Assembly (NCBI GenBank): GCA_964016885.1 | Contig: OZ024741.1 | Location: 148,738,001 to 148,802,000 of the forward strand | Direction of reading: 5' to 3' | DNA length: 64,000 nucleotides | DNA from: Eledone cirrhosa | Lineage: Eukaryota | Shown: piece by piece, positions 1 through 64,000 of the stretch | Position numbering within the stretch: position 1 is the first letter of the stretch | Layout of the letters: each line of letters starts with the position of its first letter | The notes under the pieces: model-generated | Told to the model about the DNA's origin: nothing | Seen by the model: the letters and a program-made list of their open reading frames with translations, nothing else | Databases searched by the model: none | Program-made: the position numbers and the translations under genes

Positions 1-185
1 GAAAGAATTGGCTAAATTGTCAGTGTTTATGTGGGAGACAAATAGAAGTGACTCTTATAGATTATTTAACAATTTTAATGATTATCCCTCCCTGCTTTCT
101 ACATTTTTTAAAACTATAAAACTATTTTACTATAACATTTCAAATTGCTAATGTTTTAAACATATCTTTATGCTAAATTCACTAA

Positions 186-530
186 CATGGCTGTCTGGTT
201 AAAGAATTCACTCCTCAGTCACTTTACTTTTGAGTTCAGGCCCACTGTGCGGTACCTTGGGCAAGTGTTTTCTACTGTATCCTTGGATTGATCAACACCA
301 TGTGAGTGGAATTTGGAGCAGGAACTGTGAAGAGGCCTGTTGTATATATATATATATATATATTGTGTGTGTGTGCATATAAATTTCCCACAACTCAGTG
401 GTTCAAGAAGAGAGATTGATAAAATAAGTACAAGGCTTGAAAAATATGCACTGGGTTCGATATGATCGACTAAATTAAGATGGTGCCCAGCATGACAGTA
501 TCGTGACTGTAATCAGTAAAAAAATAAAAG
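186..530 (+). mobile_element. Old SINE family C (CATGGCTGTGTGGTT head, internal microsatellite)
   Basis: Diverged copies at ~5806-6100, 19481-19770, 32530-32700 (-), 45528-45670, 51660-51850. Confidence 0.65.
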
Positions 531-1429
531 AGAATGTCTGCAATAGTTATATATTTTGATGGGATTAAACTCAGTATATTACTGGTACTGATTGGCTAAA
601 GTAAGAAAAGATAAAGGTAATGAAAGAGAATCCACTTTACCCTCTGCACCAATTTAACTGGATAACAATGATAACAGCAAATGTTTTTTTTTCTCCTGAT
701 TTACTTCATTGTGAAATTTATCAATCATTGATGATTAATTTATTGATATTTTTGTAATACTCGCTACAGTAATATCTGTACCTGTGTGCATTCATTGTGT
801 GCTAGGTGGGCCATATAGAGATAAACGCCTTCATTACTTCATTTAAACATGCTCTAGTGCACATTACTTTGTTACACACACCCTTCATGGTAACAGATGT
901 AGTTGTCTAACCAATCAAGCACATTTATTCACACACACACACACACTATCATCATTGTTTTATGTTCTTTCTCCCATGCTGGCATGGACCAGACATGCAC
1001 ACAGACCTACAGAGTTGAAAATCCAGAGTAGAGAACTTTGAATTGGCTTTAATATATATATATCTGTATCCTATCCGCAATGGGAAAGTACCATAGGGCA
1101 TGCACATCTCTCTTTTATACCCCATGACCCCCATCAATGCTTCCTCAGGCAGCTCACTCTGTAAAGTGGTAATGCTAGTGCCTTAATGAAAAGCATCTAG
1201 TCCATCCTTGGTCCCAGCACATACTGTAAACTGGTTGGCATTAAGAAGGGTGTTCAGTCATAGAGAGCAATCCAAAATGGAGCATATGAGTAGGACGTGG
1301 TCACCTGGCCAGTCTAGCCTCGGAATGTGACAGCCTGTCTAACCCATTCAATCATGAAAAATAGAAGTTACATGGTGTTTATATATATATATAAAGCATG
1401 GAAAAGTGGACATAAAAACAATGATGGTG

Positions 1430-1481
<52 letters not shown>

Positions 1482-1482
1482 T

Positions 1483-1928
1483 GAAGGCGCATAGCTTAGT
1501 CGTTAGAGCATTGGGCTTGCAATCGAAAGGTTGTGAGTTCAATACTCGAACCGGACCGGGTGATGTGTTGTTTCCTTGAGCAAAACACTTTATTTCACAT
1601 TGCTCCAGTTTACTCAGCTGTAGAAATGAGATGATAGGACTGAGGTCCCCTATCATTCCACTGCAAAGTGGTCGTGGGGGTGCCACGGCAAAAAAGCACC
1701 CAGCCCACACTGTAAAGTGGACGTGTAGGCGCCATGGAAAAAAGCACCCAGCACTCACTGTAAATGAGCTTGGTGTTAGGAAGGGCATCCAGCTGTAGAA
1801 ATCAAACCAGAATCAGTTCCCGTATGAGCAAGACAAGGTCAGCCAACCGGACACTGCTCACAACAGGACAATCCTGTCTAACCCATGCTAGCGTGGAAGA
1901 ACGGACGTAAAATGGTGATGATGATGGT
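1483..1928 (+). mobile_element. tRNA-derived SINE, family A, with RTE-like 3' tail
   Basis: A-box-like GCTTAGTCGTTAGAGC, B-box-like GAGTTCAATAC, 3' GGAAGGGCATCCAGC...CCCATGCTAGCGTGGAA...(GAT)n; near-identical heads at 3748-4088 and 27864-28153. Confidence 0.85.
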
Positions 1929-3715
1929 GATACACACACGCACACATATATTTTAATACAAAATCTACCTATCTTACTTTTTTCTGGAGTTGTTAATTTG
2001 TATTTAGTGGTTGGCAAGAAAATAATCTTTATGATCTTTTAAAGAAATGAATGATTCACAAAGCAAAAATTTGTTGTTGTTGTTGTTGTCTGTTTTAAGG
2101 TTTATACCTATTTCTCTTGATTCCTGTTGATGATAATGTTGGGAAGTTATCTATGGCATATACAGATATCAGTCATGTATATATTTTTGGTTTTGTTAAT
2201 ATGTATTCTTTATATTTTATAATTGTATTTTTGATTCCACAATTTTTAACATTAAACAGGTTAATTATCAAGTGCTCAGGTGCATGGCCTAGTGGTTAGG
2301 GTGTTGGACTCGAGATCATAAGCTCATACGTTTGATTCCTGGACTGGACTGTGTTGAGCAAAGTGTCTTATTTCGTGAGAGGATTAAGGAACCCCTCTTC
2401 TTATCATTGTAACACTCAAGAAACCTCATATGAGGCCAGTTAAACCTGCGCAGATGTGAACTGTAAATTTCATTTCATTTTTATCATTTATCATGTACTT
2501 CAGTAAGAGACAATAGACGCCTTTGTAAATGTATACCAGTTGATATTGTAGAGTTCTACATGCCTATAACTAAATCTATTCAGTAAGATAGACAATAGAC
2601 ACACCTTTGTAAATCTATGCTAGATAATATTGCAGAGTTCTGTTAGTCTATAACTAAATCTCTTGAAAAGCTTTAGAATTCACTAAAATTGATTGAAAGT
2701 TTTATCCCAATTAGGGATTTTCACATTAACTCTTTGGATACTGAAACCACCTCTGGTTCTATGATACAAAAAACGTTATTTTAAAATTATATTTCTCTAA
2801 TAACATACCAATTTTTATAAGAGCCTTTGTTAAGGTGTTTCAAACATTAACTTAATGAAACGTTTGGTTATATTACTAAAATGATTTGAAAATCACAGAC
2901 TGACTTTCATAGGTAATATAGTGGAGACGTCTTGTGTTCTTGGCCCTAGGACCACCATCGGCATCGAGTTGGCTACCCGCAGGTGTGAACCTCTTGAGCT
3001 GGAATGGGTCTGCCAACGCGTCTCCTTCACCATCCTCTGGGGGAAATGCCTTCTCTATTGTGTCCTCCAGGGCCGTGGGGCAGCCAGAGCGGGGATGGTG
3101 GGCTTCATTTGCTTAAGATAGTGAGATGGGGAGAGCAAGAGAGACGGAGGCAGTGAATGAAAGAGAGAGAACATCAACACTTATTTACTTATTTATTTGT
3201 ATTTACTTAAAACACTTTATTAACTCTTTTAAACTTCAATCATTTTAAATATCGGGAATCTTTTGCTATCTTATGGCAATTCTTATTGTGTTAGATGTAG
3301 TGGCCAGGGTTTGTATGCTATAACCATAGATTGTAAGATTCTGATATGCAGAGTTTGGTTTTTATTTTGTTGATGTACTGTTTATTTTAGAAATTATAAC
3401 TGATCATACAAAATATACCATTAGGAAGGAGTTAAATTTAGATATCACAGTTATATACAAATCTAAGGATAGTTAATTTCTTAGATAGAACTCTATAGTG
3501 GTGAATATTAACTTTTAACATCCTCTCATGTGGTTTAGAAGAAAATATCTAAAAATGGGATTATTAATTCAAATGTTTATAGTATGGACAATGGACAGAA
3601 TTTTGTGAAAATTTGCAGTATTTAATGTGATGCGGTTATAATGCTGTTTTGTACTTTTCAAGAATGTCTTGCTATTGTGGTTTCATGTGGTACAGGTCCT
3701 GTACCACGTTAAGAG

Positions 3716-3747
<32 letters not shown>

Positions 3748-3750
<3 letters not shown>

Positions 3751-4088
3751 TCATCATCATCATCATTTCATTTTACGTCTGCTTTTCCCTTCTTGCAAGG
3801 GTGGGACGGGAACTAATTCTGGCTTGATTTCTACAGCTGGATGCCCTTCCTAACGCCAACCTCATTTACAGTGAGTGCTGGGTGCTTTTTTGCCGTGGCA
3901 CCTCCACGACCACTTTGCAGTGGAATGATATGGCCCCCAGTCCTATCATCTCATTTCTACAGCTGATTAAACTGGAGCAATGTGAAATAAAGTGTCTTGC
4001 TCAGGGAAACAACACATCACTCGGTCTGAGAATTGAACTCACAACCTTTCGAGTCCCAATGCTCTAACCACTAAGCCATGTGCCTCCA
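3748..4088 (-). mobile_element. tRNA-derived SINE, family A
   Basis: Reverse complement of the 1483 and 27864 copies, (CAT)n tail on +. Confidence 0.85.
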
Positions 4089-5150
4089 TATATATATATA
4101 ATCTTTTTTTGTATATAGCAAATAATCAATAATTTGAAAATGTTTTTAAAATGTGATTTCCAAAATCAATATATTTTTCTTTTCTTACTTGGATACTTTT
4201 AATCAGTGAAATATATGAAACGGAAAGAATACAATGAAAAGAACAGATGAAATTATTTTTCAGCATGAAATATATAAAACTCACTTCACAAAAATACAAA
4301 CTTATGTGATAAAAAGCTTCTGTAGTATTCATTGGAGATGTACTACAAGTTATTAATCAACATTCGGTTATAATTAGAATAACTGAGAAATTGAAAGCCA
4401 TCATCATTTATTATTTTTATGTCCAATTTCAACGCTAGCATGGGTAATGAGATCCTTTTTCTGGCAGTTTTCCCTGTGGTTGGTTGCCTTTTCTGACACC
4501 AATCCATATCTTATTCTAACCATGGTATATCCCGTTGGTATTTGTGAAACTACTGTGTTGCAGAACGTTATTTATGGGGGTTATAGCCAACTATCACCAG
4601 GCTTTTATAATGTGTTGATTTCACATGTATATATATCTACATACAGATATTCAAATTCCCACCAAGGCCAATTTTGCCTTTCATCTTTTTTGGGCTGTTG
4701 AATAAAATACCAGTCAAATACTAAGGTTGGTTCTCCCCCCCCCCCCCTCTCTGTCTCTTACTCTGCCTGTCTCTATCTTTATGCTCCTTCCTATCTCTCT
4801 CAAAGAAATTAGCTGTTGGAGAATAATGGACACCACTACGTTTCAAATGACAGTGCCCCAATATCTCCATTATGGTATCAGTGATTAGTGATCAATGACT
4901 GTAGTTTTTACAAATTTCAGGAAGTCTTTTTTTTATATATTCAGAGAAATGACTTCTGTCTGTTGAATGTATGAACAAAACTTAACCAAACGTTGTCTCC
5001 TACACCACCTTTTATCAAATGCTGCACTCTATTATCTGATCTTATGGCCGCAATTATATGTATAGAAATTGAATTATAGTTTCTGTTTATTTAGAAAGCT
5101 ATCTCCACATTTCTGTCTTGTAGGATTCTTTCAAAGAAGATGAAGCATGA

Positions 5151-5187
<37 letters not shown>

Positions 5188-5422
5188 TTAAATGCTTTGG
5201 CCTCTACTGCAGCTGCCTAGTCTGAATGAAATGAGTGAACCAAGAAAGACTGCAAATAATAAAATCTCCAAGAGAATGGATAGTATTTATTTGTGTTATT
5301 TTTTTTTTTTTTTTTATGCTAGATGATCAACATGGTTGGTAGTGGAAAGCGAAACAACAGAGATAATATTTTGGTGAGTTAGGGAGAAAATATTTGTGAA
5401 AGAAACCAGAGGTCTTAGTTAA

Positions 5423-5671
5423 CCCTTTTGTTACCATATTTCTAATGAAAGATATTGCCTATGATTTTGAAATAATTTTGAAATAATTTTAAAAATAAAA
5501 ACAATTTGGAAGGATTAGTAATATAATTAACTTTCTCATTATTAAGTCAGTGTTTGAAAGCATCTTTTAACAAAGGTTTTTACATAAAATTATGATGGAA
5601 GGCTTTTAGATAAATATAAATACTTAAAAATATTGCAATGTAGAACCATGGGCGGTCTGGTACCAAAAGGG
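5423..5671. mobile_element. piggyBac-type AT-rich MITE (~250 bp), abundant family
   Basis: TTAA|CCCTTTTGTTACCA ... TGGTACCAAAAGGG|TTAA; decayed copies near 10490, 12110, 18850-19300, 21780, 26415, 38570, 41480, 44850, 51190 and 53-55 kb. Confidence 0.75.
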
Positions 5672-7096
5672 TTAAGTGGGGTTTGTGAATTTGGAATGTA
5701 AATTGCATGCATTAAAAAATGAATTTTTTATGTGGCATTTAAAAAGTATATTGCGATGTATTATAGAAAATAATATATAGTCTTACGTTATTTTTATCAA
5801 CAATAGGCATGGCTGTGTGGTTTTAGGTTCAGTCGCAACTGTGTGACTCAAGTTAACCAATGCTTTGGGAGTGAAATTTGGCAAGCAGAAACTGCAGATG
5901 GTCATCATATATATATATATATGTGTGTCAATGTTTGTGTTGTTTATTGTTTGTTTATGTCCCATAACTTAGCAGTTGGGCAGATAGATATTAATAAAAT
6001 AAATACCAGACTTGAAAAAAAGAAGTGCTGGAGTAGATATGATCGACTAAATCCCTTGAAGGCAGTGCCACAGTCTATTGACTGAAACCAGTAAAAGAAC
6101 AAAAGAAAGAAAACTTAGAAAAGAACTAGTTTGGGGTTAATAGTTTTATACTTAGATCCAATATTTTTTCGCCATTTTCATCCTAAAATGATCTTTAACA
6201 AATGGCAGTGAAGCATTTTTGAGGTATAGTACATTATGCAAATAAAAATGGAAAAGCTGTTATTAATACTTATAATTAAGCTTTTAAAAAAAATATTGGC
6301 ACAATAAAGAAAAATGGAATACATGTTATTTGCTTCAGTATTATTCAGAATCTTGAAAGACATTCTCTACAATTTCTTTTCATGGCATAGCTTCCACTCA
6401 GCAGACCAGGCAGTCATATTTCACAGGTAAATCTCCAGAAAATTTTCTTTCCAATCCACTAAAAACATCAATGCTTTTAAAAATGATTGTGTACTGTTAT
6501 TTTCATAAGTCTCTGAATTAGAAGTTTTTAGGGTTGAATTGTGTTTTATCACCATTTATTTGTTTTCTCCTGGTCTCTGAATTGGTTGCTTACACTTTCT
6601 CAGTCATTTATTCTGCCAAACACTGTTGTAGATCTTTCAATAAAAAAAAACTGCAATGGAACCTAGAACAAATACAACATGTAATTCAATTGAATGCGGG
6701 GTATCATATCTTACACTTGATCCCAATCTGTGCTGTCGACATTCCAAGTGGGTATTTTGATGTGAAATAGCTGTATATTTGTTTAGTTGTTTATCCAGAG
6801 AAAGTATTCAATTTATTACTGATAATATTTGAATATAAATATTTACTCTTCAAATGTAGCTAGCTATGATTGTGTTGGTGTTTGACAATTAATCAAATTG
6901 TTGCCAGAGACAATATACTGTGTTCTGAGGTAAGGCACTTCATTGCACTTATATTTTGTTCAAGATATAATAGTTCTAAAACAGCTCTTTCAACAATTCA
7001 TTTCAATCTCCTATCCCAAGTTGACAGAACATTCATTTCCCTCAATTGATAAGAAAATAATGAAAAGAAATACTCTACTATTTCATTGTGGTTACA

Positions 7097-7185
7097 GTTT
7101 AGGTTTAGGGTTTATGGGTAAAGTTAGGGCCAGTGTTAGAGTTTATGGGTAGAGTTAGGGTTTAGAGGTTTGGTTAAGGTTAAGT
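7097..7185 (+). repeat. Degenerate TTAGGG-like tract
   Basis: TTAGGTTTAGGGTTTATGGG...GTTAGGG...GTTAGGGTTTAG. Confidence 0.6.
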
Positions 7186-7902
7186 AATGTTTGTTTCAAT
7201 TTGAAGAGTGGGTTAATAATGAAGAAGCATCTTTATATATTTTATTAAATGAATTTTCAGTCTCAACCTGGAACTGAAATAGCCTCCACCAAAGCCCAAA
7301 CAAATTGTATAGATTACAAATTTCATCATTGAAAATCTTTCATATAAAAATGGTTTAATTATTATGATGTTGATTTAATTATAAAGTATTTTGTTTTAAC
7401 ATGAATAATTATTTTTAATTAACATCTTAGATATATTTTGTTACTATGGAAAGAGATATATCATGATGAAGTTAAATAATAGTGAAAGTATACAACCTAG
7501 TAGTTAGGGTGTTGGACTCACGATCATAAAGTTGTGTGTTCAGTTTCTGGATCAGGCAGCACATTGTGTTCTTGAGAAAGACACTTCAATTCACATTGCT
7601 TTTCTTGATTGGACTGGGGACCCCATCATTAAAACACCCGAGAAACCTAATTCTTAAATCTTATAAATCATATGATCATTCTCCTTCACATCTTATTTTA
7701 ACATAATGATCATTCTTTTACTATTCTTGCAGAGTTGGGATGAGATTTGGTGGGGTTGGGTTGTACTTTCTATGGTTGAATGCCCTTCTTGATGCCAACC
7801 CATATCTTATTTTTTAAGTATGGTATATATCACAAATATTCATCAAACCACTGGCATTTATAGGCAGTGCCTGTTGATATGAAGTTTTATGGCAAGTGGC
7901 TC

Positions 7903-7921
7903 ACACACACACACGCGCGCG

Positions 7922-8016
<95 letters not shown>
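7903..8016. repeat. (CA)n(CG)n(CA)n compound microsatellite
   Basis: Directly visible; other long (TA)n tracts at 1432-1477, 32044-32088, 36988-37034 and a mixed TA/TG tract at 9375-9595. Confidence 0.95.
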
Positions 8017-8018
<2 letters not shown>

Positions 8019-8283
8019 TCTTTCTCACATACTTAGTACACAAGAAGTCAAACTAATAAAATTTATAAAATTGTTTCAGTTGAAATTTAGCTTTGTTGCA
8101 TTATTTAATTTTCTCCACATCTACCTATGCCTTTTCTGTCAATATATTAGAAATTAGTGAATATTACAAGAAATCTCTATAAAACATTGTTAGACATTGA
8201 TATTATAACCTTTAAGCATTTGTATACATGCATGATTTTCTATACATGCATGTACATAAATATATGCATGTGTGTGAGTGTGC

Positions 8284-8324
<41 letters not shown>

Positions 8325-8484
8325 CATGTTTTTGTATGCACGCATACATATGTGAATGTATTTGTATACATACAAGTACAAATTGTATGAGCTTTTTCTT
8401 GCACAATATTATCTTTACAATTTGCTTTCCACGATGTCATGAGTTGAAGAGGTCATCGTGATCAGAATCAGTTCTTATTTGGAA

Positions 8485-9382
8485 CTAGCAGTGTATCCCG
8501 GCGTTGCACGGGTAAGAACATTGGTAATAGCACCTCCAATGAGAAACGTTTATTTGAAACGCTTGTTAAAAACTCAGGAAAATATACTGACAGGAAACTT
8601 GTTTTATTTGGAGAAAATTAAGAAGTTGAAAGTACAGTTTAGCTGTCTACGTGCATTGTTCATAGAAATATTGTTGAGCCCCTTCTTTTCATACTCCTCT
8701 GTTTTGGCCTTTTGGAATAAATGTGAAAGAGAAAGTCACAGGTTAAGTTGGCAGAAGGTTTGAGTGTCATAGCAGTAAGGCGTAGGCTACTTACCTCAAA
8801 AGTTCATTCGCACTCTTTCCACTAAGTTACTCTTTCTCTCTATCCCTCTCGGTGCAGTCCCTTGTGAATTTCTCGCGTAGGCCTGGTGTAGATTTGCACA
8901 CATCTGCTTTGTATGGCTTTTGGAGGAGGGAGTGACCAGCAGTACGTTGTTCGGTATTATTTCAAAAAGGGGCGGTGGATTGGCAGTATCGGTAGAGGGT
9001 CAGACGTCATGCTTTGACGCATAGTTATGGCCCTTGCCATTCTGAGTTCAAATCCCACCCAGGTTAACTTTGCCTTTCATCCTTACGGGGTCGATAAAAT
9101 AAAGTACCAGTCGCGCACTGGGGTCGTATTAATCGACTTTTCCCTCCCCCAAAATTGTTGGCTTGTGCCTATATAAGAAACCATTATTACGAAAAGGTCT
9201 AGCAGAGAATCCCGCGTGAACTAACAGCTCGGGAGGAAACTGCTTACCTCAAAGATTCATTCGTTTACTTGGTATTTGTTGGTCTACAGTTAGATGAATG
9301 GCGCACAAAGGGTTAATGTTTATTGGCAAGAAGTTTTTTTAATAATAAGATGGGTTAAAGCGACCTACAATGTATCTGTGTG

Positions 9383-9413
<31 letters not shown>

Positions 9414-9534
9414 ATATACATATATTTTTATGTGTATATTTATATATATGTATGTGTGTATATATATGTGTATGTGTTTGTATATATATATATATATGTG
9501 TATGTGTTTGTATATATATGTATATGTATACGTA

Positions 9535-9567
<33 letters not shown>

Positions 9568-9885
9568 GTGTATATATGTGTATATATATGTGTGTTTGAA
9601 TGTAGTGAAGATAATACGTCAGCAATGATGTGTTCGTCACAATGTTGTTATGCAGACAGCCAGACATACAGACAGGTATTATAAGGGCTCGACGGAGATC
9701 GGTAACCGGCGCCTAATACCCCTTTAACAACAGAAAATTGAAAAATCAAAGCTGCAGTTAGTATCTTTAGACTGCAAGGAATATGTAAATGCAAGTTTGA
9801 AGTCAATCGGAGTAGAAATATGGATTTGTATAGACTTTGCAAAAATGAGGACACACACAGACAACAACAGTTGTATATATATAGA
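8485..9885 (-). mobile_element. Non-autonomous Helitron carrying a nested SINE and a TA/TG microsatellite
   Basis: On - it starts TC and ends CTAG, inserted between A and T with no TSD; GC hairpin CCCG-TGCAACGC-CGGG about 9 nt before CTAG. Confidence 0.75.
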
Positions 9886-12379
9886 TTACTGCTTTCCTAG
9901 ATGGGTTGGGGACCACATCAGGCTCATATTTGAGCAGTAAAATCCTGTTATTTCTATTTTACCACTTATTTCCTGGGTGCATTGTACTTTTGTTGAGATT
10001 TTTTGTTATTTATTTGTTGATGTTTTGACTTCTGAAAATGAAAAAGAATTACACCAAAATAATCCAGTGCTTTCATACTCTAAATATATTGGGATTTTTA
10101 TATTAAAATTGTATCTTTTATTCATCTTAAACTCTCAGTGAAGGTACTTGGCCTAGTACTTAGGGTTTTAGGCTCACAATAATAAGGTCATGAGTTTGAT
10201 TTCTGGACAAAGTGGCAAATTGTGTTTTGGAGTAAGACACTTCATTTCATGTTGTTTTTCCTTATAGTACTTAGTCCCTTCTCATTAAATCACCTAAGAA
10301 ACTTTCCAAGAGATACAACCTCATCGAAGATTTATTTTTTTTTTAATATCTTTTACTGAAAGATATTTTTAACACATTTCATCATTAAAATTTATCTAAA
10401 ATTAAAAGAAAAATAATACTGTAAAGAGTTCCCAAGACAATGTAAATTAGAAGACTGCAGCAACAAACAGAGATATAATGAATTTAACTCTATTGATACC
10501 AAATTGGCTGTAACCACCACTGGTGCTATGATATGGAACTGTATGCTTTAAAGTGTTTATATATATCTAAAAAAACCTACCATCATACTTTTATGTAAGA
10601 ATCTTTGTTAAATATTACTGAAGCTCCATAGATTTTCAAAATTATTTGAAATTTGAAAATTCATTAGAAATATGGTAATGAAATAATTTATGACATTGTT
10701 AGCTAGATGTGTTTTCAATATGAAAATAAGCATTTTCTCTTTTTTCTTCACTCTTTAGTGATATGGAATGTCTGTACTATTGCACATACACACTCACACA
10801 CAAACACATTCACAAATTTGCACCATGCTTATTTCCCAACTAGATTTTGCGAGAGCTAATGCAATTTAGATTTTAAAATGGTTGGTGTCAATTGAGAAGG
10901 TTTTACTGGAGATTTTAATGACTAAAATATCAATTGAGATTGTTTTGTCTACGTTTCTAAGTTTTGAACTCATCATTATAATTACTGTTTCTTAGGATGT
11001 AGTGTGGCTGAATACTTAAAAACTTCACTTTGCAATCCTAAGCTTCTGGGTTCAATCCCATCTATAAATAATAATTGATCACTGAAACCTTTAGTACTTT
11101 TACAGTAAGTGTACACAACAATCTATTTATTACAGAATTATTGTTGGTTGAATACTATTTTGTTCATTTCATTTTGGTTGAATTTAATTTATATGTGGTA
11201 ATAATATCAATTTATTTAAAATTTTCATAACACTTATATGAAACTTAAATATCACAGGTTCCTTGATTCACCTTATTTTTATTTTTACCTCCTATTTAAT
11301 TGGACTCCTGATCATAAGGTCATAGGTTTGATTTCTGAACAGGGCAGTATGTTGTGTTCTTGAGTAAAATATTTTATTTTATATTTCTCCCTCTGCAGTT
11401 GTAACCAGAACATAGTGTTAGCAATGGAAAGGCCAATGAAAACAGTTCTTTAGTCCAATTTGATGATTGGCTCCTTTCCTTTCCTTTCCTTCAATATGGG
11501 TACTTGTTATTTTAAAAAATTTACTTTTTTTTTTAGGTGGGGGAGGTTATAGTTCGTGTCACTTTAATTTCTGTTGTATATTTTTAATTTCCTTTAATAT
11601 AGGGAGGTTCTTAACTAAGTTTACCGATTACAGAGAAATATAGAATGGCATGCATGCTAACAGGCAACATTTCGAACATTTAATGTAATGATAGACATTT
11701 TCACAAATTACCTATTTATTACTTTTAGAATAAAGTTTAATATCACTATTGCTTCTTTTTAGGAAGATAATTATGATCCACTCTGTATTTTGAATTTATT
11801 AAAATACACACAGGATTAAAATCAGATGATAATATCTCTTTTTTTTCAGCAATCATCTAATTTTATTCTTGTCAATAATATCAATCTGACTGATTATTCT
11901 TGGCTTTTATTTATATTTTTACTGCTCTTAGCTTAATTAATTTGAAATGTTGAATTAACAAATGTAGTCATACGTGGTTTAGGGCTTGTGTGTGTGTACA
12001 TATATACACATACATACATATATATAAATTAAGTTTGTTCAGCTAAAATCATCAATTTGTTATTAAGAGTTATTTTTTGCTTATTTCATATCAATTCTCA
12101 TTAACTCTTATAACAGCTATCTGACTGAGTTTATGAGACAAATTGTTTCATTTTAAAATGTTTATATTTAAATCAGAAACTTCTATCATAATTTTATGTA
12201 TGAAACATTTTTAAAAGTTCTAAGCTCTAGCATAATAATGAAAAAAATAGTTATATTAAATCACAATTTTCAAAATTAATTGAAAATCATAGGCGGATTA
12301 GTATTTCATTTGAAATATGGTCACAAAGAGTTTAAAAATACTACAAATTACAATCGGTAGATTTTGTCATTGTTTGCCA

Positions 12380-12830
12380 TGTTTGAGTGATAGCACTCAT
12401 CTCTCTTCTTGTCCAATGAGACTGGAGTCACCCTAGGTCAGCAATCCCTGAGACATCATGCATAGAGCCGGCCAGGTCCACCAGTGCCCTCCATTGCTAG
12501 TGGTCCTTTGCCAGCCCCTCTGCATCCTCCCAGGTGGTGTTGAGCCTCTGGAGATCTTTCTTGATGATATTTAGCCATCTAGTGCGGGGCTCTCGTCTAG
12601 CTTGTGGCTGCTGCGTCGAACAAGAGTAAGGCTCTAAGATGATCTGGCAAAATGCGGCAGATATGCCTTTACCAGTACTTGCGGTGGATCGCTATGGGGC
12701 AGGAAACATGGTGGTACCACCTGATGTTCTTGATGGTCCTCAGGGCTCTGCTATTAAAGCCGTTGATTCACTTTATCAAGGTCTTTGTGAGGGGCCACGT
12801 TTTTGCTTCCTAGAGTAGAACAGAAAGGCC
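12380..12830 (-). mobile_element. Degenerate non-LTR retrotransposon ORF2 3' fragment
   Basis: Minus-strand reading LSVLL*EAKTWPLTKTLIK*INGFNSRALRTIKNIRWYHHVS is typical post-RT LINE sequence. Confidence 0.65.
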
Positions 12831-15800
12831 AAGCTTTGCTGTGTGGTAACAGTATTGCATAAATTCTCATATTGATTAGAAAAGAAATGGAAAGAGCCAA
12901 TGTTTGACTGGACCAAGGAAATTATGTTTCTCTGAACATATTAACTGAACCCAAAGCAAACTCCTTAACCACAAAGCCACTGAAATTCGCTAAATTACCT
13001 TAATATTCTGTTTATTGCAACCATTTGACAAGATCTGTTAAAGCAACAGCTTGAAAATGAAGCAGCATTACAACCAACATTCCAATAAAAGAAATGACTA
13101 GAAGTCTTTGATACAAAGGTGAGAGGAGAGTATGCTTAGCCAATGATGAGTATATTATGTCAGTTTTCCATGCTGGCATGGGTTAGACAGGCTGTCACAT
13201 TCTGAGACTAGACAAGTCAGAAGACCATCTTACTTATGTTTCATTTTGACATGGTTCCTAAGGTTAGATGCCCTTCCTAATGCCAACCACGTCATAGTGT
13301 GTACTGGATGCATTACATTGTGACACAAGCACTCCATCATGATTTTATGTAGAACCCTTTGATAAATTGTGTTCCTCTCACCATGATTTATTTGAAAATA
13401 TAAGGAATGGGTTAAAGAATAAGAACAAACTAAATTTCAGGCAAATTAATGGGTTGATATGATAAGATATAGAAGTGCTTAAAATTTCAGTTGCTGCAGG
13501 TATAACTATGAAAGTAGCTGTTTCTAGTTTATGCTTATCTTTTCAAAATTTTGCTTATTCTACTGAAATGTAGTGATATGTTCATAAAACATGTTTGCAT
13601 GCTTTATTTTCAATGTAAAATAGCTTCAGCTAAGGAGTTATATAACTTGCAAGAAAAAAAAAGGCAATCCAATATGTGTATATGTGTATATATTTATTTT
13701 CTGAGTGTAATCTTTTATAAAATCTCCTTTTCTTTCTCCCTCTGTCTTTTCCTCCCTTCCACTTTTTCTTATTCTTACAACTTTAACAAATCTTCTCTTC
13801 ATGTTCCGCATAGATGTTATGTTGTTGTTATGAGTGACAGAGATGATGATGGTGCATGATTTTCATGATCTAAGAGAGAGAACAAACAGTTTTTTGACAT
13901 CATAATATAAAAGAGAGAAAGAGACATATGTAAGAAAGAGAGAGAGAGAGAGAGAGAGATTGAGAGATGCAGGGAAAGAAGTGTAGAGAGGATAAAAGTA
14001 ACAGTGTTTACAATAAAACATACATAAATACAATATTGGTTTCTAATTTCCTAATGACGTATATTTAGAAGAATTCCAATAATCAGCTATCCATATATCT
14101 AAGAAACCTCTCTCATCCATTTGAATACATTCATTGTCATAACTTTAAACTCAGTAGATTTTTTCTCTCCCATTCTTACATATAAGTCGTATATATGAAT
14201 AACTTTTAAAATCTGTATATTTTGACAATGTGGGCATACTAGTAAATATATAATATTGGATTGGAGTTGCTGAAATATTGGTGTGAATTCTTTGAGAAAA
14301 TATTCATTCATAAAATTGTTGTTGTTATTATCATCATTATTAAAGCATTACAGTATATGTTTTGGCACTTTTTGTTCTAAGTTTGATAAAATAAAGTATT
14401 AGTCAAGTACTGGGGATGGTGTAATTGGCTATTCCCTGGCCCTGTACCTAAATCAGAAACAATTATTATAATTTTGGCAGTATCGGTAGAGGGTCGGATG
14501 CCATGCTTTCCAGCATAGTTATGTCCCTTTACGATCTGAGTTCAAATCCCACCGAGGTTGACTTTGCCTTTCATCCTTACGGGGTCGATAAAATAAAGTA
14601 CCAGTAATGCACTGGGTAATTGCTGGCCTTGTGCCTAAAGTAGAAACAATTATTATAATTATTATTATTAGAGCAGTGGATTAGCAGAATTGTTAAAATG
14701 TTGGATAAATGTCTTTGTTAGGTTTAATAATGGCTCTTATGAGTTTGACTGATTTCAATATATAGTGTACATAACAGTTGAATTGTTGTTTGACTGTGAG
14801 AAATTTCAAACCTCAGAGCATCATTTAGTCACACCATATCAGATTATATGAGAATACTTGATCTCAGTTAATTTTGAAGTCAGCAAATAATTTGCTACAA
14901 AGATGAAAGTCATGCACCCCTGAACATTTTTAACACCACCATTTTGTTGCAAGCATTTGGACAAGTTTCTGTTTTGAGTATACTTTCCTCCCATAGCTCC
15001 ATCAATTTACGAGGCCATGAAAAGTAATGGTCATTGCTCTTCTCAACCTTACTAAACAATTAAAAAATTAAATCCCAAAGCCTTGTGGCCATTTTCTCTT
15101 GTTGGTACCATACTTATTTTGAAGTCCTTTTTGAGGCAATGTTTTAGAGCTGTATGCTCTTCCAAGTACCAACACTTTTAGTCCCCCCTTACAACGTGCA
15201 GGGATACTGTACTTATTCCAGAATTCTTCCATCAAATAGTATTTTTATTTCATGTCATTCATTATCATAATTTTTACATATGGTTCATATAGACTGTCAT
15301 TGCCTTTGTTGCAGTGGCAGCAATTTCCTAAATTTTCTCCAGGTTTTTTCTTATTCAATATCTTTTGGTTAAAACTAACCCCCAGTTCTAATTAAAACAC
15401 CAAGTTAACAGAATAGCCAAATCAGTTAGGTGTTATGACAAAATGCCTTGTGGTATTTGTTTTGGTTCTCTGCACTTTGTTCAAATTCCACTGAGGTCAA
15501 TTTTGCGTTTTATCCTTTCAGAGATGATAAAATAACATACCAATCTGGGGTAGTGGATTGGTGAAATTGTCGGAGAATTGGATAAGAAGCCTTGCTGTAT
15601 TTGATCTGACTCCGTATATTTTGAGTTAAAAATCCCACAGTCGCCTATTTGTGTTGTAAAGTTCATCCATCATCTAGTTTAACACCCCTATCTGACCCTT
15701 GAGTGCCATTAGCAAAGTTCACTCTATTGCAAGCATTTGGGTTAGGCCTCTGGTTTTAGGGCATCTTTCCCTCTTCCCAGTGGTTTGTGACTTTGCAAAA

Positions 15801-16754
15801 ACTTATTACAATTATCTTACTAGAAATATGATATTTGTAGATCTACATCCTCTCTTAAACTCAAACTATATTATCTAAATTAACCCTATCTTGAACACTG
15901 AATTTTTGTTCCCCATGAGCATTGGGAGACAAAAGACCTCCATTTTGCCTGCTTGCAAGTCTTGCCACTGTTTGCTCTGAGGCCAGATATCTGCTCATCG
16001 TTTCTGTAGCAGTTTTGATTAATGGAGGTAAAGTTGCTTGCCTTGTGCACCATCTTTTCCTCCTTCTCAACATAAATCAAAAACTAACCAAGCATTTCAA
16101 AATGAAAGGGACTGTGGATAGGGATCCATTTTAGGTCATGTCAGTTGGAACCAGCTGCACCTGTGACTCAAGTCATTTTACTTTATTTTCAAAGGAACAC
16201 AAGATAATGTTCTGTCCAGTTTTGAAATAATGCTTCTTAAAATCCTGAACTCTGAACTAACTTTGCTACATTTCTGCCATCAGTTTGAGGCCTCTTTCCA
16301 GTACAATTCTTTTGCTTTGTAGAGCAGTTGACATTTAATTTCTGCCATAAGGCTATCACCTTCCTGCATTACCTGATCAACTGATAAACTACCATATATT
16401 AGCAACTTTATCCAGATATACTTTCAGAATTTTTGGTTATTCCTAATCAACCTGAAACTGCCATAGTTCTACACTAGAAATCTGTTTAACCTTCCATAAT
16501 AATTTTATGTAAGAACCTGTAAGTGATGTTCCAAATTTAATAATGAGAAAGTTAATTTAAACACCTCAAAATTTTTGTATTTTCAAAATCATTCGGAAAA
16601 TATGATAAGGAAGCTAACCTCAATAGTTGACACTTTTGGTTGCCTTTCTAAACTGATTTTTGCTATTGGCTTATTTTACTCTTAATAGTTTCTTTAAAAA
16701 CCAATAATATTGAAGAATAACAAACTGAGTTGTATTTTTTCTCTTCATCTTCAG

Positions 16755-16839
16755 ATGTTCTCACCACCAGTTACTGGTCAAGGAATAAAAAATGGAACCA
16801 CAAATATGGACTCAATGTATTCTGGAGGATATAAAGCAG
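16755..16839 (+). CDS. TCF4: E-protein coding exon A (MFSPPVTGQGIKNGTTNMDSMYSGGYKA+1)
   Basis: ttttctcttcatcttcag|ATGTTC acceptor; GCAG|gtaatt donor; 85 nt, phase 0 to 1; MFSPPV begins the exon after AD1 (DKELSDLLDFSA) in TCF4/TCF12. Confidence 0.92.
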
Positions 16840-19800
16840 GTAATTAATTATTTTGTCCATTGGGTTAATTTGAAGAGGAATGGATTTGTTTATAAGCTTT
16901 TTTTTTATATGGTTGTAGGCTGCACTCTACATTCCAAATTGCAGTTGTCTATTGTATCTTTGTGTAGGCACTGGGGTTCCAGGCAGCGCATATATAAGGT
17001 CATCATCATTATCACTTTTATGTTGAATATTCCATGCTGGCATGGGTTGGATGGAACTTTTTGAAGCAGTGTTCCATTTATAAGCCGAGACAGCTCATCA
17101 ACACATGGTGGTGTTTTGAAATTCTCTTGAGTGGAGAAAATGCTTACAAAGTTTTAATATTTTGATATTTAAAATGTGTTAAGTGTCATTTATCTTTTTT
17201 GGTGGGGTGCGATGAGAAAACAAATAAATAGTTCAGGGTTTTGAACTCAGATAGAAACCTGTTACACGTGCAAGATAATCACTGCAAAAATAAGACAACC
17301 CCTTCCCATATTTTTAGAAAATTTTATTTCTTTATAATTAGAAAAAAAGCAAAAAAAAAGCATGAGAAAATTCTAAATTAATGTAATATGAAAGAAATGG
17401 AGGCATATTTTTAGGTAGATTTTCTTTAACCGTTATGGAGATCATTAAAAACACTAGGGAGAGTTTGAAATGAATAGTTGAAAGAAATCAACTCAGAGAA
17501 CACTAAAGATTCAGAGTAGAAGTGGGGAAGAAGAAACAGCAAGTGAGAGAGGAGAGGCAGAGCAAGAAAAAGAGTGCAAGAGAGAGAGAGAAAGTGAAAT
17601 AAAACAAAACAAGATTGAAAGAAAAAGAATAATTAAGACGCAGAGAAAAACAGTCAGCACATGTGTATGTTTATGTATTAAAAAGTTCAAATAATAAAAA
17701 AAATTGTTTGAAATGTTTTTAAGGCAATGCATAAAGAAAACTCATGACAATATAGTAAATGTAGAAAAAAACAGTGTTTCATTTTGAAATAATCACCCCA
17801 GATAATTTAGCACCTTATTTACATAAGCCCCCCCCCCCCCCATCTTTTTGGTGGGGTGAGAGGTTATATTTGAGTATATACAATAAATAAAATACTTTTG
17901 CATCGTGGAATCGGCTGCTATAAGGATTACATTCTTATACATTGCTTTCTATGAATATCTTCTATGATAAATTTGATAAAAAAAATTGCTAGACATAATA
18001 ATACCATTCAATGATTTAAGCTAAATGACATAATTATTGACATACTTAAGCAGATCTAATAATTACATGCCTCATTATTTTACTGAATGGAGGGCGGTGG
18101 ATTGGCAGTATCGGTAGAGGGTCGGACGCCATGCTTTCCAGCATAGTTACGTCCCTTTACGATCTGAGTTCAAATCCCGCCGAGGTTGACTTTGCCTTTC
18201 ATCCTTACGGGGTCGATAAAATAAAGTACCAGTAATGCACTGGGTAATTGCTGGCCTTGTGCCTAAAGTAGAAACAATTATTTTACTGAATAGTTAATGT
18301 AGTAACTTAATGTGATATGAAGCTAATATAGTAATTTAATTTGATATGGACAGTAGTTATTGTATTCCTTTTAGCTGATCAAAATAGCGGCTATATTATT
18401 TCCAGCAACATAATCAACATCACCATTTCACATCCGTTTTTCCATGCTATAATAGATGGGTCAGGGGACAAAGCCTCATTCAATGTGTTTTTGATATGGT
18501 TTCCATGACTGGATTCCCTTCCTCACACCAACCACTTTACAGATTATACTGGATGCATTTTATCATGGCACCAGCATTATCTTGTCATGTAATAAACACA
18601 ATGTAAGATATATTCATTATAAAGTACTTCTATAATTATTGTTTTCCATTTTATTTAATTATACTCTAATTTCCTTTTTCCCACCTGTGAATCAAAGTTG
18701 TTGAATGAGGTATTTCCTTTTTTTAGAGAGGATCCGGGGACCTTTTGTTAACATCTCAGGCATTTAGATAATCATCATCATCAAGATCATTATAATCTAG
18801 ACAATTATTACACTTATTTTTCTTCTTCTTAAATTCTGCAACATTCCTTTCACTCTTTTGTTACCAATCTGCCCAAGATCATCTAAAGTTTTATGATACA
18901 AACTTCTCATTTTAAAATGTTCAGAAATAAACTAAATTTGTCCATTATAATTTATTTCATAATATTTTGTTATGCCAATGTTCCAAACACCAGCTTACAA
19001 TGAAGTCAGTTATTTTACTAAATCTCTTCAAAAATATGATATTATTTTTAAATAATTTTGAAATTTGAAGAGACTTAGTAATAAGTAATATAGCTTATTT
19101 GCCCATTAAGTTTTTGTTTAGAGCATAACTTAACAAAAACTTTTCTGAATAAAATTATGATGGAAAGCTTTTAGATAAATAAATATATTTGTATTGTAGA
19201 ACTAAGGCAGTTTTTGGTTGATTAGGAATAACTAAAAAATAAACAGCTGTGTCTCATAAAACTGGAGGCAGTTTCAGGTTGTTTGCTATCAAAAGGGTTA
19301 AATACTTTTCACCTTTTCTATTTTTTTCCCAGTATTCTTTTGTTCTTTATAATTTTGACCTGTATAAATATGTTTATTTTTGATATTAACCTATTTTTGA
19401 CCTCTTCTGTTAGTCTAAATGTTAGTCCTAAGCTAACATTTACTGTAAGAGGCAAACATTTTGAATTCATAAATATACAGACATGACTGTGTGGTTAAGG
19501 AATTCATTTTGCAACCACCTTGTTCTGGGTTCAGTACTACTGTGTGGCACTTGTACTATAGTCCTGAGTTGAATTTGGTAGATGGAAACTGCAGAAGCTC
19601 ATTGTGTGTGTGTCTTATGTTTACATTTGTGTTTATATCCTGTTAGTTAGTTGGTAAACAAAAAATAGATCAATAGGATAGTTAGCAAACTTGAAAAAAT
19701 AAGTTCTGAGGGCAATATAATAGACTAAATCAAGATGGGGCCCCAGCATGGCTGAAACCAAAAGAATAACAGAATAGACTTAACATTTGCAATGTGTTGA

Positions 19801-22800
19801 TTTCTATATTGAACTGTGGTCTTCTAGATTATTTTCATTAACAATTACACAATATATGTATATATATAGGTTTATATGTGTGTATGTAAAGTTGTAATCC
19901 ATTGGAAGCCTAAAAAATCCGGTATAGTGATGATTTGAGGAAGGAAATGAGGAATCCCCCACAAACTCAATATAGTAGAGAGGAAACAACACTGGAAGAT
20001 GGAAAACTAAAACAATCAGTACATATGCTTGGCTCTGATAACCTCTTTGGTTGGCTCAGCCCCATATGGGAGTTTTTCATTAAATAAGGTGTGTGTGTAC
20101 ACACATATACATGTACACACACATATGCACATATATATGTGCATGTGTGTGAGTGTGTTCGTCTTCATTTAACATCCGGTTTCCCTGCTAATGTGGTAGA
20201 TAAGTATATGAAGACAGGCAAAGCAGCTGAACCGTCAGGGATAGCTATTGAAATGTTGAAAATATCTTGTATGGTAGGTCACACACTAGTCATGCATATA
20301 ATATATCAAGTAATACAAGATGGCAGGCATAATAGCAACATCGTCAATTGCTTCAAGAACAAAGGAGATGTGGTAGAGAGAGAGAGAGGGGAAATTATAG
20401 AGACATCAAGTTGATGAACCAGAAGTTATAACGCAACTGATTATTATTAACCTAAATTACATGCAGTTTGGCTTGCTCTGTACCTAGCATTCGTTGACCT
20501 GGAGAAGGCCTTTGACAGGATATCTCCTCCATAATCTGGTGGACTCTTAGGTAACTAGGGGTAAATGAATGGCTTGTGAGGGCTGTACAAGCTATATACA
20601 GATGTGCAGTTAGCAAGGTTAGAGGCAACAATAAGTGCAGTGATGAATTTAGTGTACAAATTGGGGCCTACCATAGCCCTCCGGGTGATAATAGTGGAAT
20701 ATTAGACTTGGTTGTCTATGAAAATATCTCTGTGCTGATGACCAAATTCTCATAGCTGTGTATATGTTGTGGTTGTGTATGCACACGTTTTAATTCCTTA
20801 ATCATGGATAGAAAGAAAGAATGCTTGCAACAGTGGACTTGGCTAAAGACACCCAGGGGCTAATTGGTAATGCTAAACCAGACATCTGATTAAGTCCACT
20901 CACTGAATAGGTCCAGAGTGAACTCTGCTAAAAGTACCCAAGGGCCCAGATTAAATACTAACTAAATAAGCGATAGCAGGATTTGAACTCAACATTTGTA
21001 GTATTACCCTTTCATGACTGTATTTGTAATGAAATATACTCTCTATATATGTGTATTTCTCTCTCTCTCTCTGTATGTGCACCCATACACACATGCCTGG
21101 GCTTATCTGTATGCATATCTTTTGTATTTTGTGGGGCTGAAACAAGAAGATTAGTAATATATTTTAGATTTTGGCTGCTCATCAGGTTTCAGGATATTGT
21201 TACAAAATATGAATATCCAATTATGTGCATAGACAATGACTGCTGGGTGAAGAAATGCCAGGAAATTTCAGTGGGAGGAAGACCAAGGAAAACCTGGGCA
21301 GAGATTGTGAGAGCTGACCTCAAATCACTAGCAGAGGAGATGATGAAGGAATGCAACAAGTGAAGAGTTGCTGTGCTAAGAAGGACCCATCTCACCCATG
21401 CAACCATGGAAAAATGGATGTAAAAACTATGAGGATGATGATAATACATCTTGCTTTCTCAGTGTATGATAATCTCGATGTTATTTGATATATTTGGACT
21501 AGTGTCCTCTTGTTGGTTGTTATAGTCACACCATTTTGGCTATTAACCCTCTGGTCTTCCTTAAAGGAATTACCATTAATATAAACTGATATATTCAGAC
21601 TAGTGTCTTCATCTTGGTTGTTACAGTCACAATATTCTGGCCTCCCTCAGGTGCCTATGTTCTTTGAATTTCAAATTGAACTTTATTGAAACCACAGCAG
21701 GTAGCTTGTTATTCTATTGTCTAAGCCCAAGATATCCTTGTTTCTGGTTAGCTGTGATGTCACTTGCTTGTTCTGTTTAATCCTTTCATAACTGTATTTC
21801 TAATGAAATAGACTCTTTCAGTTAATTAATGACAAATTTGGGGGAATTTACTAAAATTAGTAATTATTACAATACTCAGATTGTAATTTAACATATGGTT
21901 CTCATATAAAATTATGTTATAAGATTTTAATTTTAGTAGGAGCACTTTAGAATGGGTGATTTTGTTTCATAGAACCAGAACTGTATTGGTATCAAAAGTG
22001 TTGGACACAGACTGAAACTATAACCAGCAGGGAAACTGGGATACTTAACATAGAGTCAATAGTTTATACTGACTGCACTATTGCCCCACTGTTTTTTTTT
22101 TTAATGCTCTTAGACCTGACCCAGGTTCTTTGTTTCTTAATTAAATACTCCCATATGGTATTTATCTATTCTAGGTCTACTGAGATGGTTATCAAAACCC
22201 AGCTTATTTGCTGATTCTTATCTTTTAATGTTGTTTTCTATCTATTACCTTGACTTTGTTCTATAATGGTTGGTGATTCCTAATTTCTCTCCACAAATGA
22301 TAAAAATTCAAAAAAACGTTAGTGAATATCCCAAGCAGTTGAAGAATGCCATAGGATACAATGGCCAAAATATTGTGATTAAAACAAGCAAGATGAAGAT
22401 ACTGAACTGAATAACTCTGGTTATAATATAGTGTAGATAATTGGTTGTCATTGGATTTTTCTTTTTATTATTATAAACAATGTAAATAAATTGTAAAATA
22501 TTGTTAGTGTATGTGTGTTTGCAAGGAGTTGATGTAATGATATGATAAATAAAAGATCAATTTTATTTTGTAGGCCTAGATGAAGCAAATTGGAGTAACA
22601 ATGGACAGAGTTCTAGTTATGATTCAAGGGTAAGTAAATCACTTCTGTAGTATCTATTAATATAGTTTAGAGTGTGTAAGCTGTTTGTCTGGCTATTTTG
22701 GGGTTCCAAAAATATTCTCATTGAGTTAGATAATAAATTTATATATGCAGAGGAGGCGAATTTTAAATTGACACCTTTTTAAACAAAAAATAAAGTACTA

Positions 22801-25800
22801 TTTTGAAAGCTATTATGTAAACTAATATTGCTTTTCTTTCACATACTTGGCTTTAAAAAAAGGCAAACCCTGACAGATTAAAAGAATACAAGTGAAAAAG
22901 TATGGTGGTGGTTGGCACTGGCATGACTAACAAGGCCATTGTTGACAAATTAAAAATCTTACTGTACTACATAGTCCAGAGAACAAAGGAGTTAGAGGAT
23001 AATTATATTGTGGTTGCTAGGGAAACTCATAATCACAGTTAACAAAGAGTTAGAGAAGCTGATTTCATCCAGAAAGCTGAATAGTTCATTGAGGGAGGCC
23101 TCTTCATTGGGCTACACGAGATTGTCAGGCAACTGGGCTGTGATGAGAAGACTGTTAGGACTTGTGGGAATGAAGACCTTTGTTACAAGTATTAGAAGAT
23201 GCAGATAAGGTAGGTGCTCAGTCAGAAGTCTAAGGAGAACTGCGGGAAGAGGGCCTAAAAGCTGTTGAACAAGTTGGAATGTCTCTTGAAATCAAACGTG
23301 TTTTTTTATCAAATGGAAAACTTTTGCCAGAACATGGCACACACACAGAAAAGCAGGTAGTTAGCAATTAGCCCACATGATATTCCCAGGGTCATGAAAA
23401 CCAAGTTTCCTGTCCACATCATGGTGTTTGGCATGTTCAGCTGTGAGGGATATATCATCTCACAACTTTAATGTGGGCTTGGATATGGATCAGGATTTGT
23501 ACCAGGGCACAGTGCACCCAGAGTGGGAAAATATTATTTTTTTAAGTATTCCCTATCATTGTTTATTGCAAATTTTCTGTTGAACAAAACCTTTAGGGGG
23601 AAGAACAAAAAAACAAAAAGAAACAGTTAAAAAGAATGTGTCCATAGAATATGATAATTTAAAGTTAGTAATTTTGCAGTTCTTTTGCACAAAAAATTAG
23701 TTCACAAAAATCCACAAAATATCTTGAAAAATTATCTTTTCCCCCTGCTTAATGTAGTTTTCTAAACAAGTCTAACAAAAATCAGACTACCTTTAGAAAT
23801 GTAACAGTTCATTGTAATGAAATTATTCCATTTTTGCTCTAAAAAATCTTCAAAGAAATCAAAATTAAAAATTTTTCACATCATTCCACACTATAGAGTT
23901 AATACTTTCTGGAATCCTCTGGCTATGGTGGACTTTTGAGCAAAAATTCAGTTAAAAGTGCTTAAAAGCTGAAGTTTTATGCTGACTTGAATGTTCTTTG
24001 TTGGAGCTTGTAACAGATCAGTTCCCCACAAAAATAATGCATACTTTTGTGTTAAGCTACACTTTTGTTAGATGGTACTCAATACAATGATACTCAAATG
24101 GGCTGAAATGTTTAATATAGATATTTAGAAATATTTCATTATCCCAGTGTCAGGTAGTCAGGTGTTTTTGGCACTGCCACCAAGAAAAGTTTCTGCTAGC
24201 TGAAAAAAAAAAACAGTATATGTTTAAAACCCTGAAATTAGAGGAGCAACTCCATCTAAAATAGTACCATATGACATGTTGAACAATAATTGATATTCAC
24301 TGTGTCATATGAATGAACCAAACATCCAAAGAAGGCTTAGGTTCTATAGACAGCACATCTCAATCCTCTATAGCTCATACCAACGAAATTAGACGTGTAG
24401 ATGCAGGGTTTGTCCAAATAATGTTATTAGTAAGTTGTAATTCTAATAGGCAATAAGACAATACTATGAATGAGGTATTTTTTGCTGGGTCCAGGATGCC
24501 ATAGAGTACATTCCTCTAAGTATGCCAAATCCACCCCAATGAAGTAATTGATAAAATCTACAAATCTATACATTTATTTTTCTGCCAACCACAAATCACG
24601 TCAATTAAATAATTTTTGCAGCAAATGTCAGTTAAAGAAATCAAGTTATATCTTCAAAATTAGATGCTTTTTTAAAATAGTTTTAACTCCATCAGTTCCA
24701 GCTTGCCAAAACGCTTCCAACAAGCTATAAACAAATTCTCTGTGTGAAGATATGTGTTCCAACAAGATTCTGCACACACACTCAGGAAGACACAAAAGTG
24801 GCTCTTGGACAACTTTTATAACCATGTCAACCTAGGCATTCAAAGATTTGTCAGCTGCAGTTGTGAAATGCACCTGCTTCCAATTCCAAGGTTACCTCGA
24901 AGAGGTTATTAAAGCTGGCAGGTGTTATGTTGTATATGGGTCCAGTAACTTCGTGTATCTTGAATTTTCAATCAATTTTAAATGAAAAAGATTTTATGCC
25001 TTTTTTCCTGAACTCTGTCGGCTGTGCCAGTTCTATGTCTGCACCAAAATATACACATGCTCACACATTCAGTTGATTTATGAAGTGCTGAAAACTTTGA
25101 TATTTGAAAATTTAGTCATTTCAATGCAGGCAATTATAATAATAAATTGTTATAAATGATAGTTGAAAAAAAAATCAGGTAAAGTACCCCTGGAGAAAAA
25201 AAAGGTAGGCTGAGATGCCTGGTGGGGAGAATTGAACCATGCAGGTGTCTCTGTCCACTTTTTCTGTCTTCAGAGGTACTTTACCTGATATTTTCCCACT
25301 ATTATTATAGTTATCTGCACTAGGACAACTATATTTTCAAATATATATCATCACCGTCTATTTTCCATGCTTGCATGGGTTAGACAGGTTGTCATGTGCC
25401 GATGTTAGGAACTTATGAAGAGCAAATGCTTATAGCAATTGTATGAGTGAATTATAACATTATTTGCTTATCAGTATTTAATTTTCATTTATCTATTTTT
25501 ATATAACTATTTGAATATTTAACTTGAGTATCTCTCAATTGAAAATAAATTAAAAAAAAAAACATTGTGACCCTCCCTCCCTTCATTATCAGAGTACTGA
25601 GCCATAACCCATTGTTTTATGGGTGGAATAAGTAATATTCAGTTTCTTCAGCAAACTTTAACGTGGTTACGTAAGATAGTAACAGAGGGGAAATTTTAAA
25701 ATACTGTTTTTCACATTATTGTTCAAATAATAATAATGGCTTAGAAGAGTGTAATTTCACTTACGATCATCTGATATTAACAGATACCAGTACTTGGACT

Positions 25801-28800
25801 AAATTTAGTCAGTGTGAACAACAAATATTGAACAGATACTGGTATTAGGAACAAATACAATCAGTTGATGTGATCATATCAGTTAATGAGACTCATACAG
25901 ATCATTAAGTTCAAAACAGTAGAAAGAAAACAAATTTATGTTTTAATAAATTCTTTCTAATTCTTGATTATTTCCAAAATGAATTGAAATATGTAGATAG
26001 TATATTTCTGATGAAAAAGATTAACATGAATACTGTGTGTTATTATCAAAAGGGGTGAAGTGTGCAGATACTCATTTTTTTTTTCTATTTCACTGCCTCT
26101 CTATATAATATATCTCTCATCTCCACAAGCCAGACATGTGAATGACTCAGAAAGACTACTGTAATTCATCTATCATCACCTAAGTTGGCTATTTCAGGCA
26201 ATATTGACATGTTCTGTCATTCAGGGATCTCAAACATGTTTTCTGGATAATTTGTTGTTGTTATTGTTTTTTTTACTCTTCTTATATTGCATTCTTTTAT
26301 TTTAATGAACTACTGTACTAGACAAAAAAAATGAGGTCCCTCATAAACTGTTAAAACTGAATACAATTTTGCTCACTTAAAAAATGGGAATAAAAAGAAT
26401 CCCTTATCATATCTAGCCCTTTCTTTACCATATTTCTAATAAAATACACTAGCCATATATTGAAATGAATTTTGAAAATAAAAACCAAAATTTAGAACTA
26501 TTTATTAAAATAACTAACCTTTTCATTATTAAGATGGTGTTGTTAAGATCACATCTTAACTAAAGGATCTTACTTAAAACTATGATGGGAAATTCAAATT
26601 TAAATAGGAACCCTTTACAATTTTAGGTTTCAGACGGTTTGATATCAAAAGGATTAAACTTTATTTCAAAAGTATTACATAAACAGGCAATTTATGTATG
26701 TTTATACAGTTACATTATATGTTTGAAATGTTCAAGAACTGCCAAGATCATACCTTTCATCATTTTGGAACTAATGAATAAAATACTGGGGTCAATTTTT
26801 TCTTCTAAATTTTTTTTTGACATCTCTTTCTCTAGAAGACATGCTGTATGGTACGACGCTGTCCCTATGCCTCCATCAAGTGTTAAGAGCCCATGTATTG
26901 TTTATAGTATTATTTATTATTTCTAGTCACTAATATAATTAAATCTTTTCTTCGTTTTAGCTTTATGATAACCAACCATACAATGGACAAGCAAATGAAA
27001 ACATGCACTCATTTATGAATAACGATATGTCTCTCCTTAGTAAGTATTTGCTTTCTTAGGAAAATAATTGTTGGCAGCAACTAATGGATTTCTTACTACA
27101 CATTGCAGCCTACAAGTTGTTGATCTTATGATTTCTGACTATAAATTGCAGCATAATAAATTGATCTTTTGAGGATGCCAAGGCTAAATTCTGCCATAGC
27201 TGGGCAATTGACCTTAAAACACCTGTATATTAGAATAAAATTTGGTAGTATGCCGACAAAATAATTATTGACTGGCATTGTTTATAGTTGTTTACAAGTT
27301 ATTGAAAAGAGCACATGTTATATGTGGTTTAAACTGTTTTTGGTGGTGATGGATTGGCAGAATTGTTAGACGGGACAAATGTTTTGCAGTATTTCTTCCG
27401 GCTCTTTATGTTCTGAGTTCTTATCCTGGTGCGGTCAACTTTGCCGTCCATCCTTCTGGTCTTGATAAAATAAAGTACCAGTTTAGTAGGTCAATATAAT
27501 TGACCCCCCCCCCCCCCCCAAAAAAAAATGCTGGTCTTGTGCCTAAATCAGAAACTGTTATATCTAAAGTCTGTCTTAAGCCAGAAGGCTCGTTAGGCTG
27601 GTGCTTATCCTGGTTTGATGGCGTGAAGCACAAGATTTCTCCCCTGGACAGGGCGCCAGTCCATTGCAGGGTTAAACTCCCAGCTATTGCTGGTACTCAT
27701 TTTCAGCTGAGTATACTGGATGGAGCAAGGTGAAATGAAGTGTTTTGCTCAAGAACACAACATACAACCCAGTCCAGGAATTGAACCCACAACATTATGA
27801 TCGTAATGACACTTACCACCAGGCCGTGCTACTCCATGTTATTATTATTATATAATATATAATGGAGGCACATGGCTTAGTGGTTAGAGCATTGGCCTTG
27901 CAATCGAAAGGTTGTCAGTTCAATTCTCAGACCGGGTGATGTGTTGTTTCCTTGAACAAGACACTTTATTTCACATTGCTCCAGTTTACTCAGCTGTAAA
28001 AATGAGTTGATACGGACTGGGTCCCTATCATTCCACTGTAAAGTGGACGTGTAGGCACCACGGGAAAAAAGCACTCAGAAATCATGAAATCATGCCAGAA
28101 TCAGTTCCCGTCCCACCCTTGCAAGCAGGGAAAAGCGGACATAAAATGAAATGAAAAAAATATATAAAAGAAATCATTATATTATTGGAAACTGTATCAG
28201 AAGGTAATTTATTATATATGTTCACCAAATTGAGCTTTAATTTGGAATTTTGTGGCAACTTTCTGGTGTTGTTTGGAATTCTGGTCACTACCCAGCAGTA
28301 ATAAAAAAAAAAATTTAAAAAAACTAAAAAAAAACACATTTTATCCAAGCCCTTATAATTTAACCCTTAATCTTAAATAAATTCTTTTTGGTCTTGAAAA
28401 GGTCGACTTGTACACCACAATTTACAATATCTGTAAAATATATACTCTCTTTCTCTTTCATATACACACACAGGTTTACTAACTGTTATATTTGTTTAAC
28501 ACTGAAGTAATGTTCGAATTTTATTTCTTTCAGACAAAAATACCGATATTCCCTATAATCGCTCAGGATATTCATCTAGGGATAATTCAGTACCATCTCA
28601 GGTAAGAGGCTTTTTTCTTCCCCGTTTCAATACGATATATCTATTAAAATACACCCAATTCATCCAGTACACGTGAAGCAGTAGTGCTATCTATTTTAAA
28701 TTGTCCATATGTAAATTAAAACCTTTTTTCATAGCATTGGTTGGATGAGATCTTTTTACTGGCAGATTTTCTAAAACTAGATGCCCTTTGTGACATAAAC

Positions 28801-31800
28801 CTGTACTTTACTCTATACTACATACAATTCTGTTGAACATTGTTTTCATGGATGACATAAACAACTGCTGCAGTAAGCCTTATAATTGTGTTGATGTGGC
28901 ATTTACAGTGACAAGCGCACACACACACACGTGTGTGTATATTTATATATATATATACATATATAAACACCCATAAATTTGTTTTGATATTGTATCTCAT
29001 ACATCACACCAAAACAGTAGGCTATGTTCTGTTGCCTAAACTCGCATGTCAAGTGCAGTACCACCATAATGCGCAAAACTGTACTTCCAGCAAGGTGGCT
29101 GTTGTGGAAACGATGCATTTGTTTGTATGTGTTATGTAACTGGAGAATAGGGAGGGTGATCGGCTAGTTCAAAGCCACGATCATGCACAACAGTCATTGA
29201 AATCAAGGACTTGTGTGCTGGAGTACTCTCCTGATGAAACAAGACTCCTTACCTCAGTTTTCCTAGGCATTTGGTCTTGATAATCTTTCGTAACTACTTC
29301 AGCATGTTGGCATAGTTCTCTCCATTGATGGTGTTGCCCTTTTGAAGATAGTTAATAAATACAATGTTTTTTGCAACCCCCAAAATTGAGACCATCACCT
29401 TCCCTGCAGATGAAACGATCTTGTCTTGCTTTGGAGCAGGTGAGGAGGGGTGTTTCCACTGCATGGATTGTCTGTCTCTGTCTCAAAGTGATGAACCCTA
29501 CACTAATCCTGGATTAGGAAGCATTCAAGGAAACCAGCTGGATCTACCCCAAACATTTTCAGATTTACTCATGATATGATCAATCTGGTATGCTTTCAGT
29601 AGGTGTCAGTAGGCGTGGCACCCACTGAGCAGAAACCGTCATACCAAGTTCATTCTGCACAATATTTTCCACTCTCTCTCACGATATGCTAATAGTATCG
29701 GCTATTTGATTTATAGTCAATCACCTGTTATCCATCAGTGTGGTGAACACAATCAATGTTTTGCTTTGTGGTGGCAGTTGCAGGACACCCAGACATTGGG
29801 TCATCTTCACGCCTCTGCCTTCCCCTTCTAAATTTAACTTTATAACTCTATAAAGTTAACTGTCTCGAATACGTAAGCATCTCAATGAAAGGGCAAGATA
29901 TATTAATAAATTAATTATCCACTCGGAGAAGTATTAAAAAATATTAAACTTGAGCCAAAATATCATATTGACTGCTTCATCATTGTTGTGCTGATATAAA
30001 TATATATATATAAATACACCAGCATATAGAGAGAAGTTCACAGAGATATGTGTTCAATCATAGGGGATCGAAAACCACCAGAGTGACGAACATATTAACT
30101 ACAGAAAGGATGGTGAATACAAATCAATTAAAAGAATAAATTAAAGTGTACAACCAACCAATTATAACTATAACATCCGGATATGCTCAAATTAGAGCAT
30201 GTTTCGCTATAATATGTGAAGAATACACATTGTAGTTGTAGCTTATCGGCAGATGCCTATAAAAAAATCAGCCCTCCTAAAAATGTATTAGTTAATTAAG
30301 AAAACACATATGGTATAGAGAAAAAACGCGTGCGTTTTATGGCCCATGGTGGTGTGAATAGACCAAAAGATCGCTAAAAACAGCAGCTCAGAACTATTAA
30401 ACTTAAGAAGCTCTACTTACATACAGAAATAAATCAGGAGCTAATATATCAAATTAAAAAATGGAGTTAAAAACTCACATTAATCCCCTATAATTTAATG
30501 AGTTCAAGGAATAGATTCCGAGCTCTTTATAAATCAGCATATAGAGAGAAGTACACATAGAGATATGTGTTCAATCATTTAAATAATAATGAAATATTGT
30601 GTACAGTGTTCAAGTGCACTACAACTCATCAAAAAGTGTATGTATAGTACATAGCGTAATGTACAAACGTCAGGAAAATGAACAGTGCATGAGTCATGAT
30701 ATACACGTGTGCATGTGTATGTAAGGGGTACATCAGGTGTAGTTTTGGCATATTTTGGGAAGCATGAGGGTTTTAAAGGATGTAGTGTCTCGGCAGCTAA
30801 CAACTGACGCAGGCAGTTCCATGCTTCAGCAACTATGAGCGTGAAAAAATGTTTACGAAAGTCATGGGAGCTGTGCTGTTTTCTGATTTTGAAGGCATGT
30901 CCACGTGTGTTAGACACATGGCGATCAAAAAGGTGCTCGGGGTTGTTGTTGGCGAGATGGTTAATAACTTTGTGGGTGTTTACCAAGTCCATTGCCAGAC
31001 GTCGGAGCTTCAATGAATCCATGCCCAGGGAAGCAAGGCGTTCAGAGTATGGTAAATCCCTGATGGAGGGTATGCGCTTGGTTGCACATCTCTGAACAGT
31101 TTCCAGGAGGTCAATGTTCTGAGCAAGATAGGGGTTCCAGACTGATGATGCGAATTCCAAGTGTGGTCGTACCATAGCTGTATACAGCTTTAAATAGATG
31201 GCTGGAGAGTGGCTAACAAAGGTCTTGCTGAGTGATGCCAAGACACCCTCGGCCTTCTTGACAATCTTAGAGACATGCTTTGTCTAACGCAAATCGCTGC
31301 TGACAGTAATGCCCAGGTCACGTTCACAAGAGGACTTCTTGATATCAGTGTTGTGGAGGGAGTATGTGGACGCTGGATTTTTCCTCCCAAAATGCATGGT
31401 GGTACACTTGTCCACAGCCAGCTTCAGTTGCCAGTCTGTGATCCATTGTGCATTGTGTCCAGGTCTGATTGTAGGAAAGAGTTGTAGATTTCAGGATCAA
31501 TCCTTTTGATTTCAAGGTACAGCTTGATGTCATCTGCATATTTCAGTACCGTGGCATTCTTTAAGTTGGCATCTATGTCATTAATATATGCCACAAACAA
31601 AAAGGGACCAAAAACAGATCCCTCTGGTACACCAGATGACATCTCATATGGTGAAGAATGCTGTCCTAGAACCGTGACTACCTCTTTTCGGCTGAGAATG
31701 AAGGATTTCAACTCATCACTCACACCCATTGCAGAGAGTTTTGCCATAAGTCTTTTGTGTGGCACAGAATTAAAAGCCTTAGCAAAGTCAAGGTAAACAA

Positions 31801-32038
31801 CATCCACCCATGAGCCGCTGTCAGTGATCCGGGTAATGTCTTCAAGGAACTCGATAAGTTGATCACAGCAGCTGGAGTTAGGGATAAATCCAAACTGTGA
31901 GAGCTCCAGAAGTTTCAAAGTGTTTCTCTGACACAGGATTTCATCAGTTTGGCTATACAGCTAGTAAGACTGACTGGACGATAGTTGACAGGTGACATGC
32001 GGTTGCCCTTTTAATGTGAGTTTTTAACTCCATTTTTT

Positions 32039-32091
<53 letters not shown>

Positions 32092-33982
32092 GTGTGTGTG
32101 TGTATTATGTACATAATTTAATTTAGGTAAAAACCAAAGACTATAATTCAAGTAATTTTATTAATTTCTATGACCGTTTCGATTTAACGAAATGTAATTG
32201 CAAACAATAATTTTCAAATTAATTAATTAATTAATTATATCAACAAATACTACAGTCACCTATCACAAATCTCTTTGGGAAACAAGTATTAGATTCGAAG
32301 AATGCATGTCCCAAAATACCTATTTATGTATAAAATCAGCATTTTTACCTGTCATAATGACTGACTAAAAACACCTGTGCTTTTTCTCCAAAAATTTTTT
32401 TTAATGTTTTTTCTTCTTTTATTTCTCATTCTTTTTGAAGGACTAGCATCTGAAACATTAAGACTCTTTTTCCTATTATATCAAGTGTTAAACTAACGTT
32501 CACTTTGTTGTTTTCTGTTTACTTCTCACATATATACATATAACGTACACGACAAGCTTTCTACAGTTTTCATCTACCAAATTCAATCACAACGTATTAT
32601 CTTGTCTTGGACTACAGTGGAAGGTATGTGCTCAAAATGCCATGCAGTAGGACTGAACCCAAAACCATGTGGTTTCCGAGTGAACCACATAGCCATGCTT
32701 ACACCTATTTTCAATATATTATAGTTATTTCTCCCTTTTTACAAAATAATTATATAATTTTAGTTTCAAATAATATTGCAGTAATTAGTCTGGCACTTGT
32801 ATCTATTTTGACACTTGGGCAGATTTGGGATGTAATTTCAACATGTAGACTAAAGAGGAGAGTAACACTAATAGAAAGTTATTGTATTCTTAATTTTTAG
32901 TCTCTTCCACTCTCTTGGGTACTAACCAATGGCCTCCAGAAACTCTTTAAATCATTTTATTCCGACCAATATTAAATGGAGATAGAAGAGCTATAATTGG
33001 AAGTCCACACCTGCTTCTGTTGGATGTTCATGTTGATGAAAACATTCTTGCTATAACTCAAACTAATAGCTGATGTTGGTGCTACATCTCTCTCTTTCTC
33101 ACTTCAACCCCTACCCACTCTCTTTTGTATCACTTTTACTAACAACACAGTAGAAAATATTTGGCCACTTAATTATAATATTAAACATCTGGGTCTCACA
33201 TTGAATGTACTACTTCTGACATATATGTGTGTGGGGGTGCGGAGAGTGTGTGTGTGTATGTATATATATATATATATATATATATTTTTATGTCCACTTT
33301 TCCATGCTGGAACAGGTTGGAAGAGATGCCCTGAGACGATGTTTTACAGCTGGATGCCCATCCTAACACCAACTATTTTACAGTGTGTACGTGTGCATTG
33401 TATTGTGACACCAGTAGTACCATTCTGACACACTCACACACAACCATATATATTATATTATTATTAAGTTGTGAACAGAGCAGTGGATTGGCAGTATCAG
33501 CAGAGCATCAGACACCATGCTTTGCAGCATAGAGTTATGGCCGTTTATGTTCTGAGTTCAAATTCCACCGAGGTTAACTTTACCTTTCATCCTTACGGGG
33601 TCGATAAAATAAAGCACCAGAAATACATAGGGTAATTGCTGGCCTAGTGCTAAAAGTAGAAACAATTATTAAGTTGTAAATGAAATTCTGACATGAATAC
33701 TCCACTCTACAATTATATTTTTTTTCCCTGCAATGTATTTACAAAGAAGAAATGAATTGGTTATTTTTATCATTTTGTTCTGATCTCTCTTTCTCTCCTT
33801 TAATGTAATTATTCACATGAAAATTATAACAATTTGATATTATTAGAAGCTCACTGCAGAAAAGTTGAAGTGAGCAGAATAATATATTATAAAATATGTT
33901 CACTCTACTTTCCTTAAGTATGGAGTACTAAACTGAATAATTGTCTTACAAGTTTTAATTAGTAACATCTTATATATATTAT

Positions 33983-34041
<59 letters not shown>

Positions 34042-36980
34042 TATATTGAAGATGGATAAAAATCCAGAAATGCATATATAGCACTCTTACGCAAATACTT
34101 AGGGAGTGTGATGTGATCACAGCTTTCAATAGTTATGGTGTAACTTTATTTTTTACACCTTTGTTCTATACCACACTGTGTTGGTGTTATCCCTAATATA
34201 TATATTTATTATTAATTCTACATAATTACTACTTTTTGCAGTTAACCAGTAATATATTCTAAGTAACATTCATCCATTCAATATTTATTATCTGTTTAGT
34301 GAAGTTATTTTTAACTTGAGACCTCCTATGCTTCTGTGATTTCTGTTATTTCAAATTGTTCATATTTAAGTTAAGCTCTCTCATCTTAATTTTATTTAAC
34401 TCTTTCTTCCCTGATTACCACCACTGATTACCTCCCTGAACAACATTATGATATTTTGACACAAGTTCCCTAAACTGAATAGTGAAAATCAATAGTTATT
34501 TAACATACCTGTATAAAAATTGCTTTAAATTAATAAGCAATTTAGTATCATAATTTATGAACAAAATCATGAAAAAAACACAATTTCCTTTAACGCTCAA
34601 CATATATATACCTGGAAGTTTGTTTATATCAATTGTTGGAAGTGTTAAAGATTATACTGCTTGAAACGGCTAATGCAGAGATTCACTTTGCATTGTTCAC
34701 ATCTTGTTTTTTGTTCTCTTCTAATGTTCTGGAACACTGTTAACATGTTTTTTCCCTGATCCAGGGGAACTTCTTCCAGGGACCTTTTTCTTTAAGAATA
34801 GTCACTGATTATTTGATGGGCCAGATTCATTCTGACTATTATTTTTTGTTCTTGCCCTTTTTAGGCAGGAGCTTGTGATTTGATGATTCTTTTATCAGCA
34901 CAGACGATGAACATATAACTGCATCAACAATAAAATAAAATAGATGTTTCCACTATTTATTGGACTTCCATCCAGTGCAGAAGGTAGCTCTCAACTGGTC
35001 TGCATGGTCCACATCATTCATGTGCTCAGTGTAATTTTTTATATTGCTCTTGGACATGGCACATTTGGTATTCCCTGCACTTTTGTTTTCGCCAGACACT
35101 TGTTAAGTCATTTGGACTGGCATTAATTTTAGCAGTGATGCCAGGCTTTTACCACTTGATTCCCTTTTCGTTTTTGAATCAAGTCACCTTGCGTTTTCAA
35201 TTTGGCTGAGGTGTTAGCTTTAGGCATACCTCTTTAACATTTACATACTGTCGCAAGCATAAAGTCCCATTCTGTAGAGGTTCTTCAAACAGTTTTACAT
35301 TCAAAAAGTAATTATCACAATACACGTGGTGCTTTTGTCCCTATATGTCTCTTGTTCGAGCTGATTTGAAATTTTCCCTGTATAAACTTGGAAGTCGTTC
35401 ACATAACCATTGTGGGGATCAGTCTGCATCCACACTTTTATCACATGTAGGCTTCCCTGGAATGTACTGTTTGAAGACCAGTTATCAATCTCAAGTCTAG
35501 GGAGAATGGCAGATGAAGTAATATGTTCCATTTTGGTAGTTTCAATCATTTGTTAAATTTATTCAATATATTTTGTTGTGTTTTATGTATGTAATTAGGT
35601 ACTATATACTGTATATAATCGAACATAAGCCCCCCCCCCCCCCCTCCCATTTTATGTCTGAGAAATGGAGAAAAATTCAACCCCATTTATAAGCTGAAGA
35701 AGCTAATCAACACAACATAGTGCAGTTTTGAAATTCTCATGAGTGGAGAAAATATTTACGAAGTTAAAATATTTTGATATTAGAAAATAAAAAAGCATGA
35801 GGAAATTTTAAATTAATATAATTTAAAGAAATGGGGATATATTTTTAGTTTAAGGTTTCATTTAAGAAGAAAGATTTTCTTGAACTGTTATGGAGATCAT
35901 TAAAAACACTAGTTTGAGATCAAAATTAATAGGGAATAGTCGAAAAAGATCAACTAAGAGAACACTGTATAAGGATTCGGAGTAGAAGTGGGAAGGAAGA
36001 AACAGTAAATGAGAGAGAGAGGAAAGACAGGGTGAGAGAAGGGAGGAAGAGAGTGAGAGAAATAAAATAAAACAAAACAAGATTGAAAGAAAAAGTATAA
36101 TTAAGTCACAGAGGAAAACCATCGGTATGTGTGTATGCATATATGTGAAGGGGATATTTATGTATTAAAATGTTCAAATATAAAAAATTTGTCAGGACTG
36201 TTCTCAAGGCAATGTACAACTAAAACAATCACTACAGATATTTTAACACTTTATTTACATAGAATTTGAAGTTGGTGAAAATCGTCAAAATATTGACCCC
36301 TATAAGTCAACTCCCCATTTTACCATCGTTTTTTTCATCATATTCCTTGGCATACATTTGAATATACACATGATATCATTTGTGTGTATAACATATAAAT
36401 AAAACACTTAAAATGACATATTGATCTGTAATTTTTCATGGTTGTTTCTAATTAAATTGGAATATCCATGGGATCAGCTAGTGGTAATGAGAGGGTTAAT
36501 ATAATTTGGAATTTTATCTTAAAATTTCATGTAAACAATTTTTTTCTTCTTCGATTAAGTATTATTTTAAAATATGTTTGTATTTTCTTCAGGGCTTGTT
36601 GGGTAACAGTATGCCCATGTCTCCAGATTCACTGTCTCCAGTAGCCAAACCAGGTTCTCCATACTATGGTTTTAACAGTAAAAGAACAATAGAAGAACCT
36701 TTACGTGGTAAGTTTTTGGCTCTTCTATTTTGTTATGAATATTGGTATTTCACAACTTTTGGATCCTTATATACAACAACATCTCAAAACTCTTAGATTT
36801 TTGCATCCTACTTAAATTGTGAAGGTATGTGGCTTTGTGGTTAGAGGCTTAGAATGAAGATCATAAGGTTGCAGATTCAATTCTTGAACTCTCAGCTAAA
36901 AAAAAAAAAAGAGCAGCGGCAGCCAGGGGTTAACTCTGCAATTGACTAGTGTCCCAGCCAGCTGGAAGTCTTGGATTCTC

Positions 36981-37037
<57 letters not shown>

Positions 37038-39083
37038 AAATAAATGTTAAGACAGAAGTCACACAATCAAATTTATTATCATATGTATTTCTGTGATGCC
37101 GGCATGGAGCTGTTGTGTAATTGTTACAGCAGCGACCTGCACCAGTGTGATGCCATCAGATGTTAACACAATTATGTGGGTGGATCAATATGTTGTTGGG
37201 TAATACTGTGACCATATTCGCAAAAGTGCAGATTATTATGATTACGATAACTACATCATGTTTGATTGCCACTTCTTAGCTAGATTAATACATCTGATGT
37301 AAAGTGCTCTACCTGCTTAAACTCGTTTATCAACGAGAATTCACAACACAACTTTTATGGATAAGCAACACAGCAACTAGCTACATATATATACTCACTT
37401 GGTGTTGTAATATCCCCATCCATCAATTTCACTCTCAAGTTATTGGTCAACCGAGAGCTATAGTAGGACCCATGTTCAATGTGCCACACAGTAGAATTCA
37501 ATCCAAGACCATATGGTTGTGAAGTGAACATATCTGTACTTTATATCATGAAAACATATTGTATGCAGAACTTAGTGAAAAAATTTAATTGGTTTTGATA
37601 GGATTCAGTTTCTCCTTTCAGTTTTTCACTGATATTAAATATTGTTTTGTTAGCTATTTCATTACCATATACAGGGTGCGGATGATATTTGTTTGCAAGA
37701 TTACTGTCTAGGAAAAAATAACACAGTAGTTTTATTTTTTAAGATTTATTTATCAAACTTGGGTCACTTTGTCTTCATGACTTGTTCTTTTGATCTCACT
37801 CGATAAACTCGCCATTGGCTTTGATGACGGCCTCAAGGCGACCTCGGAACCGGCTACAGGCCTTCGTCACTGTCCCCCGACTAGGCCCCTAAAGGCACTT
37901 GTGATCCTGGCCTTCAGATCGTCTTTCGTATTGCAGCTAGATCTGTTGGTGTCTCGTTCCACTGCACCCTATGCAAAGAAGTCGAGGGGGTTGCAGTCAG
38001 GCGAGCTGGGAGGCCAGATGTCAGGTGAAGTGTGACCAACGAAGTTCTCTGACAGCCAGGCTTGGGTCTTTCGGCTGGTATGGCAGGGCGCTGAGTCTTG
38101 CTGCCACACGTACGGCCTACCTGCAGCTACCTGGTTGACCCAGGGCTTTGCTACCTCGCTCAGAACGCGGATGTAGCCATCGGTGTTCAGCTTGAGGCCC
38201 TCAGGGAAGAAGTGAGGTGGCATGACGTCACCGTGACCGCTGACGACACCTAAGACCAATGTTGTCGCTGGAAACTTTGTCTGCATGACTCTGGGCACGT
38301 CTTTGGATGAGACAGCGAGCCACCTGTTGTTTTGGGAGTTGATCTTCTGGTCTTATTTTTCCTCCTGGCGCGGATTCCAAGAAGAACTCCGTGTCTCTTT
38401 CACAAATTTGGAGGTTGAAAATTATTAATAATCAATTATTCTGAAAATAAATAATGGAAATATAGTCACTGTTTTTATGAAGACAAGAGTGACAACGGAA
38501 GTAAAAAAAATTTGCATAAAATTAGCAGTTGAAAATTGCGAACAAATATTGTCCGCACCCTGTATATATAATGAAATTTATTACTCTGTATTTGAATTAA
38601 ATAATTGCGAATTTTGAGTTTTACTAAAATTATTGTTGTTACATTATTAAGATGGTGTTTGTAATATGGTTTAACAAAAGTTTCTTATGTCAAATTATGT
38701 TGGAATAGGTTGTTTTGTTTCATAGAACAAGAGGTGATTTTGGTGGGTTGGTATCAAATGGGTTAAATTGCGGTTTGGAAGACTGCCCCCCGGCCGCCGC
38801 CGCTCGAAATAAGCCTGGAGGCTGAAGGTTACATTAGTCAAAGTGTCTTCGATGTTGTGAAATACTTGTTGTTGATTATGTTTCTTTCATGCCCTAGTCT
38901 GCTAATTGTAAAAAAAAACTTCCACTGAAAACTGACTCCCAAATACCAATAAAGAAAATATGTTAGGTCACCTATTTTTGCTTTTTTTTTTTTTCATCCT
39001 GTTAAAAATTTTTTTCAGGTGCAAGAGCAGGAAAATACACGCCTCCCAATCCTAATTCACAAAAACGAAGAAAAAGTGGTTCA
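16755..39083 (+). CDS. TCF4: Partial spliced CDS (6 exons, 468 nt, 156 aa) of a class I bHLH E-protein (TCF4/TCF12/TCF3, daughterless orthologue), N-terminal region; gene continues beyond these exons on both sides
   Basis: Six AG/GT-bounded exons join without stops: MFSPPVTGQGIKNGTTNMDSMYSGGYKAGLDEANWSNNGQSSSYDSRLYDNQPYNGQANENMHSFMNNDMSLLNKNTDIPYNRSGYSSRDNSVPSQGLLGNSMPMSPDSLSPVAKPGSPYYGFNSKRTIEEPLRGARAGKYTPPNPNSQKRRKSGS. Matches remembered vertebrate E-protein motifs MFSPPV..KNG, SYDSSR and LSPxKPGSxYY; intron phases 0,1,0,1,0,1,0. Symbol is nominal: invertebrates typically have one co-orthologue. Confidence 0.88.
17080..17884. mobile_element. pogo/Tc2-like non-autonomous DNA transposon; second copy at ~35606-36370
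   Basis: Two diverged ~0.8-kb copies sharing a GA-rich core; termini resemble TACCGTATATACTCGAGTATAAG. Confidence 0.55.
18089..18276 (+). mobile_element. SINE family B with 15-bp target-site duplication
   Basis: GGGCGGTGGATTGGCAGTATCGGTAGAG head, GAGTTCAAATC B box; ATTATTTTACTGAAT at 18074-18088 and 18277-18291. Confidence 0.9.
20180..21445 (+). mobile_element. Fragmented old RTE-clade LINE (RT part ~20180-20760; 3' end ~21215-21445)
   Basis: LYLAFVDLEKAFDR-like segment at ~20475-20520 and GRPRKTW 3' segment; homologous to the 41940-43880 copy. Confidence 0.75.
22574..22629 (+). CDS. TCF4: E-protein coding exon B (GLDEANWSNNGQSSSYDSR)
   Basis: ttttattttgtag|GC acceptor; AGG|gtaagt donor; 56 nt, phase 1 to 0; resembles TCF12 GIDER...W...GQPSPSYDSSR. 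Confidence 0.9.
22747..25050 (+). mobile_element. Decayed maT-like Tc1/mariner element split by an insertion at 23508-24745
   Basis: PRVMKTKFPVHIMVFG at ~23385-23435 and YVFQQDSA..RKTQKWLLDNF at ~24750-24820, collinear with the 37969..38298 transposase. Confidence 0.7.
23508..24745 (-). mobile_element. Transib-like transposon relic
   Basis: Terminus CACAGTG at 23508-23514; minus-strand fragments IGVD ... SFIVLSYCLLELQLTNNIIWTNPASTR ... GTILDG follow the order of Transib core motifs. Confidence 0.5.
26961..27039 (+). CDS. TCF4: E-protein coding exon C (LYDNQPYNGQANENMHSFMNNDMSLL+1)
   Basis: tcttttcttcgttttag|CTT acceptor; CTTA|gtaagt donor; 79 nt, phase 0 to 1, open in the required frame. 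Confidence 0.85.
27864..28153 (+). mobile_element. tRNA-derived SINE, family A; a related copy lies head-to-head on - at ~27590-27835
   Basis: GGAGGCACATGGCTTAGTGGTTAGAGC head. Older related heads at ~2275, 7485, 10140, 36820, 40375, 44530, 48250, 50042. Confidence 0.85.
28534..28601 (+). CDS. TCF4: E-protein coding exon D (NKNTDIPYNRSGYSSRDNSVPSQ)
   Basis: ttttatttctttcag|AC acceptor; CAG|gtaaga donor; 68 nt, phase 1 to 0; resembles TCF4 SKTERGSYSSYGRES...Q. Confidence 0.87.
28960..29830 (-). mobile_element. Decayed mariner transposase relic
   Basis: Minus-strand SSAGKVM...IVFINYLQKGNTINGE.YANML motif at ~29300-29420; many stops and frameshifts. Confidence 0.75.
30172..30257 (-). ncRNA. 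Degenerate type I hammerhead ribozyme motif
   Basis: Stem I GGCAUCUG/CGGAUGUU; core CCGAUAA (consensus CUGAUGA); stem II GCUA...UAGC; GAAA; stem III AUGCUC/GAGCAU; AUC cleavage triplet. Confidence 0.65.
30582..32011 (-). mobile_element. 5'-truncated CR1-clade LINE, frameshifted
   Basis: ORFs 31424..31918 (YLDFAKAF, YADD) and 30579..31241 (VRPHLEFAS..WNP, TRGH); (ATT)n 3' tail. Confidence 0.92.
34560..35560 (-). mobile_element. Decayed piggyBac transposase relic
   Basis: IKVWMQTDPHNGYVNDFQVYTGK (ORF 35301..35549) and DQLRATFCTGWKSNK*WKHLFYFIVD at ~34920-35000. Confidence 0.8.
36593..36707 (+). CDS. TCF4: E-protein coding exon E (GLLGNSMPMSPDSLSPVAKPGSPYYGFNSKRTIEEPLR+1)
   Basis: tattttcttcag|GGC acceptor; CGTG|gtaagt donor; 115 nt, phase 0 to 1; LSPVAKPGSPYY matches TCF4 LSPTKPGSQYY; lies within ORF 36506..36796. 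Confidence 0.92.
37034..37385 (-). mobile_element. Probable solo LTR inserted in a (TA)n tract
   Basis: TG...CA ends, ~350 bp, AATAAA about 40 nt before the 3' end on -, TA repeats on both sides. Confidence 0.45.
37672..38562 (-). mobile_element. Internally deleted maT (DD37D) Tc1/mariner transposon
   Basis: 27-bp TIRs CAGGGTGCGGA...TATTTGTT.GCAA, TA TSD; ORF 37969..38298 has QQD and NPLD aspartates separated by 37 residues; N-terminal half missing. Confidence 0.92.
39019..39083 (+). CDS. TCF4: E-protein coding exon F with basic NLS-like motif (GARAGKYTPPNPNSQKRRKSGS)
   Basis: tttttttcag|GT acceptor; TCA|gtaagt donor; 65 nt, phase 1 to 0; KRRK at the position of the TCF4 KKVRK NLS exon. Confidence 0.87.
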
Positions 39084-40634
39084 GTAAGTTTGCAATGCTC
39101 AATATTTAAAAACTTATTACCAATGTGTATTTTTCACTGTTTCAGTACTCTATATAATATTTTTCTATTCATAGCCTTTAGTATTTACATTACTCTATAT
39201 ATACTATTGTATTTTTGTGGTAAAGGCTTTATCTTAAATAATTACCTCTCATAATATCGAATCTGAGATTTTGATGTTATTTATTTTAAGAACAATACCT
39301 TAACATCAGTATGAGTGGCCAGTAACAGCCGGTTTGAACAGAAAGAGGTTAGAGAATTCTGGCCAGATATGGCCGGTTTATGCTAAAGAGTTAACACTTT
39401 AAAACCTAATCCTTTTCCCCTACCATGTGCATGCTTCCCAACCTTGGTTATCCACTGCACAAAAATCACTGAAAAGAATATTTGTTAATTAAACTTGATA
39501 AAAATCACAGCAATGTCTTACTAAAGATCTCGGTTTAAATCAATGGTTGATTTATGCACAGTGGTATAAAGAACTAATAAACTGAAGTGTATGGTAGAAT
39601 GGAATACTGGGTTGGCGAGATATAGTCAAATATTGTTGGGACCAGAATGCTGGGCTTGCAGGCTCAGAGTAATAAACATTATCTTCTGAAATATTCTCTC
39701 TGTAATTTTCAGGATTTAAAATCTTCTTTTTAAGGGATTTCATTTAAGAAAGAATTTGATTCAAATGGTGTCATGAAAAATAACAAGTGTCTGAAAGATG
39801 CAATGTAAAATGTAAAAGAAAAAAAATATTCCAGTAAAAAATATTTTGTTGAAAGATGTGAGAAAAGTGGTGGAATTTGGTATGGTAGTCTTCGTTTCAA
39901 CAGAATAGATTATGGTTTAGTAATTCTTCATCATCAACTCCCCCACTACCATCATCAACTCCATCACCACCCACCATCATTTTTACATCTGCTTTTTCCA
40001 TGCTGACAAGGGTTGGGGTGAAATTTTCCAGGAAGATTTTCTACAGATGGATACCCCTTCTAATTCCAACCCACATTATTTTAAGTATGGTATATACTAC
40101 TAATGTTCATTGAACCTACAAGATGTATTGTTTATGGAGGACATAAACAATCGTCACCGCTGACATTATGACATTTGCAGCAACTGGCACACAAATACTC
40201 ATATACCGATATATACATATATAAATATATATACAACAGGTTCATTAGTTTCTGTTTACCTACTTTCTTGGCCCAGAAAAACACTTGTCCAAGATGCTAC
40301 ATGGTTACAAAGTAAACTTTCTAATTACACAGCTATTTTTCTTTTTACTCCAATCTTCGGTTAACTATCAGAATGTGAAGGTGTGTGGCTGAGTGTTTAA
40401 GATGTTGGATTCATTATCATAAGGTTGAGGATACAATTCCTGGCTCGGGTGGTGTATTGTCTTCTTGGACAAGATGTTTCATTTTATGTTGCTTTTAATG
40501 ATAGCAAAAATATATTTCTATTGTTTTAAAATCCCTCCATTTCCATAGAGGTACCTTATCTGTGAGTTACAGCAAATATAATTTGTTCATATTTCCTGAA
40601 CGTATCTTGTTGCAATTTATTAAATCTGATGAAT

Positions 40635-41290
40635 TGTCTCTAAGATTGTCAAGAGGGCCGAGGGTGTCTTAGCATCACTCAGCAAGACCTTTGTCAGCCG
40701 CTCTCCAGATATCTATTTAAGGCTGTATACAGCTATGGTGCGACCACACTTAGAATTTGCATCACCAGTCTGGAACCCCTATCTTGCTCAGGACATTGAC
40801 CGCCTGGAAACTGTTCAGAGACGTGCAACCAAGCGAATACCCTCCATCAGGCATCTACCATACTCTGAGCGCCTTGCTTCCCTGGGCATGGATTCATTGA
40901 AGCTCCGACGCCTGGCAACTGACTTGGTAAACACCCACAAAATTGTTAACCATGTTGCCAACAACAACCCTGAGTACCTTTTCGATTTCCATGTGTCTAA
41001 CACACGTGGACATGCCCACAAAGTAAGAAAACAGCACAGTTCCCATGACTTTAGGAAACATTTTTTCACGCTCATAGTTGCTGAAGCATGGAACAAACTA
41101 CCTGCATCAGTTGTTAGCTGTCGAGACACTGCATCCTTTAAGGCCTCCATGCTTCCCGAGATCCGCCAACAGAACAGCTAACACATACACACATGTACTT
41201 CCCTGACATTTGTGTATTATTCTATGTACTATATTGACGAGTTGTAGTGCACCTGAGCACTTTACACAATAATTTCATTATTATTATTAT
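40635..41290 (+). mobile_element. 5'-truncated CR1-clade LINE 3' end
   Basis: ORF 40735..41181 nearly identical to the C-terminus of 58081..59373; ends AATTTC(ATT)n. Confidence 0.92.
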
Positions 41291-41939
41291 AATTTGATGG
41301 TTCAGTAGTTCCAAAACCAAACTTGATTCTTATTAAACAGAAACTATTCAGCCCAATAAAGCAACATTAGAAAATATTTTTCTTGGAATTTCTTGATAAC
41401 AGTAAAAGTTTTGCATTGAAGGTTGATTCTTTGATTTAAAATAATTTGGAGGAGTTCAATTACCTCTTTCATTATCATATTTCCAATAAAAGACACTGTC
41501 TATAATTTTCAAATAATTTTGAAAATAATCTCTTTATTATGCTGATAAACATAACATAACATAACATAATTATTCTTAATTAAAATTATGATTGAAGGTG
41601 TCTAGATAAAAATATACATTTCAAAATATGTATCATAGAAACAGGGGTTGGCCTCAGGTGCTTTGGTATCGAAATGGTCAATATTTTTAGACATATTTAT
41701 ACATTAAAGACTTGTTGGTATTTTATAGACTGAAAATGTTGAATAATTAAATAGCTTTTGTGTATTATATTGCAGTCGTTGATGCTAATTTCTGCATTGA
41801 TATTCACAGTTGTTTTCATTATTCCACATGCAATGTATTCTTGCATAGGTGTCCTACTATGCTTTTCTTACTTTTATATATATGAGGACCAAAAACGTGA
41901 GGTGTTCAGGATTGCTAGACAATGTGTTGCAAGTTAAAG

Positions 41940-43880
41940 GTAGTATAATAAGTAAGGCAGCTGGGCCTTCGGAGATAGTTGGAATGGTGGGACATACTAT
42001 GGTCACTCGTATAGTTAACCAAGTAATACAGAATGGAGTCTTACAAAAGACTGGTGTAGCAGCATCATCATTAACTGCTACAAGGGTAAAGGGGATGCTC
42101 TAGATAGGGGAAACTATAGAGGCATTAAGTTAGTTGACCAGGTCATGAAGGTCACAGAAAGAGTTATAGCACAACTAATCAGAGAGCGAATTGATCTAGA
42201 TGAAATGCAGTTTGGGTTTGTGTCGGGTAAAAGTACCACAGGCGCTCTTTTCCTTGTACGACAACTACAGGAGAAGTACCTAGCTAAAAGTAAACCCCTC
42301 TACTTAGCTTTTGTAGACCTGGAGAAAGCCTTTGACAGAGTCCCCCGTTCCATTATCTGGTGGGCTCTGAGAAAACTAGGTGTAGATGAATGGCTTGTGA
42401 GAGCTATACAAGCTATGTATAAAGAAACAGTCAGAAAGGTTAGAATTAACAATGAATATTGAAGAATTTAGCGTAAAAGTTGGTGTTTATCAAGGTTCTG
42501 TCCTTAGCCCCCTCCTATTTATGATTGCCCTTCAGGCTATAACAGAGGAGTTCAAGACCGGCTGCCCATGGGAACTTCTATACGCAGATGATCTAACTCT
42601 CATAGCTGACTCTATTGCTGAACTAGAGAAGAAATTCCAAACATGGAAGCATGGCCTAGAATCAAAAGGCCTTAAAGATTTAGTTTGTAGAAAGGAAAAT
42701 AGGGCACAGGTGCCCTTAGGGAAATGGCCATGCTCAGTGTGTAGGAAAGGAGTAGGCAAAAATTCCATTTTATGTCCCAAATGCAAACTATGGGTACATA
42801 GAAGATGTAGTGGGATCACAGGTAAGCTATCTAAGAACGTAAACTTTATATGTGGCTGATGCTCAGGTGCAATAAGTAGCAAGTGCCCACAGGATACTAG
42901 CTTCTTCTATTGCCCAGATGGTTCTATAGAAATAGTGGACATTTTCCGTTACCTGGGTGACGGAATCAGCAGTAGTGGTGGGTGTTCTGAAAGTACAGTA
43001 GCCAGAGTCAGAACGGGATGGAAAAAGTTCAGAGAGCTTATATCGCTGTTGGCCACAAAAGGTTTCTCTCTAAAATTGAAAGGCAGATTGTATGATGGCT
43101 GTATACAAACAGCAATGTTACACGGCAGTGAGACATAGGCATTGCGTGCTGAGGACCTACGCAGACTGGAAAGGAACGAAGCATGCATGCTCCATTGGAT
43201 GTGTAATAGTAATATACGTGAACGGCAAAGCATAAATGAACTAAGTGAGAAATTAGGAATAAGAGGGATCAGATGCTGTTTACTTGAGAGAAGACTACGT
43301 TGGTATGGCCACGTGATGCGCATGAAAGACGACAACTGTATAAAAAAGTGCAGGGCGATCAAAATTGATGGTAGTTACGGAGTAGGTTAGACCCAGAAAA
43401 ACCTGGGGCGATCTGATAAATTCCGACCTTACACACTTCTCTAAGACAATGTCACTGGACCGAGATCTTTGGCGCTACACAGTATTACAGAAAACCCGCC
43501 TTGCCTATGTACAAAGCGAAACCTACAGTCAGTAGGCACCCCAATCCACTACCCCTACCCTATCCTCCCACACCCACCAACACCACCTTCTCTCTGTAAA
43601 GTTGGTACCACAACATCCAGTCCAAATAAATGAGATCGAGATTGTGTAGATGTCACGACAAAAAAAACACACAGTCCACGCTGTAATGTGGCCGTGTAGG
43701 TAACATGGTAAGAAGTTCCCAGTTCCACACTGTAAATGTGGTTGGTGTTAGGAAGGGCATCCAGCCGTAGAAAACCTGCCAGATAGTCCTATATGAGCGA
43801 GACACGGTCACCCGACCAACCTTGCCTTAAGTGGGGCAACTCCCATCTAACCCATGCTAGCGTGGAAGATGGATGTTAAA
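41940..43880 (+). mobile_element. 5'-truncated RTE-clade LINE (RT, Cys-rich insert, 3' UTR, (GAT)n tail), inactivated
   Basis: ORFs 42145..42462 (FVDLEKAFDRV), 42452..42859 (QGSVLSP, YADD, CxxC...CxxC...HxxC), 43142..43390 (RRLRWYGHV). Confidence 0.92.
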
Positions 43881-45682
43881 CGAAGATGATGATGATGATT
43901 ATCACTGATATATATTTACTACATTCACTGTGGAAAGTGGTTCTTATGAAGGGTGTCTAGCTGTAGAAACTATACTAAAAAGAATGTAAATGTATTGAGA
44001 GTGAAACATGATCTCCCAACCCATATGGGAGGAAAGCAGATCTGATTAAATACTGATTTGGTCTTTAATGACCCATTCAACTCATGCTAGTATGAAAAAG
44101 TAGGCGTAAAATGATGTAGATTCAATAGTAAACCATTGTGGTGTTGGAGATAACAAACTTAATCCATAACTAAAACACATTAGCTGCTGTAATGTTTATA
44201 TCAAACACATCATTTGTTTTCATCTAGCTTGCAGGTTAGCAATCTTTTGCCCTTTGGCACTCTGAAATATTTTAATTAATCTACAATTGGATTAGAATAA
44301 AAGCTACAACTTATGACCCAGGCATTGAAGAAATCTCATTTTCTAAGCCAAAAATCGCAAATAAGAAAAAAGTTAGCTAAATTCATATTTTCTTGTATGT
44401 ATTTTTCTTTCTGAGAGTTTTGAGTATTTTTTAAAAGCTAAAAATGGCTCTTCAGATTGAAAAGGTACCTGTAATCTAGCCTGACATTAATATCTCCTGC
44501 ATCTTTCATAATCTCACCATGGACCCTAATGGGGCATAGCCTAGTGGTTAGTGTTAGGCTTACAATCATAAGGTTATGGGCTTTATTTCTAAATTGGGTG
44601 GCTGTTGTGTTCTTCAGCAAGATATTTCATTTCACATCGCTTTTCATGATTGGACTAAGGGCCCTATCATAAGATACCTGAGAAACCTCCAATGAGATGC
44701 AGCACTTACTAAGCTTTAAATTAGTTTGATTTTTTTTTCATTCTCATAACATTGTTGGTGATTAATTTTGATCTTTGAAAAAGTACAAATAATTATTTGG
44801 TCTCCTTTTCCAGTTGTATAGAAAACAGATACAAAGTAAATTTTAACTTTGTCTTTAAATCTGTTGATACAAAACAACCCAAAATTGCCCTAATTCTCTA
44901 CAATGACAAATCTCTTATTTACAGTATTTATATTTAAATTAAATATAATGTTATAGAAGAATATTTTTATTAAGCTATGAACTAAACATCAGTTTATTAA
45001 TACGGTTAGTTATTTTACTAAATTCCTTCAAATTGTTGATTATTTACAAAATAAATTGAAAAACATAGGCAGTGTATTTCATTAGAAATATGAAAATGAA
45101 AGGGTTAAGTTGCTGGCTTTGTGGTAGCCCATGCATAATAGATTGGCTGCTTCAAGAACAGGTACTTTTTGGCAGTTGTCTGTTAATTCTTTAGTTTAGC
45201 TGTCAAGCCTCTATTTCCCGGTTTGTTCACTTTATAGAAAGATATATAAATACATGCAACCTGTTTATGTCATTAAAATCGTAAAGTTTTAATTAAATCA
45301 AGTTTACTATTTTTTTAAAATAATCTGTTTTTCATTTTAAACACATTGAGAATTTGCTAATCTTGATGTATTTTTATGTAAACTAATTACCTTATGAGGT
45401 GGATGAAGTGGTAGTTCTATATAAAAAAAAACATATGTGATAAAGGGAGGCAGAAAGCATGTTTTGTTCAACATTAACAGCTGTGACTTTTATGAATGAA
45501 TATTAGGTTTATTTTTTTATATATACACATGACTCTGTTTAAAAAATTTGCTTCACAACTAGGTCGTTTTCAGTATAGTCCTACTGCGTTGCACGTTGGC
45601 AACTGCCTTTTACTATAGTCTTGCCTTGACCCATGCTCTGTGTAGATAGAAACTGTGCAGAAACCTGTCATATATATATATA

Positions 45683-46101
45683 TCATATTTGACAGCTTAT
45701 AAGACACTTTGTTTTCCAAAAAATATCCAGAAAATCACCCTGCATTTTATAAGGTCAAGGGTCAGTTTGGATTACTGTCTAGTGGAGTTCTGGTGCTGCA
45801 GTGGCCCTTAAATTAAACTTGAAACATCTCTGTGATCCCTTCTACACCAACAATGGCAACTCTTTTCTAAAAAAAGCTACAATTTTAATAAATTTTATGA
45901 TGAATAAAATTAATTGATTTTCACTCTCTTTTGTTTTAAAAATGTACGAACATATTACAACTAGAATTACAGTGTAGAATAATAATTAAAAAATATGATG
46001 TACAAACTTTATACTATTCACCTGACATTCGCAGTTTAAACCCATTTTTTTTTAATGCCTGCCCAAATTGAGGTGCGTCTTATAGGCCGTCAAATACAGT
46101 A
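45683..46101. mobile_element. Tc2/pogo-like MITE
   Basis: Inverted ends TATTTGACAGCTTATAAGACAC and GTGCGTCTTATAGGCCGTCAAATACAGTA. Confidence 0.65.
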
Positions 46102-46534
46102 TGTGTGTAGAGATATTTATCTTGCATTCGAAACGGTTTCAGGCAATCTAGAACATTATAATGGTCTGCCAAAGTTAACTGAAATTATAACTCAGCAAAG
46201 ATTGCAATTGGCAGATCACTATGGATCATCCTAAAGAAATAACTGCAAATCTAGTGCTATGGCAGCAAACACATGGGCAGATTAGCCACAGGAGACAAAA
46301 CACTAACTATATTAACATACTTCAAAAGGACACATGATTGAAAACCGTATCGGAAATATGAACAATAATGTTGGAACGAGACATCTACCACAATTATGTT
46401 TCCCTGGTATGATTGGAGAATCTGTGTAACTTGTGAGTGTCCATGTTTCACATCCATATAAAACAAGATAATTTCAACCATTGCTAAACACTCTGGTTTT
46501 AATTAAACCCCACCCATATGTATATATAATTATC

Positions 46535-47200
46535 ATCATTTTATGTTTGGTTTTTCTCGCTACTATTGGTTGGCCGGATCATTTCTACAGCCTCCCTCCA
46601 CTCATAACGTTTCTTTATCATCTCTGAGATCAGCTTTAACAATCTCTGCTCAGGTGTTTCTTGGCCTTCTGCTGTAGCTTCCTTCCACTGGCACTTCACA
46701 CAGTGTTCATCATCCATGCACATTAGATGTCTAGAGCAGCACAGTTTTCTCTCTTACACACTAAATTTAATTTTTCTTATACTCAGCTTTTCTCTCTGTT
46801 GATCCATGCCCCATTGCACATTCAATTGAACATTTCTCTCTAGCCTCCATACTCTATACATTTACTGCCCATGTCTCACTATCATGCAGCATCGCTTGTA
46901 GAGACATCCCTTTGTTGTTAACAGGGGTAGTAGGTTCCTAAATTTTTTCTAGCCTGTTTATATTTTAGTTACTATGTTTTTAGGGCAACCCCTTCCACTG
47001 CTAATTAAATCACCAAAGTAACAGAATCTATCAATTACTTCTGATACCTTCCTAGGATTGGAAATTGTATATTTCACTGCTTCTCTTACTATCCATTATT
47101 TCTGTCCATCTTTTTTGTTAACTTGTGTACTATCCCAGTACACTTCTTGTGCATACCTTACATTGTGTATGAGTTCCTACCTACTCCTTTTCTACAAAGT
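46535..47200 (-). mobile_element. Old RTE-clade LINE 3' fragment
   Basis: Reverse-complement homology to 42730-43400 and 47410-48140. Confidence 0.7.
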
Positions 47201-47409
47201 TCTGTTTCTATAACAGTTTTACACACCTTTGTGATGGAAATATTCACTGAATAAATTCATACATTCAGTGAAATTCTGAATATAACCTTATTTTATTAGT
47301 GTTCCATTTATATATATAATATTTATTATTTATTCATGTAATAGTCCTCCACCCCCATTAAATGTATGATCCTAGTTTGTTTGTTTGTTTTTTATTAAAT
47401 TTGTATCTA

Positions 47410-48140
47410 ATTGTAAACCTTGTAGAAATGGAGTAGGCATAAACTCCATACAATGTACACAATATACTTGGGTACACAAGAGATGTAGTGGGATAACGGG
47501 TAGACTACCAGGAAGGCAAGACTTAGTATGTAAAAAATGCACAGTGGTAATTGAGGAGAAGAGTGTCAGTAATATAAACCTTTTCCAATCACGTGAAGGA
47601 TCTATAGAAGTGGTTGATAGCATCTGCTATCTAGGTAACTTAATTAGCAGTAAAGGAAGGTGCTTTGAGAGCATAATAGATAGAATAAGGATAGGATGAA
47701 AGAAGTTTAGAGAGCTACTCCCACTGTTGACAACAAAAGGACGACTGTATGGCACTTGTGTGTGAAGTGCATGCGATACTGCATGGTAGTGAAACATGGT
47801 CTGTGACTACAGAGGACATGTAGGCTGAAGAGAAATGAAGCAACTATGCTTCGTTGGAAGTGTAATGTAAATGTGGGAGAAAGGCAGAGCTTGGATAAAC
47901 TGAGGGTAAAAGTGGGTTTAAGAGGAATTCGAAGTGGTGTGCATGAGAGATTGCGTTGGTATGGACATTTGATGCATATGATGGATGAGGATCGCTGTGT
48001 GAAGGAGCGGAAGGAAGCCGCAGTAGAGGTAGACCAAGAAAGACTTGGGCAGAGGAGATGACAAAGGGACGCGGCATGTGGAGAGATGCTGTGCTGAAAA
48101 GGACCCATCCAACCTATACAAGCATGGAAAATCAATGATG
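47410..48140 (+). mobile_element. Old RTE-clade LINE 3' fragment
   Basis: GVGINSIQCTQ..WVHKRCSGI and RLRWYGHL peptides; CATGGAAAA...GATG tail. Confidence 0.8.
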
Positions 48141-49124
48141 CTGTTAATTATTAAGCTTGAAAGTATGTTTTAATAAGCATGTGTTTATTATCACTCATAT
48201 AAACTTAGCTGGCATAAATAAATGTTGTTTGTGGTGTGTGTGTGTGTTTGTGTTGGGCCCACAATAGTAATATCATTGGTTTGAATACTAGGCCAAACAG
48301 CGTGTTTTCTTGGGCAAGACTTCATTTCAAGTTGCTCCAGTCCACTTGAACTAAAAATCAACCCAGTATCAGTAGCTAGTGATTAACTCTGTGATGGACT
48401 GGTGCTCAGTTGAAGATGGAATTTTGTACTTCAAATCACTTAACACTATTGAGACAAGATAGGCTCTAGCCTGAAGGACATATAACTGTAATTTATGGAC
48501 AGTAACTCTACTATCATAATTTTAATAAAACAAATTGTTTTAGAGCCTATTTTCGGAAACACTGCATTATTGGAAGTATATTGTTGATCATTTATAGTGA
48601 AGTTAATCCAATTTTGGTTCTATATATGTTTTTTCGTTTTTATTTCCTGAATACACTTGGTTTTGTAAATAATTTTTGTAACTTCATTTCTATCTATTCT
48701 ATCAAGTTCTTAAGTATAATTTTCTAATCATAAATTCCATATCATCAATACCTATGCACACACACTAAATGTATGTATGGGCCTATAACACCTGATCTAG
48801 TCATAGGATGCCTTCATAGCTGGCATATTATAGAGGAAGGCCCAACTCCAGAGTGATTTGAACTCAGCTGGAGCAATATCACAAGGCAGTCTATTTGACA
48901 TTTTAACTACTCTGTCAATTCGCTACCTTAATATGTGTGTGTGTTAAATATATATCATTTAGCATGTGTTCCCCCTTTCCCATTTGTTTGTACATTTCTA
49001 CATGTTAGTCCCTATCCATTGTTCTCATGCGTGTGCCAGTTAATAAAACTTGTAGCTTCACTTCACTATAAGACACAATATATTTTCGAGGCCATAAGGC
49101 TGTGTGTTTTTATCTGCTCACTCA

Positions 49125-49210
49125 AGTTGAGCCAATGAAGCCAGTCTCAGCTGTGCCATTCCCATTTATTGCTCTTTATAAAATTTCACAAAATGCAACA
49201 GCTGGCAACA
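49125..49210 (+). promoter_or_regulatory. Candidate internal Pol II promoter (CCAAT, TATA, two E-boxes)
   Basis: CCAAT 49132-49136, CAGCTG 49148-49153, TATAAAA 49177-49183, CAGCTG 49199-49204; motif evidence only. Confidence 0.3.
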
Positions 49211-49918
49211 ATTTTATTGAACATTATTTTTCCAACTGATAAAAGAATAAATAATATTTTTTTCCATGTGTGTATGTATGCTGTTATTATTTCAATTAGA
49301 TATTTTCTAATTCATAATGAAATAGTATATTTTAAAAAATAGGTGACTTGCATTTGCTTACTTTTGTTTTCTTTTTCTTTTGTGTTTATAAATATATCTA
49401 AATGTATTTTCTTGCTGTCCCAGGCTTTAGCAGTTTCAAGTAGTCTTTATAATTGTGTCATGAGCTTACTGGAAGTAGAGGTTGCTTGCTGACTTATTAG
49501 AAATAGTTCAATCAATAGTTAAACTGACCTTTACGTTATATTGTTATAATGGTTAGTCTTAAAGACTTCCTGGCTTCAGAAATACCATGTTTGTTGATAG
49601 AGAACAACACATCATTTCAATTGGGAGTGATTGGAGGAAGTTTTGAAGTGTTTGCAATAATTAGCTGATTTTAGTTTTTTGGGGGTTTTTTTGCACTATA
49701 TTTACTTTCTATTGGAGATCAACTGTAGGAATATGAAAGTGTTTCATTCTTTGTAATATATTTTTTTGTTTTGCTCACATTAAGATTGAACTTGGAATAT
49801 GGATAAAAAGTAACCGTATATATATTTTTGAGTTGCAATGCTGTCAGGTTTATATTTTCTCTAAAATAAGTTTAAACTTATGTTTTATTGTTAGTTTTTT
49901 TGCAAACAATTATTTTAA

Positions 49919-49960
49919 ATGGATTACATTGAGTTAAAGCCATTACAATTTTACCATGAG
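49919..49960 (+). CDS. Candidate alternative first coding exon (MDYIELKPLQFYHE) of the E-protein gene
   Basis: ATG directly after an in-frame TAA, 14 open codons, then consensus phase-0 donor GAG|GTAAGT, in apparently non-repetitive sequence; no transcript evidence. Confidence 0.45.
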
Positions 49961-50452
49961 GTAAGTAAGTTCATTTCTAACTTTGCCCCATATGTAAAGT
50001 AATGTGAAATAGTATTGTTGTTCAAAGTATATCTTAATAGTGAAGACACGTGGTCTATTGGTTAGGGTGTCGTATCATGATTGTAAGTAAATTCATGTGT
50101 TTAATTCCTGTACGCGGCAACGTATTGTGTTCTTGAACAAGATATTTCATTTTATGTTACTTTTCGTGATAGGTTTTTGACCTCCTCTCATTAAAAACTT
50201 GAGAAGTTTCCTTTGAAGTGTAATCTTATAGGAGACAACTAAATCTACATCGGTGTGAGCTGTAAATCCCTTTTAGGGATTTAGTAAAATACATTACTTT
50301 TAGTTAGTGTTTGGAGCATAACTTTATAAAAGTTTTTTTTAATGCAATTATGGTTTTAATTTAAATACAAACATTTTGAAATAGATAGTTTTGTGTCATA
50401 AAATAAGGGTGTTCTCAGTTGGCCTGTTAAATTTTATTTTTTCATAATTTAA

Positions 50453-50617
50453 CCCTTTAGCATTTGCATTACTCTATATTTACTATTATATTTTTGTAGT
50501 AAAGGCTAATATTGAATCTATGAGATTTTGATATTATGAGTGGCCAGTTATGGCCGGTTTGAACAGAAAGAGGTGAGAGAATTCTGGCTGGATACAGCCA
50601 GTTTAAATGCTAAAGGG
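50453..50617. mobile_element. Short piggyBac-type MITE
   Basis: TTAA|CCCTTTAGCATTT ... AAATGCTAAAGGG|TTAA perfect TIRs; second copy at ~39172-39394. Confidence 0.85.
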
Positions 50618-50924
50618 TTAAACTCCTTTTTTGTATAATTTAGTTCAGTACATGAGGTATATTTCCTTATTAATAAATTGTTGGTTATATTTCAGTCATG
50701 TTTAAGTTACCTTACTAGTTTTATGCAATCTTTGCTTTCCTGTTTCCCAAATTAATTCTTATTGTTTTTGTATTATTAAAGTTTAGATTATCTGAAATAT
50801 AATAATAACTGTATATATAATTTTATGCTGTACACCATATTTCTATTGTAAGAGGCATCTGAAAGTATTGTAGCTAAAAGGGGCATCTAATTGTAAAAGA
50901 TTACCTATGAAGTTTTTCTTTATT

Positions 50925-51142
50925 GTTGAGACACTGCATCCTTTAAAAGATCCATGCTTCCTGAGATTCGCCAACACTACACCTAATATACCCCCTCCAT
51001 ACACACACACACATGTATATCATGACTCATACACTATTCACTTCCCTGACATTTGTATATTATTCTATGTACTATACATGCACCTTTGACGAGTTGTAGT
51101 GCATCTGAGCACTGTACACAATAATTTCATTATCATTATCAT
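50925..51142 (+). mobile_element. CR1 LINE 3' UTR fragment
   Basis: Matches the reverse complement of ~30582-30795 (long-UTR variant). Confidence 0.8.
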
Positions 51143-52723
51143 TTTATGCTATGTTATAATCATTATTGCTGTTCATACTTGAATGGCATATTTCTAATGA
51201 AATCCACTGCCTTTCTGAAAATAATCAAGCATTTGGAAATGTTTAGTAATATTACAATCTTGTTATTACAAAGCTGGTGTTTGGGACATTACTTAACAAA
51301 GGTCCTTACATAAAGTTATGATGGGAAGTTTTGATTTAAATATGAATGCTTTGAAACAAACATTTTTGTCTTATAGAATAAGAAATGGTCTCAGGTGGGG
51401 TGGTATTGTATTGAAGGATTAAATGTCTGCTGAATGGCCTCCTTTCCAGTCTTTAACTGAAAATATTTTTTTTTTTACTCCATCTTGCTTTAGCTTTAAT
51501 TAGTGATACATTTATTAAGTCTTCATCTACAATTAACAACCCTCACATTTTTTCAGCAGGTGATATTTCATGTTTGGAAATCTCTGACAGAAATTTATTT
51601 TTAATAAACTTTCCCTCCACAATCTATGTTAAGGATTCTTTTGTTATTATTGTTATAAAGCACAAGGATAGCTGTATGGTTATGAACTTTGCATTGCAAC
51701 TATATATGGTTTTGTGTTCGGTGTCACTGCATGGCACCTTGGTTGACCAATGACTCGTGAATATAATTGGTTGATAGAAACTGTGTATATGTATGTGTCC
51801 CCAGTAACTTACTGGTTCAACAGAGATCAATAAAATAAATACCAACTATACCCCTTTTCCTAATAAAGTGTGGATTTGTGCACAAACACATACATACACA
51901 ACATAAACATTTCTTTCTCATTTGCAACACCACATTCACCTCTATGTAGCTCTAGTGTAGCAGTATTGATGATGATGATGATGTTGTTTTTTTGTGTGTG
52001 TGTGAAAATCTGTTCTGCTTCTGTGTGTATGTATTATGTATGTTTGTGTATACTATATGTAAGATGTGTATGTGTATGTGCGTATACACTGAGGTGTTTG
52101 GAAATTTATGCTACTTATGTATGTGTGTGTACACTATATATATAGAGAATCTGAAGGCCTCTTACTTATGTATATGTGTATTTACACTATATGTAGGATG
52201 TGGAAATGTGTACTGTTAAGTGCGCTACATCTATATGTATGTTTTGTGTGTGTGCCTTCAATTCTGTTGTGGCAGCTTTAAATAGTTGGATTAAAATTAA
52301 CACACTTAGAATTGGGCATATTATCACTTATTCACTACACAATACCAGAACACTTGTTAAAGACTCTCTTTTACTTCACTGAAGCAAACTATATTAAGTA
52401 AACTCTACTGGTAATATTCCCTTGCCCTGTAAAATTACAATAATTTATTAAAATTCATGTTTGGTTAATAGACTAATGACAGGGAATTCACATTCAGAAA
52501 CTCTTTAATTATTTTTATTCTGGTTTCAGTCATCAGCATGCTGTTTTAAAAGGATTGAGTTAAATCTTATTGACCTCAGTGGTTATAAATCTGTTTACTA
52601 TTTTGTCATTGTATTACTTTAGTGATTTCAGATCAACTCTGTTGATTAAGTTGCTAATATATTGGACAAAGACATGGACAAACAGGACATACACTCACAT
52701 TCTTCATTATTTTCATAATTATT

Positions 52724-52908
52724 GGGCGGTGAATTGGCAGTATCCGTAGAGAGTCGGACGCCATGCTTTCTAGCATAGTTACGTCCCTTTGCGGTCTGAG
52801 TTCAAATCCCGTCTAGATTAACTTTGCCTTACATCCTTACGGGGTCGATAAAATAAAGTACCAGTAATGCACTAGGTATTTGCTGGCCATGTGCCAAAAG
52901 TAGAAACA
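52724..52908 (+). mobile_element. SINE family B with 18-bp target-site duplication
   Basis: Same body as 18089; ATTATTTTCATAATTATT at 52706-52723 and 52909-52926. Other copies at ~8969-9188, 14474-14650, 27343-27560, 33478-33665, 53890-54050. Confidence 0.9.
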
Positions 52909-55370
52909 ATTATTTTCATAATTATTTGAAAACTATCTACAGCACTTTCATTAGAAGATTGGTAAGAAAAGGTTTAGTTACAGTTGTAGTGAAAATTTCC
53001 TCACAAAATTCTATTCTATTAATTAACATTATATAATGATCATGATGAGGATGGTGATGATGAATCCAGTTTATACTGTCATCTATTTCATCTCCCTGTT
53101 ATCTGACTATATTGTATATTGTATTACAAGATTATTTTTTTAAGATCCATTAAATCCTTTTAAATATGAAAAGGCGAGTTAGAGCATTCTATTAAAAATT
53201 TGGTTTTCCTTGTGAACATGTGTTTCTAGCAAGTTTTGCAACATGGTATTACTTCAACGGTTCCATTTTTTAACTAGGTTTGTTAGATTGGTAAATCTCT
53301 CCAAATTCTTGATTATTTTCAAAATTGAATGAAAGTTACATGCAGTGTCTTTCATTAGAAGTCTGGTAACTGAAGTAGTGGATTACAGTCCTTGATAATA
53401 GTACTAGGTATGGTTCTCACTCACACAATTATAAACTAGCAATAGTGTTAACACAGTGTAATTCGGAATAAAGACATATATAGAGCCATATATAATATGT
53501 TTAGAGGTCTCTTTATTCTGAATAACATTGTTAGTGCTTTCCTAGACAAGCTTGAACTATATATAAACTTTCAACAAAAATACAGAATATTTAGCTTTTC
53601 ATCTCTCAGTATCTCAGAGTTGGTAAATATCTGCTAATGGTGGATAATAAATCTGAAATACATGTGTACAGTACTCTCACACTAATACTGTGGTAGCTGT
53701 GGTATGAACACAGTTTAAAATACAGTGAGACTATGTGTATGTTTACTACACATAAACATATTGTAAAATCCATACACACTTTTATGAACCATTATTTTTT
53801 CTCTATTTCCAAATATATTGATAGAAACGTGTTATGTAAAATAAACCATCTTACTTTTATTTTGAAGAAAAAGTCTTTTTAAAAGAATTTGGGGAATTGG
53901 CAGAGTATCACAGCGTTATATTAAATGCCTCTGTATTTATCCCCTTTTTCCACACTGAGTTCAAATTTCATCGAGGTCAACGTTGCTTTTCATCCTTTCG
54001 GAGTCGGTGAAGTATCTATCAAGTACTGGGATCGATATAATCGATTCTTTCCTCTCTTCACATCATCATCATATTTTACGACTAAAGTGTGTCGTATACA
54101 CAGAAAAACACAGTAGTAGTTTTCAAGAAAAGATAATCTATGCTTACTTAGAACTAGTTGTCTCCCTTGTATTACATTATTACTAAATATTTAAACTAAC
54201 TTGGATTAACTTTTTACGTGGATTATATTTATTTTATTGCTAGTTTATATTTATTTTTTATTCCACTCTCACTATCATGAGGGATGGTATTGATTTTACT
54301 ACTAATAAAAAATAAATGGAATAATAATTTAGACAGTGTCTCTTATGGTAACAAAAGGTTTAGTTGTAGCAAAGTGGGAGTGAACATCATCTCACAAAAT
54401 CTTATTCAATTAATTAACATTACATATGATCATGATGAGGATGGTGATGGTGAATCCAGTTTATACTGATATGTATTTCATCTCCCTGTTATTTGACTAT
54501 ATTGTATCTTTCATTAGAAATATAGTTGTGAACGGATACTTATAAACCTAAGTGTTTAGATTTATTTAAAAACCTATCATAATTTTATGTAACAACCTTT
54601 GTTAAGTTATGTTTCAAGCTCTAGATAAATAATGAGAAAGTTATATTACTTTTGAATGTTGATTATTTAAAAAAAATTATTTGAAAATCCTAGACAATGT
54701 CTCTTATTATTAGAAATATGGTAATAAAGGGTTTAGACATAATTGTTGCAAAGAGGGGGTGAAGAGCTATAGTGAACGTTTTCTTACAAAATCTTCCTTT
54801 ATTAATTAATGTTACCTAATGATCATGATGAGGATGGTGATGATGAATCCAATTTCTACTGACATATATTTCATCTCCCTGTTATCTGACTATATTGTAT
54901 ATTACAACATTAATGGTGTCTTTCATTAGAAATATGGTTGTGAAAGGGTTACAATAACATATCACTTTACAAAGAAACACCACTGTTTAGTTAAATGTAA
55001 GGTTGCTATTGAAAGTGTTTAAATTTATCTAAACAGCTACCACCATGATTTTATATAAGAAACTTTGTTACATTATATTACAAACACCAGAAATAATGAA
55101 AAAGTTATATTACTTAATCAATCCAAAATCTTGATTATTTAAAAAATTATTAGGGAATCATAGGTAGTATCATCCATAAGGAATATGGTAATAAAAGGGT
55201 TGTATTCTAAACACCAGCTTAATGAAAAAGCTAATTCCTTACAAGTTCCCTCTAAAATTTTGATTATCTTCACAATTATTTGAAAATTATTGACAGTGCC
55301 TTTCATTAGAAATTTAATAACAAAAGCATAAGTTATGTTGTAAGCATTAGCTTAATAGCGAAAAAGTTAT
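52900..55370. repeat. Diverged, irregular precursor copies of the tandem unit
   Basis: Marker CATGATGAGGATGGTGAT...CTCCCTGTTAT at 53041, 54431 and 54824, among piggyBac-MITE fragments. Confidence 0.8.
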
Positions 55371-55825
55371 AGTACTAAATCCTCTCTACATCTTGATTAT
55401 TTTCAAAAATTATTTGAAAATCCTAGCCAGTGTCTCTTATTAGAAATATGGTAACAAAAGGTTTAGTCACAATTGAAACAAAGAGGTAGTGAACAGTTGT
55501 AGTAAACATTTTCTCACAAAATCTTACACTATTAATTAACATTACATAATGATCATGATGAGGATGGTGATGATGAATCCAGTTTCAACTGACATGTATT
55601 TCATCTCCCTGTTATCTGACTATATTGTATTACAACATTAATAGTGTCTTTCATTAGAAATACGGTTGTGAAAGGGTTTAAATAAAAAATAAATGTCATT
55701 TTACTAAGAAACCTAAAAACATTGCTGTTGCTTTCCATTGACTGCTGTGCAGTCTTGCTTGTTTGGAACTATACATATATACACGCACGCACATACATAC
55801 ATACATACATACATACATACATACA

Positions 55826-56726
55826 TGGTGGCTGCCAACTCGTTTTCGAGTACGGCCACTACTTTATATCCATGTAGGAGAACTCCTACCGATGCCCTGA
55901 ACAAGTGTGACTTTTTAGTCCAGCCAGCGACTTGAAAACTCTGGTACAAACACTACACTTGTGACAATTATATATATATATACATACATACATACATATG
56001 CACATATATATACATACACACATACATACATACATACATAAACATGCATATACATACACATATACATACATACATACATAGACACACACATACATATGCA
56101 TACATATATATACATACATGGTGGCTGCCAACTCGTTTTCGAGTACGGCCACTACTTTATATCCATGTAGGAGAACCCCTACCGAACCGCTGAACGAGTG
56201 TGACTTTTTAGTCCAGCCAGCGACTTGAAAACTCTGGTACAAACACTACACTTGTGACAATTATTGACACATAGTGCTGGGCCCATGATACCATTTGACG
56301 ACAAGTGCAGAGAGATCTCCAGATATAAAGCAATGCCTGTGCCGTGAAGGTTTTATAGTGAGCAAAGGCACTGCACAAAGCCAGTCCCACTCTCTTAACC
56401 AAGATGATATTTACCAAAAAGAAGAACAAGTCAACATCATTGGATACCATCAGGGTTGCAGGTGTTATATCAGAGTTTTCCTTCTCCTAGAATTCTGCCT
56501 TGGCAAAGGCTAAGGGGTCATCTCTCCTGGTGATTTTGGATGGCCATTGACTCTAAAGAGCTCCTTTGCCCTTTGACAGGTTTTGTTTTTAGCCCTGCAG
56601 GATGTCCAAAGTCACCCTCCTCACCAAGAAACCTTGGTGGGGTTGCCAGTTTAGTCGCCAACGACCCGGCCATGAGACGGGTTGTACTGGGATACATGTT
56701 ACCAGTAGCACCAACTGGTGACCTGA
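55826..56726 (-). mobile_element. Two tandem insertions of a non-autonomous LINE derivative (~145-bp 3' stub at 55826-55968; ~600-bp copy at 56119-56726) in a (CATA)n tract
   Basis: Duplicated 3' end encoding HKCSVCTRVFKSLAGLKSH (C2H2-like), (ATGT)n tail; GC-rich 5' part with CTAGGAGAAGGAAAACTCTG, a motif I associate with RTE-type 5' UTRs. Confidence 0.6.
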
Positions 56727-56758
56727 CATACATACATACATACATACATATATGTACA

Positions 56759-57081
56759 TAGTGGAACCTCGGTTCATGAAAGCCTCTCATGGTCAATTTG
56801 GTTCAAGACCAACTCTTCTGAACATAAAAACGGCTTAGTTGATGAACGATGTCTCAAGTAATGAACATAAGCTGGCAACAAGCTGGGAGTACCAGTGGGA
56901 AAGCATCACTTGCTGTGTAGTTAGTTACTATGGTGATATCAATCTGTCTTTCACACAGTCTCTTTCTCATTGTATTTCTCTCTCAACATTTTGTATAGGG
57001 AAAATAGTTTCAGTTTATGAACATTTTGGATTACAAACGGCCTTCGGGAACAAATTAAGTTCATGAACCGAGGTACCGCTG
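56759..57081. mobile_element. Tigger/pogo-like MITE (~325 bp), one per array unit
   Basis: TIRs TAGTGGAACCTCGGTTCATGAA and TTCATGAACCGAGGTACCGCTG, followed by TA. Confidence 0.8.
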
Positions 57082-57977
57082 TATATATATATATATGCTT
57101 GAAGTCACTGGCCAGTACCATCATTTGTTTGTTTTTCCTTTAACCCATTTGATACCAAAGCATCTGAAACCACCTGTTTTACAATACAAGGTTGTTTATA
57201 TTTGAAGGGTTTGGATCATCTAGAAACTTTCAATCATATTTTAATGTAAGAAAAAACCTTTGTTAGTTTATGTTCCAAACATCAGATAAATATTGAAAAA
57301 GTTAGTTATAGTACTGAATCTTCTCTACATCTTGATTATTTTCAAAAATTACTTGAAAATCCTAGACAGTGTCTCTTATTAGAAATATGGTAAGAAAAGG
57401 TTTAGTCATAATTGTAGCAAAGAGAGAGTGAACATTTCCTCGCAAAATCCTACCCTATTAATTAACATTACATAATGATCATGATGAGGATGGTGATGAT
57501 GAATCCAGTTTCTACTGACATGTATTTCATCTCCCTGTTATCTGACTATATTGTATTACATGAATGACGTGTTTCATTAGAAATATGGTTGTGAAAGAGC
57601 TAAAATAAAAAATAAATGTCATTTTACTAAGAAACCCAAAAACATTGCTGTTGCTTTCCATTGACTGCTGTGCAGTCTTGCTTGCTTGGAACTATACATA
57701 TATACACACACGCGCACACATACATACATACACATAGTGGAACCTCTGTTCACGAAACCCTCTCATGGTCAATTTGGTCCATGACCAACTCTTCTGAACA
57801 TAAAAACGGCTCAGTTGATGAACGATGTCTCAAGTAATGAACACACAAGCTGGCAACAAGCCGGGAGTACCAGCGGGAATGCATCACTTGCTGTGTAGTT
57901 AGTAACTATGGTGATATCAATCTGTCTTTCACACACAGTCTCTTTCTCATTGTATTTCTCTCTCAACATTTTGTATA

Positions 57978-60030
57978 ATAATAATGAAATTATTGTGTAA
58001 AGTGCTCAGGTGCACTACAACTCGTCAATATAGTACATAGAATAATACACAAATGCCAGGGAAGTACATGTTTGTATGTGTTAGCTGTAGTGTTGGCGGA
58101 TCTCGGGAAGCATGGAGGCCTTAAAGGATGCAGTGTCTCGACAGCTAACAACTGATGCAGGTAGTTTGTTCCATGCTTCAGCAACTCTGAGCGTGAAAAA
58201 ATGTTTCCGAAAGTCATGGGAACTGTGCTGTTTTCTTACTTTGTGGGCATGTCCACGTGTGTTAGACACATGGAAATCGAAAAGGCACTCAGGGTTGTTG
58301 TTGGCAACATGGTTAACAATTTTGTGGGTGTTTACCAAGTCAGTTGCCAGGCGTCGGAGCTTCAATGAATCCATGCCCAGGGAAGCAAGGCGCTCAGAGT
58401 ATGGTAGATGCCTGATGGAGGGTATTCGCTTGGTTGCACGTCTCTGAACAGTTTCCAGGCGGTCAATGTCCTGAGCAAGATAGGGGTTCCAGACTGGTGA
58501 TGCAAATTCTAAGTGTGGTCGCACCATAGCTGTATACAGCCTTAAATAGATATCTGGAGAGCGGCTGACAAAGGTCTTGCTGAGTGATGCTAAGACACCC
58601 TCGGCCCTCTTGACAATTTTAGAGACGTGCCTCGTCCAACGCAAATCGCTGCTGACCGTAATGCCCAGGTCACGTTCACAGGAAGACTTCTTGATATTAG
58701 TGCTGTGGAGGGAGTATGTGGACGCTGGGTTTTTACTCCCAAAATGCATGGTGGTGCACTTGTCCACAGCTAGCTTGAGTTGCCAGTCTGAGATCCACTG
58801 TTGCATTGTGTCCAGGTCAGACTGCAAACAAGATCTATAGTGTTCAGGATCTGTCCTTTTTATCTCAAGGTACAGCTTGATGTCGTCTGCGTACTTTAGT
58901 ACCGTGGCATTCCTTAAGTTGGCATCTATGTCATTAATATATGCCACAAACAAAAGGGGGCCAAGAACAGATCCCTGAGGTACACCAGATGACATCTCAT
59001 ATGGTGAGGAATGCTGTCCCAGAACCGTGACTACCTCTCTTCGACTGAGAATGAAGGACTTCAACCAGTTAAAAAGATCATCCTTCACACCCATTGCAGA
59101 GAGTTTTGCCATAAGCCTTTTGTGCGGCACAGAATTGAAGGCCTTCGCAAAGTCAAGGTAAACAACATCCACCCATGAGCCGCCATCAGTGATCCGGGTG
59201 ATGTCCTCAAGAAACTCTATAAGTTGATCACAGCAGCTGGAGTTGGGGATAAATCCAAATTGCGAGGGCCGGATAAGACTGTGAGAGCTCCAGAAGTTCC
59301 AAAGTGTTTCTCTGACACAGGATTCCATCAGTTTGGCGATGCAACTAGTAAGACTGACTGGACGATAGTTCACAGGTGATGTGCGGTCACCCTTTTTGAA
59401 CAGAGGAATTACACTGGCAGTTTTCCACTGTTCTGGAGTAGCACACTGTTGTTCAGACAGAATTGGAAGAAGCGTGATAACTGGTGTAGAAGGAAGTACC
59501 CACCACGTTTAAGAAGCAGGTACGTAACACCATCAAGACCAGGAGAGGCATGGTTGCGTTTATTTTTTAGGTGACGTCGCAGCATTGCAGGTGTAAATTC
59601 CATGGTTGTAATAGAGTCCGGTGTCATAGGTGGTGGAGATGGTACACTCTGGTCTTCAATGGTGAAAATGCCTGCATAGCATTCAGCAATGAGCTCTGCG
59701 CATTCCTTGGGGTCGTCAGTAACCTGGCTTGTGTGGGGATTGCGAAGAGGACCAACTGGAGAGTGAGGCCTCTGCTTTGAGTGAACATACTTCCAGAACA
59801 CCTTACTGTCAGGGCTGGTTGCTATGCGCTGCTCAAATTGAAGCACTGCCTTTTTTGTCACCTGTTTGAGGTGGTTGGACGATCTATTTCGCCTCTTCCT
59901 ATTAATGTCTGATTTGTGAAGTTTGTACTCACGTTCAGCATTGCGCCGTTCTTTTCTGGCAAGACGGACTGCTGCAGTCTCCTAAATTGCGCTTTTAGGA
60001 TGTTTTTTCCGCTTACGTGGCACCGATGCT
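57978..60030 (-). mobile_element. Young 5'-truncated CR1-clade LINE (2053 bp) inserted in one array unit
   Basis: Unit sequence TTGTATA|GGGAAAATAG is split exactly; RT ORF 58081..59373 (NYRPVSLTS, YLDFAKAF, GVPQGSVLGP, YADD) is intact; upstream ORF 59409..59861 joins by one frameshift near 59445. Confidence 0.95.
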
Positions 60031-63000
60031 GGGAAAATAGTTTCAGTTTATGAACATTTTGGATTACAAACGGCCTTCGGGAACAAATTAAGTTCATGAA
60101 CCGAGGTACCGCTGTATATATATATATATGCTTGAAGTCACTGGCCAGTACCATCATTTGTTTGTTTTTCCTTTAACCCATTTGATACCAAAGCATCTGA
60201 AACCACCTGTTTTACAATACAAGGTTGTTTATATTTGAAGGGTTTGGATCATCTAGAAACTTTCAATCATATTTTAATGTAAGAAAAAACCTTTGTTAGT
60301 TTATGTTCCAAACATCAGATAAATATTGAAAAAGTTAGTTATAGTACTGAATCTTCTCTACATCTTGATTATTTTCAAAAATTACTTGAAAATCCTAGAC
60401 AGTGTCTCTTATTAGAAATATGGTAAGAAAAGGTTTAGTCATAATTGTAGCAAAGAGAGAGTGAACATTTCCTCGCAAAATCCTACCCTATTAATTAATA
60501 TTACATAATGATCATGATGAGGATGGTGATGATGAATCCAGTTTCTACTGACATGTATTTCATCTCCCTGTTATCTGACTATATTGTATTACATGAATGG
60601 CGTGTTTCAATAGAAATATGGTTGTGAAAGAGCTAAAATAAAAAATAAATGTCATTTTACTAAGAAACCTAAAAACATTGCTGTTGCTTTCCATTGACTG
60701 CTGTGCAGTCTTGCTTGCTTGGAACTATACATATATACACACACGCGCACACATACATACATACATACATACACATAGTGGAACCTCTGTTCACGAAACC
60801 CTCTCATGGTCAATTTGGTCCATGACCAACTCTTCTGAACATAAAAACGGCTCAGTTGATGAACGATGTCTCAAGTAATGAACGTAAGCTGGCAACAAGC
60901 TGGGAGTACCAGCGGGAAAGCATCACTTGCTGTGTAGTTAGTTACTATGGTGATATCAATCTGTCTTTCACACACAGTCTCTTTCTCATTGTATTTCTCT
61001 CTCAACATTTTGTATAGGGAAAATAGTTTCAGTTTATGAACATTTTGGATTACAAACGGCCTTCGGGAACAAATTAAGTTCATGAACCGAGGTACCGCTG
61101 TATATATATATATATGCTTGAAGTCACTGGCCAGTACCATCATTTGTTTGTTTTTCCTTTAACCCATTTGATACCAAAGCATCTGAAACCACCTGTTTTA
61201 CAATACAAGGTTGTTTATATTTGAAGGGTTTGGATCATCTAGAAACTTTCAATCATATTTTAATGTAAGAAAAAACCTTTGTTAGTTTATGTTCCAAACA
61301 TCAGATAAATATTGAAAAAGTTAGTTATAGTACTGAATCTTCTCTACATCTTGATTATTTTCAAAAATTACTTGAAAATCCTAGACAGTGTCTCTTATTA
61401 GAAATATGGTAAGAAAAGGTTTAGTCATAATTGTAGCAAAGAGAGAGTGAACATTTCCTCGCAAAATCCTACCCTATTAATTAATATTACATAATGATCA
61501 TGATGAGGATGGTGATGATGAATCCAGTTTCTACTGACATGTATTTCATCTCCCTGTTATCTGACTATATTGTATTACATGAATGGCGTGTTTCAATAGA
61601 AATATAGTTGTGAAAGAGCTAAAATAAAAAATAAATGTCATTTTACTAAGAAACCTAAAAACATTGCTGTTGCTTTCCATTGACTGCCGTGCAGTCTTGC
61701 TTGCTTGGAACTATACATATATACACACACGCGCACACATACATACATACATACACATAGTGGAACCACTGTTCACGAAACCCTCTCATGGTCAATTTGG
61801 TCCATGACCAACTCTTCTGAACATAAAAACGGCTTAGTTGATGAACGATGTCTCAAGTAATGAACGTAAGCTGGCAACAAGCTGGGAGTACCAGCGGGAA
61901 AGCATCACTTGCTGTGTAGTTAGTTACTATGGTGATATCAATCTGTCTTTCACACACAGTCTCTTTCTCATTGTATTTCTCTCTCAACATTTTGTATAGG
62001 GAAAATAGTTTCAGTTTATGAACATTTTGGATTACAAACGGCCTTCGGGAACAAATTAAGTTCATGAACCGAGGTACCGCTGTATATATATATATATGCT
62101 TGAAGTCACTGGCCAGTACCATCATTTGTTTGTTTTTCCTTTAACCCATTTGATACCAAAGCATCTGAAACCACCTGTTTTACAATACAAGGTTGTTTAT
62201 ATTTGAAGAGTTTGGATCATCTAGAAACTTTCAATCATATTTTAATGTAAGAAAAAACCTTTGTTAGTTTATGTTCCAAACATCAGATAAATATTGAAAA
62301 AGTTAGTTATAGTACTGAATCTTCTCTACATCTTGATTATTTTCAAAAATTACTTGAAAATCCTAGACAGTGTCTCTTATTAGAAATATGGTAAGAAAAG
62401 GTTTAGTCATAATTGTAGCAAAGAGAGAGTGAACATTTCCACGCAAAATCCTACCCTATTAATTAATATTACATAATGATCATGATGAGGATGGTGATGA
62501 TGAATCCAGTTTCTACTGACATGTATTTCATCTCCCTGTTATCTGACTATATTGTATTACATGAATGGCGTGTTTCAATAGAAATATGGTTGTGAAAGAG
62601 CTAAAATAAAAAATAAATGTCATTTTACTAAGAAACCTAAAAACATTGCTGTTGCTTTCCATTGACTGCTGTGCAGTCTTGCTTGCTTGGAACTATACAT
62701 ATATACACACACGCGCACACATACACACATACATACATACATACATACACATAGTGGAACCTCTGTTCACGAAACCCTCTCATGGTCAATTTGGTCCATG
62801 ACCAACTCTTCTGAACATAAAAACGGCTCAGTTGATGAACGATGTCTCAAGTAATGAACACACAAGCTGGCAACAAGCCGGGAGTACCAGCGGGAATGCA
62901 TCACTTGCTGTGTAGTTAGTTACTATGGTGATATCAATCTGTCTTTCACACACAGTCTCTTTCTCATTGTATTTCTCTCTCAACATTTTGTATAGGGAAA

Positions 63001-64000
63001 ATAGTTTCAGTTTATGAACATTTTGGATTACAAACGGCCTTCGGGAACAAATTAAGTTCATGAACCGAGGTACCGCTGTATATATATATATATATATATG
63101 CTTGAAGTCACTGGCCAGTACCATCATTTGTTTGTTTTTCCTTTAACCCATTTGATACCAAAGCATCTGAAACCACCTGTTTTACAATACAAGGTTGTTT
63201 ATATTTGAAGGGTTTGGATCATCTAGAAACTTTCAATCATATTTTAATGTAAGAAAAAACCTTTGTTAGTTTATGTTCCAAACATCAGATAAATATTGAA
63301 AAAGTTAGTTATAGTACTGAATCTTCTCTACATCTTGATTATTTTCAAAAATTACTTGAAAATCCTAGACAGTCTCTCTTATTAGAAATATGGTAAGAAA
63401 AGGTTTAGTCATAATTGTAGCAAAGAGAGAGTGAACATTTCCATGCAAAATCCTACCCTATTAATTAATATTACATAATGATCATGATGAGGATGGTGAT
63501 GATGAATCCAGTTTCTACTGACATGTATTTCATCTCCCTGTTATCTGACTATATTGTATTACATGAATGGCGTGTTTCAATAGAAATATGGTTGTGAAAG
63601 AGCTAAAATAAAAAATAAATGTCATTTTACTAAGAAACCTAAAAACATTGCTGTTGCTTTCCATTGACTGCTGTGCAGTCTTGCTTGCTTGGAACTATAC
63701 ATATATACACACACGCGCACACATACATACATACATACACATAGTGGAACCTCTGTTCACGAAACCCTCTCATGGTCAATTTGGTCCATGACCAACTCTT
63801 CTGAACATAAAAACGGCTCAGTTGATGAACGATGTCTCAAGTAATGAACACACAAGCTGGCAACAAGCCGGGAGTACCAGCGGGAATGCATCACTTGCTG
63901 TGTAGTTAGTTACTATGGTGATATCAATCTGTCTTTCACACACAGTCTCTTTCTCATTGTATTTCTCTCTCAACATTTTGTATAGGGAAAATAGTTTCAG

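What the first reader, a model, noticed from the sequence alone, without database searches (positions are those of the whole stretch)
49125..49966. Candidate internal promoter and alternative first exon in the intron where vertebrate HEBAlt/TCF4-A begin
Seen: in an apparently repeat-free block of the intron after the NLS exon lie CCAAT, TATAAAA and two CAGCTG E-boxes. About 700 nt later come TAA-ATG, 14 codons (MDYIELKPLQFYHE) and a consensus GAG|GTAAGT donor in phase 0, the phase the next common exon needs. Known: TCF12 (HEBAlt) and TCF4 (isoform A) start at an internal exon in this same intron and splice in phase 0 to the VYAPS exon, dropping AD1 and the NLS. Inference: this invertebrate E-protein may have an ancestral or convergent short isoform, possibly autoregulated via E-boxes. 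The peptide does not resemble the vertebrate ALT domain.
Basis: partly seen in the sequence, partly recalled or inferred. Interest (0 to 1): 0.75.

Follow-up and report, generated by a model that had tools for sequence, protein, structure and literature searches.

The report
Conserved alternative start of octopus E-protein
A tiny 14-codon exon hidden in a 70-kb intron of the octopus TCF4/TCF12-type gene matches the protein start of short forms in a ribbon worm and other invertebrates, and likely begins a shortened transcription factor with its own tag, different from the known vertebrate 'Alt' tag.

Summary
The exon is supported by conservation; the promoter is unproven. All motifs are where stated. 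The gene is an octopus E-protein (97% to O. bimaculoides over one exon). ATG 49919-49960 ends in the best-scoring donor of 3,921 GTs in the 70-kb intron, in the phase the shared VYSPS exon needs. The peptide is conserved: a ribbon-worm RefSeq isoform starts MDYAELKPLQ|VYSPSP (9/10 identical), an unnamed lophotrochozoan protein has MEYTELQPLQQ|VYSPSP, and contig L053 carries the same codons plus a phase-0 GTAAGT. So it is old, not octopus-specific. It is not detectably homologous to vertebrate Alt. Two further conserved tyrosine-rich candidate first exons lie downstream of the window (71846, 81489) and look more like Alt, though not significantly. Predicted product: about 612 aa, without AD1 and the NLS-like exon. 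The CCAAT/TATA/E-box cluster is uncommon (about 1% per kb, post hoc) but sits 712 nt and 12 ATGs upstream; autoregulation is untested. Splicing in octopus is not shown, and none of 14 annotated octopus isoforms is short. A sea-urchin Alt form is published, and this scan noted three such exons in another octopus genome. New variant of a known kind.

The parts
49919..49960 (+). Coding part of the conserved alternative first exon (exon A), MDYIELKPLQFYHE, preceded by an in-frame TAA (49916-49918)
   Evidence: homologous starts in P0368, P0178 and L053
49961..49966 (+). Phase-0 splice donor GTAAGT (GAG|GTAAGT); its predicted acceptor, the VYSPSP exon, lies outside the window at window-relative 109112-109199 (L037:5112-5199)
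   Evidence: Rank 1 of 3,921 GT sites in the intron; phase-0 GTAAGT also follows the homologous codons in L053; acceptor exon
49130..49138 (+). CCAAT box with NF-Y-type flanks (consensus recalled); putative
49148..49153 (.). E-box CAGCTG 1; putative
49177..49183 (+). TATAAAA; would place a start near 49207; putative
49199..49204 (.). E-box CAGCTG 2, next to the predicted start; putative
49207..49918 (+). Putative 712-nt leader with 12 upstream ATGs; possible internal donor 49552 and acceptors 49423 and 49894
39019..39083 (+). Upstream common exon with the basic cluster QKRRKS (NLS by position), absent from the short form
36593..36707 (+). Upstream common exon (GLLGNSMPMSP...EEPLR)
6391..28601 (+). 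Five further upstream E-protein exons (about 6391-6426, 16755-16839, 22574-22629, 26961-27040, 28533-28601); the AD1 exon (ELSDLLDFS) lies about 50.6 kb before the window
   Evidence: tblastn with P0124; boundaries partly checked
39084..64000 (+). In-window part of the 70-kb intron. It runs on to window-relative 109111 and there holds two more candidate phase-0 first exons: B, 71846-71875 (L033:7846-7875, MYYYSRPKLQ, weak GTGTGC donor) and C, 81489-81548 (L034:7489-7548, MYCTTYPFYRTLMYLPPKGN, GTAAGT donor)
   Evidence: B: (7/10 to P0289). C: (12/18 to Ridgeia piscesae P0154)

Best explanation
The 14 codons at 49919-49960 are a conserved coding segment with their own ATG and a phase-0 donor, and likely form an alternative first exon that would splice to the shared VYSPS exon 59 kb downstream, giving a predicted short E-protein of about 612 aa. 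Shown: the anatomy, the phase match, and the same peptide directly in front of VYSPSP in other lophotrochozoan records. Inferred: the product lacks AD1 and the NLS-like exon but keeps AD2 and the bHLH domain. Like NLS-less human TCF4-A it would depend on its dimer partner for nuclear entry and act as a weaker, partner-steered activator. A separate internal promoter, one of three in this intron, would switch it on in particular cells (CCAAT/TATA cluster as that promoter: about 0.35). The invariant M-[DE]-Y-x-E-L-[KQ]-P-L-Q tag most likely acts as a tyrosine-phosphorylation or docking switch, by analogy with the YYY motif of HEBAlt (about 0.25). E-box autoregulation: about 0.15.
For: (1) Tubulanus polymorphus RefSeq XP_074661185.1 (isoform X2, P0368) begins MDYAELKPLQ|VYSPSP, 9/10 identical. 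It came in as a cluster member of another protein, not through the peptide. Among 602 intron ATGs with a phase-0 GT it picks 49919 with score 47 against 16 for the next; tblastn E 4.7e-6 in 264 kb. (2) P0178, an intron-free 483-aa protein from an unnamed 4,257-nt contig, has MEYTELQPLQQ|VYSPSP, 7/10 identical; 9 of 20,000 shuffles of the octopus peptide reach that score against any of 34 N-terminal segments. It falls in the lophotrochozoan clade (support 99) beside the annelid Ridgeia (81). (3) A 10-codon degenerate pattern built from octopus and P0178 hit 1 metagenome contig, L053; there the residues equal P0178 at 10/10 and are followed in frame by GTAAGT in phase 0, which was not in the pattern (background 0.2-1.1% of positions). 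The same pattern gave 0 hits in 596 Gb of prokaryote genomes and only this site in the own genome. (4) Flanking non-coding DNA is no more alike than shuffles (56 of 200 reach the score) while the codons are kept, as expected for selection on the peptide. (5) Human TCF4 has three 5' exons (10a-c) before the same exon; isoforms A, H and I lack AD1 and the NLS and localise with their partner (PMC3137626). HEBAlt activity is modulated through YYY in a JAK-dependent way (PMC9385190).
Against: None of 14 of 14 octopus cluster members (three species, 704-810 aa) is a short form, and a search on the shared exons returned 3 clusters from 14 candidates, all long. No named mollusc record seen has this start: Haliotis 15 listed of 49, Patella 11 of 11, Liolophura 11 of 11; nor has Lineus, 9 of 9. 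A transcript from the TATA would carry 12 upstream ATGs, and still 4-11 under three leader-splicing options tried. L053 has no TATAAA or CAGCTG in 1,150 nt upstream. Taken alone, P0178 has shuffle p 0.01 among 34 segments tested. RefSeq XP isoforms are predictions; I did not see their read support. The function of the tag rests on analogy only.
Confidence: 0.82

Rival explanations
1. The exon is real, but its transcript starts elsewhere: nearer the ATG, or at an upstream non-coding exon. The CCAAT/TATA/E-box cluster is then an enhancer or chance. This is compatible with the main reading of the exon.
For: 12 ATGs in the 712-nt leader, but only 2 in the last 100 nt; candidate acceptors at 49423, 49784 and 49894 and a strong donor at 49552. 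No TATAAA or CAGCTG upstream in L053, nor in the 1,000 nt before exon C.
Against: Spacing CCAAT to TATA to a CA 30 nt on is textbook (recalled), and the cluster is the only one of its kind on the + strand of 264 kb.
Confidence: 0.55
2. The exon is an ancestral relic that is still recognisable in octopus but no longer, or hardly, used.
For: Absent from 14 of 14 annotated octopus isoforms and from the other mollusc isoforms listed.
Against: 9/10 identity to a nemertean and an intact best-ranked donor would not survive long without selection, since neighbouring DNA shows no likeness to L053.
Confidence: 0.07
3. The segment is an internal cassette spliced after the NLS exon through the acceptor at 49894; it would bring an in-frame TAA and act as a poison exon, with the ATG used only on re-initiation.
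For: A pyrimidine-rich AG at 49893-49894 lies 24 nt (in frame) before the ATG, with TAA just before the ATG.
Against: Homologues begin the protein with this peptide (P0368) or with a longer Met-started extension (P0178, L053); conserved amino acids after a stop are not expected for a pure poison exon.
Confidence: 0.06
4. Chance ATG, frame and donor in an AT-rich 70-kb intron.
For: About one AG|GTAAGT is expected by composition and about half of GTAAGT sites have an in-frame ATG; one search lists 34 non-repeat ATG-to-donor candidates in the intron, exons A and C included, from 216 good-scoring donors.
Against: Three independent homologues at the same junction or with the same donor phase.
Confidence: 0.03

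Closest known systems
Vertebrate Alt isoforms: HEBAlt (TCF12) and E2-2Alt / TCF4-A (5' exon 10a); also TCF4-H and -I (same intron)
   Same: Same intron (after the NLS exon), own ATG, phase-0 join to the VYAPS/VYSPS exon, loss of AD1 and NLS; several 5' exons in that intron (three in human TCF4; three candidates here).
   Different: The tag is unrelated to the 23-aa Alt domain and to the TCF4-H start; one conserved Tyr in an acidic setting instead of YYY; own transcription start not shown here.
Sea-urchin alternative E-protein form (Schrankel et al. 2016, Dev Biol 416:149, PMID 27265865)
   Same: An invertebrate E-protein gene with a conserved alternative form (title seen in reference lists; one citing passage in PMC6433000).
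   Different: The paper is not held. I recall that it argues for a bilaterian origin; I could not check whether it lists protostome exons or this peptide.
Annotated but, in my searches, undescribed lophotrochozoan short isoforms: Tubulanus polymorphus XP_074661185.1, Ridgeia piscesae KAK2186930.1, Dimorphilus gyrociliatus CAD5125192-5.1
   Same: Tubulanus X2 carries the same tag as this exon; Ridgeia matches exon C; Dimorphilus has two alternative starts on the same shared exon.
   Different: Automatic annotations with no function; the octopus exon has four extra residues (FYHE); the Dimorphilus start matches exon A only weakly (score 18).

Membership tests
Class I bHLH (E-protein) gene, host locus | AD1 LDFS motif, E-protein-type bHLH and collinear exons | tested here: met
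   PF00010 hits 95 kb downstream; O. bimaculoides TCF12 X1 maps exon by exon at 85-100% identity
Vertebrate Alt isoform (HEBAlt / TCF4-A) | First coding exon lies between the NLS exon and the VYAPS-type exon | tested here: met
   39019-39083 < 49919 < 109112; vertebrate junction seen in P0358 against P0356
Vertebrate Alt isoform (HEBAlt / TCF4-A) | Own ATG and phase-0 donor matching the common exon | tested here: met
   (sequence level only)
Vertebrate Alt isoform (HEBAlt / TCF4-A) | Encodes a homologue of the 23-aa Alt domain | tested here: not met
   Rank 301 of 436 scored ATGs, -2.1 bits, against a 7-sequence vertebrate profile; pair scores 9-23
Vertebrate Alt isoform (HEBAlt / TCF4-A) | YYY motif in the tag | tested here: not met
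   Exon A has Tyr3 (conserved) and Tyr12; YYY is in exon B
Vertebrate Alt isoform (HEBAlt / TCF4-A) | Exon B or C (outside the window) is the Alt orthologue | tested here: inconclusive
   B ranks 1 (E 0.44) and C ranks 19 (E 15) of 436; C shares the MYC start and LMY, B shares MYYY, by eye
Vertebrate Alt isoform (HEBAlt / TCF4-A) | Transcribed from its own start site and spliced in this species | not testable with these tools
   Needs octopus RNA reads or cap data
Vertebrate Alt isoform (HEBAlt / TCF4-A) | Restricted expression; partner-dependent localisation; signal-dependent activity | not testable with these tools
   Localisation and signal dependence are reported for the vertebrate forms
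Lophotrochozoan M[DE]YxEL[KQ]PLQ first-exon class (defined here) | Motif directly before the VYSP exon or before a phase-0 donor | tested here: met
   Octopus, P0368, P0178, L053; among the stored proteins P0124-P0372 the motif occurs in 2

The most novel reading that the evidence does not exclude
The lophotrochozoan E-protein gene has kept, since before molluscs, nemerteans and annelids split, a cassette of three separately controlled first exons, each giving the same AD1-less, NLS-less body a different tyrosine tag, combined with two mutually exclusive bHLH exons. One gene would thus supply the signal-gated E-protein diversity that vertebrates spread over three genes, with the DYxEL tag as a phosphotyrosine input that vertebrates lack and E-boxes at its start closing a feedback loop.
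Probability: 0.2. Interest if true: 0.7.

Novelty: new variant of a known kind. Interest (0 to 1): 0.46.

Why it matters
The function and origin of short 'Alt' E-proteins is open, and TCF4/TCF12 isoforms matter in Pitt-Hopkins syndrome and in T-cell development. A second, unrelated N-terminal tag kept almost unchanged between an octopus and a ribbon worm suggests that selection acts on these few residues and not only on the loss of AD1 and the NLS. It also suggests that several first exons in this intron is an old layout. It gives a precise junction and a single tyrosine to test, and it points to isoforms missing from the octopus annotations seen here.

Tried and rejected
RNA: no RNA holder listed for 49100-49970; the three runs are contigs of one sample that cover intron and exon alike and match 48250-50474 without differences, so they say nothing on expression. 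A first homologue search used wrong coordinates (a microsatellite); its 120 rows were left out of all counts. The sigma-70 promoter scan does not apply to an animal gene. The Atlas gave no answer for P0178 and only chordate TCF12 leads under 0.9 for P0368 residues 1-40. Upstream DNA alignments exon A vs L053, exon C vs L053 and A vs C did not exceed shuffles (56, 27, 26 of 200). Scallop, abalone, P0125 and Tubulanus X3 alternative starts found no convincing counterpart. The first tree run and a self-BLAST mask timed out and were redone with FastTree on 37 rows and with 16-mer masking. My candidate list with donor score of 5 or more missed exon B (score 3.4). The Schrankel paper could not be read. 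Look-ups of earlier scan notes near this place and by sequence were empty; one search gave unrelated notes.

Full report
Setting. The window lies in a 3.0-Gb genome. A search with one downstream exon returned Octopus bimaculoides 'transcription factor 12 isoform X1' at 97%, and that protein maps exon by exon over the window and 20 neighbouring stretches, 264 kb in all. The AD1 exon (ELSDLLDFS) lies about 50.6 kb before the window, the basic exon ending QKRRKSGS at 39019-39083, the shared VYSPSP exon at window-relative 109112 in phase 0, and the bHLH about 95 kb past the window.

Observation. Every motif is present at the stated place. The block is single-copy. The donor is the only AG|GTAAGT in the intron and ranks 1 of 3,921 GT sites under a matrix made from 15 of the gene's own donors. 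That alone proves little: about one such site is expected from composition, and 7 of 13 GTAAGT sites have an in-frame ATG.

Conservation decides it. A search of 50%-identity representatives with the long octopus protein (best 150 of 1,139 listed) gave short proteins that start just before the VYS-type exon. P0178 reads ...MEYTELQPLQQ|VYSPSP; 9 of 20,000 shuffles of the octopus peptide reach its score against any of 34 unique N-terminal segments drawn from 232 proteins. It is an intron-free 483-aa frame on a 4,257-nt unnamed contig, hence likely a spliced transcript, and it groups with lophotrochozoans. A degenerate pattern for the ten shared codons found one metagenome contig, L053, reading MTAMRYPDQGGMDSMEYTELQPLQYQPSPGPHM and then GTAAGT in phase 0. 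The ten codons match by construction; the donor, the aromatic residue 11 and the 10/10 agreement with P0178 do not. Controls: 0 hits in 596 Gb of prokaryote genomes and 1 hit, this site, in the own genome. Finally a cluster look-up brought in Tubulanus polymorphus XP_074661185.1, which begins MDYAELKPLQ|VYSPSP; it selects 49919 from 602 intron ATGs with score 47 against 16. Upstream DNA is not conserved between octopus and L053.

It is not the vertebrate Alt exon. Human TCF4-A, -H and -I starts (PMC3137626, supplement 1 read) do not resemble it, and a profile of seven vertebrate-type Alt starts ranks it 301 of 436 scored ATGs (166 of 602 were not scored). Two other candidates lie further down the same intron, outside the window. 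Exon C (window-relative 81489-81548, MYCTTYPFYRTLMYLPPKGN|GTAAGT) matches Ridgeia piscesae at 12/18, with 0 of 20,000 shuffles reaching the score. Exon B (71846-71875, MYYYSRPKLQ|GTGTGC) matches the unnamed P0289 at 7/10, score 42 against 16; I looked for it after scan note e1-8798061 spoke of three exons in another octopus genome. C shares the MYC start and LMY with vertebrate Alt and B shares MYYY, but neither is significant against the profile (E 15 and 0.44), so which is the orthologue stays open. Dimorphilus is annotated with two alternative starts on the same shared exon, and P0289 has a long cluster mate with the same junction.

Promoter. The cluster has an extended CCAAT, a TATAAAA 45 nt on, a CA 30 nt after the TATA, and two CAGCTG boxes (the consensus forms are recalled). 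Extended CCAAT plus TATA occurs once on + and 3-6 times on - in 264 kb (the first version had a slicing fault at the sequence ends). This is mild, post hoc support. Against it stand 12 ATGs in the 712 nt before the start codon, 4-11 under three splicing options, and no TATAAA or CAGCTG upstream in L053.

Mechanism. Shown: anatomy, phase and conservation. Inferred: an internal start gives a protein of about 612 aa (14 plus the 598 shared residues of O. bimaculoides X1) without AD1 and the basic exon. Human isoforms of this build lack AD1 and the NLS, activate a reporter less strongly than TCF4-B and move with their partner (PMC3137626: passages, section 5 and supplement 1 read). HEBAlt needs the last third of its tag, and its YYY responds to JAK signalling (PMC9385190, passages). 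All four copies of this tag keep M-[DE]-Y-x-E-L, which resembles phosphotyrosine docking motifs of the YxxL kind (recalled, not tested); I commit to a tyrosine switch as the likeliest role, at about 0.25.

Against. No short form among 14 of 14 octopus cluster members, nor among the mollusc and Lineus isoforms listed; the search on the shared exons gave only three long clusters. No named mollusc other than this genome shows exon A in what I saw.

What is known. HEBAlt starts at a unique exon with its own start site, and E2-2 has the same layout (PMC3346973, passages). A conserved alternative form is published for sea urchin (Schrankel 2016; title only; text not held), and PMC6433000 cites it for the HEB/E2-2-like structure of non-gnathostome loci (passage). 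Nine paper searches (listings seen) turned up no description of this tag or of lophotrochozoan short forms; subscription papers, including the most relevant one, were not searched. PMC6317319 (passages) was used for AD1 and E12/E47; PMC5660111 and PMC6494969 were searched for the citation only. Two unreviewed scan notes from another octopus genome report an Alt-like exon and three first exons, so the scan has seen this layout before.

Verdict. A conserved alternative first coding exon, most likely in use, of a class distinct from vertebrate Alt; the promoter and autoregulation are unproven. New variant of a known kind; interest 0.46.

Noticed in passing
window-relative 158920-159065 and 161580-161725 (L042:4920-5065, 7580-7725): Two tandem 146-nt bHLH exons with the same phases (IRVRDINEGFKELGQMITLH... 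and VRVRDINEAFKELGRMCSLH...), an E12/E47-like mutually exclusive pair. All octopus isoforms listed use the second; abalone, limpet, chiton, bivalve-like and Lineus isoforms listed use the first type.
   Followed up: partly
window-relative 81489-81548 (L034:7489-7548): Candidate first exon C, conserved with Ridgeia piscesae, MYC...LMY like vertebrate Alt.
   Followed up: yes
window-relative 71846-71875 (L033:7846-7875): Candidate first exon B with a YYY motif, no ATG in the 300 nt upstream, and a weak GTGTGC donor.
   Followed up: yes
window 6391-6426: 12-codon cassette exon (LPLSRPGSHISQ), present in some octopus and Argonauta isoforms and absent in others.
   Followed up: no
window about 53000-64000 and on to about 67400: Array of roughly 1-kb near-identical units (recurring NDHDEDGDDESS frame and ATG|GTAAGA every 1 kb), interrupted by a LINE-like insert near 58200-60000.
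   Followed up: no
window 50386-50652: Very high-copy short element (summed contig depth up to about 10^6); a related copy seems to lie near 39170-39390.
   Followed up: no
window 30582-31490, 40633-41178, 42019-43130, 47500-48150: Broken LINE reverse-transcriptase-like fragments in the introns (family by recalled resemblance).
   Followed up: no
proteins P0125, P0132, P0133, P0151: Other mollusc records have short, tyrosine-rich alternative starts in front of earlier exons (MFSPP exon; GIMGG exon), so alternative first exons may also occur in other introns; no counterpart was found in the 264 kb.
   Followed up: partly
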